A stretch of DNA of 64,000 bases from Candidatus Altiarchaeota archaeon. GTDB lineage: Archaea; Altiarchaeota; Altiarchaeia; IMC4; SCGC-AAA252-I15. A program made the translations under genes and the position numbers. Where the stretch lies: positions 128,001 to 192,000 of the forward strand of contig JAZDNF010000013.1 of NCBI GenBank assembly GCA_043800255.1, in the 5' to 3' direction. Shown here one piece after another: positions 1 through 64,000 of the stretch. The notes below the pieces were generated by a model. It worked only from the letters and a program-made list of their open reading frames with translations, searched no databases and had not been told where the DNA came from. Within the stretch, counting starts at the first letter, position 1. Every line of letters begins with the position of its first letter.

Positions 1-266
1 GATTTTGACCACCATAGGAGAGAGTTATTTTTAACGCTTAATTCTCCAACATAGTTGATATATTTCTGGCGCAGAATGTTGGCAGTTTCCTGTATTTTTT
101 CCGAAATATCGATTCTCTGACCGTTATTTCCAATCGATTTTTGGAGAAACAATGCCTTCACCACATCTTCCCCAAGATAAGCCCACCGGAATTGTCTTCC
201 ATGAGTATGTTCTAGTGCCCTGTATACGCTTTTCTCCAAAGGCGGGCAGATTATAACCTGCATCAT
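1..266 (-). CDS. Partial ORF running off the left edge; putative surface carbohydrate biosynthesis protein
   Basis: Read by hand: ATGATG at 266-261, open to the edge (MMQVIICPPLEK...LRQKYINYVGELSVKNNSLLWWSK). Starts 4 nt after the aldolase stop, same operon. Confidence 0.6.
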   Translation of the reverse strand, partial: MMQVIICPPLEKSVYRALEHTHGRQFRWAYLGEDVVKALFLQKSIGNNGQRIDISEKIQETANILRQKYINYVGELSVKNNSLLWWSK

Positions 267-270
267 CAGT

Positions 271-1047
271 TCAATCAGATAGTTTCTTGAATTCCTTGAC
301 TACGTCCTTAAATTCGTAGTATAGAACTGCACAGTCTACGAAGTAGGTAATGAATTGGAACCCAAGATCTCTTAGGAGCCGTATCTCTTCAAGGTTATGG
401 GCAAGTGACCCGACCGCAATACCCTTGCTATGGATTTTTTTGGCATTTTTTTTCATGAATTCCAAGACTCGGAGGTCGTTCACCTTGCCGGGCTTTCCAA
501 CAGCCTGTGATAGGTCGTACTGTCCGATGTAGATGACATCAATGTGTTTCTCATCTATTATTTTATCGATGTTCTTCATACCCTCGACTCCTTCAACAAT
601 GAGAACCGTCATAGTCTCCTCATTTTCATTTGCAGCATGAGACTCAATGTTGTCTCGAGAGTAACCACCAGTCCGCGTATACGGTGTGAATCCGCGCTTT
701 CCTATGGGAGCATATTTTGCATTGGATATCGCATGTTTTGCATCTTCTGCATTCTCTATATGTGGGATGACGACGCCATGAGCTCCGATGTCTAAGGCAC
801 TTAGTATCGTTGCTTCATCATTTTTGGCAACTCGTATGATTGGAGTGCAATTCCGTGCCTCTGCCGCCCTTACGCAGTTTTCTGCAGTTTCTGTGCTGAA
901 TGGCCCGTGTTCCATGTCAATGATGACAAAATCAAGACCAGCAGCACTGATAACCTCAACTGCGGTGGGAGAGGGGATGGTACACCATGTTCCCAAGACC
1001 AAGTCACCTTTTTTCAGTCTTTTTTTCAACAGATTTGTTTTGTTCAT
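271..1047 (-). CDS. HpcH/HpaI family class II pyruvate aldolase
   Basis: GLDFVIIDMEHG, ALDIGAHGVVIPH, YAPIGKRG and IYIGQYDLS motifs. Confidence 0.9.
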   Translation of the reverse strand: MNKTNLLKKRLKKGDLVLGTWCTIPSPTAVEVISAAGLDFVIIDMEHGPFSTETAENCVRAAEARNCTPIIRVAKNDEATILSALDIGAHGVVIPHIENAEDAKHAISNAKYAPIGKRGFTPYTRTGGYSRDNIESHAANENEETMTVLIVEGVEGMKNIDKIIDEKHIDVIYIGQYDLSQAVGKPGKVNDLRVLEFMKKNAKKIHSKGIAVGSLAHNLEEIRLLRDLGFQFITYFVDCAVLYYEFKDVVKEFKKLSD

Positions 1048-1055
1048 GTTTCGGA

Positions 1056-1811
1056 TTATGTTATTTTAATTTTGGAGATATCCTTTATAACATACGCGGT
1101 AATTCTTCTCAGCTCTCTTTCAGGGGTTAGACCGCTGCCTACGCCAATTGAAGCCCTTATTTCAGAGTTTAATCCCATTTTCACGTCTGTTATAGCATCT
1201 CCAACCATAACGGTCTTTGATTTGGGTATCCCAAGCTCTTTGACGATGAGGTTAATCATGTCTGGAGCGGGTTTTCCGTTTTTCACACTATCCGCACCGA
1301 CAATATAATCTATCTTCTTTGACAGCATTAGGTGATCCATTATCAATTTGGCTCGGTCCAATTTATCTGTAGTGGCGATGGCTATCTTGCATGAGCTAGT
1401 ATTCAACGCCGTGAACAGGTCATAAAGCCCGTCTAATGGTTTCACTAATTCGTCCAATTTATCATATGAAATCCTGTCAACTTCATTGAATACTCTAAAA
1501 CAGAGGTCATGTGTATTTTGATGTCCGATGTTTGAAAGATAATCAACGGCGGCCTGCATCACAACTTCCCTCTTTTTCAGACCGACTGGACCCTCTGACC
1601 TTATCCTTCTGTTTTTTTCATCTATCCCCATCGCATACATAAGCTCTTTTTTGTGTTTTGAATTTATTCCCAACCGCTCACAAATAAGTTCAGCGCGATA
1701 TCTCACCATCTGAGACCAGTAAGTGTAAACATCAATCAAAGTCCCATCTCTATCGAATATCATGAGCCCAACACCTTCTATTTTTTTACCATCTATACCC
1801 AAATCAACCAT
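1056..1811 (-). CDS. HAD-superfamily phosphatase (Gph-like)
   Basis: Motif I FDRDGTL, IATT, GKPAPD, MVGDAITD. Confidence 0.9.
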   Translation of the reverse strand: MVDLGIDGKKIEGVGLMIFDRDGTLIDVYTYWSQMVRYRAELICERLGINSKHKKELMYAMGIDEKNRRIRSEGPVGLKKREVVMQAAVDYLSNIGHQNTHDLCFRVFNEVDRISYDKLDELVKPLDGLYDLFTALNTSSCKIAIATTDKLDRAKLIMDHLMLSKKIDYIVGADSVKNGKPAPDMINLIVKELGIPKSKTVMVGDAITDVKMGLNSEIRASIGVGSGLTPERELRRITAYVIKDISKIKIT

Positions 1812-1838
1812 GATATTACCTTGTGTGGATAATTTATT

Positions 1839-3215
1839 TCAAAAGTTTTTCTTTATTTTCCTCAAAATATTTGTAACGATACTATTTTCTCCGAATAGTG
1901 CAATTATCCTCTTTTTTATTATCCTCTTGTTTATTTTGTAAGGATATATAAGAATTTCCCAATTTTCATAATAATATCTAAGTTTTTCTTTATACTTTTC
2001 GGGATAGTTTAAAACAGTATCTCTTCTCTCATTTGAAAAATCCTCGTACATTTTTTGATTAACTAAACCCTTTGAGAAAGAGTAATCACCAAGCACGGTC
2101 CCTTTGTAGGGGTAATATATACTCACGCCGCTATCTGTTGGTCTAATTTTTCTATTTAATTTTATAGTATCCCCTAGCATATCCTCGGTTTCACCGGGAA
2201 CTCCAATTATATTAAAAGCACAAGTCTCAATTCCATATTTTCGACAAAGACTGAATACCATAATAATTTGTTCATTAGAGATATTACGGTTCATTATTGT
2301 ATTTCGGACATACTCATTCCCAGATTCTATTCCAAATAAAATTCGATAACACCTTGCTGCTTTGAGTAATTTTATAAATTCTTCATCAACCACGTTTGGT
2401 CGCAATAAACATATAAATTTGATATTAATCTCTCTTTTATATTTCTCACAAAATTCTTTTCCCCATTTTTTGTCTAAACCAAACGTGTCGTCTAAAAACC
2501 AAACTGTATCGAATTTATATTTTTCAAGTGCATCTTTAATTTCATTGATACATGAGTCTACAGACCGATACCTAAGCGTATTATGCGACATCCCATAACG
2601 TTTAGCAAGAGCATGATTACTACAATAGGAACATAGATAGGGGCAGCCCCTTGAAAACAAAAATGGTGCATATCCGTTTATTTCTATAAATTCCTCGAAC
2701 AAAGAATCTTTTATCGGATAGGGTAGAATATCAAGGTGTCGAATTAGGGGAGTAAGTGTGTTTATAATAACTCTACCGTATTTTCTATATGCAAAGTTAT
2801 TTGTATCTCTGTAATCCTTGCCTTCATTGATTTTATCTAAGAAATCGCTGAACGCCAACTCTGATTCGCCAACGAAAATGCCATCGATATCCGTAGTTTC
2901 CAACAAGGCATCAGGATATAATGTCACATGGACCCCCCCCACGACAATAATTATTTTTTCATTAACATCTTTTATCAGTTTTGCCAATTTTTTAACACAA
3001 TTATATTGAGATGAAACCGAAGTAAACCCAACAACTGTTGGATTAAAAGAATTTACCTCTTCAATCAATTTATTAAATTCATTTTCTTCGCGTATTGATA
3101 GAATTTTGACATTATATCCCTTGTTTTTAATATAACTGGCAATGCTACTAATGCCAAAAGAATAGGGCACTTCATGAAACCCACTAATATTTGTAATGAC
3201 AAGTAAAACATTCAT
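1839..3215 (-). CDS. Cobalamin-binding radical SAM protein (class B methyltransferase-like)
   Basis: N-terminal B12-binding domain (VVGGVHVT, GESE), SRGCPYLCSYC, DDTF, GIESG, IIGVPGET. Confidence 0.9.
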   Translation of the reverse strand: MNVLLVITNISGFHEVPYSFGISSIASYIKNKGYNVKILSIREENEFNKLIEEVNSFNPTVVGFTSVSSQYNCVKKLAKLIKDVNEKIIIVVGGVHVTLYPDALLETTDIDGIFVGESELAFSDFLDKINEGKDYRDTNNFAYRKYGRVIINTLTPLIRHLDILPYPIKDSLFEEFIEINGYAPFLFSRGCPYLCSYCSNHALAKRYGMSHNTLRYRSVDSCINEIKDALEKYKFDTVWFLDDTFGLDKKWGKEFCEKYKREINIKFICLLRPNVVDEEFIKLLKAARCYRILFGIESGNEYVRNTIMNRNISNEQIIMVFSLCRKYGIETCAFNIIGVPGETEDMLGDTIKLNRKIRPTDSGVSIYYPYKGTVLGDYSFSKGLVNQKMYEDFSNERRDTVLNYPEKYKEKLRYYYENWEILIYPYKINKRIIKKRIIALFGENSIVTNILRKIKKNF

Positions 3216-3225
3216 TTTAAGCTTG

Positions 3226-4218
3226 TTATCTCATATTATCCAAAATCAATTTTTCAGCCGTTGAAACCGCCTTTTCAATAAGTTTTATATTACCCTGAAA
3301 ATCTTTCTTGCCAATGTGGTCCTTGATTATTTTTCTTGCAAATGTTCCGATTGCTACACCATTTATCTCAACACCGCATAATTTTGCGAGTTCCCCAGTC
3401 TTACTGTTCGTTCCGCCTGATGCAGTAACAAATACGGGTATTTTACTCTTCCGTATAATGTCTGCTATTGCGATTGTCTGCAATGTTGTGTTATAGTCAT
3501 CTTTTCCCCCGCTCATCGGGGCGCCATCTGCTTGTATTACGAGCCTGCTCCCGCTTATCTCATAAACCTCCTTTATCCTCCTGATTAGATGTGTGTCAGA
3601 CAGTTGGGATCTGTCGAGGCACATGCTTATAAAATTGTTGGGTATTAGGGAGTCTATGACCCCCCAGTCTGCCATAACCGCATTATCATCTGGAATAATG
3701 GCATGAAGCTCTAACGTTTCTGTCCCATTCGCTATGCATTCTGGGAGTATTCTGTCAAAATCAACTTTTCTATTGTAGAACTCTACAGCCTTCTGTCCGC
3801 ATACTCGCTCACAGGCTCCGCAGCCGATACACCTGATCTCTTGGATGATAAAATCGTTGTTTATTGCACCCTGCAGACACGCCTCCAAACACTTGCCGCA
3901 TTTTATACATATATTATATTTAATTCTTGCCTTGCGGACATGAGGATCACCTTTCAGGCCAACGCTTACGTTTATGAACGGCCTAATTTTGATTTTCCGT
4001 TTTAATTTTGGGGCGAGTTCCTCTGCCTTATCCAACGCCGTTACGGCACTCTTAACAACATCCACATTCGCTGAAATGTCAATTGCCGTAGCTCCGGCAA
4101 GTGCATAAACCAAGGTTAGCTTATACACCTCTGCTGGATCTTCGTTTCCCGCACCACAGACTACTTTAAAATATTTTCCCTTTTGGAAAATTCTTTTTAA
4201 TTCCTCGTATCTGCTCAT
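3226..4218 (-). CDS. LdpA-family Fe-S protein (2x[4Fe-4S] ferredoxin insert plus LdpA_C barrel)
   Basis: YFKVVCGAG...YALAGATAIDI, CIKCGKCLEAC and CIGCGACERVC, ELH, QADGAPMSG, SGGTN, GVAIGTFAR. Start placed at the ATGA overlap with the kdsB stop (4218). Confidence 0.8.
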   Translation of the reverse strand: MSRYEELKRIFQKGKYFKVVCGAGNEDPAEVYKLTLVYALAGATAIDISANVDVVKSAVTALDKAEELAPKLKRKIKIRPFINVSVGLKGDPHVRKARIKYNICIKCGKCLEACLQGAINNDFIIQEIRCIGCGACERVCGQKAVEFYNRKVDFDRILPECIANGTETLELHAIIPDDNAVMADWGVIDSLIPNNFISMCLDRSQLSDTHLIRRIKEVYEISGSRLVIQADGAPMSGGKDDYNTTLQTIAIADIIRKSKIPVFVTASGGTNSKTGELAKLCGVEINGVAIGTFARKIIKDHIGKKDFQGNIKLIEKAVSTAEKLILDNMR

Positions 4219-4967
4219 TTCACGTACTGCTGCCATATTTTGTCCTTCTTCATTAATCCCTTAACAATCTCCAACTCTTCGGGAGTGTCAACAGACTGCG
4301 TATCATGGTCCACTATGAATGCCTTCATCTTATAACCGTGTTCCAGAATCCTGAGATATTCTATGTATTCGATTTTTTCAAGTGGTGAGAGACCCCATCG
4401 CGCATATTTAATGAGAAAATCCTTCCTGAAGGAAACTAGGTTGTAAAGTTTGAGAAGTTTATCATGTTTTACCCTAGCCGTAGACGGTATATCCTCACGA
4501 GAGAAGTACAATATTTCATCGTTGAGGTTTACAACAACCTTGCACTCGTTGATATTGTTGAATTGATTTGTTCTACACAGCAATGTCGCTGCTTGTAGGC
4601 CTTCATCCTCGATTAATGGCCGCACGACCTTTGATATATCCTCAGGCATTACAAGCGGTTCGTCCCCCTGAACATTTACCACTATCTCACAGTCTATTTC
4701 TTTGACAGCTTCTGCAATCCGGTCAGACCCTGTTCTGTGCTCCTTTGAGGTCATTACAGCCTGCCCTCCGTGTTCCTCTATCACCTTACATATTTCTTTA
4801 GAATCGGTAGCCACATATACTAAATCAAGATCCTTACATAGTTTAGCTCGTTTCATGACATGGACTATCATAGGCAAACCGAGTATATCCTTCAGCGGCT
4901 TGCCGGGAAATCGACTTGACTCAAGTCTTGCAGGTATTACACATACGACCTTTTTATCCTGTATCAT
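4215..4967 (-). CDS. kdsB: 3-deoxy-manno-octulosonate cytidylyltransferase family (CMP-Kdo synthetase-like)
   Basis: IPARLESSRFPGKPL, HRTGSDRIAE, VNVQGDEP, LEKIEYIEYLRILEHG, SVDT. Confidence 0.9.
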   Translation of the reverse strand: MIQDKKVVCVIPARLESSRFPGKPLKDILGLPMIVHVMKRAKLCKDLDLVYVATDSKEICKVIEEHGGQAVMTSKEHRTGSDRIAEAVKEIDCEIVVNVQGDEPLVMPEDISKVVRPLIEDEGLQAATLLCRTNQFNNINECKVVVNLNDEILYFSREDIPSTARVKHDKLLKLYNLVSFRKDFLIKYARWGLSPLEKIEYIEYLRILEHGYKMKAFIVDHDTQSVDTPEELEIVKGLMKKDKIWQQYVK

Positions 4968-6664
4968 ATAACACCTCCAACATAATAGTTTTCAAACGAT
5001 GTGGGAGTTATTATCTTAAAGGGTTCCATCTTGGCCTTTATTTGGTACTGGTATAGTTTCTGTAAGTCTTCTTCCATCTTCTCCTGCAGCGTTGACTCGG
5101 TTTCCAATCTTGAAACATAATCTCCCTTGTAGAAATGTGCGGATTTCTTCTTGCTTTTGTAGCCATCCATTCCAGCGATATAGATGCTCTTAGCACCCAT
5201 CACAATTGCTAGAGGTATCATCAATATGACAACGGTTGCTGGCTCAGTGTATATCACCCCGCCTTTAATGTCGAAATCATCTTTTGATAGATATTGGATT
5301 GCCTCATAGTCCAGGTTAGGATTCAACTGCTTGACGTGCTCGTGCAGATAACTACCTATCATCAACTTTGAATGCTTGTCGACTGTTGAGATGTATTTTT
5401 TAAATCTCTCGAAGTCGTTGAATATGTGGTACGTCGGTATGAATTTCTTCCCTAGGTAATTAGAGCCGAGGACAATCGGATTTTTCTTTTTGATGAACTC
5501 CTTTATCTTTTCCTCATACTCATTCAATGATGGACCATTTGCGATTATAAGAAAATCCATCCCTTTGTGCCGGTTAACATACGGGGGCTCATCTATAGGG
5601 ACACTGATCTTTATTTTTGACAAATCAACAGGAACATCGGATCGCTTGTCTAAAATCACCGTCTTGTCGATGGCTTTCTGAAGAAGATCCTTGTCAAAAC
5701 CCACGGTAGTCATGTTCTTTAGAGTTGATAGTATTGAGAACACATCTCGCATAGAATATCCCCTTTTCATCAATTCTAAGGAGTATGTTGGGTGGCAGTT
5801 GCTGACGCCTGACAAGAGATAAGGTATGTCATAGCCCCAATGGATATCATATTTTACAATCTTGAGTTCCTTATCAATGAACTCCAGTAGGGGTATCAGA
5901 TCATATCTTTGACTATTAAACTCGTTCAGAAACAATAGGATGGTTTCTATTGGGAGGTTGCCTGCACCCCTTCCCATGCCGTTAATGGATGCATCAATAT
6001 ACTCTGTACCTGCTTCAACGGCAGCTATTGTATTTGCAAATGCTAACTGTAGATTGTTATGTGGGTGAAAGCCAATAACTTTCCCAGTTCCACTCTTGAA
6101 TATTTGAATTAGGTTACTGAGTTCATTTGGTAAAAGAGAGCCAAAACTGTCAGCCAAGTAGATTATGTCAGCGTTTGATGTTCGTATTTTATCAATCGCA
6201 TTTTCGATTTGATTTTGCGTATATTTTGTTATGCCCATTAGATTAAGTGTTACAACATATCCCTCATCAATCAGATCATCTGAGAGTACTATTGCTTCGT
6301 CTAACTCTGGTTGGTAGAAAGCTAACCGGATAATGTCTACTAGTGAGCTGCCTTTTTTTACAAAGTCGTCTTTTTTTATTTTTCCAATATCACCCATAAT
6401 CGAAATCTTTAGGTTTGACTTTTCAGATACTATAGAGTTGATAAACTCCTCAGGTGTGTGTCTCCATATCCCAGTATCCTCCATTACTCCTTTAGTGGTT
6501 CTGTATCCCAACTCCATGATATCTGTTCCAGAATGGGAGATCGCATCATATAGTTTCTTGACGAATGAGTAATCAAATCTCCATTTGTTCAGATGTCCAC
6601 CATCTCGTATAGAACAATCCAATACCTTAACTTTCTTGAATTTTTCGAAAGAATCTGTTTGCAT
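4964..6664 (-). CDS. HMGL-like (DRE-TIM) aldolase fused to a C-terminal DUF115/MAF-flag-like domain
   Basis: LDCSIRDGG, YLADSFG, GFHPHNN, GMGRGAGN; C-terminal IIANGPSL...GAKSIYIAGMDGY. Start placed at MQTDSF. Confidence 0.8.
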   Translation of the reverse strand: MQTDSFEKFKKVKVLDCSIRDGGHLNKWRFDYSFVKKLYDAISHSGTDIMELGYRTTKGVMEDTGIWRHTPEEFINSIVSEKSNLKISIMGDIGKIKKDDFVKKGSSLVDIIRLAFYQPELDEAIVLSDDLIDEGYVVTLNLMGITKYTQNQIENAIDKIRTSNADIIYLADSFGSLLPNELSNLIQIFKSGTGKVIGFHPHNNLQLAFANTIAAVEAGTEYIDASINGMGRGAGNLPIETILLFLNEFNSQRYDLIPLLEFIDKELKIVKYDIHWGYDIPYLLSGVSNCHPTYSLELMKRGYSMRDVFSILSTLKNMTTVGFDKDLLQKAIDKTVILDKRSDVPVDLSKIKISVPIDEPPYVNRHKGMDFLIIANGPSLNEYEEKIKEFIKKKNPIVLGSNYLGKKFIPTYHIFNDFERFKKYISTVDKHSKLMIGSYLHEHVKQLNPNLDYEAIQYLSKDDFDIKGGVIYTEPATVVILMIPLAIVMGAKSIYIAGMDGYKSKKKSAHFYKGDYVSRLETESTLQEKMEEDLQKLYQYQIKAKMEPFKIITPTSFENYYVGGVI

Positions 6665-6781
6665 AATTCTATCAGCTCTTGGGTATATTGTAGATATAGG
6701 TATAAACATAAAAAGTATCTTAAACCTAGCAGTCAACAAAAATGGATTAGTATATCACAATCCACAAATTACAAGTGCTTT

Positions 6782-8296
6782 CTAGTTACTTGAGATAGGT
6801 CGACCAAGTCTAGTCGCTTCTCTCCAGATGTTGACAATCTTCTCTTTTGGGAAATAGGTCAGATAAAACAATCTGATCACAATCATCCATACGATAATAT
6901 ATAGTATGAGTGAAACCCCGCTGTGGAAGAATACGTTCTGAATCTTGCTGGTGTAGGACATATTGACTAAGTATATAATGAAACTGATAGATGGAGGGAG
7001 TAGAATGCGCTGTATAAACCCGATAAATTCTTGCGTATTATAGAACATATAACGTCGAACTGCGTAGAATAGCGTTAGTGCGATAAGTCCTTGTACAGTG
7101 ATAGTTGCCACTGAAACGCCGAGTATTCCATAACCCATTTTGATAACAAGATAATCTAATATCACATTTAGAATCAATCCGGCTATCCAAATCTTGGTAT
7201 TGAGAGTCTGCTTGTTTACAACGGATGATGGGAGTATGACGCCTGGCACACATATAATTGCCATGAAGAAAATGCTGAATGTAAGTATATTAAAAACAGG
7301 TATACTTTCGATGAAGTTAGTTGTTACCAGATGAACTAACAAATAGAAACCTATCTGGCTGATGCCTATAGTCAATGCTGTTGCTATTGACAGATAAACT
7401 GCAATCTTTTGTAACGGTTTGAATCCTTCAATGTGATTTCTCGATTGCCCCAAGCCGGTCCATAGTATCGGCTGTAATACCCCTCCAAATTCAGAGAAAA
7501 ATAGGATAGCGTAGGAGACCATACCCAATGCATAGGAGTAAAGACCCATCTCATGTAGTGGTAGAAAGGCAGCAATCATCGTGCTGTCTGCCATACGATA
7601 ACCCCAATAGGCAATCGTTAACAGCGCCATAGGTATCCCAATTTTCATCAGTTTGACTGTCTCATTCCAGTTTATTTCAAAATGATAATTAATCCCACCT
7701 TTCTGTAGGTAGTATATGAACGCTAATATGGCACCTAATATAGGAGCTAGTAATACTGCGTAAATTTTCAGCCAGAATATTAGTGCTATTGTAACTACCG
7801 GCACGGTGATTCCTTTGATGAGATAGCCAGTTGCTACTTTGTTAAAGTTCTGCCTGGCATGGTTGAAAAGTGACCAGTTATCTGCGTTAGATGATATCAT
7901 ATAGGTCACTGCGGTTAGAATGAGGCCAATCTGGATTATTTTATTGGAATAGAAAAAAGAGGTGCCCAGGATAACAAGGAAGGGTAGAAATGTGTAAAGA
8001 AATTTGCTGGTTATTGAAACGTTTTGTATGTGTAACGCTTTTTCTTTTTCTCCCTTGCCTAACAGGTATGGCACCTCTCTCGAAGCAGCTGACTCTAATC
8101 CAGGGTTTATCAGACCAGCATAGGTAAGCCACAACCCGAGTAAACCGATAATACCGTATTCTTCTGGAACGAGGATCATCGCGACTATAATGCTCTTGGG
8201 TATGGATATGATTTTACAAAAAATGTTTACCGCATTAAATTTAAGAGACTGCCTCAGAACGCTTGATATAGTTACATTGTTTTTTGGTTCCATCAT
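6782..8296 (-). CDS. Oligosaccharide flippase (Wzx/RfbX, MOP family)
   Basis: About 14 hydrophobic segments, ILVPEEYGIIG, D..MIAAFL...MGLYS. Confidence 0.85.
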   Translation of the reverse strand: MMEPKNNVTISSVLRQSLKFNAVNIFCKIISIPKSIIVAMILVPEEYGIIGLLGLWLTYAGLINPGLESAASREVPYLLGKGEKEKALHIQNVSITSKFLYTFLPFLVILGTSFFYSNKIIQIGLILTAVTYMISSNADNWSLFNHARQNFNKVATGYLIKGITVPVVTIALIFWLKIYAVLLAPILGAILAFIYYLQKGGINYHFEINWNETVKLMKIGIPMALLTIAYWGYRMADSTMIAAFLPLHEMGLYSYALGMVSYAILFFSEFGGVLQPILWTGLGQSRNHIEGFKPLQKIAVYLSIATALTIGISQIGFYLLVHLVTTNFIESIPVFNILTFSIFFMAIICVPGVILPSSVVNKQTLNTKIWIAGLILNVILDYLVIKMGYGILGVSVATITVQGLIALTLFYAVRRYMFYNTQEFIGFIQRILLPPSISFIIYLVNMSYTSKIQNVFFHSGVSLILYIIVWMIVIRLFYLTYFPKEKIVNIWREATRLGRPISSN

Positions 8297-8301
8297 TTAT
8301 T

Positions 8302-10260
8302 TTACTCGTTTTTATTTATGATGTCTAGGAGAGCACTAGCCGCCCTGATATCGCTTTTACCGTCATCCAGATGGGTGCCATACATTTTTAAAAATTCTCG
8401 ATTTTTCAAGTCAACATGAGTGTCGAGTTTGCCATCATTCAAAAAGGTGTCTAAAGCCGTTGTGAATTCATTTAGGTTAGGATAACAATATGCGCGACGT
8501 TTTAACAAATCTTCTGCTTCTTTGTCGATATGAAGGTGTCCAGTATATACGAAAATAGGTTTTGTTGTAGTGAGCGCCTGTAGGAGTGTTGTTGAAGGGA
8601 AATCAGTAATTATTATGTCGGATACCGGGAATAGCTCTTGGAATAGGAATTCTGTCCGTATGAACATACAGTTATCATAACCTTGCTTGTCTGCGTATGA
8701 GCGTAGTGGTGTTTCCCGGAACATAAGATTTGGGTGAATTTTTATAAGCGAAAGATAATCTTTTTTCTTTGCAATAAGATCAAGAATTGACGTTTGGGTA
8801 TCCCACAAGCACCTATCGATTAATGGAGGACGCCAAGTCACGTACATATTATTTTGAAGAATGTTTGTTGTAACGTATAGGATAGCTTTCTTGTAATTTT
8901 TTTGCTGTGGATAGTGCCCTAATTCTTTTGAGATGTTTAGGTTCGAGAGTGAGTCCAATGTAGAAGAACCAATAGCCGTGATGACGGTAGCATAATGTTT
9001 AGCAACTTCTTCGTATTTTTTTAGTACTCCCTGCCCATAAACAAAAAGATAGTCTGGAGGTATTACGTCGTAATATACAACCATAGCAGCTTCATGATAC
9101 CCGCAAGAGCCATGCTGCCAACCAATAACCGGTATGCCTAAATTTTGCGATGCTGTTGAAATTGAATTTTCAATGCATGTTGAAAAACTACGGCCAAGAA
9201 CGGCTTGAATTCTTTTCTTCGTTATAGTTTTTACTGCCGTATTATGGACATTTAAGCACAGTGGCGCCAAATCTAGAACTAAAAATTTGAGCCTGTCTTT
9301 GACTATAGGGAAAAAGTTGATGTCATTCCATAAAAAAAATCTGGTAAATTCTGTGTCAGATTCCAATTCGTCCAATACGTTCCCCAAAGCGTGATAATCG
9401 GACGGTTTGAGAAGATTGTTATTAATCCAATATTGTAAATCGTTTTTGATTCTGAAAATCGGGCCTAATCCAGAAGATTGAAGTTGATCTTCAGAAACGT
9501 TCCAATCGTATCCATTTCCGACAATAAGAACTGGCAATTGCGTATCTGCCCCACGATGGCAGCTAAGATTATGTAATGCTAACTTTAGATTTCCTTTTCG
9601 AATGCCCTTAACGAAACTTAAAATACTCGGGTGACTTTCCAAGCAATTTAAAACTCCTTTTTTAATTTCCCTTGATAAGGATATGTTTTTGCGTTCTTCA
9701 AAAGAATTGGTTTTTGACTGATACATGATGCCCAATTTTTCGGTTTTAGTACTCCAATCGGTATCAAGGCCGAGAAGTTTTGAATAAACCGATTCGCAAT
9801 TGTTAAAAAGTAGGTATGGAGCATTTTCAGAAAAACCGAACGGGTATTCCTTAGTACCATAGAAGTAAAGGATATCCGGCGCCTCTCGTTCAATCAATTT
9901 TGATAATTGGAATAATCGCGTTGTTATTGCATCATACACTACCTTGAGGTAATAAAAATTGAAGGATGCAGGTTTTATCCTGAATTTTTTAAAATCTGGG
10001 AGAAAATTTTGAATTTTATTATCGATAATTTTTGAAAACTCTTCAACACGTTGATAATTTTTTAGACCTATTGCGTATAATTCATCTATATCGTAGTAAT
10101 CCTCAAGGGTGCCATAAGGTACCTTATGACTATCTAACTCGTAGACGGCGAATGGAGAAAGTGCTATAATCTCTGGATTACCCTTGAATTTTTCACTATG
10201 GGTTAGATAGTCATTGACTTGTATTTCATCCTCTAGTAATACAATTGATTTTTTATTCAT
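8302..10260 (-). CDS. Putative surface-carbohydrate transferase (GT-B-like, QHG and KxHP motifs)
   Basis: IPVIGWQHG, D.LFVYG, IKIHP, DIIITDFPSTTLLQAL resemble capsule/ulosonate transferase-like families. Confidence 0.55.
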   Translation of the reverse strand: MNKKSIVLLEDEIQVNDYLTHSEKFKGNPEIIALSPFAVYELDSHKVPYGTLEDYYDIDELYAIGLKNYQRVEEFSKIIDNKIQNFLPDFKKFRIKPASFNFYYLKVVYDAITTRLFQLSKLIEREAPDILYFYGTKEYPFGFSENAPYLLFNNCESVYSKLLGLDTDWSTKTEKLGIMYQSKTNSFEERKNISLSREIKKGVLNCLESHPSILSFVKGIRKGNLKLALHNLSCHRGADTQLPVLIVGNGYDWNVSEDQLQSSGLGPIFRIKNDLQYWINNNLLKPSDYHALGNVLDELESDTEFTRFFLWNDINFFPIVKDRLKFLVLDLAPLCLNVHNTAVKTITKKRIQAVLGRSFSTCIENSISTASQNLGIPVIGWQHGSCGYHEAAMVVYYDVIPPDYLFVYGQGVLKKYEEVAKHYATVITAIGSSTLDSLSNLNISKELGHYPQQKNYKKAILYVTTNILQNNMYVTWRPPLIDRCLWDTQTSILDLIAKKKDYLSLIKIHPNLMFRETPLRSYADKQGYDNCMFIRTEFLFQELFPVSDIIITDFPSTTLLQALTTTKPIFVYTGHLHIDKEAEDLLKRRAYCYPNLNEFTTALDTFLNDGKLDTHVDLKNREFLKMYGTHLDDGKSDIRAASALLDIINKNE

Positions 10261-10417
10261 AGATACTTTACCACTCCATTTTAATCTGGTAATCTCCTAT
10301 AACTTAGGATTAATTCGTTTGCCATCTTTGCTATATAGGGGCAAAATTGAGGCCTAATATCCCACAAATTAAATGTCAACGTGAGGGATAACCCAAAGAG
10401 GCATTAGGTAATAAGCT

Positions 10418-11935
10418 TTATTGCATTTTAAGGATGCTCCTAGCTACACGTCTTATTGCTTTAGGTATGCTCGTTTTTATCCAATCCGGAATTGTGTTTC
10501 CTAGGTAGACGTAGAGCGCATATATGTAATAAGTCTTAGGTTTTGTCTTCTTATGGTAATATAATTTTAATTCTTCTCTCATAATTTGACCCCAATGCCG
10601 CCATACTTTGTCAGGCTCCTTTGTCAGATTAATTAAAGGTGCCCCCCCATGCTCAGCAACGAAATCGAGATATTCTTCAACATCTTGGACAAGTTTATTT
10701 TCTTCAACATATCGCCAAATAGGGGTCTCGGGTAGAGGAACCAGGTAGTTCAAAGAGAATTTATATGCGTCAACATCTTTTAAGAATTGGATTGTTTCAT
10801 AGATTGTTTCTGTCGTTTCTTTTGGGGATCCTATGACCAACTGTACGCAACACGCCATTCCCAAGTCTAATGTCAACTTGGTTATTCTCCTGTTTTGCTG
10901 GGAGCTTATACCTTTTCTATACTCTCTCAAGATTGTGTCTGAACCGGATTCCTGGCCGTAATCGACTTCAATACATCCAGTTTCTTTCAGCCGGATAAGC
11001 ATTCTCTCGTCAACCTTATCCGCTCTTGCACCAGGTACTACATAGAAAATATCAAGATTGTTCTTTTCTATCGCATCACACAATTCCATAACCCAACCAT
11101 AATCTGAATTAAACAATTCGTCATAGAAATAAAATCCACTGACCCCATATTTTTCCTTGATATATTTTATGTGGTTAGTCACATAATCCACACTATGTCT
11201 CCTGACTCCCCGGACATGCCTATAACAAAAAAGGCATCTGTTGGTACAGCCTGAAGACGTAGGAATCTCAATGTAGTGTGTTCTCGACCCCACCCGCGCT
11301 CTTGCATTGGAAATAATCGAATCACTAAGGAGTAAATCTTCATACATTTCAAGCCGATTCTTTACTGGGGACAGATACCGAGATACATCAATGAGCTGGT
11401 ATGCAGGAAATGGAATTTCGTCTAAATCTTTTATTTGCTCGGCAGGATCGTTTCTTACAGCCCTCCCATCTAGGGGATAGGATAGTCCAAGTATGTCATA
11501 TATCGTTTCCTTTTTTTCAAATCTCCTCAAAAATATAGGGAGGCTGACATCTGCTTCGCCATGGAAGACCACATCTACTTTGGTTTTTGTAAGCAATAAT
11601 TCATAAACGGATGCAAGAGCCCCACCGGCAATTTGCACAATTTTGGGGTATTTGCTCTTTATATGTAAAGATAATTGTTTGGTTCTCCCATAGGATGTTG
11701 CAATACCCCCGTAACCTATGATGGAAGGTTTATAATCTTCTATAATTTTATCAATTTTATCAAAGAAGTGGCCATTATCAAACTCTCGGAGTTCAATATC
11801 ATCCAAGTAGGGGTCTATTATTCTCGCTTGGTGACCGCATCTTTCGATTATTGATCCCACATATAATAAACCCCAAGGCACTCCAAACCCCGCAATTCCT
11901 CTGCGGGAGGGCACGTTTATCAGTAATATGTTCAT
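10418..11935 (-). CDS. Cobalamin-binding radical SAM protein
   Basis: PWGLLYVG, IAGGAL, GCTNRCLFC, DELF, GQESGS, IGSPKET; GAGGT RBS before ATG 11935. Confidence 0.9.
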   Translation of the reverse strand: MNILLINVPSRRGIAGFGVPWGLLYVGSIIERCGHQARIIDPYLDDIELREFDNGHFFDKIDKIIEDYKPSIIGYGGIATSYGRTKQLSLHIKSKYPKIVQIAGGALASVYELLLTKTKVDVVFHGEADVSLPIFLRRFEKKETIYDILGLSYPLDGRAVRNDPAEQIKDLDEIPFPAYQLIDVSRYLSPVKNRLEMYEDLLLSDSIISNARARVGSRTHYIEIPTSSGCTNRCLFCYRHVRGVRRHSVDYVTNHIKYIKEKYGVSGFYFYDELFNSDYGWVMELCDAIEKNNLDIFYVVPGARADKVDERMLIRLKETGCIEVDYGQESGSDTILREYRKGISSQQNRRITKLTLDLGMACCVQLVIGSPKETTETIYETIQFLKDVDAYKFSLNYLVPLPETPIWRYVEENKLVQDVEEYLDFVAEHGGAPLINLTKEPDKVWRHWGQIMREELKLYYHKKTKPKTYYIYALYVYLGNTIPDWIKTSIPKAIRRVARSILKMQ

Positions 11936-11978
11936 AGAATTACCTCTGCAGGCTATCATTTACTTTGGAGTATCTCAA

Positions 11979-13037
11979 TTATTTGTGGTCTATCCTGTCC
12001 CAGAATATGACTTCATCCTCGTTAATATCCTTTCTTGTCTTTTTGCCTACAAGATCATTTAAAAATTTTGGCTCGATGCCAGTTCCAGGTCTTTTAATGA
12101 CGATCATTTTTTGGGTTATCTTTGTTCCTTTTGGTATGAACAGTTTTGCCACTAGGCTCCTTCTTGCAAATTTTCGTGCTTTATTCTCTGATTTTGTAGG
12201 TTTTTTTGTTTTGATCCCCATTGCCTTTTCTAAGACTCTGAAGCTATTTACAATATTTCTCAAATCCTCATAATCCGCCGATATCTCATGGTCATAGCCG
12301 GGTCTACTTTTATCAAAAGTGAAATGTTTTTCAATTACCTTAACGCCCATTGCAACAGCAGCAGTTAGTACATAGAGACTTTCAGGCATTTTAGTATGGT
12401 CAGAATATCCGACGGTATGTTGTGGAAATTTCTCAATTATATCCCTTATCATGTTTAGGTTTACATCCTCGATTTTTGTCGGATAGTTGGTGGTACAGTG
12501 TAGTAGGATAATCTGACCATTACCCTCAGACTCAATAATCTCGACAGCCTCCCGTATCTCATCGATTGTTGATGCTCCAGTGGAGAGGATTATCGGTTTC
12601 TTCTTTTTTGCTATATGCCTTATGAGAGGATGATGTGTTATGTCCATGGAACTAATCTTGTAGATGGAAACTCCAAGCTTCTCCAGCATATCTGCCGATT
12701 CCTCATCCGCAGGCGTCGAGAATAACACTATACCTGCATCATCCGCAACCTGCTTCAACTCCTGATACTGATTGAAACTAAGCTGTGGCATCTCATTGAA
12801 CTCTTCATACTGAGTCTCTCCAGGGCATCCTTCTATATCCCAGAACTTCGGCGCATCCCTTGTTACGAGCTTGTCAGGGACAAATGTCTGGAATTTTACA
12901 GCATCTGCACCCGCCAGAGCAGCCTCTTTTACCATTTCCTTTGCACGCTCAAAATCATTTTCAAAGTTGCATCCTATTTCGGCAATGACAAAAACAGAAG
13001 CTCTGCCAGTAATATCTTTAAGTAGATTATTTTGCAT
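11979..13037 (-). CDS. neuB: NeuB-family nonulosonic acid synthase (PseI/LegI/SpsE-like) with C-terminal SAF domain
   Basis: VIAEIGCN, GADAVKFQT, KISS.D, LHCTTNYP, GYSDHT, IEKHFT, RRSLVA, KRPGTGI. Confidence 0.9.
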   Translation of the reverse strand: MQNNLLKDITGRASVFVIAEIGCNFENDFERAKEMVKEAALAGADAVKFQTFVPDKLVTRDAPKFWDIEGCPGETQYEEFNEMPQLSFNQYQELKQVADDAGIVLFSTPADEESADMLEKLGVSIYKISSMDITHHPLIRHIAKKKKPIILSTGASTIDEIREAVEIIESEGNGQIILLHCTTNYPTKIEDVNLNMIRDIIEKFPQHTVGYSDHTKMPESLYVLTAAVAMGVKVIEKHFTFDKSRPGYDHEISADYEDLRNIVNSFRVLEKAMGIKTKKPTKSENKARKFARRSLVAKLFIPKGTKITQKMIVIKRPGTGIEPKFLNDLVGKKTRKDINEDEVIFWDRIDHK

Positions 13038-13067
13038 TTTTTATGCCTGATTTTCTATATGAGTATT

Positions 13068-14039
13068 TTAAAAGATCTCTGTGGAGTCCCCCATCGTAAA
13101 ATACCAATTCATATTATCTTTAATTTCTTCTGCATAATCAAATTGTTTATTCATGCGTATAACAAGAGGGATTTTAGTGTTTTCTTTGGAGAATCCTTTT
13201 TCCTCTAAAACCTCTTCAAATAATGGATTCCCCCATATCCAGCAAGTAACTTCATCAACATTATGTTCACTGAAAAAATTCAAACTTCCATCAACAAGTT
13301 TATCTAATGTATCTTTATCACCAGAACAGGTGAAAACATCTAATATGTGTCCCCTAAGGATCTTATCTTCTCGATAAAGCTTTAAGACAGTATACCCCCC
13401 GAGAGTTTTACCTTTGTATACTCCAAAGGGGAAATATTTCCAATCTGGCCGTTGTATATACCTCCAATTTAGATAATTTTTGTTTCTGACAACAGCGATT
13501 TTGTAGTCTTTACGACAGGAATCCCAGAGGTTATCAAAATCATCACCAAATTTGTCAATCTTGTGAAAACCGGGCAGCTCCTGTTTACCCACTAGGTTAG
13601 GTTTTGTTATTTTAAGGGCATCAAAAAAAATCAGATCAGAATACCCCATAAATCCTTTGTGAAGCGTATAGGAGCGTTTGTTGGGAAATCCGTAAGTGAC
13701 GGGGATATTGTTTTCTTTTAGATCTTCAAACAATTTATCGCTAATAAATTTTAAAAGACCTCTGTTTTGATATTTACTTTCGACCAGGGCGGCAATCGTG
13801 TGAGAGGCAATAATCTCTTCGTCAAAAACTTTTAGTCTAAACGGAACAGCTGCAAAATGGGCGATAATTTTCTCATCTTCTGTCATAACCCAAATGAAAG
13901 ATTTTCCCGAGGGATTGGCATCGGCATACTTCCAATACCAGTTGCTTAAATCGGTTCTGTTCCAAGGATGATCTTCCAGTCGCCTATCCAACGCCAAAAT
14001 TTCTTTTTCATCCCCCTTTTGATATGGCCTAATTTCCAT
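13068..14039 (-). CDS. Tandem GNAT-fold N-acyltransferase
   Basis: WYWKY..NP, V...YQNRGL, YGFPN, R...YLNWRY; GGTG RBS before ATG 14039. Confidence 0.75.
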   Translation of the reverse strand: MEIRPYQKGDEKEILALDRRLEDHPWNRTDLSNWYWKYADANPSGKSFIWVMTEDEKIIAHFAAVPFRLKVFDEEIIASHTIAALVESKYQNRGLLKFISDKLFEDLKENNIPVTYGFPNKRSYTLHKGFMGYSDLIFFDALKITKPNLVGKQELPGFHKIDKFGDDFDNLWDSCRKDYKIAVVRNKNYLNWRYIQRPDWKYFPFGVYKGKTLGGYTVLKLYREDKILRGHILDVFTCSGDKDTLDKLVDGSLNFFSEHNVDEVTCWIWGNPLFEEVLEEKGFSKENTKIPLVIRMNKQFDYAEEIKDNMNWYFTMGDSTEIF

Positions 14040-14110
14040 GATTCGCACACCATATAACATATATTTTCGTATTTAAGACGTATAAGCCCCACACAAAAAA
14101 CAAAGGAGTT

Positions 14111-15193
14111 TTACAGAGCCATTTTTCTCATATTGGATTTATCTATTGAGGTGGAAGTGATTATCTTGGATAATCTTTCAGAACCCAAGCCGTCGGTAAT
14201 TCTTTTTGCATTTTTACTAAGTGAAACACGTTTCTTCTTATTCCCTAGTAGGTCTTTTAAAGAGTCTGCTATCAGCTCTTTTGGGATATCCGTTCCAATC
14301 CCTAAGTTTATTACTGCATTCTTCCGGGCGAAAATTTGGGCTACAGTATCGTGTAGTTTATGATGACCGATAACAATTGATGGAACTCCGAATATCGCCA
14401 GTTCATAGAGTGTATTACCGGCTGCGGTTATGGCGATATCACTTTCAGCCATGAATTTATACATTTGTCCTTGTGTAACATCCCATTCAAATTGATAAAC
14501 ATTCTTCAACTGGGATTCCAAAGATCGGAGTTCTTTTCTGTGTTTGGAAGACACAGCATGGCCGACTACAACAATTATTTTCTGTTTTAAATCCAGAAGC
14601 TCTAGTGACTTGATTATTTTAGATGTCAGACCATGAGGGTCCTCACCACCTTGATTTATAAAGATAGTTTTAGAGATTTCAGATATCCTTTTCTTTTTTT
14701 TCCATTCCTTGTGTAATATTTCTGGGAGCAACATATATTCTGGGTCGATACAGTATAAGGCTTTGCTCTTGGAAAATTTTTTATAAAATTTCTTGTTTTG
14801 AGCGATACTAAAATTGACTACTATATCCCCCGGAATCGCCCCGTGTTTATCGTCATCAAGAATAACTACTAAGAGTTGACTTGAATCCTTTAGGGTCTGA
14901 AAATAATCAGTATTCTTGTTCAAAAGATCGCAAATTAAAATTTCGATGTTTGATTTTTTGATAAACTTCAGTATAATGTCTATTTCTTTTTCTTCGCTTA
15001 TGTCCTTATCCAATTTTTTAACATGATAATTTTTTTCTTTTAAAATATTTACTGCAGGTGAAAAATTTTTTGTTAAAAAAAGGATGTTACAGTCCTTTCT
15101 TTTTTTTAGACTGTCTGCCAGCACAATGGATTCCATTAAGTGCCCCATACCAATTTTCTTACCGGCATCTACTCTAAAACAAATGTTCACCAT
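14111..15193 (-). CDS. pseG: PseG/SpsG-like UDP-sugar hydrolase (GT28-like fold)
   Basis: FRVDAGKKIGMGHL, GGED, SDIAITAAGNTLYEL...GVP, DGLGSER. Confidence 0.8.
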   Translation of the reverse strand: MVNICFRVDAGKKIGMGHLMESIVLADSLKKRKDCNILFLTKNFSPAVNILKEKNYHVKKLDKDISEEKEIDIILKFIKKSNIEILICDLLNKNTDYFQTLKDSSQLLVVILDDDKHGAIPGDIVVNFSIAQNKKFYKKFSKSKALYCIDPEYMLLPEILHKEWKKKKRISEISKTIFINQGGEDPHGLTSKIIKSLELLDLKQKIIVVVGHAVSSKHRKELRSLESQLKNVYQFEWDVTQGQMYKFMAESDIAITAAGNTLYELAIFGVPSIVIGHHKLHDTVAQIFARKNAVINLGIGTDIPKELIADSLKDLLGNKKKRVSLSKNAKRITDGLGSERLSKIITSTSIDKSNMRKMAL

Positions 15194-15199
15194 CTCGGA

Positions 15200-15865
15200 T
15201 TAGTTCCACTTATCGCGTATAACAACAAAGGCTTCCGCCGCTTTAAAGCCCACTTCAGTACCGCGTTTTATGGCTAAAATTTCTACACTCTTGTCAGAAC
15301 GGGGGTGTGGGAAATCCCTTTTTTCAGTCTGATAGCATCGCAATGCTTTGATTTTAGTCTCTAGATATTTTTCTATGTTTATGTAGAAATTAGGTAGAAA
15401 TGCAAGTTCGCTAAGATTGGGGGATTGTTCTGTCGATGATGGAGTCTCGTAGGATAATATCTTTTTAATTCCGAGATTTGCAAACGGTCTCAATGCAATC
15501 ATCGCCGCCTGGAACACAGCCCTATGGTCCTGATGGTTATCTCCTCTGTGGGTTACATACACGGTTTCGGGCTTAATCTTATTAACATATTGTTCTAATG
15601 GGATGAGTATGTCTTGGATGGAAACATCCAATCTCTCATCGTTTAAATTGAAAAATTCCGCCTCCTTGTATCCTAACACCTTTTTAGCTTTTAGGGCACA
15701 TTGAACTTCGATTTTATTTTTTTCATCGTTGAATTTGTGGTCATAGATGCGGTGCGCGATGAAACAAACGTATACTTCATCTTCCTCTGAGACGTGTCTT
15801 GCGATTGTTCCACCCATACCTAAAACCTCGTCATCCATGTGGGGTGCAATTACGAGTATTTTCAT
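15200..15865 (-). CDS. PIG-L/LmbE family N-deacetylase
   Basis: APHMDDE.LG.GGT, H.DH, YETPSSTE, PHPRS, AEAF. Confidence 0.9.
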   Translation of the reverse strand: MKILVIAPHMDDEVLGMGGTIARHVSEEDEVYVCFIAHRIYDHKFNDEKNKIEVQCALKAKKVLGYKEAEFFNLNDERLDVSIQDILIPLEQYVNKIKPETVYVTHRGDNHQDHRAVFQAAMIALRPFANLGIKKILSYETPSSTEQSPNLSELAFLPNFYINIEKYLETKIKALRCYQTEKRDFPHPRSDKSVEILAIKRGTEVGFKAAEAFVVIRDKWN

Positions 15866-16965
15866 TTTATTCCCTTCGGTCGAGCATCCATGGATTTAAT
15901 ATCAAGGTGCTGGTCTATATATACATTCATCTTAATTTTCTTATTACCAACTTTAATAACTTCCTCTTTGGTGATTCCGCCGTCACAACAGAGTTGGCAC
16001 GGGGCCAATTTTAACCTTCTTTTATTTTTCATCAAATCTCGCACACGATTAAACGCTTCACCATGCCATATATCACGCAACGATTGCTCTTTCACGTCGC
16101 CCAAGATATTACCTTCCAAGTAGTCACTGTGGCATTGCGCAACTCGGCCATCCCACATAACAGCCATCCTCTGCCATGGAGACTGACAGATGTAGTTGGG
16201 ATCACGGATGAAATTCATCTTCTCATCGGACCGTATCTCATCTGCAATAAAGTTTATTCTGTCTGCGACGGGAAGCCAGAAGTTTCTGTATTTTTCTGGA
16301 TTTTCCCTTATTGCCGACCAGATAGTTTGAACGCGAATCAAAGGCTTCTTTAAAACCTTGCTATCTCGATACTCCTTTAAGAATTTTACTTTCTTGACTA
16401 TATTCTCGAACTTTTCAGGATACCTTATCCTCTCGTAGGTTCCATCTAATCCATCAATCGAAAAACTCATCCAATCAAGACCAACATCTACCAATTTTTT
16501 TGATAATTCGGGATTAAGTCGCTCCCCGTTTGTCAAGAACGACACATCTTTTATGCCGCTGTCTTTAGCGTATTTCACCATATCGACAATTTTTGGGTTT
16601 AGGAGGGGCTCACCACGCCAACTTAATTTCACCGAATACACTCTCTCCCTCACGCACTCATCTATTACCTTTTTGTATAAGTCGAACTCCATGTTTCCTT
16701 CTTGTATTCCCCTCTTCTTCATCAGATGCCTTCCACACATAGGACATTGCATCTGGCACAAACTCGAAGTTTCAATATCAACATGACTTGGGAAGTCAAA
16801 TACATGGAAAAAACGTGGGCCGAAATGCCATTTGAACCTGTCTTTTACGTGAGCAACCACGTGGCCCTGACCAAGAAAGTATCTTAAATTCTCCCATCTG
16901 CTGCTAAGGCTGAAGTAATCATGATTTATTTTTACGTCGAACCAATTTTGATTCCAGAGGTTCAT
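15862..16965 (-). CDS. Radical SAM protein with SPASM/twitch domain
   Basis: CQMQCPMC, RGEPLL, SIDG, CQSPW...CHSD...GDVKEQSLRDIW...CQLC. Confidence 0.9.
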   Translation of the reverse strand: MNLWNQNWFDVKINHDYFSLSSRWENLRYFLGQGHVVAHVKDRFKWHFGPRFFHVFDFPSHVDIETSSLCQMQCPMCGRHLMKKRGIQEGNMEFDLYKKVIDECVRERVYSVKLSWRGEPLLNPKIVDMVKYAKDSGIKDVSFLTNGERLNPELSKKLVDVGLDWMSFSIDGLDGTYERIRYPEKFENIVKKVKFLKEYRDSKVLKKPLIRVQTIWSAIRENPEKYRNFWLPVADRINFIADEIRSDEKMNFIRDPNYICQSPWQRMAVMWDGRVAQCHSDYLEGNILGDVKEQSLRDIWHGEAFNRVRDLMKNKRRLKLAPCQLCCDGGITKEEVIKVGNKKIKMNVYIDQHLDIKSMDARPKGIK

Positions 16966-16980
16966 GGCTTCTCACTAATT

Positions 16981-18132
16981 CTAGGATCCTTTCAAAGTTT
17001 GATAAAGATATTCCCGATAGCGCTCACTAGTTGCCCATAACGATTTAGATTTATAGATTCTTTTGAACGCGTTTTTGGAGATAGGAAACTTAGAGGCTGG
17101 CACTTCTATATGCCCGCCACCTTTAGGTTCTGCATCTTCGCTATTATCATGGAAGAAATACAATTTGCATATTCTAGTAATCTGAGAGAGGTATTCTTCG
17201 ATTGTAGAGTAGTCCATTTCAGATAAACTACCGACATTTATAAACAAGTCTGCAGAATCTGGTGCAAGTCTAGGAAGCTGGAAATTAGGCATTAGAATGA
17301 TGTCATACTTGTCAAGGGTATTAAATGAGATGTCCATGCCTTCAGTTTCGCCAAACAAGAGAATCTTCTTTTCAGGGAAAGCATTCATCAAATAATACTG
17401 CGCAACTAAAAGAACTTCAGGTAAGTCGAAGTCGATATACTTACACGGTTTAACTGAGGATAACAGATAGTGTGCAAGACCCCCATAACCGCCACCAATT
17501 TCAGCAACAACTGGTCGTCTAACGTCAATAAGTAGGTTTTTGACGTGACTAGCATAATAATGATGCCGACAGGAATTTGATGTGATTAGATTGCCTTCGA
17601 TAATATACCCCCAGGGATTGCCTATAGGGGGGACAGATAGGTTACCGACATCGGCGTTATCAACAAAATCCTTCCATACCGTAAAATCCTGCAGAATGCA
17701 GTTAACGAATCTCCTCTTCCTGGAAGCGTTACCATCGATGATATCCTGATGATAGGCGTAGGATAATAGACCAGCAGCACCACTATTGCGAAAGAAATTC
17801 TTGAGCAGATTGCTCAGGGACGGAATATCGTTGTCAGCAAGGGCTTTTAAATAGTTTGCACGTCTTGTTTTTATGTCAATGTCCCACTCACCTCCGGGCT
17901 TATAAGCAGGGGGCACATTCTTTTGTTCTGCCTTCGCTTTATGGTAAGAAACAAGTATCCTGTTTACTATAGCCTCGTGATATTTGCTACTGATAGGGTT
18001 GGTAATGAGTGCCAATCCATTTTCAAGGAGGGAAAGGTCCGCTAGGGGGTTAGAGTCAAAACTCCTGCGAGTGTTCAAGTCCGAATAAACTTTTTTGATA
18101 GCTGAAAGTACCTTGTCGGTTGGGTTAGTCAT
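16981..18132 (-). CDS. Putative sugar O-methyltransferase
   Basis: IGNP, VAEIGGGYGGLA, DLPE......YYL, DLFIN..SLSEM. Confidence 0.8.
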   Translation of the reverse strand: MTNPTDKVLSAIKKVYSDLNTRRSFDSNPLADLSLLENGLALITNPISSKYHEAIVNRILVSYHKAKAEQKNVPPAYKPGGEWDIDIKTRRANYLKALADNDIPSLSNLLKNFFRNSGAAGLLSYAYHQDIIDGNASRKRRFVNCILQDFTVWKDFVDNADVGNLSVPPIGNPWGYIIEGNLITSNSCRHHYYASHVKNLLIDVRRPVVAEIGGGYGGLAHYLLSSVKPCKYIDFDLPEVLLVAQYYLMNAFPEKKILLFGETEGMDISFNTLDKYDIILMPNFQLPRLAPDSADLFINVGSLSEMDYSTIEEYLSQITRICKLYFFHDNSEDAEPKGGGHIEVPASKFPISKNAFKRIYKSKSLWATSERYREYLYQTLKGS

Positions 18133-18541
18133 CGGGGATATCTATCTCCTCCATTAGTTCGATTAATCCGGTTTGTTTTTTATACAAAAAAACAATTTTT
18201 CTATTATTGAATGCTCTAGAGGGTAATAATTTTGTTGCAACTACAAACCCTTTTTCCCTTAAGGTTTTTAACGTCTTGTCAAAATTTTTTGCAGTGTATG
18301 CCATATGGTAGGGAATCGCATAATTATTTTTTAGAAATCGATTAACTGGATTATGCGGGTTGTCGGGCGTAATCAACTCGACTAACGGATGATCCGGCTT
18401 CCTTAAAACTGCAATTCTTATGTTTTGGTTTTCGTCTTTAGCGGTGTTAATAAGGGTGAATCCTAGAGACTCAAATGCTCCTATAGTTTCATCTAGATTC
18501 TCGGTTGCATAACCCAGGTGGTGGAACTTAAGTTCATTCAT
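18125..18541 (-). CDS. VOC family protein (glyoxalase/methylmalonyl-CoA epimerase-like)
   Basis: FHHLGYAT, VELI.P, YHMAY, LIELME. Start at MNELK, 3 nt after the pdxA stop. Confidence 0.8.
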   Translation of the reverse strand: MNELKFHHLGYATENLDETIGAFESLGFTLINTAKDENQNIRIAVLRKPDHPLVELITPDNPHNPVNRFLKNNYAIPYHMAYTAKNFDKTLKTLREKGFVVATKLLPSRAFNNRKIVFLYKKQTGLIELMEEIDIPDD

Positions 18542-18543
18542 CT

Positions 18544-19575
18544 TTATTTTGATTTGCCCTCTGCCAGCAGAATGGCATACTTTAAGGCATCGAAAAGACT
18601 GCCATAATCCGCAGTTCCTTTCCCGGCTTTGCCGAATGCCGTGCCGTGGTCCACGGAAGTACGGATAATGGGCAGGCCGAGAGTGATGTTGACCCCCTTC
18701 ATAACCCATGATCTGGAATCTTCGTTATATATGAAACCTAAGACTTTGGTTGGAATGTGTCCTTGGTCATGGTACATTGCTACAACAGCATCGTACATTC
18801 CCCCTTTCGCCTTTGAGAAAAGGGTGTCTGCGGGAACGGGTCCTTCTGCCTTAATTCCTAGCTTTTGAGCTTCTGTTACGGCGGGTGAGATTTCTTTTAT
18901 TTCCTCATCGCCGAATGCACCGCCCTCTCCACTGTGGGGATTCAAACCGGCCACGCCTATTTTCGGCTCTTTGATATTCAGTTGTTTGCATGTGCTATTC
19001 GCTAGTTTAATTACGTCGATTATTCGATCCTTTTTGATATATTTTGTTATTGCATCTAAAAGGGAGACATGCGTGGTAACGTGGAGAACCCTAAGGTTTC
19101 CGTGAGCCAGCATCATAGAGTATTTTTTTGTACCTGTTAAACCTGCTAACATTTCCGTATGTCCTGCGTATTTTTTTCCATAACCCCCTAGAACAAATGC
19201 TTCTTTGTTGATGGGATTAGTTACAATGGCATCAATTTTTTTTTCTAATGCCAGCTGAATCGCTTTTTCTATGTACTCCCCCGCAGCTTTACCGGCCTTT
19301 GATGAAATTTGACCAAAGGTGTAATCAGAGGGGGATATGTTGTCCAAATCGCACACGTAAACTCTGCCGGGTGAGATACGTTCATCCACATCGCGTATTT
19401 TCTCAAATTTAACGCTTGATTTTATTACATCAAAACCCTGCTGGACAACTTTCGCGTCACCAATGATTATGGGTGTGCACATTTTGGTGACATTCTCGTA
19501 AGTCAACATTTTAGCCGTTATTTCAGAACCAATCCCCGCGGGATCGCCAATCGTAATGCCGATCTTTGGTAGCAT
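18544..19575 (-). CDS. pdxA: PdxA-family dehydrogenase (4-hydroxythreonine-4-phosphate or threonate-4-phosphate type)
   Basis: ITIGDPAGIG.E, PINK, GHTE, TTH, LNPHSGE, MYHDQG, RTSVDHGTAF. Confidence 0.9.
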   Translation of the reverse strand: MLPKIGITIGDPAGIGSEITAKMLTYENVTKMCTPIIIGDAKVVQQGFDVIKSSVKFEKIRDVDERISPGRVYVCDLDNISPSDYTFGQISSKAGKAAGEYIEKAIQLALEKKIDAIVTNPINKEAFVLGGYGKKYAGHTEMLAGLTGTKKYSMMLAHGNLRVLHVTTHVSLLDAITKYIKKDRIIDVIKLANSTCKQLNIKEPKIGVAGLNPHSGEGGAFGDEEIKEISPAVTEAQKLGIKAEGPVPADTLFSKAKGGMYDAVVAMYHDQGHIPTKVLGFIYNEDSRSWVMKGVNITLGLPIIRTSVDHGTAFGKAGKGTADYGSLFDALKYAILLAEGKSK

Positions 19576-19578
19576 ACA

Positions 19579-20355
19579 TTACACCTCCTTGAGTAGATCA
19601 ACCAATTGACTATGGACACTGCCATTAGATGCAACGAGTTCCTTAGAATCCGTGGAAATGTTATCACCATTAAAATCAGTAACCATGCCACCCGCCTCCC
19701 TAACAAGCGTAACGCCGGCAGCAAAGTCGAAAATCTTTGTATTATTCCAGACTCTCGCATCGATTATTCCCGAGGCGATTAAACCAAAATCATAGACTGC
19801 GGAACCGAAAATCCTAGTAGTAAAACTATGATCAACTAATCTTTTGTATCTCTCAAACGAGTATTTACTCAGATAAAATTGATTATCGTAGGTAATCATG
19901 CTTTTCTCTAAAACTTTGTTATCAGAGACTGCTATGGGCTTTCCGTTCATAAATGCGCCGTTTCCCTTTACAGCATAGTACATCTCATCAAAATAGGGTA
20001 GGTGTATGACACCAAGGACGAACTCGTGTTTGCTCAATAATGCGATAGAGACGCCAAAATTTGGAACACCCGCAATAAAGTTATGGGTTCCGTCCACTGG
20101 ATCTACAACCCAGAAAAGATTACTGTCGATGTTTTCGCTTAATCTCTTCTCTTCTGACAGAACGGGATAAGGAAATTTTTCGGTTAATAGTCTATGGGAT
20201 AGGTTTTGACATTCGATATCCACATTTGAAACAAACTCTTTGGGGGTTTTTCTAATTACCTTTAGATCCTTTCTAAAATGACCTTGTTGGATTTCTCCAA
20301 CTCTGCGTGCTGTCGATTTTGCAACCTCGAGCTCTACTAAAAAATCACTTTTCAT
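19579..20355 (-). CDS. Inositol monophosphatase family phosphatase
   Basis: SEE, WVVDPVDGTHNF, R.FGSA, DFAAG...VREAGG. Confidence 0.9.
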   Translation of the reverse strand: MKSDFLVELEVAKSTARRVGEIQQGHFRKDLKVIRKTPKEFVSNVDIECQNLSHRLLTEKFPYPVLSEEKRLSENIDSNLFWVVDPVDGTHNFIAGVPNFGVSIALLSKHEFVLGVIHLPYFDEMYYAVKGNGAFMNGKPIAVSDNKVLEKSMITYDNQFYLSKYSFERYKRLVDHSFTTRIFGSAVYDFGLIASGIIDARVWNNTKIFDFAAGVTLVREAGGMVTDFNGDNISTDSKELVASNGSVHSQLVDLLKEV

Positions 20356-21856
20356 TTGAAACCCCTCTCAGTTTTCTTCTTAGATTCTTTCCGGACGGGC
20401 CTTTAGGTATATTATCAACAAATTCGACTTTATCAGGTATCTTATCACGGGATATGTATTTTTTGCAGAAATTTATTATATCGGTGTCTCTGATATTCTT
20501 GTCTTCTTTCAGAACAATAAATGAAACAATTTTTTCACCTAGATATTCGTCAGGGACTCCGACAGTAGCTACTTCTTTTATTTCATCCATCTTAGATAAA
20601 ATTTCATCAATTTCGTCAGGAGAGATATTAACTCCCCCCTTTATTATCAAATCTTTTTTCCTTCCAGTGAAGAAAAAGGTATTATCCCTTGTTACATACC
20701 CCAGGTCACCAGTGTGGAAGTAGTTATCCTTTACGACTTTATTGTATAATCTCTCGTTATTGCGATAACCAATAAAAACATTCTCGCCTTTGATTACTAT
20801 CTCCCCGATTTCGCCTGGCCCGAGTATGTGGTTTTGTTCATCCATGATTTTTGCTTCATTAACGTCCAATGGCTTCCCGATACTCCCAGGTTTCCATCCT
20901 TCATCCAATGGATAATCAATGTGCGTAGGTCCAGTCTCGGACAGTCCATAGAGGTTGGCCACTCTGATGCCATATTTTTGCATGAATTTGACTTGTGTAT
21001 CTTTTGGCAGGGTGGCAGAACCGCATCCAATAAATCTTATTAGTCTAATATTTTCAAATTCATTTTTCTTGTAGGGTGTGTTTAAGAGCGCTACAAGAAT
21101 GGATGGAACCACTTCTACATAAGTAATATTCTGTTCTCTCATAATCTTCCAAAATTTTGCTCTTATTTTCCAAAAAGATTCAGTCAATACTAATGTTCCT
21201 CCACAGAGTGTACAGGGGAGAAACGAGTAATTAATAGACGCAGTATGGCCTAATGGCAGTATTATTAGATGGACCTCGTTTTCATCAAATCTAAATCCCC
21301 GGATGATAGATGAAATATTTTTTATGATGTTATTATGTGAAAAGACAACCCCTTTGGGATTTCCAGTTGTGCCAGAGGAATAATAGACACATGCTGGGGA
21401 ATCCTTCTTTGGGACGAAATCGATATAATTTTGCTTCGTTTTTTTTAGACTATCGATAAAATCTGTTTCAATTAAAAAGATGTCGGAGGGGGTGTTTGTT
21501 TTCAGATCTGGGTAGTGACTTTCTTGACAGAGGGTAATTCGTGGTTTCATGTTTTCTATGTATCGGGATATGTCTTTTCCATCTAGAGTATATGGATAGG
21601 GATTAAAGATGCAGCCAAGTCTAAGTGCGGAGAGGTACAGTAGGATATATTCTACACTGTTTTTGATAACCGCGGATATTATGTCGCCTTTTCTTAAACC
21701 GAGTGATTCATACAGAGAGCATACCCTATCCAGCAGATTGTTTATTTTTGAAAAACTATATTTCTCTTCATCCTGGATTAGAAATATTTTATCAGGATTT
21801 TTGTCTGCATAATATGCTATGGAGGAGCTGATGTTTGTGATATCCTCAAATTTCAT
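20345..21856 (-). CDS. AMP-binding (class I adenylate-forming) acyl-CoA/acyl-ACP ligase
   Basis: YSSGTTGNPKG, YGLSE, HTGDLG, GRKKDLIIKGG, PKGPSGK. Confidence 0.9.
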   Translation of the reverse strand: MKFEDITNISSSIAYYADKNPDKIFLIQDEEKYSFSKINNLLDRVCSLYESLGLRKGDIISAVIKNSVEYILLYLSALRLGCIFNPYPYTLDGKDISRYIENMKPRITLCQESHYPDLKTNTPSDIFLIETDFIDSLKKTKQNYIDFVPKKDSPACVYYSSGTTGNPKGVVFSHNNIIKNISSIIRGFRFDENEVHLIILPLGHTASINYSFLPCTLCGGTLVLTESFWKIRAKFWKIMREQNITYVEVVPSILVALLNTPYKKNEFENIRLIRFIGCGSATLPKDTQVKFMQKYGIRVANLYGLSETGPTHIDYPLDEGWKPGSIGKPLDVNEAKIMDEQNHILGPGEIGEIVIKGENVFIGYRNNERLYNKVVKDNYFHTGDLGYVTRDNTFFFTGRKKDLIIKGGVNISPDEIDEILSKMDEIKEVATVGVPDEYLGEKIVSFIVLKEDKNIRDTDIINFCKKYISRDKIPDKVEFVDNIPKGPSGKNLRRKLRGVSNEK

Positions 21857-22091
21857 TGCCACTTTTTATCGCTTTTTTCTGTTCTAAAATCCTATAAACA
21901 TCTTTGATGGACATTATACTAAAAATTTCTTCCATTTCAAATATTACATTAAATTCTTTTTCTAAAGCATTGATTAATTTTAATTGACCGAGTGAGTCCC
22001 ATTTTTCTATGTCGTCTGACGTCATCTCCATATTTATACCGGCTATGTCTATCTCAAATACTGAGGCAATTATCTCTTTGACCTTTTTCAT
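21846..22091 (-). CDS. Acyl carrier protein
   Basis: 81 aa, acidic, WDSL phosphopantetheine attachment motif, LEKEFNV. Confidence 0.85.
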   Translation of the reverse strand: MKKVKEIIASVFEIDIAGINMEMTSDDIEKWDSLGQLKLINALEKEFNVIFEMEEIFSIMSIKDVYRILEQKKAIKSGNEI

Positions 22092-22156
22092 GATAATCGA
22101 TAATGGCGTACCTTGGAAATGTAAGTAAGGGATTATATTTTGTGGTTAATAAGGGA

Positions 22157-22570
22157 CTACATTGCCCTATTTCTTCTAAAGATAATAGCAACCGCAACAG
22201 CCAAATTAATGGAATGGGATAAGCTTATACGGATATCGAACTCGCCCGTATTATGGTTTAATAGTTTGCCTAAAGGGGTGCCCTTGTCGTCATTTATAAT
22301 CTCGACTTCGTTATAGGCTATTTTCTTGTTAAACGATGACAATGCTTTTACGACTGCTTCTTTTCCTGCAAATTTGGCGGCAAAATGTTGAGAGGGTTTT
22401 GATTTGCCCATACAATATTTGATTTCCTTTTCCGTAAATATTTTTTTTAGGAATGCATTATCTAGACTAGTATCTTCCTCGAACCTAGAGGTATCAACAC
22501 AGTCGATACCGATTTCCACATCAGTAATTCCTAATGCCCGGGAGGGGGGGGTCATATTTTCTTTTGACAT
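22157..22570 (-). CDS. acpS: Holo-ACP synthase (phosphopantetheinyl transferase)
   Basis: IGID.V, IFTEKE..YC, FA.KFAGKEAVVKA, G.P, ISLSHS. Confidence 0.9.
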   Translation of the reverse strand: MSKENMTPPSRALGITDVEIGIDCVDTSRFEEDTSLDNAFLKKIFTEKEIKYCMGKSKPSQHFAAKFAGKEAVVKALSSFNKKIAYNEVEIINDDKGTPLGKLLNHNTGEFDIRISLSHSINLAVAVAIIFRRNRAM

Positions 22571-23187
22571 GACGTTAACCTCTTTTTCAAGACTTGTTCC
22601 GCAAGCCAGAAGTCGAACTCATCATCGATTTCTATGTTTTGCTCTCGGTCTAGGATGACTCTTTCTATTTTCTTGCCGAACCGGTCCCCTTTGCGAATCA
22701 AATCCGCTTTTATGACGTAGACGTTACCATCATCATAAAAGAAACCTTTGATATCCTGCCTGCGGAGGTTATGTGACCCGTATTCTCTGTAGTTACACAT
22801 AAAACCAGTAGCGAGTGAATCGACACCAGAATCCAAGAATCTTTTGATACACGTATCAATTAGACCATTATTACGTATTGGTGACGTAGCCTGCAATAAA
22901 ACGACAACATCCGCATTTATCTTTTTTAGAACATCTTGTAGAACTGAGAGAGTTGTTGCCTCATCAGTGGCTAGTTTAGGCGGGCGCTGAACGACATCTG
23001 CACCATATTTTTTCGAAATCCTGGCAATCTCCTCATCTTCAGTCGAGACAACGTACTTGTCCAATAACTTCGATTCTTTTGCAGCCTCTATAGTCCATGC
23101 AATCAATGGTCTTCCGCATGAGAGTCTGATATTCTTTCTGGGAATACCCTTGCTCCCGCCGCGCGCGGGAGTAACGCCAAGTATCAT
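22552..23187 (-). CDS. neuA: Acylneuraminate cytidylyltransferase (NeuA/PseF/LegF-like)
   Basis: PARGGSKGIPRKN, VVSTED, RP..LATD, LQATSP.R, IEIDDEFD. Confidence 0.9.
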   Translation of the reverse strand: MILGVTPARGGSKGIPRKNIRLSCGRPLIAWTIEAAKESKLLDKYVVSTEDEEIARISKKYGADVVQRPPKLATDEATTLSVLQDVLKKINADVVVLLQATSPIRNNGLIDTCIKRFLDSGVDSLATGFMCNYREYGSHNLRRQDIKGFFYDDGNVYVIKADLIRKGDRFGKKIERVILDREQNIEIDDEFDFWLAEQVLKKRLTSCQKKI

Positions 23188-23192
23188 AACAA

Positions 23193-24125
23193 TTAGATTA
23201 AACCCTGCTTACGAGCTATCTCCCGGCCCTCTTTTTTATACCAGTCTATGTACTTCTTCAAACCCTTCTCGAAAGTTATCTTTGGTTCCCAACCAATATC
23301 TTTTCTTGCCTTCTCGCTTACGACTTCCTTGCCGCTGAAATCGCCCTCCCTCGACCCCTCATATTTTATCTCAACGTTCCCAAGGATATCTTTCACAGTT
23401 TCCGCAATCTGCTTTATGGTAATCTTCTCCTTCCCGCTTAGATTGTATATCTGATTCTCTGCTATTTTTTTCATTGCAAGAACATTACCCTCAGCCAGAT
23501 CAGTAACATAGACGAATTGCCTGTACTGCATACCACCACCAAGTATGGTTATCGGTTCGCCCTTCAACGCTTTTTCAACAAAGATTTGGATGACCGTGCC
23601 CGGCCTAGCTCTCTCTCCATAGGGGATGCCATACCGCAGGATTGTATATGGAACGTGGTACAGCTCCTTATAGTTCTGGCAGTAGAACTCAGACGCGAGT
23701 TTGGTTGAAGTATAGAGATGAGTCGGCGCTAATGGGGGAGTTGTCTCATCAACAACCTCTTTTAATGTGTTGCTATAAACCCACTCAGTACTAGCGTATA
23801 TTATCCTCTTAGCGCCGGATTTTCGGATAGCCTCTAGCACATTTATTGTTCCGGTAGTATTCACGCTCTCGGCTAAAACCGGGTTCTTGAAAACATCATT
23901 AACATTGGCTATGGCCGCAATATGATAGACAAAATCAACATCCTTCATAGCCTTTGTTAAAGCGTCTAAGTCAAGTAGCGACCCCTTCGTGAATTCAACC
24001 TCCTTTTTACTGTGATACATTGGCTCATACAGATCATATACCCTGACGTCTAATTTTTCTTTTAATAACTTGTCAACAATAGTTGAACCAATAAAACCAG
24101 AACCACCGGTTACAAGAACTGCCAT
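23193..24125 (-). CDS. NAD-dependent nucleotide-sugar epimerase/dehydratase (extended SDR)
   Basis: TGGSGFIG, YTSTK catalytic YxxxK, G.Q.RQFVYV.D. Confidence 0.9.
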   Translation of the reverse strand: MAVLVTGGSGFIGSTIVDKLLKEKLDVRVYDLYEPMYHSKKEVEFTKGSLLDLDALTKAMKDVDFVYHIAAIANVNDVFKNPVLAESVNTTGTINVLEAIRKSGAKRIIYASTEWVYSNTLKEVVDETTPPLAPTHLYTSTKLASEFYCQNYKELYHVPYTILRYGIPYGERARPGTVIQIFVEKALKGEPITILGGGMQYRQFVYVTDLAEGNVLAMKKIAENQIYNLSGKEKITIKQIAETVKDILGNVEIKYEGSREGDFSGKEVVSEKARKDIGWEPKITFEKGLKKYIDWYKKEGREIARKQGLI

Positions 24126-24126
24126 C

Positions 24127-25245
24127 TTACAATACCTCCTTCAGAGAATCAACTACATAATTTGCATCATCCTTAGTCATTGTGGCATAAACTGGCAGGC
24201 AGATATGCCTCTTGCATAAATCCTCTGCAATTGGGAAGTCACCTTCCTTGTAACCGTGCGCGTCTTTGAATATCGGCTGTAAATGACATGGAAGTTCATA
24301 GACCTCACCACTCAGACTGACATCATACTTTTCCTTCAATTTCTTTTTCAACTCTGCCCTATCCACGCCGTCATCAAGAACTGCAATATACTTGTAATAG
24401 TTCGACTTGGAATTTTCTGGTATTTTTAGCACATTTATTTTATCAACTTCGTTAAGACGTTTATCATAAACTTTTGCAGCATTCCTTCTGTCCTTCAGGA
24501 ACCCCTCAAGCCTCGAAAACTGGGAAAGACCGATTACTGCATGAATCTCGCTCATCCTCCAGTTATAACCCAATTCAGTGTGAATATTGCCGAGAAAACC
24601 AGCCTTACCCTGGTCCCTGAAAACCCTAGCTCGCTTATCCATCTCCTCATCGTCTGTGACAATCATGCCCCCTTCGCCGCTGGTCATCACCTTTGTAGGA
24701 TAGAAAGAGAATGATGCTGCCTGCCCGAAAGTACCAGCCATTTTCCCATCTAGTGTGCTCCCATGCGCATGAGCAGCATCCTCGAATAGGAATACGTCGT
24801 TGTCTTCGCAAATCTTTTTAATCTCGCCTATTTTTGGCGTAACAAGCCCGCCAATGTGGACGATTATTACCCCTCCAGTCTTCTTTGTGATTTTTTCATT
24901 CAACTCATCAGGGTCTATGGAAAACGTTTCTGGGTCCATGTCTAGAAACTTTACCTTGCCGCCAGCATGCAAAACAGCCGCGGGTGTTGCAACAAAGGTA
25001 TTAGTTGGCACAAGGACTTCTTTATCCTTCACATCAAAAATCCGGAGGGGTATCTCAATTGAACTTGTTCCGCTATTGACAGCGGTCGCAAATTTTGTCC
25101 CAACATAGACCGCAAATTTTTCCTCGAATTCCTTGCCGTATTTGCCTAAAGTTAACCAACCAGTGCCTAAAATCCCATTAATCTTTTCGAGGATATCCTT
25201 CTTATCCTCCTCGGGGAAGTATATTTTAGCTGCAGGAATTTTCAT
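24127..25245 (-). CDS. DegT/DnrJ/EryC1/StrS PLP-dependent sugar aminotransferase
   Basis: NSGTS, EDAAHAHG, SFYPTKVMTSGEGG, GYNWRM. Confidence 0.92.
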   Translation of the reverse strand: MKIPAAKIYFPEEDKKDILEKINGILGTGWLTLGKYGKEFEEKFAVYVGTKFATAVNSGTSSIEIPLRIFDVKDKEVLVPTNTFVATPAAVLHAGGKVKFLDMDPETFSIDPDELNEKITKKTGGVIIVHIGGLVTPKIGEIKKICEDNDVFLFEDAAHAHGSTLDGKMAGTFGQAASFSFYPTKVMTSGEGGMIVTDDEEMDKRARVFRDQGKAGFLGNIHTELGYNWRMSEIHAVIGLSQFSRLEGFLKDRRNAAKVYDKRLNEVDKINVLKIPENSKSNYYKYIAVLDDGVDRAELKKKLKEKYDVSLSGEVYELPCHLQPIFKDAHGYKEGDFPIAEDLCKRHICLPVYATMTKDDANYVVDSLKEVL

Positions 25246-25270
25246 GGTTCTTTAATATTTATCAAAATCA

Positions 25271-25292
25271 TTATTAAAACCAGTAGTTTCGG
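25271..25292 (-). promoter_or_regulatory. Probable archaeal promoter (TATA-like TTTTAATA) of the glycan operon
   Basis: Minus strand reads CCGAAACTACTGGTTTTAATAA, with the TATA-like box about 27-34 nt before the degT ATG, consistent with a leaderless transcript. Confidence 0.45.
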
Positions 25293-25430
25293 ACAGCTTT
25301 GCTCCTTAACTCCAAATAGGAGCGGCATAAAGGAGCATCTGAAACCATTTGGGAGCAGATGGGGGTAAAAAGGAGCAACCGCCGACAAAAAGGAGCAGAA
25401 CGCTATTTAGGAGCAAAGTCGTTTCGGACA
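25286..25430. repeat. GGAGC periodic array with terminal inverted repeats and flanking 10-bp direct repeats
   Basis: GTTTCGGACA at 25286-95 and 25421-30; CTTTGCTCCT 25297-306 inverted to AGGAGCAAAG 25409-18; GGAGC at 25319, 25332, 25352, 25372, 25392, 25410. Confidence 0.8.
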
Positions 25431-25454
25431 TTCTGGCATTGTGGTACACTATTT

Positions 25455-27530
25455 TTAAACCAGTGACAGGTTATGTAAAGGAACATTATCCGCTAGGAGT
25501 TTTATGCCCTGTATACGAACCTCGGACCTTGTGGCAAGTATCGCTACGGAACATATCTCAAAATTTTTATCTATCACAGAGTTCAACTTGAGTTCATCAT
25601 TGAAATATGCGCTGATAGTGCCATTTGACACATTGACTTTAAATGACTGCCATTGGTCCAATTTTAAAGTGCGTCCACCGATGTTACTTGATAGTTTCTC
25701 ATCAGACCTGAATAGATTAAACTCGTCCGACTCAGAGCCGATTACATAGCTTATAGAGTAGCTCGTGTTATCGCAACCATGTATAGAGAATCCAACATTA
25801 TGCCTAGGTCTCTGGCGCACTATATAAAAATCACCTTCAAACAAAACATTCTTGGATTTTATAGGATAAATCTTAACACTTGACGTGTCATCAGGAGTAT
25901 AGATCCATAAAAGATCATTATTTATTCCCCACGAATTCGTGACATTTGGTAAGTCTATACCATACCACCTATGGAATTCCATTATGTGTATCAGTGAACC
26001 ATTATACAGAATATCAGCATAACTATTCTTTATTTTAGGGAACGGCAGGAAGGGAGTCTCTATTCCCTGTAGTGAATACCTAGACGTGCAGAGGATAGAA
26101 TCAGATTTCACGTAGTTGCCATCCCTAAAATATTTAGTTTTATAATAAAGGTCTTTATCGTAATCTAAGTTCTTCACATCCCGCGGATAAGAGACGTCCA
26201 TGCCTGTGAGAGGGTAGAACCATTCGCATATTTGATCAAGATTCAGGAGTACTGTAGAATTCACATGAGCAGCCGCAACAGTGAACTCACCAACTTCATC
26301 ATGGCTGATTGTGAACGTCTCCCCATATTTGTTGAACTCATAGAACATAGTAGATGAACCATACAACAACAGAAAGATCAGTATAAATGGTTTGTACTTT
26401 GTTTTTAAGACATTCGCAGAAATCAAGGAGAACAGGACGTAGTATATCTCAAGCAACCGCCGAGGATCACCACTTTCTGCCCGTACTATGTCAACAAAGT
26501 ATAAAAAAGGTATTGAAACAACAAACCAAACCCACAATAATCTATTTTTGCTTAGGAAAACGCCAGGTACTACGAACAACGCAGGTACGAAAACTACTAC
26601 AAGTTTGACCAGGTATAGCTTGTCAAGTAATAAATGCGAGAAAAAGAAGGGACTGTAAAACCCACCCCTAGAGGAGTAGTAAATAACACCGATGGATAAT
26701 GCTGTGAGAGTTATCACTGTAAAATTCAACCTCCGCTCAACTAGTAGGTATGCAATAGCGAATGATATGAGGAACAGGAAGATCCGCGGCTGGATGATAA
26801 AAACTGAGAATAGAGACACTAACAGAAGAGATCGGTTGTTAGTTAGTGCAGAATAAATTGCAACAATTGTGACAAGCACTGCAAATTGTGAAGTATATCC
26901 TCCCCAGAAGATGTAGAAGTAGTGGGGGATGAAGACTGCTGCTATGAGGACGGCGCCTTTAGCGTAAACCTCTAATTTCTCAGCAACAAGATAGATGAAC
27001 AACAAAGTGAAAGTTAATGCAACTACAGAAGTGAACTTGATAGCGTCAATAATGCCAACCGTTCCGGCGAAAAAGGAGGTGAAAAAGTGATAACCCTTAG
27101 GATAGTCGGTCAAGTAGGAATTCAAAAGAGGAATTCGTAACGAATCGCCCTCCAGGATTATCCGGATGAAAGAAGCGTGAGTAATGATGTCACCAGCAAG
27201 AAAGGTGGCGAAAGTCGCATAATAGACCAGAAAGATAAGGCCATAGATGCTGATTCCGAGGAGAACCTGGCGATCATCCTTAGAAAGCGAAATCTTAGAC
27301 AGATTCTTCAAATTTGGAAGACCGGCTAAGGTTAGGACAATAAAGGGTAAGTAGTCGTTTTGGAATGTGAAATAATTCAACCCAGAAATCACTATCACAG
27401 ACAACACCATAAGCAGGAAAGCCCGAGGAACATCAGACAAGGAATAAACCTTTCGGGGGAGGAACAGGCTCAGAATAGCGAAGAAGGATACAGAATATAA
27501 CGCAACGTGCAATAGATAAGAGGCTAACAT
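25455..27530 (-). CDS. Polytopic membrane protein, GT-C-like, with C-terminal beta-sandwich (ConA/LamG-like) domain
   Basis: About 13 TM segments, GD...H, DYPKGYH, WGGY; soluble C-terminus ending DQWQSFKVNVSNGTISAYFND. Confidence 0.55.
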   Translation of the reverse strand: MLASYLLHVALYSVSFFAILSLFLPRKVYSLSDVPRAFLLMVLSVIVISGLNYFTFQNDYLPFIVLTLAGLPNLKNLSKISLSKDDRQVLLGISIYGLIFLVYYATFATFLAGDIITHASFIRIILEGDSLRIPLLNSYLTDYPKGYHFFTSFFAGTVGIIDAIKFTSVVALTFTLLFIYLVAEKLEVYAKGAVLIAAVFIPHYFYIFWGGYTSQFAVLVTIVAIYSALTNNRSLLLVSLFSVFIIQPRIFLFLISFAIAYLLVERRLNFTVITLTALSIGVIYYSSRGGFYSPFFFSHLLLDKLYLVKLVVVFVPALFVVPGVFLSKNRLLWVWFVVSIPFLYFVDIVRAESGDPRRLLEIYYVLFSLISANVLKTKYKPFILIFLLLYGSSTMFYEFNKYGETFTISHDEVGEFTVAAAHVNSTVLLNLDQICEWFYPLTGMDVSYPRDVKNLDYDKDLYYKTKYFRDGNYVKSDSILCTSRYSLQGIETPFLPFPKIKNSYADILYNGSLIHIMEFHRWYGIDLPNVTNSWGINNDLLWIYTPDDTSSVKIYPIKSKNVLFEGDFYIVRQRPRHNVGFSIHGCDNTSYSISYVIGSESDEFNLFRSDEKLSSNIGGRTLKLDQWQSFKVNVSNGTISAYFNDELKLNSVIDKNFEICSVAILATRSEVRIQGIKLLADNVPLHNLSLV

Positions 27531-28825
27531 TTTACATTTTCACCCGCCAGCAGCCACTTCCAGACAGGAGTTATGGTTATCTCTCTGCCGTCTATTCTTT
27601 TCTCCTCCTCCTGGCTGCTTGTTATGATGACGCCCGCTTCAAGCTTGTGGGTTTCCATCGCCTCCATCAAGCCGTTTATCTCGCGTCTTTCGTTCTCCTC
27701 ATCTAGTTTGTGGGTCACCTGTATTGCTGAAACGACCCTGTTTTTCTCCTGAACGAGGAAGTCGCACTCAGCCCTGTTCTTGTGGTAGTACACTCGCTTA
27801 CCTCTCCGCCTCAATTCCACATACACGAGGTTTTCCATGAGTCTACCAGTGTCTTCCGCGAATTTGAAGCTGACAGCATTGAGCAGACCGTTGTCTATGC
27901 AATACAGCTTCTTTATCGAGCCGAGCTGTTTCGTGATCGAATAGTCATATTTGAGGTTTTGGAAGAACAAGTACGCATCTTCAAAGTGAGAGACATATTC
28001 GATTATCGTATTCTTGCTTGTGCTGAGCCCCAAAGATTTCATCCTGTTTGCCAGTTTGCTGTATGAGAGCTCCCGGGACGTCAGCTCGAAAAGTAGGTTC
28101 GCAAGAAGCCGCAACTTCTTGATCTCCTTGATACTGTGCCTTTCGACTATGTCTTTGAATATCATAGCCTCATAATAGCTCTGGAGGATCAGTTCTTTCG
28201 GCATCTGGCTGAAGACCACGGCAGGATAGCCTCCACCAGCCAAGAATTCATCGTACTGCTTTTTCACTTCATGCCTGTCTCTGCTTTCTGATAATGTTCT
28301 CAAATCGTAGGGGACATTTTTCCACGATAGGTATTCCCTGAAGCTCAGAGGGAATACTTCATAGTTTAGGACCCTGCCCCTGAGTTTTGTTGAAATCTCA
28401 CGGCTAAGCATCTTGGAGGACGAACCGGTAAGGATTAGTTTCACGTTCTTCTGGGTGTCATATATTCTTCTAACCCACATATCCCAGTCTTTGACATTCT
28501 GTATCTCATCAAAGAAGAGGTAGATGCTCTGCTCTTTGTCTACGTTGGAAAGTTCGTAGAATGAATCCATCAGAAACTCCATGTCTTTAGCCTCTGCGCC
28601 GAGAAGCTTCTCATCCTCGAAATTCACGTAAAGTATGTTCTCTTTGGGAACTCCGTCGCTTATGAGACGGTTCATCATCTGGAAGCAAAGGTACGTCTTA
28701 CCTGCCCTCCTTGGGCCGGTTATCGTAACGATGAAATCTACTGTAAGATTAACGCTTACCTCCCTTGGCATAAGTTTCGGCAGCTCGAATTCCTTCCATT
28801 GGACTATAATCTTCTTATGTTCCAT
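27524..28825 (-). CDS. ATP-binding protein, AAA_14 plus DUF4143 family
   Basis: GPRRAGKT, FFDEIQ, LTGSSS, LRGR, GGYP, KLYCIDNGL, ENLVY.EL, ECDF. Confidence 0.9.
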   Translation of the reverse strand: MEHKKIIVQWKEFELPKLMPREVSVNLTVDFIVTITGPRRAGKTYLCFQMMNRLISDGVPKENILYVNFEDEKLLGAEAKDMEFLMDSFYELSNVDKEQSIYLFFDEIQNVKDWDMWVRRIYDTQKNVKLILTGSSSKMLSREISTKLRGRVLNYEVFPLSFREYLSWKNVPYDLRTLSESRDRHEVKKQYDEFLAGGGYPAVVFSQMPKELILQSYYEAMIFKDIVERHSIKEIKKLRLLANLLFELTSRELSYSKLANRMKSLGLSTSKNTIIEYVSHFEDAYLFFQNLKYDYSITKQLGSIKKLYCIDNGLLNAVSFKFAEDTGRLMENLVYVELRRRGKRVYYHKNRAECDFLVQEKNRVVSAIQVTHKLDEENERREINGLMEAMETHKLEAGVIITSSQEEEKRIDGREITITPVWKWLLAGENVKC

Positions 28826-28949
28826 ATTCACAGTGAACAAATTGTGTTTAATCTGTATAGTATAGTGAACAATAGTATATAAGCCTGTGCTATCGAACTA
28901 CAACCATAAAAACACACATTTGGCAACATGACAACCGCCCAACAACACC

Positions 28950-29672
28950 TTAATAGCCCACATCATACCTGAAATAAATCACATTCTCCTTGCCATAGAG
29001 CATGACCGTGAACCTGTCAGCTACTGTGAGAGAGGACTCCTCAACCCGCGAAGAATTAACCAAAATTCTGCCAGCTGAACCGTAGAACGTCAGATTAACA
29101 CTGCTGTAGGATACGCTATCATTGTTTAGGCTGTAGGTATCCCCGTGCCAGGAGAAAGGCTCCTGCACCAGACTATCGACAGAAAAATTCACATGATAGA
29201 CTTCGCCAAAACCGGGAAGACTAAAAGAGAGAGGATAGTAGGAGATGCTAGAGTCGAGTGAAATGTTTGCTGGCAAGCCGAAGAAGCCGCCAACCTCGGC
29301 TAAAGACGAGGAAAGAGAATAATTGATTGAAGAGTTGACACGCCAGAGGAGGCCCTCAGGCCTCACCAGGATTGTAAAAGTGGCCGCCTCGCCGGGCAAG
29401 AGAGTGACATTACTGGTGATGTTTTTGATGTCAGAACGGAGGTAATAGAGATAGTTAGTAGGACCCCGCTCGTGATTCACGATCGAATAGGAGAAATTGT
29501 AAGTCCGATTGAGTTCAAGATGGCGGGGAAGCTCACCCGGCTTGTTGAAATACAACTCGGTGAAATACTCCGGCTTGACGATATAATCCTTAGCCAAAAT
29601 CATGAAAAAAGACAAGACAATGCCGAAAACACAGGCGATTATGATAGCATCCAGTAAGGAATCATCTGACAT
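28950..29672 (-). CDS. Membrane-anchored protein resembling the extracellular part of DUF1616
   Basis: N-terminal TM then FTELYF...NFSYSIVNHE...Y; many NxS/T sequons. Confidence 0.55.
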   Translation of the reverse strand: MSDDSLLDAIIIACVFGIVLSFFMILAKDYIVKPEYFTELYFNKPGELPRHLELNRTYNFSYSIVNHERGPTNYLYYLRSDIKNITSNVTLLPGEAATFTILVRPEGLLWRVNSSINYSLSSSLAEVGGFFGLPANISLDSSISYYPLSFSLPGFGEVYHVNFSVDSLVQEPFSWHGDTYSLNNDSVSYSSVNLTFYGSAGRILVNSSRVEESSLTVADRFTVMLYGKENVIYFRYDVGY

Positions 29673-29675
29673 GGT

Positions 29676-30491
29676 CTAGACAACCTGAAACTGGAAGACA
29701 ACAGTGCGCACAAACTCCCCCCCAGATTCAGGATCGAACTGTGATGGCTTCTTATGAACCTCAACCAAGAAAGTGCGCACAGGAGAGACATAGAAATCAG
29801 TACGGACCTCGGAAGAGGCTGTGAGAGTATCACCAACCCTGCTGAGACGCACACTAGTAGTGTCAACAGTCCTCGAGAACTTGGAAGAAACCTCAGACGT
29901 GTAAGACTTCTCGAAAGGCTGACTTCTGAGCTCCTCCAGAGACAAATTCATATGATAAACCTCGCCGAACTCGGTAAGATCAGAGGAAAGGGGAAGATGA
30001 TAATTCTCCTCAATGAGAATTGGAAGACCGTCGCTTCTGACAAACAATTGAACCTCCTTCTTCCCAGCAAGCCAGGAATTTTTCACAATATCTAAGGATG
30101 TCGAATTCTTGGAAACAGAGGTTGAATTAAGCTTCCACTTGCCATTAGAGGGAGATAAGATAAGAGAAACCGTCTTAGACTGCTTGGGATTCAGGATAAC
30201 CTCAGCAGATTGGTTGACATAATCCGAGAGAACACGGTAAACGTAGGTTGTAGGCTCAAGCTCAGCGGACGTCAAAGTGAAGACGATACTATAAGAACGG
30301 TTAGAGGAGACCTCATAGACTGGAGTGGAACCGTTAGCATACTGCAGATAGACGGAAGGATCTGGGAGATCAGACTCAACGTTAAAGTAGAGATAAGTGT
30401 CGCCCTCCTTCTCAGGCAGGAAAACCAGCAGGAAAACTGCCCCAATTACCACAACCACCAATATAACCGCAAAATAAACACCAGACTTCAT
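29676..30491 (-). CDS. Membrane-anchored paralog of 28950..29672
   Basis: N-terminal TM; shared FGEVYH.N.S...L...PF motif. Confidence 0.6.
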   Translation of the reverse strand: MKSGVYFAVILVVVVIGAVFLLVFLPEKEGDTYLYFNVESDLPDPSVYLQYANGSTPVYEVSSNRSYSIVFTLTSAELEPTTYVYRVLSDYVNQSAEVILNPKQSKTVSLILSPSNGKWKLNSTSVSKNSTSLDIVKNSWLAGKKEVQLFVRSDGLPILIEENYHLPLSSDLTEFGEVYHMNLSLEELRSQPFEKSYTSEVSSKFSRTVDTTSVRLSRVGDTLTASSEVRTDFYVSPVRTFLVEVHKKPSQFDPESGGEFVRTVVFQFQVV

Positions 30492-30645
30492 TCTAGATAC
30501 TATAGATTGGAAACACCTTAATAAAATACAAAAAGGCTGCGCCCTGCCAGAAAATTGCCGCCAAAAGAAGTTTGACGGGGGATAAAGCCGTAGAACGGAT
30601 TAAAGAGGTACGAGACTGAGAGCACATAGTGGATGACTGCCAAAA

Positions 30646-30689
30646 GTGTTCAATAACAGTGAACAATATTGTTCATCAGCAATGAACAC
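30646..30689. promoter_or_regulatory. Tandem palindromic operator-like sites, 2x TGTTCA-N7-TGAACA
   Basis: Half-sites at 30647-52/30660-65 and 30670-75/30683-88, symmetric about AATATT. Confidence 0.55.
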
Positions 30690-30694
30690 GTTTA

Positions 30695-30790
30695 GACTAC
30701 CAGCAAGTACGATACTTGGAAGAGGCTGGAATGACAAAGCGGGAACACCCCTACGGGAGAAACGTGCCCGCACTGACGCTGGGATATGCT
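30695..30790 (+). pseudogene. Remnant of a paralog of the 32473..34029 membrane gene
   Basis: Translates DYQQVRYLEEAGMTKREHPYGRN versus DYQQVQYLQEHQSINWAHPYGRN at 32581, ungapped; identical 18-mer CACCCCTACGGGAGAAAC. Confidence 0.75.
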
Positions 30791-30795
30791 TATCG

Positions 30796-30827
30796 TATTG
30801 CGCAATAAGTTAGATTATTGCTCAATA
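30796..30827. promoter_or_regulatory. Two palindromes TATTGCGCAATA and TATTGCTCAATA, 20 bp apart, upstream of abiEi
   Basis: Perfect 12-bp palindrome at 30796-807 and a one-mismatch copy at 30816-827. Confidence 0.55.
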
Positions 30828-30932
30828 GGAGGATCGAATCGCCTAAAGCCATGAATCATGAGCGTCAAGAACCGCCGGTCATATATCGGTGGAATACCGC
30901 ATTTAAATAGTTATAAAACATATAGAGTTATA

Positions 30933-31712
30933 ATGATAAAAACAACACAACATGATATAGATTATAGGGGGATATCCAAAAACGAACGATACCTCACAGA
31001 CCTCATAAAAGAGAACAATTTGACAGTATTCGGGGTCCGGGAGGTATACAGACTAAGCTCCTGGAACAAGACGAGAGTGCACAACACACTCCACACGCTA
31101 AAAGAAAAAAGGAGGATAACAAGGATAAAAAGAGACAAGTACGCGCTAAAAGACGAAATAAACCAAAAAACATTCGAAATAGCGACGACAACAATAAGGC
31201 CATCATACATCAGCTTCTGGACGGCACTAAACCACTACGGTTACACAGACCAACAGATAAGACAAGTGCAGGTAATAACAACAAAACAACAAAAGACCAT
31301 AAGATTCGACAACCACACGATAGAGGTAACAACATTTCAACCCAGAAGATTCTACGGATACAAAAGAGAGGAGGAGTACACGATAGCGGAAAAAGAGAAA
31401 GCGCTGGTGGACTCCCTGCACCTGCCGGAAAAATGCGGCGGATTCAACGAATACGCACAAAACCTTGAAAACGCCATGGAAGACATCGACCAAAAAAAAC
31501 TTATAGACTACGTCATCAGATTCAAAAACAAAACCCTCACCTCCAGAGCAGGCTACATGCTCGAAACCTTAGGAATAGAGGCTGGAAAACTTCAAAAACA
31601 CAAATCAGAAACCTACGTCAAACTAAACCCTGAAAACGAGGGAACAGGAGAACACAACAGGAGATGGAATATAATAATCAACCAGAAACAGAGTAGAAAG
31701 GCGATAGGATGA
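30933..31712 (+). CDS. Type IV TA antitoxin, AbiEi-like transcriptional regulator
   Basis: wHTH (L...RIKRDKY), PSYISFWTAL..YG..DQ, A..EKALVD, RAGY; TTTAAATA at 30902-09 supports ATG 30933. Confidence 0.85.
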   Translation: MIKTTQHDIDYRGISKNERYLTDLIKENNLTVFGVREVYRLSSWNKTRVHNTLHTLKEKRRITRIKRDKYALKDEINQKTFEIATTTIRPSYISFWTALNHYGYTDQQIRQVQVITTKQQKTIRFDNHTIEVTTFQPRRFYGYKREEEYTIAEKEKALVDSLHLPEKCGGFNEYAQNLENAMEDIDQKKLIDYVIRFKNKTLTSRAGYMLETLGIEAGKLQKHKSETYVKLNPENEGTGEHNRRWNIIINQKQSRKAIG

Positions 31713-32476
31713 TAACAAAGGAGGAACTGGAAAAGATAACAAGGACCGGCAACTTAAACCTATACCAACAAGAGAAGGATTACCTGCTGAAGACCTTCCT
31801 ATACAACTACTACAAGAGATTCGACAACGCAATATTCAAAGGAGGCACATGCATAAAATACTTATACGGGTTAGACAGATTCTCCGAAGACCTCGACTTC
31901 AACCTCAAAAACACACCAAAGAAATTCAAAAAAGAAGTGGAGGAAACGCTCAAGGAAATCGGCAGGCTAGGAATAACAAACAACTTCAAAAAAGAAGAGA
32001 CGTTCGAAGACGCATACACCTGCGAGATAAACTTCCAAGGCCCCCTATCAGTAGAGGGAAAAACCCGGAACAAATTCAGGATAGACGCCGGCAAGAGAAC
32101 GGGAACGATAAGAAAACCAAAATGGGGACTAATACGCTCAGAATACCCGGAAACGCCCCAGAATTTCCTAATCCTGACCATGGAAGAACAAGAGATGCTA
32201 GCGGAAAAGATGATAACGCTAGTTGAGAGGAACAAAGGAAGAGACATCTACGACACCTGGTTCCTGCTAAAAAAAGGTGTGAAAATAGATCAAAAACTCA
32301 TAGAAAAGAAATCACAAACAAAAGACACGCTGAAGAGGATAGAGGAGGGAAAATTTCCCGCAAAACAAGAATACGAAAGAGACATGAAAAGACTAACGAC
32401 CAGGGTTATACCTTATGACCAGATGATACAAGAGATAAGAGAAAACATAAACAAATCAATCAGAAAGACACCATGA
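31709..32476 (+). CDS. Type IV TA toxin, AbiEii/AbiGii nucleotidyltransferase
   Basis: EKDY, FKGGT...Y...RFSEDLDF, AEK, R.KGRDIYD; ATGA overlap with the antitoxin. Confidence 0.9.
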   Translation: MITKEELEKITRTGNLNLYQQEKDYLLKTFLYNYYKRFDNAIFKGGTCIKYLYGLDRFSEDLDFNLKNTPKKFKKEVEETLKEIGRLGITNNFKKEETFEDAYTCEINFQGPLSVEGKTRNKFRIDAGKRTGTIRKPKWGLIRSEYPETPQNFLILTMEEQEMLAEKMITLVERNKGRDIYDTWFLLKKGVKIDQKLIEKKSQTKDTLKRIEEGKFPAKQEYERDMKRLTTRVIPYDQMIQEIRENINKSIRKTP

Positions 32477-34029
32477 GCAAGAACAAAGGCATGCTGGCAG
32501 CGATAATAATACTCGGATTCCTGCTCAGAGTGTACCCGTACCTGCTGTACCCCTACCTGCTGACCAACGACGCGATGCGAGACTACCAGCAGGTGCAGTA
32601 CCTGCAGGAACATCAGAGTATAAATTGGGCGCACCCCTACGGGAGAAACCCAACACTGCATCTGACAGTGTACCTGGCGGGGCTGATAGGGGGAGCGGAC
32701 ACATGGACCCTCAACCTGATACTGCCACAACTGATAAGCGCACTAGGAATACTATTCTACTACCTCCTGCTGAGAAGATGGGCAGGAGAGAAGACCGCGC
32801 TCGCAGGCGCGCTGCTGGTAGCAGCATATGGACCTAATATTTGGTGGGGAGCGCAAGTAGTCAGAGAGACTATAGGACTGTTCATGCTCCCGTTTGTGCT
32901 GTACTCCTTTGACAGGTACGCTAGAGAAGGGAGAAAGTGGCTGCTTGTGCTGACTGCAGCCTACCTGACGATGCTGGTAACGCACAACTGGACCACGCTG
33001 ATAACAGTTGGGATGACAGCAGTGCTCGCGCTCACAAGATACCAGAACAGGAAGACGATAGAGGCGGCGGCGATGATGGCAGCCACAGGAATAATCTATG
33101 CGGGACTGAGATACGGGTGGTACCTGAAATGGGCTGACGGTTGGGCGGGAGCAGGGATGGTAGTGACGGCGCTAGTAATTACGATAGTGCTCTACAAGGT
33201 AGGTGGGAACATCAGAGGATGGAAGATGCGGGAGAGGAAAACTTCATGGACTCTAACAGCCGCAGCATACACGATAATATTCGCGGCAGCGGTAACATAC
33301 ATGAACAGTCTGCTAGTATTCGAATACCCGCCGCAGGAGTACTTGAGCATCTACCTGCTCGGACTTCTGACGGTGATAGGACTGACAAAGATGAAAGACC
33401 ACCAAGTTCACATTCCAATGCTGCTCACGAACCTGCCGCTCATAGGGCTGCTGGCAATTGGAGTATACTTCGGAACAAACGCAGACTATGACGCAACCAG
33501 GATAATAGAGTACATGATATACCCGAACGCGATGATAGCTGCTGTAGGGTTGAATTCGTTCAAAGGAGCGAGAAAGAGCCTGCTGATAATCCTGATAATT
33601 TTGGGCGGACTGCTCACATACCCGCCAGTGTTCCTGCTCGGAAAACAGATACCTGAAGAAAGCATATTCTATGACATCAGGTCGCACATCAGATACCTGC
33701 CGGATGAGGCGTTGGAGACTATGATGTGGGGGCAGGCGAATGGATACAGGATAGTGTCAGCGAACCCGAACTACAACAGCCTCAGAGACGTGCTGTACCC
33801 GGCAGACGGAAGGAATGCACTGCTGGTGTCAGAATACGACTACAAGATAAGGGACCAATACCAGAAAGTCAGGATAGGCGAGGTAGGCATAGGAAACCCT
33901 GAAAAGGCGATAAAAGCCTCAGAAGGGAAGAGAATACTGTACGAAAACAGGTGGGCGAAAGTCTACGAGATGGATAACCTAACAGAAGAAGACATCCTAG
34001 GAGAATACGTGTCAAAACTGAGAGGCTAA
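32473..34029 (+). CDS. Polytopic membrane protein, GT-C/PMT-like
   Basis: TM1-LRVYP...ND..RD luminal acidic motif, about 12 TMs, RE.IG, H..T, C-terminal LYEN...VY. Confidence 0.55.
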   Translation: MSKNKGMLAAIIILGFLLRVYPYLLYPYLLTNDAMRDYQQVQYLQEHQSINWAHPYGRNPTLHLTVYLAGLIGGADTWTLNLILPQLISALGILFYYLLLRRWAGEKTALAGALLVAAYGPNIWWGAQVVRETIGLFMLPFVLYSFDRYAREGRKWLLVLTAAYLTMLVTHNWTTLITVGMTAVLALTRYQNRKTIEAAAMMAATGIIYAGLRYGWYLKWADGWAGAGMVVTALVITIVLYKVGGNIRGWKMRERKTSWTLTAAAYTIIFAAAVTYMNSLLVFEYPPQEYLSIYLLGLLTVIGLTKMKDHQVHIPMLLTNLPLIGLLAIGVYFGTNADYDATRIIEYMIYPNAMIAAVGLNSFKGARKSLLIILIILGGLLTYPPVFLLGKQIPEESIFYDIRSHIRYLPDEALETMMWGQANGYRIVSANPNYNSLRDVLYPADGRNALLVSEYDYKIRDQYQKVRIGEVGIGNPEKAIKASEGKRILYENRWAKVYEMDNLTEEDILGEYVSKLRG

Positions 34030-35238
34030 CTTCTTTCTTAAAAGCAGAGCTGTGGGAACGGACACGGCCAGGGAGCCGAAGATGAGGCTGACGGCGGAGC
34101 CGATGATGCCGAAACTGGGGACGAGGACGAAAAAGGAGAGAAGATAGACGAGCAAGCCGAATAGGGAGTTAATCGTCCCAAGTTTAGGAAACCCCAGACC
34201 GAAGACAACCGACAAAAGAATAGAGCCGACGCCGAGGACAGACATCCCGAAGACGAGAAAGGGGAGGACGAAGCTGGCAGAGACGAACGAGTCTGGAAAG
34301 AGGAGAGCGATAATATGCTTAGAGAACAACAGGGTAAAAAGATTGCCCAAAAGTAGGAGAACAGACAAGGAAAAGAAGAGCGGCCTCAGCCGCAGCTTCT
34401 CCTGGGAGGAGGATACGGCAGGCAAAACGACAAGAGAGACTGCGAAACAGACATAATAGGCGGCGCGAGAAACCAAAGCAGAACCCAAATACAAGCCGAT
34501 GACAGTATTAGGCACCCCGAGAAACTTCAAGAGTATGCTATCAGACCGCAACAGTATGTTAAATATTATCACAGCGATGGAAACGTGAAAGGAGAAAAAG
34601 ACAACCCTCCGGATGAGACGGAAATCAACGCTCCTCAAGGAGATATACTTATGAAGGCGGACGAGAAGATAGACGAGAGCGACAAGGCTGCCGGCGAAGA
34701 AGCCGGCGAGAGCGCCGAACAAGCCGAACGCCAGATAGACCAGAAGAACAGACACTACCACCTTCACAAGAGCGTTCAACAGCATCGTGACCGAGAGGTC
34801 GACCATACGCTGAAGACCCTGGAAGAGGTTGCCGGACAAGGCTGAGAAGACATAAAAGGGCAGGATGACCGAAACCAGGGCAAGAGGGATGCGAAGGTCA
34901 GGCACGCCAAGGAAGGGAAGGAGGAAAAGGCTCACGATGAAGAGGAGAACAGAGATGGAGACGACGAGAATCAGCTCGAGGAGAACGCCGTTAAAGATGT
35001 AATCCCTCACCCTGTTGATTTCAACGTCCTCGCTGATGAACTTCGCCAGAGAAAAGCCGACACCGTAGGTTAAGACGATGGTGAGGATGCCCAGAACAGC
35101 AAGAGAGACCCCCAGCAAGCCGAAATCGTCAGGCGAAAGATAATGAGCCATGAAAAGCTGATACAAGTACTCCAAGAAGAGAGCGCCCAACGTGGACCCG
35201 CCCACATAAACCGAACCCCTTAATATTTGTTTAAGCAT
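34012..35238 (-). CDS. Oligosaccharide flippase (Wzx/RfbX)
   Basis: YLSPDDFGLL, FQGLQRM, D.ILLK....IGLY, LVPSFGIIGSA. Start MLKQ at 35238. Confidence 0.85.
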   Translation of the reverse strand: MLKQILRGSVYVGGSTLGALFLEYLYQLFMAHYLSPDDFGLLGVSLAVLGILTIVLTYGVGFSLAKFISEDVEINRVRDYIFNGVLLELILVVSISVLLFIVSLFLLPFLGVPDLRIPLALVSVILPFYVFSALSGNLFQGLQRMVDLSVTMLLNALVKVVVSVLLVYLAFGLFGALAGFFAGSLVALVYLLVRLHKYISLRSVDFRLIRRVVFFSFHVSIAVIIFNILLRSDSILLKFLGVPNTVIGLYLGSALVSRAAYYVCFAVSLVVLPAVSSSQEKLRLRPLFFSLSVLLLLGNLFTLLFSKHIIALLFPDSFVSASFVLPFLVFGMSVLGVGSILLSVVFGLGFPKLGTINSLFGLLVYLLSFFVLVPSFGIIGSAVSLIFGSLAVSVPTALLLRKKLASQF

Positions 35239-36604
35239 TTTGCAACAGGAGGAAACCGCTCTCGTTCCTGATGATATTCCAGCTGCTGATGTAAGAATCC
35301 GCACTCTCCCTGTAGTTGACAGCAGGCCACTCGGCATTCCGGTAGTCGATGATAAGGTATTCGGTGCCTGAGGGTACGCCGCCCCGGTTGAACAAGTGGA
35401 GATGATACCTGCCTGATAGAGCTGGAGTCAGACGGTGATCAGCTGAGACGCTGGCATCAGATGGGATGAGGGAGACCATGTCCCAGGCTATGGCGTCCCT
35501 CGCTTCCAAAGAGAAGGGCGGAGCCCGGACTGAGAGGATGATGAGATTGGAAACTAAGGTCGCGGCGAGGAGGGCGACGAGAAGGTGCTTCATTTTGATG
35601 AACCGCGAGAGTCTCTTAACACCATAGACCGCGGAGAGGAAGAGGAATGGGACAAGAGCAGCATGGTACTGCGTGTATATCGCATACTGCCACCGGTAAT
35701 CTGCCAGCAGGTTCTGGGCGAAGATTGGAAGCCCTAAGAGGATGACAGGAGACGCAAGCGACAGGAAAGCCAGAGGTGACAGCAGGATGAGAAGATACAG
35801 TATCTTCTCAGGCATGAGAGCGAAACCGAGAACCTTGAAGGGGCTGCCAGCTAAGGTTGAAGCCATCCGCGTAGGCGAATCCCCCAGAGTGGAATAACGG
35901 TTATAGAACTTGTAAGAGGCGCCTAGATAGTGGGGAATGACAACCTGGGTGGCAAGGTAAAACCAGAGGACACTCAAAACGAAAGTTGAAACCCACCATT
36001 TTGGAGTCATCCTCCTGTAGAGAGCGTAGAATGAGAACATTAGAGTCACCAATGGGATGTTCTCCTTGCAGGACATGGCCAGTAGGATGAAAAGAATGTA
36101 TCTGGAGAAGCTGCCAATCCTCAGATGATAGAATGCGTAAAGCAGCAGGGGGGCTGCGAAGATCTCAGTATGGAATTCAGCCAGATTCAGATAGTGGAGT
36201 GGGGGATAAAGTAGGTAGGATAGGGAGAACACTAAGGCAGCCTTAACCCCCAGCTCGGCCTCAGCGATCCTGTACAGTGGGAAGACGCCGAGAGTGAGGG
36301 CGAGCGTCTGCAGTGCTAGTAGAGTCAGAGGATGGGGAATCAGCTTATACGGAAATGCGAACAGCAACAGTATCGGAGAGAAGTGCTCGCTCAGGAAGGT
36401 GTTGTTCTTGTACAATGAACTGTAAAAGAGATTACCGTGGGAGGTGGCCCACACCACCTGGTTGAAGGCTGTCAGATCATAGCCGTAGGAGAAGGAGACA
36501 TACTTTAGAAAGCAGATGGTGGAGAACAGCAGGAAGTACGCGACAGCGAACAACGTCAGAGTCCTGCGAGGATTCTTGAGGATATTATTAGCGGACTGGA
36601 ACAT
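35231..36604 (-). CDS. DUF2079 family membrane protein (GT-C-like)
   Basis: YDL..FNQ..W, HFSPIL, P..LL.LQ, EFH.E, KE, QY.A, IPSDASVSA. Confidence 0.8.
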   Translation of the reverse strand: MFQSANNILKNPRRTLTLFAVAYFLLFSTICFLKYVSFSYGYDLTAFNQVVWATSHGNLFYSSLYKNNTFLSEHFSPILLLFAFPYKLIPHPLTLLALQTLALTLGVFPLYRIAEAELGVKAALVFSLSYLLYPPLHYLNLAEFHTEIFAAPLLLYAFYHLRIGSFSRYILFILLAMSCKENIPLVTLMFSFYALYRRMTPKWWVSTFVLSVLWFYLATQVVIPHYLGASYKFYNRYSTLGDSPTRMASTLAGSPFKVLGFALMPEKILYLLILLSPLAFLSLASPVILLGLPIFAQNLLADYRWQYAIYTQYHAALVPFLFLSAVYGVKRLSRFIKMKHLLVALLAATLVSNLIILSVRAPPFSLEARDAIAWDMVSLIPSDASVSADHRLTPALSGRYHLHLFNRGGVPSGTEYLIIDYRNAEWPAVNYRESADSYISSWNIIRNESGFLLLQNA

Positions 36605-36612
36605 GCGGACCA

Positions 36613-37734
36613 CTAGAGGGATTTGTAAACCTCCTCCACCTTTTCAGCTATGCTGTCCCAGTCATGATTTTTTGCCACATTCGCAGCCTTCTCGCCCATC
36701 AGAGAGCGCCTCTTCTCATTGTGCAGCAATGCTCTGATGTTCTCGGCCAGAACCTTCTCAGAAGGCTTGCATATGAGGCCTGTGATGCCGTCCTCGACAA
36801 GCTCCACCGCGGCGCTATTCTTATAGTCCAAGACTATGACAGGAAGGTTGCAGGCGTTAGCCTCCAACACGACGATGCCGAAACCCTCCCTGCTGGAGGG
36901 GAGGACGAAAACCTTCGAAGACTTCATGATCGACATGAGGTCGTCATAATCCTGGAAGCCGAAGAAGGTCACATTATCGCTAATGCCCAGCTCTTTTGAA
37001 AGCGCAATCAGGTTGGACTTCTCAGGGCCGTCGCCTATGATGACGCACTTTATCTTCTCAGGCACGAGCTTGACAGCCCTCAGGAGGAGCGGAATGTTCT
37101 TGTCACTTATTAATCTGCCGGCGAATACCACATCGAACTTGGACTCACGCGGTTTGACGCTGTTGATGAACTTCACGTCAATCCCGTTATAGACGACGGA
37201 AATCTTCTTAGGATTGACCCTCGCCTTTATCAGGTCGTTCCGAGTCTTGCGGGAGACTGCGATAATCTTCTGAGGGAGGAAGCCGCACACGAACTCGACT
37301 ATGCCTCCTATGAAACCGAGAACCCCCAGGTAGTAGTACCAGTAGGAGCCCCACACCTCATGCCAGGTGACGATGAACGGCCTCCTGTTCAGGTAAGAGT
37401 AGAATTTGACGACGACGATCGGGAAATACGGGAACTGGTTGCAGTCGACGATGTCGAAGCTCTCCCACAGCAGCTTCGGGAAAAGCTTCACTGAGAAGTA
37501 GATGGCCTGCCAGAAGGAACGCCTGCCGGAGCCCCTGTAGAGGGTCATCGGCCTGCAGACGCCGTGCAGGTGGACGCCGTCTTTGACGATGTCATCGTTG
37601 CCGTCCCAGAACTTCATGGAATAGATGTGAACCTCATGCTGCTTTGACAGGCGCTTGGCAAGCTCCCAGATACGCTTCTCACAGCCGCCCTTAACGTAAG
37701 GGTACATTACGTCAGAGATGTAAGCTATCCTCAT
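36613..37734 (-). CDS. Glycosyltransferase family 4
   Basis: YPYVKGG.E, TWHE, NGID, GRL...KN, PS.REGFGIVVLEA. Confidence 0.92.
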   Translation of the reverse strand: MRIAYISDVMYPYVKGGCEKRIWELAKRLSKQHEVHIYSMKFWDGNDDIVKDGVHLHGVCRPMTLYRGSGRRSFWQAIYFSVKLFPKLLWESFDIVDCNQFPYFPIVVVKFYSYLNRRPFIVTWHEVWGSYWYYYLGVLGFIGGIVEFVCGFLPQKIIAVSRKTRNDLIKARVNPKKISVVYNGIDVKFINSVKPRESKFDVVFAGRLISDKNIPLLLRAVKLVPEKIKCVIIGDGPEKSNLIALSKELGISDNVTFFGFQDYDDLMSIMKSSKVFVLPSSREGFGIVVLEANACNLPVIVLDYKNSAAVELVEDGITGLICKPSEKVLAENIRALLHNEKRRSLMGEKAANVAKNHDWDSIAEKVEEVYKSL

Positions 37735-38890
37735 CAGACTCCCTCCTCCCCAATAGTAAAACACTTAGGAACAAGGCCGAAAAAATAAGCTGAACCCCGA
37801 AGAACATCAGAGTAGATGCTAATATCGCATTCCTCAGCTCCGAAAGCTCCCCGAATCCTGTGTTAATCCATCCTAAGAATATCCTCAATGCAACTGCAAA
37901 ACCTGATAGGAATATTATGACACCTGCCACAAGCTCCCTCTCAAGGGAGTTATACTTCAACAACGCCTTCGAGAATCTGCCAGGCTCCTTCAAGCCCATT
38001 ATAACAGAATAGACTCTCGTGAAAATCCCCAATATGATGATCTGAAGGCCGAGGACGACGAGGAGGTTCCCCAACACCATCGGGTGGATGTCCACCAGGA
38101 AATTATCGCCGCCGAATGAGAGTTCAACAGGGCCTGCGACCAGCACCACTACCAGAGCGAAGCCAGCGAGGAACAGCAATGCCCCGGGGATTATGAAAAA
38201 GCTCGTTGGATTGTAGAGCATCATGAAACGGAGGTGACGCCAGCCATCGGAGAAGGAGCTCAGCTTAGGCTTCCCGCAGCTCCTCGCCCTGTACGAGATT
38301 GGAACCTCCACCATCCTGAGCTTGTTCCTGGCAGCCTCGATGAGCATCTCAGAGGCGAACTCCATACCCCCTGTTTTAAGGTTCATCTTGTCCAGCGCCG
38401 CCCTAGTGAACGCCCGCATCCCGCAGTGGGAGTCGCTGATGTTGGTACCGAACAAACGGTTGAGGAAGAATGTGAGAATCGGGTTGCCGACGTGCCTGTG
38501 AAGCCACGGCATGGCGCCAGGCTCGATACTGCCCTTCATCCTCGAGCCGATGACAAAGTCCGCCCTGCCGTCTGCGATCGGTCTTATGAAATCAGGCAGC
38601 GTCTCCAGAGGGTAGGTGCCGTCAGCGTCTGCCATCACCAGAATATCACCACGAGCGCTCGAGAAACCTGAGATGTAGGCGTTGCCGTAGCCGCGCTTAT
38701 CCTCGGATACTACTCTGGCGCCGGCCTTCTCAGCCTCAGAGGCAGTGCTGTCAGAGGAGCCGTTATCCACCACCAGTATTTCAACGTCAAATCCCACCCG
38801 CTTGAGGGCGTCCTTGGGAACTGACCGTACGGTACCGCCCACAGAACCCTCCTCATTCAACGCCGGTATGACAACAGACACGCGATGCAT
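37712..38890 (-). CDS. Glycosyltransferase family 2 (polyprenol-phosphate sugar synthase, DPM1-like) with C-terminal TMs
   Basis: IPALNEE, VVDNGSSD, GYGNA, DADGTY, GSR, DSHCGMR, EFASEM, EVPI.Y..R. Confidence 0.9.
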   Translation of the reverse strand: MHRVSVVIPALNEEGSVGGTVRSVPKDALKRVGFDVEILVVDNGSSDSTASEAEKAGARVVSEDKRGYGNAYISGFSSARGDILVMADADGTYPLETLPDFIRPIADGRADFVIGSRMKGSIEPGAMPWLHRHVGNPILTFFLNRLFGTNISDSHCGMRAFTRAALDKMNLKTGGMEFASEMLIEAARNKLRMVEVPISYRARSCGKPKLSSFSDGWRHLRFMMLYNPTSFFIIPGALLFLAGFALVVVLVAGPVELSFGGDNFLVDIHPMVLGNLLVVLGLQIIILGIFTRVYSVIMGLKEPGRFSKALLKYNSLERELVAGVIIFLSGFAVALRIFLGWINTGFGELSELRNAILASTLMFFGVQLIFSALFLSVLLLGRRESDEDSLHL

Positions 38891-38929
38891 TTTAAGGTTA
38901 TATAGTATAACAAGAATAAGTAAAAGGCG

Positions 38930-40429
38930 ATGAAAAAGGCGCTAACCGTTGCTCTTATACTGCTGGCAGCTGTTGTGACAACCTATGGCGTGCACCTCGA
39001 CTACAGCCTGCCGTTCCACTCTGACGAGTGGGATCACCTGACGCTTGGAAAGGAGATCGTCAAGACAGGGGAGGCTGACAGCGTCAGAGCCTACAATCCC
39101 TATCTTGGGGAGCCCTACAGGGTGAATCGGGGCCCAGCCTACCACCTGCTTATCGCGCTGCTGATGCTTCACACAGGCTTGGGCGTCACTCTTGGCACGG
39201 TTCTGCCCACCAGTATAGCCTTCGCCCTCGGAGCTGGAACATACGCCCTCGCAAAGCACATAACAGGCAGCGACTTCGCAGGAGCGCTCTCCGCAGTCTT
39301 CGCAATGACGATAAAGAGCAACGTCACGATGCTTGGACTGTGGTTCACGGTGCCGTCAGCCTATGGGATAGCTATGGCACCGCTCATAATGTACCTCTTC
39401 ATCAGAACACTGGAAAAAGGCCACCTCCTCAATCAATACGACATCAGCTTGGGCCTCATACTGGCGCAGGTTGCCTTCTCCCACCCCCCATCAGCAACAG
39501 TATTGTTTCCTGTCATGGCAGCCTACCTGATACTTCACCCCAAGACAGTCTGGAAGAACAAAAAAAAGCTGGCAGCGTTCGCAGCCATAGGGCTCCTCCT
39601 GCTCGCAATAGAACTCTACATCATAAACATCCCACGAGAGGACATCCTGAATCCGATGAAATTCGTGAACAGGCACCTCAGATTCACATCAGAAGACGAA
39701 GACAGCGACATAAGATACTTCTACCCGAAGTTCGTTGGGAGACTGACACTCTTCCTGACGATAGTGGGAGCGTACACTATGCTATCATCAGACAAGAGAG
39801 GTGAGAGCATACTGCCAATAGCCCTGCTCGCCCTCCTCCCGCTAGTATACCAGTATTACACGACAGGCGAAGTCTACCTCACAACCTACCGGAGGATATT
39901 CCTCTACAATGTGGAAATCCTCCTGATACTGGCAGGCATAGGACTGTACAAGCTGTATGACATCACAAGCAGCACGGTCAATAGGATAGGCGACAAGAAC
40001 ATAGGATTGCCCATCAAAGCCATAATATTAGCTGCCGTGCTGCTGGTGACAGTGAACCAGGTGGAATCAACCTACGAATACGGAGAGAAACTTTACCACG
40101 TCATTGAGGAGAAGGACGTCAGCCCGATACTATGGCTTAAGGACAACACGCCGGAGAATGCGATTGTGATGGCAACGCCGAACATCGCGAAAGCGATAAC
40201 ACCCCTAGCAGACAGGAAAATAGTGGGCATAGTAAGGACAACCCTCAGATCAAGCGAGGAAAGGTCAGACGACTCCTGGAACTTCTTCACTGTAGACTGC
40301 GACAGCAAAAAGAACATCGCGCGAAAGTATGGCGTAGACTACGTCTTCCACAACGGGCCGCTAGGTTGCGACTTCCTCGAGGAAATCCACAACGAAAAAG
40401 GAGACTACGTCTACAAGGTCAACGCCTAG
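38930..40429 (+). CDS. Polytopic membrane protein, GT-C/STT3-like architecture
   Basis: PFHSDEWDH after TM1, about 12 TMs, WLKDNTPENAIV, C-terminal YGVDYV...VYKV. Confidence 0.6.
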   Translation: MKKALTVALILLAAVVTTYGVHLDYSLPFHSDEWDHLTLGKEIVKTGEADSVRAYNPYLGEPYRVNRGPAYHLLIALLMLHTGLGVTLGTVLPTSIAFALGAGTYALAKHITGSDFAGALSAVFAMTIKSNVTMLGLWFTVPSAYGIAMAPLIMYLFIRTLEKGHLLNQYDISLGLILAQVAFSHPPSATVLFPVMAAYLILHPKTVWKNKKKLAAFAAIGLLLLAIELYIINIPREDILNPMKFVNRHLRFTSEDEDSDIRYFYPKFVGRLTLFLTIVGAYTMLSSDKRGESILPIALLALLPLVYQYYTTGEVYLTTYRRIFLYNVEILLILAGIGLYKLYDITSSTVNRIGDKNIGLPIKAIILAAVLLVTVNQVESTYEYGEKLYHVIEEKDVSPILWLKDNTPENAIVMATPNIAKAITPLADRKIVGIVRTTLRSSEERSDDSWNFFTVDCDSKKNIARKYGVDYVFHNGPLGCDFLEEIHNEKGDYVYKVNA

Positions 40430-40790
40430 GAACAGTCTTAGTTGAGACGACATCAGCACCAGAGTTCATGAGATTTCTGACGAGAACATCGCCAATTTTC
40501 ACAGGAGCTCTCACTTTCAGCTTAGAAAGCTTCTTGACCGCGGCTTTCACCTTGACCTTCTGGATTGCTTTATCAGTCCTGACGCTCACCAGCGGCTCCG
40601 AACCTCCTGAGACTCTGACTGTTGACGTCAGCACTCGCTTAGGATCAACTACCTCATCTCTCGCATAAGCCTCGCCCCTCTGGCAGGCGCAGCCGCTGAT
40701 TTCTCTAACCTTCTTCCTGACATATTCTACTGTGACATCGCAGCCCACAGGGCAAACGATGCACTTCAATTTCCTAGACGCCACCTTCAA
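40419..40790 (-). CDS. DUF1667 family CxxC protein
   Basis: CIVCPVGC, C.RG..YA..E...PKR.LTSTV, APVKIGDV. Confidence 0.85.
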   Translation of the reverse strand: MKVASRKLKCIVCPVGCDVTVEYVRKKVREISGCACQRGEAYARDEVVDPKRVLTSTVRVSGGSEPLVSVRTDKAIQKVKVKAAVKKLSKLKVRAPVKIGDVLVRNLMNSGADVVSTKTVPRR

Positions 40791-42018
40791 CCTCCACGGT
40801 AATTTTTCTGGCGCCCTTCAACTCCCCCTCCAGTCTGAGCCTCACCATCTCAGCAGGATTCATCCGTTTATACAGCCGCCTGCAGACGACCTTTCCATCA
40901 GCTTTGACCACCACAATCCTGTCCTTGGAAGGCCTCTCCACCCTGAAGAAGAGGACATTATCTTCAAGCCTCCGCAGCCTATGAGGCACCACATACCTGA
41001 CTCCTGCCGAAGCATCAACCAGTATATCATAGGGCTTATCCAGCCCGCCTTTGGAGTATAATGCCGCTGACCTGCCGGCAACCTCAGCCTCCAGGGACGC
41101 GTAGTCAGCTATGTCATGGACATGCAGGACGTTCCCGCATGAGAAAATCCCGCTGACGGACGTCTCATAGGAGTCGTCCACAATTGGGCCGCCTGTAACG
41201 CTGTCAAGGAGAATGCCGGCGCCCTCAGACAGCTCGTTCTCAGGTATGAGGCCCACGGACAGCAGAAGAGTGTCGCATTTAATCTTCCTCTCAGTCGCAG
41301 GTATTGGCTTAATGCCGTCAACTCTGGCGATGGTGACAGCAGCAACTCTGTCTCTGCCGTGGATTCCAGTCACAGTATGCCCTAAGAGCAACGGGATGTT
41401 GTAGTCTTCAAGGCACTGGACGATGTTCCTCGGCAGGCCGCTGCTGTAAGGCAACAGTTCGACGACAGCCTTCACATTGCAGCCTTCAAGAGTAAGCCGC
41501 CTGGCCATAATCAGGCCAACATCGCCAGAACCGATGATGACGACTTCCTTCCCGGGGAGCTTGCCCTGCAAATTAATCAAATTCTGGACGACGCCGGCAG
41601 TGTAGACGCCCGCAGGCCGCGTCCCAGGAATGCAGAGCATCCCCCTCGTCCGCTCCCTGCAGCCCATGGCGAGGATGATGGACTTCGCCCTCACCTGCGA
41701 CAGACCAGCTCTGTTGCAGAAGGTGATTATCTTATTTTTTCCGATGCTGAGAACCGTCGTGTCAAGGAGAATGTCAACCTTTTCAGACTCGACAAGGTCA
41801 GCGTACTTTTGCGCGTACTCAGGGCCTGTGAGATCTTCCTTGAACAATTCCAACCCGAAGCCGGTGTGGATGCACTGGTTGAGTATGCCGCCCAGGCGGG
41901 AGTTCCGCTCAACTATCAGAACCTTCTCTACTCCACTCTTCTTGGCTGACACCGCAGCCGCCATCCCAGCCGGGCCGCCCCCGATGACGGCAACATCGAC
42001 GGACTTCACCTGGACCAC
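40774..42018 (-). CDS. FAD/NAD(P)-dependent pyridine nucleotide-disulfide oxidoreductase
   Basis: IGGGPAG, GGILNQCIH.GFG, GCRER, GSGDVGLIMARR, CGNVLHVHD. Confidence 0.88.
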   Translation of the reverse strand: MVQVKSVDVAVIGGGPAGMAAAVSAKKSGVEKVLIVERNSRLGGILNQCIHTGFGLELFKEDLTGPEYAQKYADLVESEKVDILLDTTVLSIGKNKIITFCNRAGLSQVRAKSIILAMGCRERTRGMLCIPGTRPAGVYTAGVVQNLINLQGKLPGKEVVIIGSGDVGLIMARRLTLEGCNVKAVVELLPYSSGLPRNIVQCLEDYNIPLLLGHTVTGIHGRDRVAAVTIARVDGIKPIPATERKIKCDTLLLSVGLIPENELSEGAGILLDSVTGGPIVDDSYETSVSGIFSCGNVLHVHDIADYASLEAEVAGRSAALYSKGGLDKPYDILVDASAGVRYVVPHRLRRLEDNVLFFRVERPSKDRIVVVKADGKVVCRRLYKRMNPAEMVRLRLEGELKGARKITVEVEGGV

Positions 42019-43448
42019 CCTGTGAACAACTCCGAACCTTCGCCCTTGAGGGTGACCTCGTCGAGTGGGACTCCCAGTTCATCATAGATTTTCGCAATCC
42101 GGGGAATGCAGACTCCGCCCTGACACCTGCCCATCAGCACCCGGGCACGGTACTTTAGGCCCTTCAATGTTCTGACGCCAAGAGGATTGTTCAACGCCCG
42201 GATTACCTCAGCCTTTGACACATTCTCGCACCTGCAGACAACCTCCCCATAGGCTGGGTTCCTCCTGATGAGGGCTGCCTTCTCCCTGGAAGAGAGTTCA
42301 TCAAACCTCTTAGGAACTCTCCTGACCGGGTTGAACTTCCGGTTAGGCTTCAGCTTCCTGCCCTCTCGGATAATCTCCAAAACCTTCCCAGCTATCACCG
42401 GCGCGGCAGTCAAGGCCGGCGATTCCATGCCGAACAGGTTGATGAAACAGTCAGGCTTCTCCTGTATCACGAAATCGCCCTTCACCTTAGAGTCTGATGG
42501 CACTATCCTGGACCTCATGCCAGAGTAGCCGCGGATAACATCCTTCTTGGATATGCTAGGAACCAGATACTGCGCGCCAACGATAAGCTCATCCACCTTA
42601 GAGGACGTCAACCTCACATCATCCTTGTCTCTCACGTATTCTGCAGTCGGCCCCAGCAGGAGATTGCCCTCCAATGTTGGGGTGATGTGGACGCCAACCT
42701 CGCCGAGGCCCTTAGGCATCACAGGATACACCATCGAGCTCACAAGATTCCTCCGCTTCTTGTCCAGTATGAGATACTCACCCCTGCACGGGTAAACCGT
42801 GTGGCTACTTTTGCCGATCATCCCCGCTATCCTGTCAGCATAGAGGCCGGCGCTGTTCACAACATACTCTGAAATGAAACTTCCCGCAGCAGTCTTAAGT
42901 TTGAAACCATGAGAGGTTTGTCGTATGTCCTTGACTTCAGAATCCAGCATAACCTTAACGCCGTTGGCAACTGCATTCTCAGCTAATGCGATGGTCAAAA
43001 GGTAAGGCGTCACAATGCCGCCGGAAGATGCCAGCAGGCCGGCAACTCCGTGCACATTAGGCTCCCGCCTAGAGAGCTCCCGCTTGGAGAGGAGAATTAC
43101 CCTCTCAATCCCTATCCTGTCAGCAGCTTCCCCCATCTTCTCAAGACTTCGGACCTCAGACTCCTCAGTTGCGATGATAACAGTGCCAACCCTCCTGAAC
43201 GGAACGCTCAAATCCTTGCAAATTTTTGGGAACAACCTATTGCCCAGTCGACTGTATTCGGCCTTCAAACTGCCAGGCTCCTCCTTGAAGCCGGAATGTA
43301 CGACACCAGAATTCGCGCCCGAAGTCCCACAGGAGACATCAGCCTCCTTTTCTAAAAGAAGAACCCTCAACCGGTACCGGGACAACTCCCTGGCAACAAA
43401 ACAACCAACCACCCCACCACCAATCACGGTAACATCAAAAGATTGCAT
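42006..43448 (-). CDS. FAD-dependent oxidoreductase, glycerol-3-phosphate dehydrogenase/LhgO-like, with BFD-like [2Fe-2S] domain
   Basis: IGGGVVG, TS.ANSG..H.G, NSAGLYAD, SP.LTAAP, CRCE...GRCQGG.C. Confidence 0.85.
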   Translation of the reverse strand: MQSFDVTVIGGGVVGCFVARELSRYRLRVLLLEKEADVSCGTSGANSGVVHSGFKEEPGSLKAEYSRLGNRLFPKICKDLSVPFRRVGTVIIATEESEVRSLEKMGEAADRIGIERVILLSKRELSRREPNVHGVAGLLASSGGIVTPYLLTIALAENAVANGVKVMLDSEVKDIRQTSHGFKLKTAAGSFISEYVVNSAGLYADRIAGMIGKSSHTVYPCRGEYLILDKKRRNLVSSMVYPVMPKGLGEVGVHITPTLEGNLLLGPTAEYVRDKDDVRLTSSKVDELIVGAQYLVPSISKKDVIRGYSGMRSRIVPSDSKVKGDFVIQEKPDCFINLFGMESPALTAAPVIAGKVLEIIREGRKLKPNRKFNPVRRVPKRFDELSSREKAALIRRNPAYGEVVCRCENVSKAEVIRALNNPLGVRTLKGLKYRARVLMGRCQGGVCIPRIAKIYDELGVPLDEVTLKGEGSELFTGWSR

Positions 43449-43549
43449 AAAGGATAAAAAATGCGATTTGAGGTATAAATTGAACGCCAGAAAAGGTATT
43501 TTTAATGCTGTATTCCCTATTTTGTTTTATTTTGTGGGGTGGTATTGGG

Positions 43550-45100
43550 ATGAAAAAGGTTGGGATATTCTTTGTTCTTGTTTTGTTGGAAGTAAATTTG
43601 GTTTCCGCTGCAGTGACTGGAGACGACCCGTTCCTTAGCACTGGAACGGAATTTCTCGCCATAAGATGGGACGACAACCACAAATACAAATACGGGCCAT
43701 ACTACTACCACCATCCGATGATAATGCCGCTCTTCAACAGCACGAACATTTACGTCGACGCCAACGATGACGGCGTCTGGGAGTACAAGCACACGAAAAA
43801 CGCCGGCGAGTGGCTGAGCTTCGAAGTCCTTCCCCTCCCGGGGCTGATCAACCCCGGGGCTAGAATACACTCAGACAAGCCGGTAATCTACAAACAATAC
43901 CTCAGGATGTACAGCCACAGCTGCGGCTGGGCTTGCGCATATTACGTAGACAGTGAATCCATAGTCCCGCCGCTGAACAGCCTGCGAAACGAATACTTCA
44001 TATACAATGGGGAGTGGACTATCGTCCCACAACAGAGCATAACTGTCAACGTGGACATGGGCAACGACGGAACAGTGGATAACACAATCAGCGCCCCCAA
44101 ACTCATCAAGACTCTGGTTACAATCCCCACCGGCAGTTTCGCGAGAGTCTACTCCAATGGCTCATTCTACCTGTACAACACAATCGGGGTTGTAGGGCCA
44201 GCATCTTCCGACTTTTACATCCAAGATGAGAACGTATCAAAGCTCGTGGTGACAGAAGACGATACGCTGGTGGAAATAGACTTTAACAACGATGGACACT
44301 ATGACAACAGCTCAAATTACAGCAGGGGAGTCTACGGCCTGCTCCAGTTGAACAACGGAGCGCATCTGCACTCGAACAAGCCTGTGACAGTTTACGTCTA
44401 CGAGGGAGAATACGCCCTACCCAGCACCATGATAGGCAGCGACGTGTGGAGCACAGGCCACAATTACGTTGTAGGATTGTTCGACAACACAACATTCCAC
44501 GCCGACGATCTACTGGAAAACAACCTCGCTCCGGAATTGGACGACACAGTAGACGCCAACGTGGAGAAACCGTCAGCAGGCCCGTTCCAGAACAACCAAA
44601 AACACGTCTGGTCTGACAAGCCGCTCATATCAAAGTACTATTACAGGGACGAGGCGCACATCCTCGGCCCATACTCTGCGATTTCCACAGCAACGCACGG
44701 ATTGCAGAAGTACTTGGGCGCGGAGGAGATAACAACAATTGAGACGCGTGTTTTCAACCCCTTCGCGGACACGACAGCATACAATCTCACGCTGAACTTC
44801 AGAATCCCGCCCGGATTCACACTGCCTTTGGGGAACTCTCTCGAGGTTTCAATCCAGAAAAAGGTTCTGATGAACGACAGCATAACAGAGAGTGAAACGG
44901 TCACCGTCAACCCGACATACTCCGCGGGCGAGTACATCGTCACACTCTCACGCTCAGACTCTGCCATCTTAGGAACTCTTGAGCCGATGGCCTATTTGAA
45001 CGTCCAGTATCAGGTTGTGACACCATCAGCCTACGGAACATTCGAGTTCGATTCCGTGATTTTAGGCTATGAGGCTGAAACCTGGAACATGCCGGAATAA
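43550..45100 (+). CDS. Secreted protein with four IgGFc-binding-like repeats and a C-terminal Ig-like domain
   Basis: Signal peptide MKKVGIFFVLVLL; repeated D.N.DG...GA...S(D/N)KP units. Confidence 0.6.
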   Translation: MKKVGIFFVLVLLEVNLVSAAVTGDDPFLSTGTEFLAIRWDDNHKYKYGPYYYHHPMIMPLFNSTNIYVDANDDGVWEYKHTKNAGEWLSFEVLPLPGLINPGARIHSDKPVIYKQYLRMYSHSCGWACAYYVDSESIVPPLNSLRNEYFIYNGEWTIVPQQSITVNVDMGNDGTVDNTISAPKLIKTLVTIPTGSFARVYSNGSFYLYNTIGVVGPASSDFYIQDENVSKLVVTEDDTLVEIDFNNDGHYDNSSNYSRGVYGLLQLNNGAHLHSNKPVTVYVYEGEYALPSTMIGSDVWSTGHNYVVGLFDNTTFHADDLLENNLAPELDDTVDANVEKPSAGPFQNNQKHVWSDKPLISKYYYRDEAHILGPYSAISTATHGLQKYLGAEEITTIETRVFNPFADTTAYNLTLNFRIPPGFTLPLGNSLEVSIQKKVLMNDSITESETVTVNPTYSAGEYIVTLSRSDSAILGTLEPMAYLNVQYQVVTPSAYGTFEFDSVILGYEAETWNMPE

Positions 45101-45104
45101 CAGA

Positions 45105-47267
45105 ATGAGAAGGCATTCTATCCTCGCCCTGCTTGTGTTGGCAGCAGTCGCAGTCAGCCAGCCGGCTAACGTCAGCCTCCAGCCTGCCTTAGAGGTTGGA
45201 CCGCACCAGGCATATTCCGCCCCCTTCGGACTTCCAACCTTCGATCCGATGAATCCTCTCTCAATCCTCACGACGCCGCATTCCCTCCTCTCTGCATCCT
45301 TCTCGCAGATTGCGTTCTTGAGACTGAGCAGCCTATCCTCCAGCTCCGAAGGGCACGCAACAGAATCCTCTGACGCCACGATAAAAACAGCACCATACTA
45401 TGACTGCAACACACTCAACAACGGCATAATATCAGAGAACACAACACTGGACGCTGACTTCAACTCCAACGGAACCTGCTTCACCCTCTCAGCGGACAAC
45501 GTAACTTTAGACTGCAACAACCACACAGTCTACGGCTTAGGGAATGCGGGAATTCTTGTGAACAACAGAGACTACGTCAGCATCAGAAACTGCAACCTGG
45601 TCGGGTTCGACTACGGAGTCTACATCCTGAACTCCGATTATGCAAATGTCCAGGACAATATAATCCATGCTAACCTGTTTGACGTCTACTTCAACAACTC
45701 AAACCATTACACCCTCTCAGGCAACATAGCCTGCTTCGTCTACGGCAACTCCTCGGGGAACGGATGCGATGTCTCCTTAGAGTTCACAGGGCCGTTCGAA
45801 TACAACGTCACCAGAGAGTTTGTGTCCCTCAGAGTCGGTGTCAAAAACACCGGCAACTACCAAGCCTCTGCGTACGCAGACCTGGATCCGATAATCGATA
45901 TCCCAATATCGTTCATAGGAGCAGGCGAAAAGTCCAATCCCGTGCCAGTCGGCGTGGGCGAGACCCGCAACTTCACAATAGGCTTGACCCTCTCAGACGC
46001 CCAAGAACTTAACTACTCGTTCCCCATCCGCATCCACTGGCGTGGCCTCACCATGGACTCCAAAACAGTCTCAATCAACCTCCCCTCCTGGGACAGGTAC
46101 AATCTCACAATCAGCCTCGGAGAAGCTGCCGAAACCTTCAGCATCGCATCCTCAACTCAACCATTACTGTGGAACATCAGCATGCCCGACATCTCGAACG
46201 CGTCGAGCATCTGCATGAACTCGAAACAGACTGTGACAGTCACAAACACCGGCCTCGAACCGGTCTCAGACCTCAGCGTCCAGACCGTTGGAAACCTGAA
46301 CCTCTACTTAGACAAGAGGGTCGAAAGTTTCAGGCTGGAACCGGGGCAGTCCATATCCTTTAATGCCTACGCGATAGTAGACAATGAGACACCTCAAGTG
46401 AATGGGGGCGTGGAGGTATCAGGCGCCAGACTAGAGAGGAACGTGCAAGTAGACTATAATCCACCAGCCGGCGGCGGAGAGTGGGCCCAGTGCAGGAACA
46501 TATCAACAGACAGTTATGTGACAATACCAGTCCACCAGTTCGTGTGCGTGAACAAACCAACCTTCTGCGTTACCATAGCACTGCCGTCCGACCTCGACCT
46601 GGACAGCATCAGCGAAGCGAGGATGAGGATGGGCTTCAGCAGCTCCTGCGGGGGAATCCAAGAGCATGACATGGACGTCTCATTGAACGGCGTTATAGTC
46701 CAGAGCTGGGAGGACAGCGTCCAGACCGGAGAATACGATTTCCCATTCTCCGCGGAACTTTTAGACTACGATAACCAGGTATGCGGCGTCACATGGGACT
46801 ACCAGGGGAGAGGCCACTGGTGCGCCAACGTGTACACGAGCATAACCGTCAGACTGCGAACTTATAGAACCTACTGTGAGGACAAAACCTGCAACAAAAC
46901 CGAAGACCATGAGACCGTCTTCAACGACGACCTTGACAGCGACTGCGACGGCTTCAAAGACTGCCAAGACCTGGACAGCTGCGGCAGCCCCCAATGCCCG
47001 CAAAACCTCTGGTGCCAGACCGAGGACTGCGACAACGGCTTAGACGACGATGGCAACGGACTAGTAGACTGGGAAGACACCATAAGCTGCCCCGGAAACT
47101 GCAACGACACCATACAAAACAGAGACGAAGAAGCCCCAGACTGCGGAGGACGATGCCCCCCATGCTGGACCATAACAACCACAACAACCACAACCACGAC
47201 AACAACAATACCCCAACCCAACCTCAAAATAACACCACAAGACATAACAATAAAGGTGAAACAATGA
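45105..47267 (+). CDS. Secreted modular surface protein (parallel beta-helix, Ig-like domains, Cys/Asp-rich repeats, Thr linker, terminal CARDB A-strand)
   Basis: Signal peptide; NVTLDCN...GI....V.IRNC beta-helix; DSDCDG..DC.D; CNDTIQNRDEEAPDCGG.CPPC; T11; PNLKITPQDITI. Confidence 0.75.
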   Translation: MRRHSILALLVLAAVAVSQPANVSLQPALEVGPHQAYSAPFGLPTFDPMNPLSILTTPHSLLSASFSQIAFLRLSSLSSSSEGHATESSDATIKTAPYYDCNTLNNGIISENTTLDADFNSNGTCFTLSADNVTLDCNNHTVYGLGNAGILVNNRDYVSIRNCNLVGFDYGVYILNSDYANVQDNIIHANLFDVYFNNSNHYTLSGNIACFVYGNSSGNGCDVSLEFTGPFEYNVTREFVSLRVGVKNTGNYQASAYADLDPIIDIPISFIGAGEKSNPVPVGVGETRNFTIGLTLSDAQELNYSFPIRIHWRGLTMDSKTVSINLPSWDRYNLTISLGEAAETFSIASSTQPLLWNISMPDISNASSICMNSKQTVTVTNTGLEPVSDLSVQTVGNLNLYLDKRVESFRLEPGQSISFNAYAIVDNETPQVNGGVEVSGARLERNVQVDYNPPAGGGEWAQCRNISTDSYVTIPVHQFVCVNKPTFCVTIALPSDLDLDSISEARMRMGFSSSCGGIQEHDMDVSLNGVIVQSWEDSVQTGEYDFPFSAELLDYDNQVCGVTWDYQGRGHWCANVYTSITVRLRTYRTYCEDKTCNKTEDHETVFNDDLDSDCDGFKDCQDLDSCGSPQCPQNLWCQTEDCDNGLDDDGNGLVDWEDTISCPGNCNDTIQNRDEEAPDCGGRCPPCWTITTTTTTTTTTTIPQPNLKITPQDITIKVKQ
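47175..47207 (+). repeat. ACN codon run encoding an 11-Thr linker
   Basis: ACAACCACAACAACCACAACCACGACAACAACA. Confidence 0.9.
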
Positions 47268-47545
47268 ACAAACAAAAAACAACAAAAAGGGAATGGACGA
47301 TAATAGGTGCTCTGATAGGGGGAGTGTGGGGGCTGACAAACTTCTTCACATACCCTATCAATAGCAATAATCTAGTACTAGATTACACCTTTGGATTTCC
47401 TATAAGAGCATCGGCGGTAATAAGGAGGATGACAAGTATCCATCCTGATTCAATTTTATCTCTTTTTATTATACCCGCAGTCGTTGGTATTGTTGTTGGA
47501 GTAGGTATAGGGTCAATTTTTCAAAGATTTTATCGAAATGAATAG
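47264..47545 (+). CDS. Small two-TM membrane protein (93 aa)
   Basis: ATGA overlap with the upstream stop, AGGTGA RBS at 47254-59, two Gly-rich hydrophobic helices. Confidence 0.7.
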   Translation: MNKQKTTKREWTIIGALIGGVWGLTNFFTYPINSNNLVLDYTFGFPIRASAVIRRMTSIHPDSILSLFIIPAVVGIVVGVGIGSIFQRFYRNE

Positions 47546-49985
47546 GACATTAAAAGATAACTATTGGAGTAGGACGCGTAGAGGATTGTTTAGAACTAAA
47601 CTTATGACATTAATCGTAGTTATTTCTATTTGTCCACTACTCTCCACATCTGAGTGGTACGAAGGAGATCTCCATATACATACAGGCTATAGTAGTAGAG
47701 AAGGTTACGATAAGAATCTCCAGACTGAAGGAGATAACTGCCCAAAGGAACTAATAACGGACCAAGGATATACTCTTCAAGAATTAGAATCTCATAGCAA
47801 AGGTGTAGGACTCGATTGGATTACTGTGACAGATCATAGTTATTGCTTGGATGAATCTGAATGGGAAACCCTAAAATCCGAGTGTTCTGGACTTATTGAT
47901 TCAGATTTCTTGTGCATTATTGGTCAAGAAGTTTCCGTAAAAGAGGATTGTACATCAAATGACTATGAAGGTGCATGTACCAGAGAATCTCTGTTTACTC
48001 CAAAGGGTGTAAGCCATCTGGGTGTTAGAGGTCATTCACAATTTATACAAACATCACCACCTAATGTTTGGTGTCCTGACAGCCCAGGACAACAAGAGAC
48101 GATAAATTCGGTTAATTCAAGGGGAGGCGTAACCATCATAAACCATCCAAGCCACATCCAATACGACTGGGAAAGTAGCTCTTGTACTTCAGGCGAGACG
48201 GGAGTTGAGATATGGAACGGGGATACACCAGAACAGGATGACATCGAGTTCTGGAAATCCAGATTACTTCAAGGAGACCACCCATATGGATTTGGAGGTA
48301 CTGATTCCCATGACGAACTGAACACAAAAGTATACACATCGTGTTATATGTTTTCTTTGTCGGAGTCTAATCTCCTATCGGCTTTGCATGGGGGGCGTTG
48401 TTTTGTTTCGAATTCTCATGAGGTTGAGACGAAACTTTTTAAGAACAAGGATTACACTGGGATGATGGGAGACACTGTGACTGCAAATTCTTATGATGAA
48501 CTGGATTTTGACACTTACTGGACTCTGAAAGAGAATCCGACAACACCTAGACTCAGCATCTACGCCGGAAAAATAGGTGACTCCCACGAGGATATGATAT
48601 ACTACAAACTCTTAACCGGAAGTTCGTCTGGGGGAGTTGGTCTTCCAATCTCACCAGATGATATGACATACTATAGAGTAGAAATCCGCTCAATCGACCG
48701 CAAAAACACATTCTCCAATCCAATATGGGTTGAAATTGAAGACATAAACCCGGGAAAAACGCTGGAGATTTCCGCCACCGTCCATAATGTTGGTGATACT
48801 GATGCGTCGGATTTTGAGGTTAGGATACTGGATAACGCTGATGTGATTTACACTACTACGGTACCGTATCTGGCGGCTAACAGTTCCACCACTGTGAGCA
48901 CAACGTGGACTGCAGAGTTGGGAGTGCACAACTTCCACGTGCAACTGGATAATCCGAACACTATAGCGGAATCGGACGAGTCGGACAACAGCGCCTTCAA
49001 AACCGTGACAGTCACGGAGACAGGGATAACAGTCAACCCCACCGGGAGGGCGTCGGCGGAAGTCACATACACCGAACCGGTTGAAGTGCAAATACAAGAG
49101 GTAAACGACCCAGGAGACACAGAGTATAGCATCGACAGATTCATAGAGTATACTGCCAACACAAGCTTCGAAGAAGCCACCATAAGGATAAACTACTCTG
49201 AAGAGGGGCTAGATGTGGACGAACGAACCCTGAGGATACACTACTGGAATGAAACTACCGACGAGTGGCAGCAGATAACCCGGAGCGGAGTCAACACGGA
49301 TGATGATTACGTGTGGGCTGACGTAAACCACTTCTCGATTTACACAGCAATAGGGGAGAAAATGCCAGAGCTGACGGTGAACCTCAGCGGAGACAACCAA
49401 ACCGTGCCAGACAAGATGCTTCAGATAAAGACACAGATAGAAAATACAGGAGATGAAAACGCCAGCAACTTCACAATAGAATACTACGACCTCTACAACA
49501 ACACAAATGTCAGCAAGATAATGGAAACCACTATAAACAACCTAACACAACAAGAGCACATAATCCTAACCTTGAACTGGAACGACAACCGCACAGGAAA
49601 CCACACCATATTCACGATAGTTGACAGCTTGGACGAGATAGAAGAAGTCGACGAATCGAACAACATCGGAATCCTTGAGGTCGAAATCCTAGACGATGAA
49701 GATAACGATTATGTTGCAGACATATACGACGAGTGTAATGGGACGGTGCTGCCTGAGGATATTGACCTACTACCTAACCACTACGCAGATGTTGACGGAG
49801 ACCGCACACTAGAAACAAACACCGGCAACAACAAAAAACCACAGATAGCTAACAGCAACATAACACTAACAGACACCCGCGGATGCACATGCACACAAAT
49901 ACTCAAGCAAAAACCCGGAAAAGACAACGGAGAACTCAGACACGGGTGCACGAAAGGGACGACAGACAACTGGATCAGACCATAA
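47538..49985 (+). CDS. Secreted PHP-type (CehA/McbA-like) metallohydrolase with CARDB domains, an HFS-motif domain and a TSP3-like Cys-rich tail
   Basis: GDLHIHT, TDHS, GQE, NHP, EIWNG, GTDSH, SNPIWV; two V.N.G...E.DE.(D/N)N CARDB units; VNHFS; DDEDND...DEC. Confidence 0.8.
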   Translation: MNRTLKDNYWSRTRRGLFRTKLMTLIVVISICPLLSTSEWYEGDLHIHTGYSSREGYDKNLQTEGDNCPKELITDQGYTLQELESHSKGVGLDWITVTDHSYCLDESEWETLKSECSGLIDSDFLCIIGQEVSVKEDCTSNDYEGACTRESLFTPKGVSHLGVRGHSQFIQTSPPNVWCPDSPGQQETINSVNSRGGVTIINHPSHIQYDWESSSCTSGETGVEIWNGDTPEQDDIEFWKSRLLQGDHPYGFGGTDSHDELNTKVYTSCYMFSLSESNLLSALHGGRCFVSNSHEVETKLFKNKDYTGMMGDTVTANSYDELDFDTYWTLKENPTTPRLSIYAGKIGDSHEDMIYYKLLTGSSSGGVGLPISPDDMTYYRVEIRSIDRKNTFSNPIWVEIEDINPGKTLEISATVHNVGDTDASDFEVRILDNADVIYTTTVPYLAANSSTTVSTTWTAELGVHNFHVQLDNPNTIAESDESDNSAFKTVTVTETGITVNPTGRASAEVTYTEPVEVQIQEVNDPGDTEYSIDRFIEYTANTSFEEATIRINYSEEGLDVDERTLRIHYWNETTDEWQQITRSGVNTDDDYVWADVNHFSIYTAIGEKMPELTVNLSGDNQTVPDKMLQIKTQIENTGDENASNFTIEYYDLYNNTNVSKIMETTINNLTQQEHIILTLNWNDNRTGNHTIFTIVDSLDEIEEVDESNNIGILEVEILDDEDNDYVADIYDECNGTVLPEDIDLLPNHYADVDGDRTLETNTGNNKKPQIANSNITLTDTRGCTCTQILKQKPGKDNGELRHGCTKGTTDNWIRP

Positions 49986-50021
49986 AATGTCAGCCTTTTA
50001 CTAACAACTATTAAGGTAGAC

Positions 50022-50402
50022 CTAACTTTTTTTCTCTATTATATTCTCGACCGCGTCTATGAATTTCCCCAAATTATCAACCAAATCCCTAACTTCAATC
50101 TCATCCACATCCATTATAACCTGATAATCGCTTTTATCCCTCATGTTAGCGGCACGAGTCAGAATTTTTCCATATGTTTTATCTAACAAACCTTCCTTCA
50201 CCACACACTCCCCAAATTTCCCGATAGCGCCAGCATGCGATTTCGTATCAACACCCAGACTCGTTAACAACGCCTTAGCTGCATGAAAAACAGAGTAATA
50301 AGCGCGGTTCGCAGCAGACCGAAACCTGTTCTGTTCTACCAAAAGGCGCGCATCATTCGCAAACTCACGCGAAAGCTTCAACTCCTCTCGGACTATTTCC
50401 AT
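50022..50402 (-). CDS. HEPN domain protein (MNT-HEPN pair)
   Basis: AANRAYYSVFHAAKALL, KSH.G, R..SDY. Confidence 0.88.
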   Translation of the reverse strand: MEIVREELKLSREFANDARLLVEQNRFRSAANRAYYSVFHAAKALLTSLGVDTKSHAGAIGKFGECVVKEGLLDKTYGKILTRAANMRDKSDYQVIMDVDEIEVRDLVDNLGKFIDAVENIIEKKS

Positions 50403-50724
50403 ACAACAGAACCCCCTTCGACAATACTTCCCTCATAAAAGAGGAGCCCGCCCTAACCTCCTCCCGCACTTCATTAGGAGAGTCGAAAAGAACAGACAAT
50501 GCAACACCATACTCCGCATTAACATCCGTCTGAATATCAAGAATAGTATTATAAACCCGCTTAGAACTGGATATTATCAGAACATCCACATCACTCTCGC
50601 CCTGCCTATACTCGCCACGCGCAGCCGAACCATATAGTAAAATCTGATCAATATGTCCTCCAACCCTGTCAGTAACACGACCAACAAAATCGTCCAACGC
50701 TCGCTTATAACCCAATGCCGCCAT
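50365..50724 (-). CDS. Minimal nucleotidyltransferase (MNT)
   Basis: LYGSAARG.....SDVDVL, C-terminal F..EV...G..LY. Start MAALG at 50724. Confidence 0.88.
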   Translation of the reverse strand: MAALGYKRALDDFVGRVTDRVGGHIDQILLYGSAARGEYRQGESDVDVLIISSSKRVYNTILDIQTDVNAEYGVALSVLFDSPNEVREEVRAGSSFMREVLSKGVLLYGNSPRGVEAFA

Positions 50725-50874
50725 AACAATAATATAATCAACAGAAACATTAAAATAGAGGGAAAAACACGATAACGCCACAAATGAGGGATAACACCAA
50801 CAACCTGGCAAAAGAGAAGACAGTCCACACACCATGCTGCTGATTTTTATACCGCGGTTTTGAATATTAAAGGG

Positions 50875-51306
50875 ATGATAGTGGAAGCTGTCAGGGCGGT
50901 CGTCGGGTTCCTGCTGGTGCTGTTCGTGCCAGGATACGCGGCAACGTGGGCGCTGTTCCCAGACGACAAGGAAATAGACTGGATTGAGAGGATAGCGCTG
51001 TCAATAGGGTTGAGCATCTCACTGGTAGTATTGACAGTGTACGTGATGAACCTCGCGCTCGGCATAAAGATAAACTTCGTCAACAGCCTGCTCATAATAC
51101 TGCTGATAACCCTCGCCTGCGGAGGGATAGGATACTACAGGATGAGCCAGAAAGAGGAGAAAGGAGCTAATAAGGAAAAGAAAACCAAATGCCCGAACTG
51201 CGGGTCGGAAGTGATAACACACTACGACCAACACTACGAATGCGACAACTGCGGCAGACAGTGGACGCAACTCAAACAGGCCAAGAAGAAGACAGCGAAA
51301 AAATAG
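50875..51306 (+). CDS. DUF1616 N-terminal membrane domain plus zinc ribbon
   Basis: LFVPGYA...LFP...IDWIERIALSIGLSI; CPNCG...CDNCG. Confidence 0.75.
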   Translation: MIVEAVRAVVGFLLVLFVPGYAATWALFPDDKEIDWIERIALSIGLSISLVVLTVYVMNLALGIKINFVNSLLIILLITLACGGIGYYRMSQKEEKGANKEKKTKCPNCGSEVITHYDQHYECDNCGRQWTQLKQAKKKTAKK

Positions 51307-51361
51307 ACTTTATATTCTAATTCTGCACTATAAGTAAGCCGTTTCAAATAGGCTAACCAGT

Positions 51362-52321
51362 ATGGAAATCACAATCGTCGGAGGCTCAGGCTACACCGGC
51401 AGAGAGCTCATCCGGCTGCTGGAAAAACACCCCAACGCAGGGAAGATAACCGTGACCTCAACACAATACAGCGGGAAAAAGGTCAAAGAACTGCACCCCA
51501 CCCTCCAGACTAACCTGGAATTCGAAGAACTCAACTACGGTAAGGCCAATGAGACTGATATGGTCTTCTGCTGCACACCCCACACCAAGACGCTGGACAT
51601 CGTCGCCCAGCTTACGACGAAGGTGATAGACTTGAGCGCAGACTACCGGCTCAAAAACCCGGGAGAATATGAAAAATACTACGGAGTCAAGCACACTCAC
51701 CCTGAGCTGCTGAAGGACACAGTGTACGGGCTGCCTGAACTCCACAGGAAGGAGATAAAAAAAGCGCGGGTTATCGCAAACCCAGGATGCTTTCCCACAG
51801 CGATAATATTGGGATTGAAGCCGCTCATGGAGTTGAAACCTGAGAAGATTGCTGTGGACGCGAAGACAGGATACAGCGGCGCAGGCAAGAAATCAGAGGA
51901 GACGGAGTATCAGGCGAAACTGAAGGACAATATCATACCCTACAAGGCCGTAGGACACCAGCACACCCCAGAACTGGAGCAGGAGCTTGGAATGAAGGTC
52001 GGATTCACGCCCCACCTGCTTCCGGTAGAGCGGGGGATACTAGCCACATTCCACGTGTACGCTGAGGCCGGAGCGGAGAGGATGAAAGAGCTATTGGAGA
52101 AACAGTACAAGAAGGAGCCGTTCATAAAGCTGGTGGAGACGCCCAGCCTCCAGACTGTCAACAACACCAACTACTGCGAGATAGGCGGGCTCCGGGAGGA
52201 CGGCACAGGCAGGAAAGTCTTCTTCTCGGCGATAGACAACCTCATAAAAGGAGCCTCCGGGCAGGCTGTGCAGAACATGAACATCATGCTCGGATACGAG
52301 GAGACCCTGGGACTAAAGTAG
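51362..52321 (+). CDS. argC: N-acetyl-gamma-glutamyl-phosphate reductase (ArgC/LysY family)
   Basis: GGSGYTG.EL.RLL..HP, DLSADYR, YGLPE, ANPGCFPT, DNLIKGASGQAVQNMN. Confidence 0.9.
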   Translation: MEITIVGGSGYTGRELIRLLEKHPNAGKITVTSTQYSGKKVKELHPTLQTNLEFEELNYGKANETDMVFCCTPHTKTLDIVAQLTTKVIDLSADYRLKNPGEYEKYYGVKHTHPELLKDTVYGLPELHRKEIKKARVIANPGCFPTAIILGLKPLMELKPEKIAVDAKTGYSGAGKKSEETEYQAKLKDNIIPYKAVGHQHTPELEQELGMKVGFTPHLLPVERGILATFHVYAEAGAERMKELLEKQYKKEPFIKLVETPSLQTVNNTNYCEIGGLREDGTGRKVFFSAIDNLIKGASGQAVQNMNIMLGYEETLGLK

Positions 52322-54895
52322 ATGATCGTAAGACAGGAGAAACCATACGAGGAACAGGAAGTATACGAGATTCTGAATCCGCTGGTCGCAGGCTGGTTCA
52401 AAAAAAAGTTCGGGAAGTTCGCGCTACCCCAGAGGTACGCTATACCGAACATACACAAGGGGGAGAGCACGCTCGTGTCAGCGCCCACGGGAAGCGGGAA
52501 GACGCTGACGGCGTTCCTCACCATACTGAACGAGCTGATAACCCTTTCTGAGCAGAACAAGCTGGAGGAGAAAGTCTACTGCGTCTACATCTCGCCGTTG
52601 AAGGCGCTGAACAACGACATCAAGAAGAACCTTGAGGAGCCGCTAAGGGAACTGGAAGAGCAGGCTGGAAGGAAGTTGGGGGTGCGGGTGACTGTGAGAA
52701 CAGGCGACACGCCGACGTCGGAGCGGAGCAAGATGCTGAGGACGCCGCCGCACATTCTGATAACGACGCCGGAGACGCTGGCGATAGTATTGACCGCGCC
52801 CAAGTTCAAGGAGAAGCTGAAGGACGTCAGATGGGTGATAGTGGACGAGATACACGCGCTCGCTGAGAACAAGAGGGGCGTGCACTTGAGCCTCAGCCTG
52901 GAACGGCTGCAGAACCTCGCAGGGCGGTTCACGAGGATAGGGTTGAGCGCGACAATACATCCATTAGAGAAGGTCGCCGAATTTCTGGTAGGCTATGAGA
53001 ATAACCAGGTTAGGGACTGCAAGGTGGTGGACGTCCAGTTCATCAAGGAATTGGACCTGAAAGTGCTGAGCCCAGTCCCCAACCTGATGAACGCCAGCCA
53101 GGAGGACATACACAAGAGCATGTACCAGCTCCTCCACAGCCTCATACAGGAGCATAAGACTACGTTAATATTCACGAACACGAGAAGCGGCACTGAAAGA
53201 GTCGTGCACAACCTCAAGGACACGTACAAGGAGCACTACAGCGAGAACATCGGAGCCCATCACAGTTCCCTATCGGCAGAGCACAGGCTCGACATAGAGG
53301 ATAAACTGAGAGGGGGGAAGCTGAAGGTCGTGGTCAGCTCCACCAGCCTGGAGCTGGGCATAGACATAGGATACGTGGACTTGGTTATACTGCTGGGAAG
53401 TCCGAAGTCGGTGTCGAGGGCGCTGCAGAGGATAGGCAGGTCAGGGCACAAGCTGCACGACAAAGCCAAGGGCAGGATAATAGTGATGGACAGGGACGAC
53501 CTCATAGAATGCTCCATCCTGTTGAAGAATGCGCTGGAGGGGAAGCTTGACAGGATACGGATTCCTGAGAACTGCCTAGACGTGCTGGCACAGCAGATAT
53601 ACGGGATAGCGATAGCGGAGACAGAGCACATAGAGAACGTCTACCACATGGTGAGGAGAAGCTACTGCTACAGGAACCTAAGCAGGGAAGACTATCAGAG
53701 GATAATAGACTACCTGGCAGGAGAGTACGTCGAACTCGAGCAGAGGAGCGTGTACGCGAAAATATGGGTCAAGAACGACATGATAGGGAAGAGGAGCAGG
53801 ATGGCGAGGCCCATATACTCCACCAACATCGGGACAATACCTGATGAATCCTATGTGACGGTAATATCGGGAGACACGAGGATAGGCAAAATCGAAGAAG
53901 CGTTCCTGGAGAGGCTGAACAAGGGCGACATATTCGTGCTCGGAGGGAAGATATACAGGTTCAACTACAGCAGGGGAATGACAGCCCAGGTCACGCCGTC
54001 ATCCGGGCCGCCGACAGTGCCCTCCTGGTTCTCGGAGCAGCTTCCGTTAAGCTTCGACCTGGCGATGGAAATCCAGAGGTTCAGGCGGCTCATGGAGGAG
54101 AGGATAGAGGAGAAGGCAGTCGCCAAGGAATTCATAAGGGACTACCTGTACGTGGACGAGAACGCCGTCAACTCCATCTATGAGTATTTCAGGGAGCAGC
54201 ACATGTACGCGAGGATACCGCATGATGGGAGGATACTGATCGAGCATGTGACAGGATTCGGGAAGAAGTACATAGTCTTCCACACGCTGTACGGGAGGAG
54301 GGTGAACGACGCGCTGTCGAGAGCGACAGCGTATGTGATAACGAAGAAGAACGTCGCGATAGGGCTCACCGACAATGGATTCTACCTGATGATTGACGGA
54401 AAAGCCGATGCTGTGAGGGCCTTCTACAGGCTGACGCCTGAGAACCTGAGAGAGATACTGGAGAACGCGATAGACAAGAGCGACGTCCTCGCGAGGAGGT
54501 TCAGGCACTGCGCAGCACGGTCGCTGATGATACTCAGAAACTACAAGGGACGGCAGAAGTCGGTCGGAAAGCAGCAGATGGGCTCCAGGATACTGCTGAG
54601 CTTCGTCAAGAGGCTGGACGACAAGTTCCCGATACTGGAGGAAGCGAGGAGGGAAGTGCTTGAAGACCTGATGGACGTCGAGAACGCCATAAAAATCTTA
54701 GAAGACGTGAAAGAGGGCAAGGTCAGGGTGAAGATGATATCAAACGACGTGCCGACTCCGTTCGCCTTCAACCTCGTCGCAAGAGGGTACATGGACGTCC
54801 TGAGATTGGAGGAGCGGACAGAGTTCATAAAGAGGATGCACGAGGCCATACTGGAGAGGATAAAGGATGGTAGAGGAAATCCTGCCGGGCTTTAG
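52322..54895 (+). CDS. lhr: Lhr-family ATP-dependent SF2 helicase
   Basis: [52 protein letters not shown]. Confidence 0.92.
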
Positions 54896-55577
54896 GATAG
54901 TAGACCTTGCCCTGTATCTTGAGGAGAGCGGCACGCTGGTGTTCGCCGACGTCCACCTGGGCTATGAGGAATGCCTGAACAGGCAGGGGATCATGGTGCC
55001 GAGGTTCCAGTACAGGACGGTGATAGGCCATCTTGACGGCATACTGGAGGAGACAGCGCCGGAGAGGATTGTCATAGGCGGTGACCTGAAGCACGAGTTC
55101 GGAAGGATTTCGGAGCAGGAGTGGACTGAAGTCCTGAGGTTCCTGGACCGGCTGAAGGAGTATGATATCGTGCTGGTGAAGGGAAACCACGACACCATAC
55201 TGGGGCCGATAGCAGGCAGGAAGAACGTCAGAGTCGAGGATGACTGCATTGTAGGGAAGACGCTGATAACGCACGGCCACAGGATACCTGACAAAAAGAC
55301 CCTGAAGAAATGCGAGACCATCGTGATAGGACACGAGCATCCGGCCATAGGAGTCAAGGACGAGACCATGAAGGAGACCGTCAAATGCTTCCTCAAGGGA
55401 AAGTACGAGGGAAAGAATCTGATAGTGATGCCGTCGTTCAATTTCATAACAGAAGGCACTGACGTACTGAACGAGGAGATACTGTCGCCTTTCCTGAAGC
55501 AGAATCTTGATGATTTCGAGGCATACTGTGTCGAAGAGAGGAAGGTGATGTACTTCGGGAGGATCGGGAAGCTATAG
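54867..55577 (+). CDS. Lhr-associated metallophosphoesterase (MPE)
   Basis: D.HLG, GDLKH, GNHD, HGH, GHEHP, MPSF. Confidence 0.9.
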
Positions 55578-55580
55578 CGA

Positions 55581-58394
55581 TCAACGCCTATGCTTGCCGA
55601 GGGAATCCTTTAGCGATTCGATATCAACCTCTAGGTCGATGAGCCTCTTCTCGGAGTCCATCACCATCTCCTTGTAAGCGTTCTCATCGATCTCCCGATT
55701 TTTGAACCTCTTTTTCGCATCCTTTATCGCCCTGCTCACACCAGCCTGCTCCCTCTCGAGGTCCCTGAGCCTGGCCTCCGCGCCTCTGGCGGTATCGACT
55801 GCGGAGGGTTTGACCTCCTTCCAGGAGTTGAGCGCGTCCCAGAGGTCAGTGTAGAAATCCTTCTCGCCGCTCTCCTCAAGCTGCTTCTGGGCGAGCTTGA
55901 ACCACGGAGGAAGCGATGACTTCCGCTCCCTCAGTGATGCGAGGAAGTCGTTCATGTTAGCCTCCCTCTCCTCGCCGCCTCTGTAGGCTTCCTCCCAGGG
56001 GAGCTCGAGAGCGTGGTCGCAGACGGCCTTGAGGTCTGCTGAAGAAAACCCTTCGGTAAGCTCGGCCAGCCTGCTGAAATTCACATCAGTGCTGACAGGC
56101 TTGCCCCGCGTATGGATTTTTAGGATAGCTTCCCGCGTTTCCTTGTTCGGATTTGGAACGTAAACCTGGTGGGTGAACCTGCCGGCACGCCTCAACGCAG
56201 GATCGACGTCCCACGGCGCGTTGGTTGAGCCGATGACCATGACGCCCTTCTTCTCGACGAAGCCGTCCATCTCAGTCAGGAACTGGTTTACCAGCCTCCT
56301 GGCTGTGCCGGAAGCCTCCTCCCTTCGGGGAGCGATGGCATCTATCTCGTCGAAGAACAATATGGAGGGGGCATTGCGCGCAGCCCTCTCGAACGCAGCC
56401 TTGATGTTGCGCTCGCTCTCGCCCTCCTCGCCGGATATGACGTCAGTGACGCTGACACTGAAGAATGACGCATGACACTCTCCTGCCGTTGCCCTCGCAA
56501 GGTACGTCTTGCCGCAGCCAGGGGGGCCGTAGAAGAGTATCCCGCCGCCGACGGTCTTCCCGAACTTCTTAGCGAGCTCAGGGTTGGTCAGCGGATAGAC
56601 GACGGACTTCTTTATCTTGTCCTTTGCAGTCTCCAGGTCAGCGACGTCGGAGAAGGTTATGTCAGGCTTGACTACCTGGTCGACGCCTCCGGCATAGAAC
56701 AGTATGTAGTCCGCAAGGTCCTTGAAGAGGTTCTCCTCGCCGCTCTTCCTGATTTCCTTCTCAGCGAGCTTGTACCATGCTGTGAGAGAGCTTGACCGCT
56801 GGCCCAATGCTGTGACGAAATCCTTCATGTTAGCCTTCCGCGGCGTCTGACCCTTGAGCGCCTCCTCCCAGGGTATGTCAAGAGCATCGTCGCAGATTGT
56901 CTTGATGTCAGCGGAAGAGTAGCCTTCCGTCAACTCTGCGAGTTTGGGGTAGTCCACGTCGACTGCCACAGGCCTCTTCCTCGTGTGAATCTTGAATATC
57001 TCCTCCCTCGCTTCAATCTCAGGAGGGGGGATGAAAATCTGGTCCGTGAACCTGCCGGCACGCCTCAACGCAGGATCGAGGTCCCATGGGATGTTAGTGG
57101 AGCCGATGATGAGAACGTTCTCGCTGAGGTTTTCGACGCCGTCCATCTCAGTCAGGAACTGGTTGACTAGGACTCTTGAGGAGCCCTCCATCTCAGTCCT
57201 CTTGCCGCTGAGAGCGTCTATCTCGTCGAAGAATACTATCGAGGGCGCGTTCTGGCCGGCCTTCTTGAATATCTCGTGGATGTTTTTTGTGCCCTGCTCC
57301 GACCCTCCGCTGACGATGTCCGCAGTGTTTACGTTGAAGAAGTTGACGCCGCATTCGCCGACGGTCGCCCTGGCGATGTAGGTCTTGCCGCAGCCAGGAG
57401 GGCCGTAGAAGAGTATCCTCCCGCCGCCCTTCCGGGAATACTTCTTCGAGAGCTCAGGGTGCGTGAGGGGGTAGACGATGGACTGCATTATGTGCTCCTT
57501 CACATCCTTCAGGTTTGCTACGTGGGAGAAGTTTATCGTGGAGGACTCCACAGGCACCGAGCCTGCGGCGGTCATCGCGGTCGCGAAGGAGATTGGGTCT
57601 AGGCTGACTTCAGTCTTGAAATCCTTCTTGACCTTTTTGGAGCCCTTGGAGCACACGAGCATGTTCACTGTTGACTTTCCAGTCTTCTCTTGCTCAAGCA
57701 CAATATACGGCAGGTATGAGAGGCCGTTCAGGAAGACGCTGCCAGCGAAGAGGATGCTCAGAACCTCGCTGATCGACTCGTTGGAGAACCTGATCGGGTC
57801 CTTGTCATAGTCGTCGTCCGCCTTGTCCTTGACGTCCAGGAACGCCCCGAGATTGTAGCGCTGGTTGCCGAATGTTGGCAGGCGGAAGGTCGGCCTCACA
57901 AGATGCTTCCGCATGATCCTGTCGTCGAAGAAATAATAGCGTATGAAATTGAAGAGCTGGTTGGCCTCAGGTTCATAAATTTCTATGAGACCCTGGCTGG
58001 CTAGGAAGGAAACTACGCTGGAGTCCATCTCCCTGTAAGAGAGGCTGCCGTATTCGTAGAGATGGCCCATCGCGTTCACAACGGCAGGCGGGAAGTCCAG
58101 CATCCTCCTGATAAGGTCTGTCGTCTCGAGTTTCGGCTCATGGTGGAATGCCCTGCCCTTGGCGGCATAGTAGAGGTCGCCGTGTGAGAGGTCAACGTAG
58201 AAGATGCAATCCTTCCTGTCGTATGCGATCTTCTTGAAGACCTTCCCCTCGTGCTTGGCCTCGGTCCGCGTCACCTTGAACTGGGCGAGGGGAGAATACC
58301 TCCGGTAAATCTTGGATCCGCGGGATTTCAGAAGATTCTTCTCCAGCTTAGAGTCAATTGAGAATGCGTCTGTTATGACCTTCGTTATCTTCAT
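55581..58394 (-). CDS. Tandem AAA+ ATPase (CDC48/Vps4-related) with unrecognised N-domain and coiled-coil tail
   Basis: Two GPPGCGKT / FFDEID / NQFLTEMDG / DPALRRAGRF modules. Confidence 0.88.
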   Translation of the reverse strand: MKITKVITDAFSIDSKLEKNLLKSRGSKIYRRYSPLAQFKVTRTEAKHEGKVFKKIAYDRKDCIFYVDLSHGDLYYAAKGRAFHHEPKLETTDLIRRMLDFPPAVVNAMGHLYEYGSLSYREMDSSVVSFLASQGLIEIYEPEANQLFNFIRYYFFDDRIMRKHLVRPTFRLPTFGNQRYNLGAFLDVKDKADDDYDKDPIRFSNESISEVLSILFAGSVFLNGLSYLPYIVLEQEKTGKSTVNMLVCSKGSKKVKKDFKTEVSLDPISFATAMTAAGSVPVESSTINFSHVANLKDVKEHIMQSIVYPLTHPELSKKYSRKGGGRILFYGPPGCGKTYIARATVGECGVNFFNVNTADIVSGGSEQGTKNIHEIFKKAGQNAPSIVFFDEIDALSGKRTEMEGSSRVLVNQFLTEMDGVENLSENVLIIGSTNIPWDLDPALRRAGRFTDQIFIPPPEIEAREEIFKIHTRKRPVAVDVDYPKLAELTEGYSSADIKTICDDALDIPWEEALKGQTPRKANMKDFVTALGQRSSSLTAWYKLAEKEIRKSGEENLFKDLADYILFYAGGVDQVVKPDITFSDVADLETAKDKIKKSVVYPLTNPELAKKFGKTVGGGILFYGPPGCGKTYLARATAGECHASFFSVSVTDVISGEEGESERNIKAAFERAARNAPSILFFDEIDAIAPRREEASGTARRLVNQFLTEMDGFVEKKGVMVIGSTNAPWDVDPALRRAGRFTHQVYVPNPNKETREAILKIHTRGKPVSTDVNFSRLAELTEGFSSADLKAVCDHALELPWEEAYRGGEEREANMNDFLASLRERKSSLPPWFKLAQKQLEESGEKDFYTDLWDALNSWKEVKPSAVDTARGAEARLRDLEREQAGVSRAIKDAKKRFKNREIDENAYKEMVMDSEKRLIDLEVDIESLKDSLGKHRR

Positions 58395-58469
58395 GTTAAA
58401 ACATTCCTATTTGCGCTTTATATCTGCTTCTGCAAGCGGGGGTATTTAACAGGTCGGACAATATCATAA

Positions 58470-58910
58470 ATGAGGATGAACGTCAGGAAGGCGAGAAAGA
58501 AGGACCTCGGACAGCTTATCCAGCTCCTGAACCAGCTGACGCAGGATGAGAGCCCGTCAGTAGACTATGGGAGAGCATACGACGAAATCACAAACTATCC
58601 GAACTATCACATGTTCGTCCTGGAGGATGGGAATGAGCTGGTAGCGACTGTTGCTCTGGTCATCATGCCTGGGCTCGCTCACGGGGCAAGACACTGGGCC
58701 ATGATAGAGAACGTAATCGTTGATGAGAAGCACAGGAGAAAAGGCTACGGGAGAAAACTGATAGAGCATGCTATAGAAGTCGCGAAAGGATTCAACTGCC
58801 ATAAGATAGTGCTGATCAGCAAATTCTTCAGGAAGGAGGCCCACCAGTTCTACGAGTCCGTGGGTTTTGAGAAGGAGGCCTACGGATTTGGATACGCTAA
58901 AGACCTCTGA
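58470..58910 (+). CDS. GNAT N-acetyltransferase (GNA1-like)
   Basis: IENVIVDEKHRRKGYG..LI, AHQFYE..GF; TATTTAA at 58443-49. Confidence 0.9.
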   Translation: MRMNVRKARKKDLGQLIQLLNQLTQDESPSVDYGRAYDEITNYPNYHMFVLEDGNELVATVALVIMPGLAHGARHWAMIENVIVDEKHRRKGYGRKLIEHAIEVAKGFNCHKIVLISKFFRKEAHQFYESVGFEKEAYGFGYAKDL

Positions 58911-59691
58911 CTTCAACAGACTTCAGCCTCCCGTGCCTGTCAGCTATTGAGGTGCAGACTATGTTCAACGCCTGCTCGACCGCAGGCTGATTCAAGCCGG
59001 TTATCTCAACGAATATGTTCTCAGTGTCGGCTGACACCCTCGTGAGCTCGCCGTTTATTATCGGCGGAAAGGAGAGAACCTGGCCGGCGCTGTCCACAAT
59101 CAACGGGTACTTTTCCAAACCCCTGAGAGCCCATGCATAGGCCCGCCCCTTCGGATGGTTTATGAGTATCTGGGAAAGGTTCAACTCCTTAGGCATGTCC
59201 AAAGGCACAAAGGAGACTGAGTCAGGCTTCACAGCCGTATAGTAGTAGGGCGGTTTCAGCCGCCGGGAATCGTGAACTCCGATAGCTACCCTCCTCCTGT
59301 CCCTCCCATGGGTGAGGTGAAGCTTCTCCTGCATGTTCATCAGCGAGATTAGCTGAGGCTCGTCTATCACGACATCCTCTATGACAGCGCATGCTATGCA
59401 TGGCCTGACCGTTTTAACGCTCGCCTCGACGTTCAACACGACATTGGATCTTAGGACAGGATAGGATACGCCGCCCACCTGAAGGCCTAGGAAACCCTTA
59501 AGCGCCCTGGAGAACCCCTCAACGCTGAGGAGGTCAGTCCTGTTGGGGAAAACCTCCATGACGAGTGTAGTTTCGTCAATACGCTCAAGCCCGACACCAA
59601 GCATAGGAATGACATCCTTAAGCTCTGCCGGCTTGAATGGCCTGCCGAGGAGAGTGCAAACTTCCCGGAAATTGAACTCGACTGTAGGCAT
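58897..59691 (-). CDS. pheT: Phenylalanyl-tRNA synthetase beta subunit, N-terminal half only (through the B3/4 editing domain)
   Basis: MPTV, PNR.DLLSVEG..RAL, VRP.I, QEKLH.T.GR.R...AIG.HD, SFPPIIN, IFVEITG; only 264 aa. Confidence 0.85.
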   Translation of the reverse strand: MPTVEFNFREVCTLLGRPFKPAELKDVIPMLGVGLERIDETTLVMEVFPNRTDLLSVEGFSRALKGFLGLQVGGVSYPVLRSNVVLNVEASVKTVRPCIACAVIEDVVIDEPQLISLMNMQEKLHLTHGRDRRRVAIGVHDSRRLKPPYYYTAVKPDSVSFVPLDMPKELNLSQILINHPKGRAYAWALRGLEKYPLIVDSAGQVLSFPPIINGELTRVSADTENIFVEITGLNQPAVEQALNIVCTSIADRHGRLKSVEVRGL

Positions 59692-59735
59692 TTTTTAAAC
59701 AAAACAGCTATAATCTCTTAAACACGGTGGTATAA

Positions 59736-60128
59736 ATGTATGTCATAATTGCTGGCGGCGGGACGATGGGCAGGGAAATCGCGAGAGCCCTGCCAGACCA
59801 TGAGATTGTTATAGTCGAGAAGAATCGTGAAGTCTGCGAGAGAGACACGAAAGAGCTTAACGCGACCATAGTCAACGGCGACTGCACGAGGATACATGTG
59901 ATGGAGGAGGCTGAGTTCGACAAGGCTGACGCCGTGATCGCTGTCACAAACAGCGACGAAGTCAACCTGCTGGTTGCGCTCTACGCGAAGAAGAAGAAAA
60001 AGCACGTCATAGTCAGGGTCAAGGAGCCAGAATACACGCAACTCTTCGAGGAGTTGGGAATAAAGGACATAATCTCCCCTGAAAGGCGGGCTGCCATGGA
60101 CATCGCCAACAAGGTAGTCTGGAAGTAG
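59736..60128 (+). CDS. trkA: TrkA-N (single RCK domain) potassium transport regulator
   Basis: IIAGGGTMG, GD.T....EEA....AD..IAVT.SDE.N, ISPE. Confidence 0.85.
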   Translation: MYVIIAGGGTMGREIARALPDHEIVIVEKNREVCERDTKELNATIVNGDCTRIHVMEEAEFDKADAVIAVTNSDEVNLLVALYAKKKKKHVIVRVKEPEYTQLFEELGIKDIISPERRAAMDIANKVVWK

Positions 60129-60236
60129 CGGCAGCTCAAACGCTAAAATCCAGGAGGGCACACACTTTCTTTAAGGCTTTTGGAACCATAGGATTATAGG
60201 ATGTGAGGAGACTAACAGCCCTAAAGAGATTCCAAG

Positions 60237-61736
60237 ATGAGAACACTGATTTTTGAAGATGTTGGTATTTCTCTGCGGGAGATTACCGAGGTTTTTCAGT
60301 TGATGGCGATTGTAATGCTCCTGCCGATTCTTGCGACCTTTTACTATGCACCAGTCCATAATATGGTTTCGTTGCTTAAGGCTAGTTCTGCCTTCGTCAT
60401 ACCCTCCATCGTATTCTACTTGATATACTTGTGCCTGCGGGCAGGTATACGCACAGAAAGAGAGGCCAAAGTTAAACATGCGCTCATAGGCGTTGTCATT
60501 ATCTGGATAGTCGCACCATTTGTCGGCGGCTTTCCCTACTATATCCGCGGAGTACTCGACTTAACAAGCTCCTTTTTTGAGAGCATGAGCGGTTGGACGA
60601 CAACAGGTCTGACTATGGTAGAGTATCCGGAGAACCTGTTCGGCGGTAACGAGGACATGCTATTTTATCGCAGTCTGACCCACTTAGTTGGCGGCATCGG
60701 CATAATCGCCCTCGGACTCCTGTTCTTAGTAAGAGACGCTCCGGTTGCCGCAGCTTATTACGCCTCTGAGAAAGGAGACCAACGCCTAAGGCCTGGATTG
60801 AAAGGCACCGCCGGAGAGGTGTGGAAGATTTACATGATGTACACGTTCGCCGGCATAATGCTGTTGTATCTTGTGGGCATGCCGTTTTTTGAAGCGATAA
60901 ACCATTCGTTTGCGGCGATAGCGACTGGCGGGCTTTCGCCATACTCTGATTCCATTGGACACTATAACAGCTTTGCTGTCGAGGTGGTCACCATGCTTAT
61001 CATGCTGGCTGGCGCGACGAGCTTCATCGTCCACTATCAGATATTCAACGGGAACTACAGGAAACTGTTCGGTAACATTGAGATTAGGTATATGATGTTT
61101 TTCCTTGTAGTGTCAACAGCGGCGCTTATATTCTACTTCTCAGCATCTGATGCGATGGACAGCATGAACGTGCACTCGCCGTATGACGTGTTCCGCAAGA
61201 GTATATATCAGGTTGTTTCATGCATGACCACTACAGGTTTTTCGACCACTAACGTAGAGCACTGGCCGCCTTTTGCGCTGACAATACTGATGATATTGAT
61301 GTACGTGGGGGCCTCATATGCTTCAACAGGCGGTGCGCTCAAGATACTGAGATTTGCCATCGTGGTCGCCACCATAAAAAAAATGCTGAAGAGGATGGTA
61401 CTCCCAAAGAATGCGGTCTGTCTGACTAGAGTAGCTGGTAGAACCATAAGCGATAAGGAATCTCTGGAAGCGCTGGCTCTTGCTGCGGCATTCTTGGTAT
61501 TCGCTATACTTGGCGCCATGGTGCTCATGCTAGTCTGCGGATATACTGGATACGAGAGCCTGACGACATCATTCTCAGCCATAGGCAACGTCGGCATGGG
61601 ATTCATCACAGGCGCCAGATGGTATGATATGCCTATGATCGGAAAAAACACAATCACTACTCTGATGTTTCTCGGCAGAATCGAAATATTCCCGGCTCTG
61701 ATAGTATTCAAATCATTTTTCGAGAAGAGAGGGTAA
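60237..61736 (+). CDS. trkH: TrkH potassium uptake membrane protein
   Basis: FES.SGWTTTG, ATGG, TTTGF, STGG, S..GNVG, GR.EI pore motifs. Confidence 0.92.
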   Translation: MRTLIFEDVGISLREITEVFQLMAIVMLLPILATFYYAPVHNMVSLLKASSAFVIPSIVFYLIYLCLRAGIRTEREAKVKHALIGVVIIWIVAPFVGGFPYYIRGVLDLTSSFFESMSGWTTTGLTMVEYPENLFGGNEDMLFYRSLTHLVGGIGIIALGLLFLVRDAPVAAAYYASEKGDQRLRPGLKGTAGEVWKIYMMYTFAGIMLLYLVGMPFFEAINHSFAAIATGGLSPYSDSIGHYNSFAVEVVTMLIMLAGATSFIVHYQIFNGNYRKLFGNIEIRYMMFFLVVSTAALIFYFSASDAMDSMNVHSPYDVFRKSIYQVVSCMTTTGFSTTNVEHWPPFALTILMILMYVGASYASTGGALKILRFAIVVATIKKMLKRMVLPKNAVCLTRVAGRTISDKESLEALALAAAFLVFAILGAMVLMLVCGYTGYESLTTSFSAIGNVGMGFITGARWYDMPMIGKNTITTLMFLGRIEIFPALIVFKSFFEKRG

Positions 61737-61767
61737 AATTAGGTAGAGCGGATGCGCATCATTTGAG

Positions 61768-63039
61768 TCAACTGTAGTCTGTAATCCTCCTTTGGCGGAG
61801 TATTTCGCTTTTCTCGACGTAGTTGCACAGAGGGATCTTAAGCCGCGTGCTGATGTCGTCCAACGCTTCCCGGAGGGTGTTAAACCGTTTAGGCCTCTTC
61901 TCGAATGCCTTGCGGACGTTCTCCCTCACCTCCCACACGCCGACAGGCATCACATAGCCTTCATAGATTTCCCTGAATATGACGACGCGGGCCTGGCGCA
62001 TCATCCTGCTCAATGCTTCGACAACGCCGAAGCGGCCGGCATAGTATCCGCCTCCCTCGTTTATGGCGTAATCGGTGCGGCCCTCATGCCGCTCGTGCTC
62101 CTCTATTATCGTTGGCATGCTATGGGACATCGTCCACAGCGTTTCCGGAGCCCAAGCCTCGAACTGCTCGAACTCCCAAGCACCAGGCATCAGCAGTATC
62201 TCGAAATGGTTCTCAAGATACTGGTTGGAATAGACAAGATAATCGCTTAGGGAGGGGTAGGTTCTGACAGACTTCAGGAGTTCCTTGGTGAGTATGTCGT
62301 CCACGGCAGTTATGCTCCACCTTGTCGGGACAAGCCTTTTGCCAGTTGGCATGCCAAGGGCGCCGGAAGAGAGAGCCCTCGTCAGGTAATAGACGTCATA
62401 GCCTTTGTCAAAGAGCAGGGATAGCATGTCAGACGCTCTGATCTCGTCGCCCACAACATATTCGACATTTGCGGGAATCCTGGGATTGTCAGCTATCTTG
62501 AAGCTGTCAAGAACGCCTGACGGGCCCATAGGCTGGCTTATCGGGGAAAAGCTCATCGAATACGTGGGCTGGCGCTTGAAGTGGGTTTCCACGTCAACAG
62601 GTTTCACAGACAATGCGATCTCCTGATTGTCTGAGACGAACCTGCCATGGTTTCTGACGTTCACAGGAGACTTGCTCCTGACGAGCATGGACCTCATCAG
62701 CAGTATGTCGTCGAATCCCATCCCATACCAGCTGGCAGGGTCGTCCAGCAGGGAAGCGTTGTTACTCTCGACAGAGGTCATCGGCCCTACGAAGACGTCC
62801 GGATAGTTCCTCCAGCCTACGAAGATGCTTGGGGAGGGGCCGAACATGTCCTGCTTCAGCTTGCCCTCGAACGGATTCTGCAATCTCACCTTCTCCAGCA
62901 GCGGGCAGTATGACATGCCGCACATGAGGCGGCCGCCTTTACATGTGAGACAAAGAGCCCGGGACATGGGCCTGGCCTTCGCCATCTGCCTCATGATCTG
63001 ACAGCGGGGGCTCTCCCACGACTGATACTTGGCCGGCAT
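61768..63039 (-). CDS. nreA: Nre family DNA repair protein (PCNA-interacting)
   Basis: C..CKG...CG...CP zinc motif, FVG...YP.V, LVPTRWSITAVD, GGYYA.R, VGVW.VRE, C-terminal PIP box QRRITDY. Confidence 0.88.
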   Translation of the reverse strand: MPAKYQSWESPRCQIMRQMAKARPMSRALCLTCKGGRLMCGMSYCPLLEKVRLQNPFEGKLKQDMFGPSPSIFVGWRNYPDVFVGPMTSVESNNASLLDDPASWYGMGFDDILLMRSMLVRSKSPVNVRNHGRFVSDNQEIALSVKPVDVETHFKRQPTYSMSFSPISQPMGPSGVLDSFKIADNPRIPANVEYVVGDEIRASDMLSLLFDKGYDVYYLTRALSSGALGMPTGKRLVPTRWSITAVDDILTKELLKSVRTYPSLSDYLVYSNQYLENHFEILLMPGAWEFEQFEAWAPETLWTMSHSMPTIIEEHERHEGRTDYAINEGGGYYAGRFGVVEALSRMMRQARVVIFREIYEGYVMPVGVWEVRENVRKAFEKRPKRFNTLREALDDISTRLKIPLCNYVEKSEILRQRRITDYS

Positions 63040-63070
63040 TTTTTAATGGACGTTGTTTATATATTAGGCG

Positions 63071-63301
63071 ATGGACATCAAAAAGAAAGTTGAGAGTGCG
63101 TTGGAAAAGATACGGCCGATGCTGCAGATGGACGGCGGAGACATTGAACTGGTCGGCATAGAAGGAAACACCGTAAAAGTGAAGCTGAGGGGAGCCTGCC
63201 ACGGGTGCCCGATGAGCCAGATGACACTACAGCATGGGGTGGAGAAGGCCATAAAGGAGGCGGTGCCCCAGATAGAGAAGGTCGTTTCAGTGGCAGATTA
63301 A
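63071..63301 (+). CDS. NifU C-terminal/NfuA-like Fe-S carrier
   Basis: IRP.LQ.DGGD.EL, GACHGCP.S..TL..GVE. Confidence 0.92.
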   Translation: MDIKKKVESALEKIRPMLQMDGGDIELVGIEGNTVKVKLRGACHGCPMSQMTLQHGVEKAIKEAVPQIEKVVSVAD

Positions 63302-63302
63302 A

Positions 63303-64000
63303 ATGCAGATTCTTGGGCCGCAGATAACAAATCTGCTGGGGCAGGGGCTGGTCATAATAGGAGGCCTGGTGCTGTTTTTGAGCATCATAGGGGCGCTCGG
63401 CGTTTACGTGTTCTGGAAGACGAGGAGGATATTCATACCAAGGATAACCCTCTTCCTAGTGTCAGAGTTCGAGGCTTTCGTGAAGCCGATAACCGGCCTG
63501 CTCAACATAAGAGGCGACTTCGTGGACAACATGATAACCCACTTGAGGAACGTCATATACAGGAAGGACTTCTCAGGGACTCCATTACATCAGAGGGCCG
63601 TGTTCCTCCCCCAGTGCCTCAGGCATCCGGAATGCCCGGCGACGCTGTCTACTGAGGGTATAAAGTGCATAAACTGCGGAAGGTGCGGCATAGGCGCAAT
63701 AAAGGAGGAGGCTGAGAGGCTTGGATACCTGTTCTTCATCTCCCCAGGATCCAGCCTTGTGAAGAGGATGGTGGCGAAATACAGGCCGAAAGCGGTTCTC
63801 GGCGTCGGATGCGTGATGGAGATAAAGGAGGGCACCTCGGCGATGGAGCACGCGGGGATAACGTCGCAGGCTGTTGCGCTCTCGAAGGACGGCTGCGTTG
63901 ACACGAGAGTCGACGTAAGAAAGCTGATGAATAAGCTATACTCTGGGATCGAAGTGGTCGACCCTGACTACAACAGGAGGATAGAGGAGATAAACAACAG
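63303..64000 (+). CDS. DUF116 family protein (partial, runs off the right edge)
   Basis: Read by hand from ATG 63303: N-terminal TM, FLPQCLR...CPA.....G.KC..CG.C.IG, PG.S, GVGC..E. Confidence 0.85.
   Translation, partial: MQILGPQITNLLGQGLVIIGGLVLFLSIIGALGVYVFWKTRRIFIPRITLFLVSEFEAFVKPITGLLNIRGDFVDNMITHLRNVIYRKDFSGTPLHQRAVFLPQCLRHPECPATLSTEGIKCINCGRCGIGAIKEEAERLGYLFFISPGSSLVKRMVAKYRPKAVLGVGCVMEIKEGTSAMEHAGITSQAVALSKDGCVDTRVDVRKLMNKLYSGIEVVDPDYNRRIEEINN

Follow-up and report, generated by a model that had tools for sequence, protein, structure and literature searches.

The gene at positions 3226..4218 (minus strand) of the analysed stretch, a window of 64,000 nucleotides from a Candidatus Altiarchaeota archaeon, encodes a full-length member of the LdpA family and is a fixed part of a widespread gene cassette. 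LdpA itself (light-dependent period A) has been known for more than twenty years as an iron-sulfur clock-input protein. Within the LdpA/DUF561 superfamily, the archaeal protein is predicted to be a (beta/alpha)8-barrel enzyme with a two-[4Fe-4S] module inserted after strand 3. The apparent product of the cassette is an acidic sugar, activated and destined for the cell surface. We put at about even the chance that the protein is an Fe-S-coupled barrel enzyme that alters a phosphorylated keto-acid or sugar-acid intermediate in this cassette for a CMP-ulosonic-type acid. A sugar-acid pathway enzyme had been suggested by the first-pass annotation of the DNA and, given the barrel and the linkage to KdsB-like, HpcH and HAD genes, this is the best reading.

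The gene and its place in the LdpA family

The reading frame ends with a stop codon at 3226-3228, and its translation of 330 aa contains no internal stop. Its ATG at 4218 overlaps the TGA of the upstream gene (4215-4967) as ATGA within the stretch GTGAAATGAGC, and the coupling to kdsB claimed by the first-pass annotation is thus confirmed as an LdpA-like start lying over a KdsB-like stop. An alternative in-frame ATG is found at 4236; 25 close homologues start at the position equivalent to 4218. The sequence motifs listed earlier were all located in the translation: the two CxxCxxCxxxC motifs are CIKCGKCLEAC at residues 104-114 (3877-3909) and CIGCGACERVC at residues 130-140 (3799-3831), and QADGxPMSG, GGTN and GVAxG correspond to QADGAPMSG (229-237), SGGTN (267-271) and GVAIG (287-291).

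The Pfam model LdpA_C (PF12617), which the first-pass annotation had proposed as a check, matches at 49.7 bits, above its gathering score of 22.2, and the C-terminal half alone (residues 152-330) reaches 51.9 bits. Two Fer4-type matches cover residues 97-151, with Fer4 at 31.2 and Fer4_7 at 35.9, both above their cutoffs. The more specific LdpA model PF25160 remains below cutoff (13.9 against 27.6). The NCBIfam equivalog model CircClkLdpA (NF045992) aligns residues 11-308 with positions 9-328 of its 360 at 146.4 bits and does not reach its curated cutoff of 450 bits. With 146 against 450 bits and an archaeal host (PolD DP2 match, 333.9 bits), the protein was rejected as an orthologue of clock LdpA.

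Compared with LdpA of Synechococcus elongatus PCC 7942 and its cyanobacterial orthologues (NF045992; PF12617, PF25160), the window protein is colinear over its full length and has the barrel and the inserted two-cluster module in common with them, predicted structures from cyanobacterial clusters matching the Protein Atlas model of the window protein with TM 0.77-0.96 depending on the query. Identity to clock-like representatives is, however, only 26-28%, and the CGAGNED stretch, C161, C200 and D202-R203 are specific to the cassette type. The surroundings also differ. The window neighbours are sugar-acid genes, whereas clock-type ldpA is followed by an AAA/PTPase/R3H gene in 11 of 12 diverse cyanobacteria and preceded by ndhN in four of the 12. 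In two picocyanobacterial loci, a HAD-like gene is located 3' of clock-type ldpA.

A quick tree of 131 family rows, left unrooted and with no root claimed, places the window protein within a starred set of 32 rows, 29 of which are cassette loci, and the clock-like representatives P0209, P0267 and P0270 in the other half. Rooting with 13 DUF561 sequences was abandoned, as the outgroup attached to the long branch P0185 and was flagged as such. The family is large: a search at E <= 0.001 yields 1523 homologues, clusters at 50% identity number 695 representatives, and these barrel proteins are spread over many bacterial and archaeal phyla. A Protein Atlas feature search gave no usable named match beyond the LdpA families, tblastn gave no match in phage records, and a viral structure library returned generic barrels only. 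The search of sequencing runs found a single DNA run with 0.05 of the sampled words and listed no RNA run.

A predicted barrel with an iron-sulfur insert

The AlphaFold model (pLDDT 97.0, pTM 0.94) is a (beta/alpha)8 barrel of eight strands in which a ferredoxin module is inserted between beta3 and alpha3, on the catalytic face. On the minus strand, barrel strands beta1-beta3 (residues 1-94; 3937..4218) carry K18, the C21-GAGNED stretch, D47, S85, D91 and H93 as well as the match to DUF561. The ferredoxin-type insert with two predicted [4Fe-4S] clusters follows (residues 95-151; 3766..3936), and strands beta4-beta8 (residues 152-330; 3229..3765) contain E170, H172, Q229-A-D231-G, SGGTN, G287, G291 and R295. 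K18, D47, S85, D91, H93, K96, E170, H172, Q229 and D231 are conserved in every clade, as are the G268-G269 pair, G287, G291 and R295; the first ten, the glycine loops and R295 are common to clock LdpA. The conserved residues of the barrel lie at or just after the C-terminal ends of the strands, and in the model SGGTN and GVAIG form putative beta7/beta8 phosphate-binding loops. The first-pass annotation had compared the SGG...GVAIG segment with a phosphate/FMN-binding motif of TIM barrels. The barrel and the placing of this segment at the beta7/beta8 phosphate loops hold in the pLDDT-97 model, but the fold comparison leaves FMN-type and sugar-phosphate barrels unseparated.

By fold, the model comes closest to small phosphate-binding barrels for keto-deoxy or ketose phosphates, headed by a KDPG/KHG aldolase (8di1; Z 18.2, rmsd 2.8, 208 residues aligned) and a hexulose-6-P synthase (9lj9; Z 17.5). 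FMN-type barrels score lower, but within 3 Z units (OYE 8j59, Z 15.8, rmsd 4.2; 1ps9, Z 15.1; 6qkg, Z 15.2). Since matches at Z 15-18 include many unrelated barrel enzymes, the fold alone yields no reaction. A class I KDPG-type aldolase was rejected despite the top match to 8di1, as strand beta6, where these aldolases hold their Schiff-base lysine, presents Q229-A-D231 without a lysine. A sequence search of solved structures with the whole protein returned ferredoxin domains only, and a profile of the C-terminal half against the same structures gave two chance matches (E > 1) and no relative.

Profile-level similarity links the protein to DUF561/Ycf23 (PF04481), a barrel that occurs in cyanobacteria and plastids. 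DUF561 matches residues 6-57 at 22.4 bits against a cutoff of 21.6, and hhalign of a verified barrel-only DUF561 protein with the family profile (probability 95.3, E 2e-8) covers both halves and skips the insert. The two have in common the barrel, a lysine after beta1 and the glycine loops; DUF561 differs in having no ferredoxin insert and is absent from the cassette. A literature search found no functional paper on DUF561/ycf23, judged from the listings, and none on LdpA as a TIM barrel. The combination of a TIM barrel with [4Fe-4S] clusters is otherwise known from barrel oxidoreductases with iron-sulfur relays, such as dihydropyrimidine dehydrogenase/PreA, 2,4-dienoyl-CoA reductase and IspG. 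Those compared with the model (2,4-dienoyl-CoA reductase 1ps9, Z 15.1; naphthoyl-CoA reductase 6qkg, Z 15.2) superimpose with rmsd 3.9-5.0 Å and rank under the small sugar-phosphate barrels, and their clusters are carried by a terminal domain rather than by an insert after beta3.

None of the eight cysteines varies among the 54 cassette-group rows or the seven rows from Sericytochromatia, and in the remaining clades, represented by 27 or 30 rows, they are kept in 26-30. As all four cysteine ligands are present in both clusters, the clusters can only relay electrons, and neither a flavin nor a metal nor a third cluster was identified in the protein as a terminal redox site. The clusters might instead be structural or a redox switch. 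The barrel would then be a non-redox enzyme that converts a sugar phosphate or keto-acid phosphate in a KdsD-like precursor slot, as an isomerase, an epimerase, a lyase or an enzyme of the aldolase type. The nearest folds (KDPG aldolase, hexulose-6-P synthase, ribulose-5-P epimerase, DERA and NanE; Z 15.8-18.2) agree with this, and the Lys, Glu and Gln-x-acid positions are retained, along with the glycine loops, in DUF561, which has no ferredoxin module at all. Marine cassettes carry an additional, insert-less paralogue that points the same way, but these paralogues have lost both CGAGNED and QADG and so are not simply active barrels. Minimal cassettes of HpcH, LdpA-like, HAD and KdsB genes also mirror KdsA, KdsD, KdsC and KdsB. 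Cysteines that are invariant in the cassette group and nearly so elsewhere nevertheless exceed the needs of a dispensable ornament, and we regard a non-redox enzyme as unlikely.

The cassette and its probable pathway

The cassette genes of the window lie on the minus strand throughout, with gaps of at most 27 bases or overlaps of 4 bases. Upstream of the LdpA-like gene are a KdsB-like cytidylyltransferase (4215..4967; PRK13368 268.6 bits, cutoff 255; TIGR00466 170.1, cutoff 155.2) and a two-part protein in which an HMGL/DmpG-like aldolase barrel is fused to a Maf/MptE-like nucleotide-binding domain (4964..6739; HMGL-like 91 bits, MptE-like 26.7 bits). The fusion matches the ‘putative aldolase’ PDB 3dxi (E 2e-45), and the model of its C-terminal domain is best matched by Maf 5mu5 (Z 14.9). 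Downstream are a B12-binding radical SAM enzyme (1839..3215; B12-binding 77 bits, Radical_SAM 92 bits), which is an optional cassette member, a HAD-IA phosphatase (1056..1811; Pfam HAD_2 92 bits) and an HpcH/HpaI-type class II pyruvate aldolase (271..1047; Pfam 99 bits, TIGR02311 150.5 bits, PDB 4tv5 E 8.5e-37). The sixth cassette member, a GT-B-like protein of 619 aa (contig C14:126407-128266), has only its start in the window (1..266); a profile built from 40 locus proteins matches it at 540 bits (E 3.7e-165). The Pfam and NCBIfam matches agree with the aldolase, HAD and radical SAM neighbours given earlier. The window does indeed contain no kai gene: all 19 KaiC-family (PF06745) matches of the genome, which are single-domain ORFs of 188-388 aa, lie outside it.

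The neighbourhood recurs widely. A tblastn survey of 80 loci with LdpA-like homologues found HAD at 56, HpcH at 50, and KdsB and the aldolase fusion at 49 each. Gene order was compared at 53 loci with the cassette, drawn from many phyla of bacteria and archaea; HAD directly follows the LdpA-like gene in 45 of the 53, the preceding gene is the aldolase fusion in 34/51, and the GT-B-like family is present in 35/53. The association with kdsB-like, HpcH and HAD genes outside cyanobacteria, by which the first-pass annotation proposed to judge its reading, is therefore a tight one. A cultured host with such a homologue is Methanocalculus taiwanensis. Thirteen protein clusters of ~885 aa are single-chain fusions of aldolase, Maf-like and LdpA-like parts, and one member of these fusions is present on 17 contigs. 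The homologues of Sericytochromatia and Gastranaerophilales lack the cassette at 18/18 loci, and the LdpA family is thus not tied to the cassette pathway alone. Pairing with HAD was rejected as a family-wide trait: there is no HAD among 39 neighbour proteins at 12 diverse cyanobacterial loci, and tblastn with the window HAD gave no match there. A literature search found no paper describing the cassette and, among the papers listed, none tying LdpA to a cytidylyltransferase, judged by title, and none on ulosonic acids and cytidylyltransferases that contains HpcH.

Gene order also bears on the electron donor proposed by the first-pass annotation. B12 radical SAM enzymes require a low-potential reductant, and the LdpA-like protein might be a dedicated electron carrier for the adjoining enzyme or for another one of the cassette. 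In the window the radical SAM gene begins 10 bases past the LdpA-like stop, and such a gene lies within ~10 kb at 19/53 cassette loci. It is inside the cassette in seven of the 53 other loci, but adjacent to the LdpA-like gene in none of them and absent from 34. Moreover, a barrel of 275 residues with conserved polar residues would be superfluous for a carrier, and the natural fusion partner is the aldolase/Maf protein, not a radical SAM enzyme. With aldolase/Maf and HAD as the conserved partners, the proposal of a donor to the adjacent enzyme is not supported, and a carrier role in general is very improbable.

One known parallel is the CMP-Kdo pathway with its enzymes KdsD, KdsA, KdsC and KdsB. 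The cassette likewise has a KdsB-family enzyme, which passes the NCBI KdsB cutoffs, a phosphatase and an enzyme forming C-C bonds. It differs in having two pyruvate-type class II aldolases where the Kdo pathway has KdsA, and its phosphatase is of the HAD-IA rather than the KdsC (IIIA) type. We know of no iron-sulfur protein in the Kdo pathway. No PEP-dependent Kdo-8-P synthase (KdsA, PF00793) was found among the cassette proteins or in the genome, which is 93% complete, and the genome has a second CMP-transferase beside NeuB; the cassette should therefore supply its own acid. A second parallel is DmpFG, in which 4-hydroxy-2-oxovalerate aldolase channels its aldehyde to acetaldehyde dehydrogenase. 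The cassette too has a DmpG-like barrel (PDB 1nvm, E 6.5e-23) paired, up to natural fusion, with a second and possibly redox protein, although this partner is an iron-sulfur barrel and not an NAD-dependent dehydrogenase.

From these comparisons we infer a scheme that is provisional as to catalysis, a phosphorylated state of the substrate, which way the electrons run and how the steps are ordered. The aldolase/Maf-like fusion and the LdpA-like, HAD, HpcH, KdsB-like and GT-B-like transferase proteins make up a horizontally mobile cassette that probably produces a 3-deoxy-2-ulosonic-type acid from pyruvate via aldol chemistry; the acid would then probably be CMP-activated and transferred to a surface glycan. 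The LdpA-like barrel, acting in physical contact with the aldolase/Maf-like protein, may use its beta7/beta8 loops to bind the phosphate group of a keto-acid or sugar-acid intermediate and carry out a step drawing electrons through the two clusters, which could be a reduction, a deoxygenation, an oxidation or a redox-dependent rearrangement. The HAD enzyme would remove the phosphate afterwards. HpcH and DmpG-type aldolases usually act on small unphosphorylated aldehydes, and a phosphorylated intermediate fits poorly with this.

LdpA and the cyanobacterial clock

Of 81 Cyanobacteriota genomes sampled, 80 yielded an LdpA-family gene, but only 27 reached the clock-LdpA cutoff. The cassette type is the only one in three picocyanobacterial genomes, and the clock-like type the only one in 58. 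A 2017 survey confines LdpA to cyanobacteria (PMC5520375). Two other sources describe it as sensing redox via its [4Fe-4S] clusters and altering CikA abundance by an unknown mechanism (PMC13421787, PMC6378743), and the former, a 2026 review, still calls the mechanism of LdpA unknown.

By analogy with these descriptions, the cassette protein might be a redox sensor whose cluster state controls how active or how stable the aldolase/Maf-like transferase is, with a non-catalytic barrel; fusion to the aldolase/Maf protein would suit such a regulatory subunit. Against this, the conserved residues of every clade cluster on the catalytic face and the phosphate loops, a pattern that speaks for ligand binding or catalysis, and identity among close homologues stays at 56-89% across phyla, as expected of a tightly constrained enzyme. 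A sensor is thus improbable in the cassette, and the Fe-S-coupled enzyme remains our preferred reading there. The putative active-site residues of the barrel are conserved in clock-like sequences too. It is possible, though we consider it rather doubtful, that the entire family, including the clock-input protein, consists of ferredoxin-coupled barrel enzymes turning over a phosphorylated small molecule. The shared residues and the cyanobacterial genome counts are consistent with this. If so, the effect of LdpA on the clock would be due to a metabolite or to redox catalysis and not to passive ‘sensing’, and the first hint of LdpA chemistry would lie in the cassette form: that of keto acids or ulosonic acids beside pyruvate aldolases and a phosphatase.

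The LdpA family is a large group of barrels with an active-site-like conserved face, one subfamily of which is locked into a sugar-acid cassette. Glycobiology gains a candidate PEP-independent, iron-sulfur-dependent route to a CMP-activated acid. Independently of the cassette, unassigned CMP-linked alpha-keto acids are reported by mass spectrometry in a recent preprint (bioRxiv 10.64898/2026.04.20.719630). The clock field gains the hypothesis that LdpA may be an enzyme, with named residues to mutate.

Membership of the LdpA family

The LdpA-like ORF (3226-4218, minus strand, 330 aa) gives a stop-free translation ending at 3226. Its start codon, the ATG at 4218, shares bases with the TGA stop of the kdsB-like gene upstream (GTGAAATGAGC), as the first-pass annotation had described; a longer reading from an ATG at 4236 is possible, and the start equivalent to 4218 is used by 25 close homologs. 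The motifs reported at that stage can all be located in the translation: CxxCxxCxxxC twice (residues 104-114 and 130-140), QADGAPMSG (229-237), SGGTN (267-271) and GVAIG (287-291). The HMM search proposed with them gave an LdpA_C (Pfam) match of 49.7 bits against a cutoff of 22.2. Ferredoxin-type Pfam models cover residues 97-151, and DUF561 (Pfam) matches residues 6-57 with 22.4 bits. The NCBIfam model of the clock LdpA aligns residues 11-308 with its positions 9-328 of 360, scoring 146.4 bits against a cutoff of 450. Together, these matches mark the protein as a true member of the LdpA family and not an ortholog of the clock protein. A role as redox sensor, as described for LdpA in cyanobacteria, is decidedly improbable here.

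In reviews, LdpA appears as an iron-sulfur protein that senses redox state by an unknown mechanism (PMC13421787, PMC6378743), and a 2017 survey gives it as exclusive to cyanobacteria (PMC5520375). Our literature search found no paper on the LdpA fold, on non-cyanobacterial homologs or on the gene cassette described later in the text. The family is large and mostly non-cyanobacterial. A word-indexed search recovered 1523 homologs with E values of 0.001 or lower; the top 120 of these share 56-89% identity, and their named sources are Margulisiibacteriota, Saganbacteria, WOR-1, Omnitrophota, Schekmanbacteria, Syntrophorhabdaceae, Euryarchaeota and Methanomicrobiaceae. Exhaustive searching gave 695 representatives (50% identity) within the same E limit, 85 of which reach 1e-30. 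None of the 55 full-length representatives scanned reached the clock cutoff, the nearest being three at 322-394 bits. These three fall in one half of a quick, unrooted tree of 131 rows, and the window protein in the other, within a starred set of 32 rows, 29 of them cassette loci. Rooting with DUF561 was tried and was spoiled by long-branch attraction.

Gene neighborhoods

The cassette genes of the window form one tight, minus-strand operon comprising an aldolase/MptE-like fusion (4964-6739), the KdsB-like gene (4215-4967), the LdpA-like gene (3226-4218), a B12 radical SAM gene (1839-3215), HAD (1056-1811), HpcH (271-1047) and the gene for a 619-aa protein, which extends past the start of the window; the aldolase, HAD, radical SAM and KdsB-like neighbors are those first annotated. 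The window also holds a second nonulosonic-acid module (10418-16965; B12 radical SAM, NeuB, GNAT, PseG-like, PIG-L deacetylase and SPASM radical SAM) and a second CTP_transf_3 gene at ~22.8-23.2 kb (region 22552-23187). A 652-aa protein (8302-10260) with a weak TagF-like match (19.3 bits) is unrelated to the GT-B-like family of the cassette and has one homolog among 80 loci (L006, 27% identity, 654 columns). The host is an archaeon, as its genome has PolD DP2 and the window a gene for an NreA-like protein. The window is free of kai genes, as noted earlier: none of the 19 matches to PF06745 (KaiC-family ATPase) in the source genome lies within it. Each is a single-domain ORF (188-388 aa), and 15 have scores of 117-220 bits; they lie on contigs C2, C5, C7, C8, C9, C13, C14, C16 and C17.

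For comparison, the best 80 of 465 confirmed genome hits were kept, a sample biased toward the cassette type, since the patterns used to find it were VCGAGNED and S[VI]G[LM][KR]GDPH. By tblastn of the window proteins (within ~10 kb of each locus, coverage 0.5 or more), HAD was found near the LdpA-like gene at 56 of the 80 loci, HpcH at 50, and the KdsB-like gene and the aldolase fusion at 49 each, so that the association with kdsB, HpcH and HAD expected outside cyanobacteria is present. ORF calling recovered the LdpA-like gene at 75 of the 80, and 53 of these 75 qualify as cassette loci by having two or more of the four partner families inside 6 kb. The genes are usually arranged as aldolase fusion, LdpA-like, HAD, HpcH and KdsB-like, followed by one for a ~615-aa protein whose C-terminal motif is GT-B-like; this last gene is present in 35/53. 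HAD is the next gene after the LdpA-like gene in 45/53; the preceding gene is the aldolase fusion in 34/51 and HpcH in 7/51. Of the remaining 22 loci, 18 belong to Sericytochromatia, Gastranaerophilales and related uncultured bacteria and two to Prochlorococcus; the other two break off near the LdpA-like gene.

A B12 radical SAM resembling the adjacent one of the window was detected by tblastn at 24 of the 80 loci. Among the 53 cassette loci, a B12 radical SAM gene occurs anywhere in 19, inside the cassette in seven, and adjoins the LdpA-like gene in none. The suggestion that the protein donates electrons to the adjacent enzyme drew on their adjacency in the window; given that none of these loci shows such adjacency, it has only a very slight chance of being right.

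In some loci a TPP enzyme replaces HpcH and KdsB. L018 (10156-11964), L056 and L053 have a TPP-dependent, acetolactate-synthase-like enzyme in the vicinity of the LdpA-like gene; the first two are without HpcH and KdsB-like genes, and L018 has an SDR and a C-methyltransferase beside it. In marine cassettes (Pelagibacteraceae, Prochlorococcus) the full-length gene has as its immediate neighbor a second LdpA-like paralog, 273-299 aa long (L063:9072-9971; L070:5980-6840; L071:1108-1929; L072:11021-11872; L073:11038-11877; L074:11095-11964). This degenerate paralog is without the ferredoxin insert, its CGAGNED and QADG motifs are lost, and so it may be a pseudo-enzyme partner.

An LdpA-family match is present in 80 of 81 sampled Cyanobacteriota genomes, only 27 of them above the clock cutoff; many of those below it are ~2 Mb. 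DUF561 was found in 37/41 sampled genomes. In the picocyanobacterial order, where all 61 genomes score below 450 bits, 58 have a clock-like gene (283-335 bits, one split), three have the cassette type only (G001, G014 and G027; loci L113, L114 and L094; 116-126 bits) and none has both (comparison loci, L115-L118). In the two examined of these three, KdsB-like genes lie beside the cassette-type gene, together with HpcH and HAD in G027 and with an aldolase-fusion homolog and a HAD-like gene in G014. Replacement, or loss and gain, may account for such genomes. The clock-type ldpA is followed by a SpoIIIAA-like AAA + PTPase + R3H gene at 11 of 12 diverse cyanobacterial loci (L119, L121-L131), and ndhN lies upstream at four of the 12 and at both annotated picocyanobacterial loci.

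Predicted barrel and proposed role

The AlphaFold model of the LdpA-like protein (96-sequence alignment; mean pLDDT 97.0, pTM 0.94) has eight beta strands (16-20, 45-49, 81-87, 168-172, 197-201, 226-231, 263-267 and 287-290) alternating with helices. The ferredoxin module (residues ~95-151) is inserted after strand 3, which, with the barrel topology, places it in the model on the catalytic face. All residues conserved across clades (K18, D47, S85, D91, H93, K96, E170, H172, Q229, D231, G268-G269, G287, G291, R295 and eight Cys) lie on this face. The alignment of a verified DUF561/Ycf23 protein covers both halves of the barrel and leaves out the insert (probability 95.3, E 2e-8); the family is thus a DUF561-type barrel carrying an inserted ferredoxin module.

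The beta7/beta8 loop region is the usual phosphate-binding site of such barrels. In the model SGGTN follows beta7, and G287...G291 and R295 lie on either side of beta8 and the short helix behind it. The reading of SGG...GVAIG as a phosphate motif therefore gains from its position; the fold matches do not discriminate FMN barrels from those that bind sugar phosphates. Foldseek returned only generic phosphate-binding barrels from the PDB. An exhaustive aligner placed KDPG/KHG aldolase first (8di1, Z 18.2), then hexulose-6-P synthase (9lj9, Z 17.5), homocysteine methyltransferase and NeuB/PseI barrels (Z 16.5-17.1), ribulose-5-P epimerase, DERA and NanE (Z 15.8-16.7), and flavin barrels with iron-sulfur clusters (Z ~15, rmsd 3.9-5.0 Å). 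No match is outstanding, so the fold does not give the reaction. Sequence searches with the whole protein and with a C-terminal-half profile found no relative of the barrel among solved structures.

When longer proteins were searched, 13 clusters (882-892 aa) proved to join the aldolase/Maf-like and LdpA-like proteins in one chain: residues 4-495 match the former, and residues 540-883 match the latter at 47% identity. One member occurs on 17 contigs from several sources, and the fusion is therefore real. The C-terminal domain of the window aldolase protein, modeled alone (pLDDT 84.7), best matches the Maf glycosyltransferase 5mu5 (Z 14.9), followed by the archaeal pterin pyrophosphokinase 8sd5 (Z 11.8) and sialyltransferases (Z 8-11); it may accordingly be a CMP-acid transferase or a kinase.

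We give roughly even chances to the LdpA-like protein being an iron-sulfur-coupled barrel enzyme that works with the aldolase/Maf protein. The barrel would hold a phosphorylated keto-acid or sugar-acid intermediate, its phosphate loops binding either FMN or the substrate; the step could be a reduction, an oxidation or a redox-gated rearrangement, and the product would pass to the HAD phosphatase. The sugar-acid part of the original redox-enzyme idea is supported by the kdsB-like, HpcH and HAD linkage. A barrel enzyme of non-redox type, in which the cluster module would be structural or regulatory, would suit the generic fold matches; we consider it unlikely.

Origin of the cassette and its product

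No homolog at E 1e-20 or better was found in 40 relatives (20 of the same family, 20 of the same order), and the glycan block (1-18132) has 38.7% GC, lower than both the genome (50.2%) and the remainder of the window (48.9%). Acquisition by transfer is the most likely origin of the cassette. No KdsA-family gene is present in the genome, and the second CMP-transferase, at ~22.8-23.2 kb, can serve the NeuB module; the cassette should therefore make its own acid.

Follow-up and report, generated by a model that had tools for sequence, protein, structure and literature searches.

A conserved operon of Altiarchaeota-like archaea may encode two proteins that dock non-covalently through a single CARDB (Ig-like) domain split between them, a reading to which we give an even chance. 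By this reading, strand complementation in trans would dock variable secreted proteins onto a phosphoesterase stalk. The operon lies in a 64,000-nucleotide window from an uncultivated, Altiarchaeota-related archaeon (source genome G000; other G- and L-numbers denote related genomes or loci). We observed the domain boundaries given below, a gene order that recurs in relatives, and heads and donors that vary among loci. The features of the window are as follows:

43505–45100, plus strand: gene 1, an ORF of 531 residues with a hydrophobic segment at the N-terminus
45105–47267, plus strand: gene 2, the proposed donor, 720 residues as annotated and 732 residues from 45069
47175–47207, plus strand: Thr linker, seen in the sequence itself as an unbroken run of 11 Thr codons
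47208–47264, plus strand: C-terminal tail IPQPNLKITPQDITIKVKQ, the proposed donor strand, supplying CARDB strand A in trans
47264–47545, plus strand: small membrane-protein ORF of 93 residues, the start of which (ATGA, 47264–47267) overlaps gene 2
47538–49985, plus strand: proposed acceptor gene, 815 residues (793 as annotated), from the ORF and profiles
47655–48734, plus strand: head, residues 40–399, a CehA/McbA-family (PHP-type) metallohydrolase with a C-terminal beta-sandwich (NF038032)
48735–49028, plus strand: CARDB1, about residues 400–497, the proposed acceptor socket, with the canonical N-terminal strand missing in cis
49029–49364, plus strand: middle domain, about residues 498–609, with the signature ...TLRIHYWNE...YVWADVNHFSIYTAIG
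49365–49673, plus strand: CARDB2, complete (Pfam positions 2–97), about residues 610–712, starting with PELTVN at residue 610
49692–49976, plus strand: C-terminal domain, about residues 719–813, without a hydrophobic anchor

Gene 1 overlaps the start of gene 2 and probably shares an operon with it. A gene 1 homologue lies immediately upstream of a gene 2 homologue in G039 (L029), and profile searches with gene 1 returned no family above the cut-off. The product of gene 2 consists of a signal-peptide-like N-terminus with a hydrophobic segment at residues 5–25, a weak NosD/beta-helix region (18.5 bits, below the cut-off), a middle region common to P0013–P0017, Cys-rich repeats, the Thr linker, and the tail; there is no hydrophobic segment in its last 80 residues. 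It ends with ...CGGRCPPCWTI, 11 Thr, and IPQPNLKITPQDITIKVKQ directly before the stop codon (ORF 45069/45105–47267), which confirms the linker and strand-like tail described in the initial annotation. The strand-like part, PNLKITPQDITI (47217–47252), had been quoted as the end of the protein; it is present, but gene 2 runs four residues (KVKQ) further. The ribosome-binding-site-like AGGTGA and the ATGA overlap reported for the gene 2 end are both there, the former within AAGGTGA at 47253–47259 and the latter at 47264–47267.

The acceptor contains, in order, a signal/anchor segment, the metallohydrolase head, CARDB1 without its own strand A, the middle domain, CARDB2, and a Cys-containing C-terminal domain. 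The head matches NF038032 with 104.1 bits (cut-off 80) over residues 40–399 and profile positions 2–315 of 315, and its top Foldseek match is 3e38, a PHP-like phosphoesterase (E 1.7e-8). It ends with ...SNPIWVE, SNPIWV being residues 393–398; the head of P0004 ends at the equivalent ...TPIWFN. Both acceptor CARDBs match the CARDB family PF07705 (97.5 bits). The Pfam match of CARDB1 spans residues 401–485 and profile positions 13–98 of 101 (12–98 in the genome search), and positions 1–11 are lacking in cis. The profiles agree with the initial annotation that CARDB1 starts directly after the SNPIWV head end with its first strand missing and that CARDB2 is complete. The middle domain, which has invariant columns in the stalk alignment and is also found in other large G000 proteins, is 41–52% identical to its counterparts in G001, G026 and G012. 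The C-terminal domain is 45% identical to the C-terminus of a 687-residue frame in G028, and no hydrophobic window occurs in the last 120 residues of the acceptor. No second donor–acceptor pair was found in G000; every other CARDB that was examined possesses a strand A of its own.

In the AlphaFold model of acceptor residues 290–505 (pLDDT 77.9), WVEIED forms the last strand of the head sandwich. Structural alignment assigns model residues 2–114 to the head sandwich and 113–208 to the CARDB. The VIA alignment of CARDB1 with 2l0d (Z 11.0, rmsd 3.0, 96 residues aligned) pairs model residues 113–208 (protein residues 402–497) with 14–113 of the 2l0d chain, and phmmer pairs N404 with 2l0d residue 16. 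Complete folding of CARDB1 on its own preceding residues would have spoken against the split domain; those residues belong to the head, as indicated by the end of the NF038032 match at 399 and by the structural alignment.

Acceptor residues 290–505 were co-folded with donor residues 692–732 using ESMFold2 without alignments. The tail docked on CARDB1, as the initial annotation had anticipated, with a score of 0.62 compared with 0.00 for the best of three controls. Of 78 solved complexes, 51 attain the mark used for co-folds, as do 2 of 108 mismatched pairs; the halves of a split domain are expected to pass it and may do so through memorisation by the folding model. At least 96% of contacts are common to the runs, and the partner has a pLDDT of 64 or more. 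Tail residues 719–728 (numbered from 45069) are modelled antiparallel to acceptor residues 409–417 in strand B, although the acceptor's own preceding residues were present, and the contacts on the acceptor comprise 403, 407–423, 466–472 and 482–490. The co-fold thus predicts a docking geometry with the tail in the strand-A slot beside strand B. The pass shows that the tail looks like strand A of a CARDB and that the model leaves the slot open; it is not proof that the pair binds.

The acceptor is proposed to be a phosphoesterase that is secreted or tethered to the membrane, with its head carried on a CARDB–middle–CARDB stalk. CARDB1 begins at the A–B loop right after the last head strand, which would leave the edge of strand B open. 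The proposed donor is the secreted protein encoded upstream, which ends in a flexible linker (here 11 Thr) and a short strand (here PNLKITPQDITI). After export, the donor strand may pair with strand B in antiparallel orientation, completing the sandwich, and its insertion would tether the donor to the junction of the enzyme head and the stalk. The small membrane protein, encoded between donor and acceptor, travels with the enzyme head, with anchor and assembly factor as candidate roles. We infer both the binding of donor and acceptor in the cell and its purpose. One of the two readings offered initially was a modular system of this kind, with interchangeable modules, where a secreted protein would use its C-terminal strand to fill out the Ig fold of the one that follows; the domain boundaries, the docking in the co-fold and the recurrence in relatives uphold it, and the binding that it entails is a prediction.

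Six loci carry the stalk (G000, G001, G011, G012, G026 and L048). The upstream DNA is readable at four of them, since the G001 locus starts at a contig end and that of G026 is interrupted by a DDE_3 transposase. All four readable loci share one order, in which an upstream ORF is followed by a small membrane ORF and this by a head with the CARDB–middle–CARDB stalk; this is the recurring split that the initial annotation proposed to look for in relatives. The four loci are not independent because they are kin, three of them belonging to one family. The donor ends with ...GNPDLVAKNANIIFFRIR in G012, where there is also an ATGA overlap, with ...KKSNLKINWRSIQVRNLG in G011 and with ...KPKLQYERFVV in L048, in each case directly before the stop codon. 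The upstream proteins vary among loci, as do the heads; BLASTP found no mutual similarity among the G000, G012 and G011 donors at E≤0.1, and the tail is the only part common to the donors. The acceptor heads belong to two families, CehA/McbA PHP-type in G000 and type I phosphodiesterase in relatives. The head sandwiches of G000 and G026 represent different subgroups (19 bits to each other versus 40–45 bits to others), and the head-to-CARDB junction of G026 is like that of G000 with equal spacing (NPIWV, seven residues, G). Phosphodiesterase-type acceptors have 13–16 residues between the head and the A–B loop, and such linker residues (e.g. KPLFDFSDCMKYVPG) could serve in cis as a short strand A. 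Because relatives share the layout, it may represent a natural tag-and-socket way to join surface proteins.

Compared by sequence, the tails appear only moderately and patchily similar to each other. The pair from G000 and G011 scores 24, which is reached by 12–14 of 2226 background C-termini, and for G012 and P0013 the score is 27, a value that 3 of 2226 attain. Eight of ten pairs are at background level, and the L048 tail, only 11 residues of which are visible, is unlike every other. Scored with a position matrix derived from 52 canonical strand-A 12-mers, the tails rank weakly: among 2227 G000 C-termini, 176 score at least as high as the G000 tail, 36 as that of G012, 137 as that of P0013, and 1878 as that of G011. 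A loose tail motif, drawn up after the tails were known, occurs in 5 of 2227 ORFs; the stricter motif given in the initial annotation fits the G000 tail but no other (1 of 4453 ORFs).

It is unlikely, in our assessment, that the tail functions with another partner (the small membrane protein, a sorting or attachment machinery specific to the lineage, or some domain within the donor) and that CARDB1 is an N-terminally shortened Ig domain packed on the head. A small membrane ORF does separate donor and acceptor at all four readable loci. The CARDB1 monomer is modelled confidently without the donor (pLDDT 84–93 for strands B–F), and short peptide motifs are clearly in use at the C-termini of secreted proteins in G000, where 20 ORFs end with GWNL[ILV]S.PL. 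The small membrane ORF of G000, which overlaps the acceptor ORF by 8 nucleotides, has a strong hydrophobic segment at residues 59–88 and, by eye, a weaker glycine-rich one near 12–29. Apart from one 16.5-bit match, it has no homologues at E≤0.01 in 48 other genomes of the order. Head genes are preceded by small membrane ORFs also in G012, G011, L048, G048, G027 and G015, but the small membrane ORFs of different loci have no detectable similarity to each other. Furthermore, in G048, G027 and G015 they accompany heads whose next domain has its own first strand, and therefore they track the enzyme rather than the tail. The placement of the tail in the strand-A slot of the co-fold, far above the controls, and its lack of a hydrophobic anchor segment also speak against another partner.

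Similarly improbable is that the tail is a functionless vestige of donors that once ran into CARDBs and were cut short by an arriving unit of membrane ORF and enzyme, with the co-fold reflecting this origin. In the gene 2 homologues P0013 and P0015, the same Cys-rich region continues into complete CARDBs, the Pfam matches of which start at profile position 2. The composition changes sharply at 47158–47246 (GC3 is 0.67 in gene 2, 0.31 in the small ORF, 0.36 in the head part and 0.57 in the CARDB part), and any split domain would be expected to pass the co-fold. However, the unrelated donors of G012 and G011 also stop just past a strand-like tail, with overlapping or adjacent start and stop codons. 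The stalks of the various loci are only 27–38% identical, so an unselected remnant of 12–16 residues should have decayed or vanished. The closest homologues of gene 2 form the P0013 cluster; all five of its members have two complete CARDBs and then end with ...LLPDWWTTESNITFIILRGEE before the stop codon, which parallels LPDFYLNSSLITY at the start of their own second CARDB; there the tail follows intact domains. The composition pattern is common to all four readable loci, with G012, G011 and L048 showing the same low GC3 in the small ORF and the 5' part of the head.

The other initial reading, an in-frame 1500-bp cassette in an ancestral giant gene, takes the form of a single recent insertion between two copies of AAGACATAA that split one CARDB, precise deletion of which would restore the gene; we consider it very unlikely. 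The copies, at 47239–47247 and 48739–48747, are exactly 1500 bp apart and in frame, and gene 2 and the acceptor ORF share a reading frame, all as first reported. Two ORFs share a frame by chance in one case of three, and an in-frame common 9-mer occurs in 293 of 20,000 random G000 window pairs of like placement (1.5%), rare enough to lend the insertion some support. Nevertheless, since such pairs exist and G012, G011 and L048 have only out-of-frame 7-mers or nothing, the repeat and the shared frame are best read as chance. The interval 47248–48747 is low in G+C (0.403 compared with 0.532 in gene 2; 5th percentile among 1.5-kb windows of a genome with G+C 0.50). Its reported T-richness is confirmed in relative terms by the AT skew, which drops from values of about +0.4 to +0.58 down to values between about 0 and +0.2. 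The recurrence of low G+C in relatives means that it is not evidence for a single recent insertion, and the right change-point is diffuse (best 48120, support interval 48063–48885), not at 48747. The donor and acceptor genes of G012 are in different frames, and the G026 head, of a different PHP subgroup, meets its CARDB at the same junction and with the same spacing. Joining the two parts would give a domain that counts 26 residues from P to N.G, compared with 29–33 in complete CARDBs here, and stalks borne by other heads are orthologous to this one, middle domain included. The insertion is thus already disfavoured.

The proposed docking of the tail on CARDB1 can be compared with known systems. 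Archaeal bundling pili and tat-fimbriae are reported to be filaments held together by donor strands, which shows that archaea build surface structures by strand complementation (PMC9245690, PMC11821415). Unlike the docking proposed here, they are filaments of repeating subunits. Solved examples of the CARDB family PF07705 are 2l0d, 2kl6 and 3idu; CARDB1 superposes on 2l0d but lacks positions 1–11. A literature search found no paper linking CARDB to donor-strand complementation, the two terms not occurring together in any paper. SpyTag/SpyCatcher are engineered split-domain pairs that become covalent through an isopeptide bond. They likewise use a terminal Ig-like strand as a portable tag captured by the remainder of the domain on another protein, whereas the split described here is natural and covalent chemistry is not indicated. 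In chaperone-usher pili, it is the C-terminal G strand that is missing, and the next pilin, identical or similar, acts as donor through its N-terminal extension. An Ig-like domain without an edge strand is there completed by another polypeptide, giving a stable non-covalent link between secreted proteins. In contrast, the strand missing in CARDB1 is the N-terminal A strand, the donor would be the C-terminal tail of an unrelated protein, and the predicted product is a heterodimer in an archaeon rather than a fibre; searches of G000 yielded neither a PapD-like chaperone nor an usher. In topology, the type V pili of Bacteroidia come closest. There, a subunit inserts its C-terminal strand into the groove of the following one, left by an N-terminal strand that a protease has cut off after lipoprotein export, and the subunits polymerise. 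In the archaeal operon, by contrast, the strand is absent from the gene itself, and the partners are unrelated, one of them being an enzyme.

The proposed donor and acceptor of the split CARDB domain lie among four genes arranged head-to-tail on the forward strand.

Genes of the locus in the window
43505-45100, forward strand: gene 1
45105-47267, forward strand: gene 2 (P0011), the proposed donor, 720 amino acids as annotated
47264-47545, forward strand: small membrane ORF of 93 amino acids, with an ATGA overlap with gene 2
47538-49985, forward strand: acceptor gene, 815 amino acids, with an 8-nt overlap with the small ORF

Gene 2 and the acceptor gene share one reading frame. The protein encoded by gene 2 ends with ...CGGRCPPCWTI, a linker of 11 threonines, and the strand-like tail IPQPNLKITPQDITIKVKQ. 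The 9-mer AAGACATAA is present at both 47239 and 48739. The statements about the sequence made in the initial annotation are all correct, except that the tail extends four residues (KVKQ) beyond the end quoted there. Directly behind the acceptor gene, the minus strand carries overlapping genes for a HEPN domain protein (57.9 bits; 50022-50402) and a nucleotidyltransferase (Polbeta / NTP_transf_2; 50365-50835), which form a typical HEPN-MNT toxin-antitoxin-like pair.

The N-terminal part of the acceptor, residues 40-399, matches the CehA/McbA-family metallohydrolase profile NF038032 of NCBIfam with 104.1 bits over profile positions 2-315 of 315 (curated cut-off 80 bits). The best Foldseek matches of an AlphaFold model of residues 24-511 (pLDDT 74.3) are the PHP-like phosphoesterases 3e38 (E 1.7e-8) and 2anu (E 2.9e-7), and an alignment shows an N-terminal GDLHIHT motif and conserved TDHS and HP motifs in the head. 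The Pfam search of the acceptor gave no PHP match at E<=0.1. Based on the profile and the model, the acceptor head belongs to the CehA/McbA family, has a PHP-like fold, and is predicted to be a hydrolase. The last strand of the head contains the conserved motif ...[NT]P[IV]W[VFI]; the homologous protein P0004 stops right after this motif, and other relatives run on into varied domains.

CARDB1, the first of two Ig-like CARDB domains in the stalk of the acceptor, follows directly 3' of the last strand of the head. The acceptor matches the CARDB profile PF07705 in two stretches with 97.5 bits (65.1 and 48.4 bits in the genome search; gathering cut-off 22.7 bits). The match of CARDB1 begins at profile position 12-13 of 101, so that the N-terminal strand (positions 1-11) is absent in cis, whereas the second domain, CARDB2, is complete and covers positions 2-97. 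In a second AlphaFold model (residues 290-505, pLDDT 77.9), the residues WVEIED (396-401) form the last strand of the sandwich of the head, and Ig-like templates align to model residues 2-114. CARDB1 of the same model aligns to chain residues 14-113 of the solved CARDB structure 2l0d through model residues 113-208 (protein 402-497; Z 11.0, rmsd 3.0, 96 residues); phmmer aligned N404 with residue 16 of 2l0d, and the G strand was modelled at residues 485-492. Three kinds of evidence, namely the end of the NF038032 match at residue 399, the assignment of the preceding residues to the head sandwich, and the late start of the Pfam match, indicate that CARDB1 lacks a first strand in cis, as had been noticed from the sequence at the outset.

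A stalk composed of CARDB, a middle domain, and CARDB is joined directly to an enzyme head in six loci.

Enzyme heads joined to the stalk, and C-terminal tails of the proteins encoded upstream
G000 (genome of the window): PHP-type metallohydrolase; tail PNLKITPQDITIKVKQ
G026 (related genome): PHP-type sandwich from a different subgroup; junction ...YTNPIWVTPKTLKVGDT, spaced as in G000
G001 (related genome): phosphodiesterase-like, assigned by similarity to G011 and G012
G011 (related genome): type I phosphodiesterase (PF01663); tail SNLKINWRSIQVRNLG
G012 (related genome): type I phosphodiesterase (PF01663); tail NPDLVAKNANIIFFRIR
L048 (metagenome contig): type I phosphodiesterase (PF01663); tail KPKLQYERFVV

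The CARDB match begins at profile position 16-17 in G012 and L048. The phosphodiesterase-type acceptors contain 13-16 residues before the A-B loop, which might form a short strand in cis. The split layout recurs in relatives: all four loci with readable upstream DNA share the order of a secreted-looking protein, a small membrane ORF, which mostly overlaps the start and stop codons of its neighbours, and a head-stalk gene. The upstream DNA is unreadable in G001, which starts at a contig end, and in G026, where a DDE_3 transposase gene with HTH domains (L021 7175-8227, minus strand; 130.6 bits) is located exactly at the expected 5' part of the acceptor gene, leaving an open frame without head and without start. 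An argC-like gene is present near the acceptor in G026 and in the window (51362-52321), which hints at a common neighbourhood. Comparison of the upstream proteins of G000, G012, and G011 detected no mutual similarity, and the same holds for their small ORFs. Over 529 residues, the G012 donor (L042 5466-7172) shares 27% identity with the C-terminal portion of the acceptor from its own locus (10042-12684; E 4e-36), and therefore the two proteins have a large paralogous module in common.

Scanning of metagenomes with the stalk alignment retained 80 loci, and among the 13 examined, the strand-less junction was present only in L048. In L049, L053, and L078 the CARDBs include a first strand in cis, L051 begins mid-domain, and eight others have only the middle domain in common with the stalk; L051 and the G023 match are cut by contig ends. 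A match in G044 was rejected as a strand-less case, as it has its own strand A. Word-index protein searches gave ten matches to the whole acceptor, two to residues 250-732 of gene 2, and two to the stalk (399-716); within their range of 0.55-1.75 times the query length, no fused donor-stalk form was seen.

The origin of the tail can be approached from the closest relative of gene 2 in an exhaustive HMMER search, P0013 (41% identity over query residues 34-661). P0013 has two complete CARDBs after the Cys-rich region that it has in common with gene 2, and all five members of its cluster, on contigs differing in length, end after the two CARDBs with ...VLLPDWWTTESNITFIILRGEE, which mirrors the start of the second CARDB of P0013 itself. 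In another relative, P0015, two CARDBs are followed by lamin-tail domains, and there is no such ending. Judging from this family comparison, the tail of gene 2 is a CARDB first strand by descent, and an orphan terminal strand recurs in the gene 2 family at another position. The tail may be a vestigial remnant of such a domain, which we consider unlikely.

Similarity among the tails is limited. In ungapped BLOSUM62 comparisons against 2226 C-termini of G000 ORFs, the tails of G000 and G011 scored 24, which 12-14 of the background C-termini reached, and those of G012 and P0013 scored 27, reached by three. Eight of the ten tail pairs are at background level, and the L048 tail resembles none. A matrix of 52 canonical strand-A 12-mers ranks the tails modestly: of 2227 C-termini, 176 score at least as high as the tail of G000, 36 as that of G012, 137 as that of P0013, and 1878 as that of G011. 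The motif of the initial annotation combined with a Thr/Ser linker retrieves only gene 2 among 4453 ORFs of G000; a looser motif, defined after the tails were known, retrieves five of 2227.

In archaeal sorting signals of the PGF-CTERM type, a transmembrane helix and a basic tail come after the C-terminal motif. Unlike these, both gene 2 and the acceptor lack a C-terminal hydrophobic helix, as no hydrophobic 19-residue window was found in the last 80 residues of gene 2 or the last 120 of the acceptor. Proteins of relatives with the same CGG.C..C motif and Thr linker have a C-terminal hydrophobic helix and a basic tail. The longer motif C.DG..N..E.G.DCGG.C..C with a Thr/Ser-rich linker is common in the order (L022-L026 of G031, G005, and G033; G000 C5:34397-34537, minus strand) and is normally followed by such a helix and tail, that is, by a stalk and membrane anchor. 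Gene 2 is unusual in having a strand-like tail in place of the anchor.

The last 41 residues of gene 2 were co-folded with acceptor residues 290-505, which include the acceptor's own residues preceding CARDB1. The score was 0.62 in three runs, compared with 0.00 for the best of three controls; 51 of 78 solved complexes attained the mark used, as did two of 108 mismatched pairs. The runs share at least 96% of contacts, with a partner pLDDT of at least 64. Residues 719-728 of the tail (counting from 45069) run antiparallel to acceptor residues 409-417 of strand B and also contact residues 466-472 and 482-490, the place of strand A in an Ig-like sandwich. The co-fold supports the structural logic of the tail in the strand-A slot, with docking as a prediction, although such a pass is what a split domain would be expected to give through its likeness to intact CARDB structures. 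Alternatively, the tail may serve another partner, to which we assign a low probability.

A natural split-CARDB docking pair is the most likely reading of the locus, held at about even confidence, with the binding predicted from the models. Variable secreted proteins would carry a C-terminal strand-A tag, and an extracellular phosphoesterase would capture this tag through the strand-less CARDB where its head meets the stalk.

The initial annotation also offered a single insertion of a 1500-bp cassette between the 9-mer copies. The G+C content of the middle segment is 0.403, compared with 0.532 for gene 2, and its GC3 is 0.31-0.36, compared with 0.67 upstream and 0.57 downstream. The left composition boundary is sharp (47158-47246), and the right one is diffuse (best 48120, support 48063-48885). 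Nevertheless, the low G+C content is not evidence of a recent single arrival, because the same gradient, with a higher donor, the lowest values in the small ORF, a low 5' part of the head, and a rising stalk, recurs in G012, G011, and L048. The 9-mer and the exact in-frame spacing of 1500 bp are not favoured as marks of an insertion: of 20000 random window pairs, 293 share such a 9-mer in frame, the other loci have no repeat, and the frames differ in G012. The single insertion is regarded as very improbable. On a larger scale, the G+C content is 0.34-0.46 in positions 1-33000 of the window and 0.45-0.57 in 33000-64000, relative to 0.50 for the genome; the first 33 kb may represent a sizeable island of foreign composition, or the assembly may have been joined here.

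Among 48 other genomes of the order, none yielded a convincing homologue of the small ORF (47264-47545); the small ORF of G048 is weakly similar (E 0.025, single comparison). In this order, small membrane ORFs of about 90-180 codons usually precede genes for PHP-type (CehA/McbA-like) secreted enzymes, as in three of four other loci examined: L136 3768-4046 (G048), L137 on the reverse strand (G027), and the end of L016 (G015). In these three genomes, the domain after the PHP-type head has its own first strand, and therefore the small ORF seems to travel with the enzyme head. We infer that this fits the exchange of a unit of small ORF and head between conserved flanks. The small membrane ORF and the PHP-type enzyme gene look like a conserved gene pair. 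Programmed frameshifting of gene 2 into the frame of the small ORF, which is open from 46994, was set aside: the A/C-rich sequence there contains few stop codons, and a gap of 64 nt is present in L048.

Another recurrent ending was observed elsewhere in G000, where 20 ORFs of at least 100 amino acids stop 1-3 residues after GWN[LIM][ILV]..P (mostly GWNLISIPL), and no hydrophobic helix follows. The GWN motif is terminal in 20 of its 24 occurrences (for example, C16:1667-6808, minus strand; C7:340850-342643, plus strand; C15:1996-6258, minus strand), follows several domain types, and is absent from the donor-acceptor locus. Inside the C16 protein and in proteins of G023 and G014, it forms the first strand of a domain of about 80-110 residues ending with G.GY[FWY]. 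The ending could serve as a C-terminal signal specific to this lineage or be a further orphan-strand tag; no literature on 'GWNLIS' was found. We speculate, while regarding it as rather improbable, that in Altiarchaeota-like archaea much of the surface proteome may be put together through portable strand tags at C-termini that fit into strand-deficient beta-sandwich sockets of other proteins, with the split CARDB as one pair, with exchangeable enzymes and cargo, and GWNL[ILV]S.PL on 20 large secreted proteins as a second and far larger class.

If the docking is real, the locus encodes a natural tag-and-socket made from a common Ig-like domain, by which never-cultured archaea known for elaborate surface structures would link an extracellular phosphoesterase with unrelated secreted proteins. 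For metagenomes, it would provide a testable rule for interpreting orphan strands at C-termini and Ig domains that look 'truncated' at the N-terminus, which annotation pipelines currently handle as ordinary domain matches, and possibly a small non-covalent module for protein coupling. If it is not, the locus still documents a conserved CARDB stalk on which enzyme heads are exchanged.

Literature searches found nothing linking CARDB with donor-strand complementation and nothing relevant on split Ig-like domains with strand complementation in archaea; the matched passages of the 2015 paper on hami do not mention CARDB. Donor-strand complementation as a principle is known from pili. Searches of G000 (93% complete) for the chaperone PF00345 and the usher PF00577 gave no matches to either, with positive E. 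coli controls. In the chaperone-usher system, the subunit is without its C-terminal G strand, and the donor is the N-terminal extension of the next subunit, whereas CARDB1 is short of its N-terminal strand, for which a C-terminal tail is the candidate donor. If the tail docks, strand complementation would serve not only the polymerisation of pili but also the heterodimeric docking of an enzyme and a cargo protein. As far as our searches reach, the predicted system would be new in which strand is missing, in which end of the donor supplies it, in its heterodimeric use for an enzyme and a cargo, and in its occurrence in an archaeal operon.
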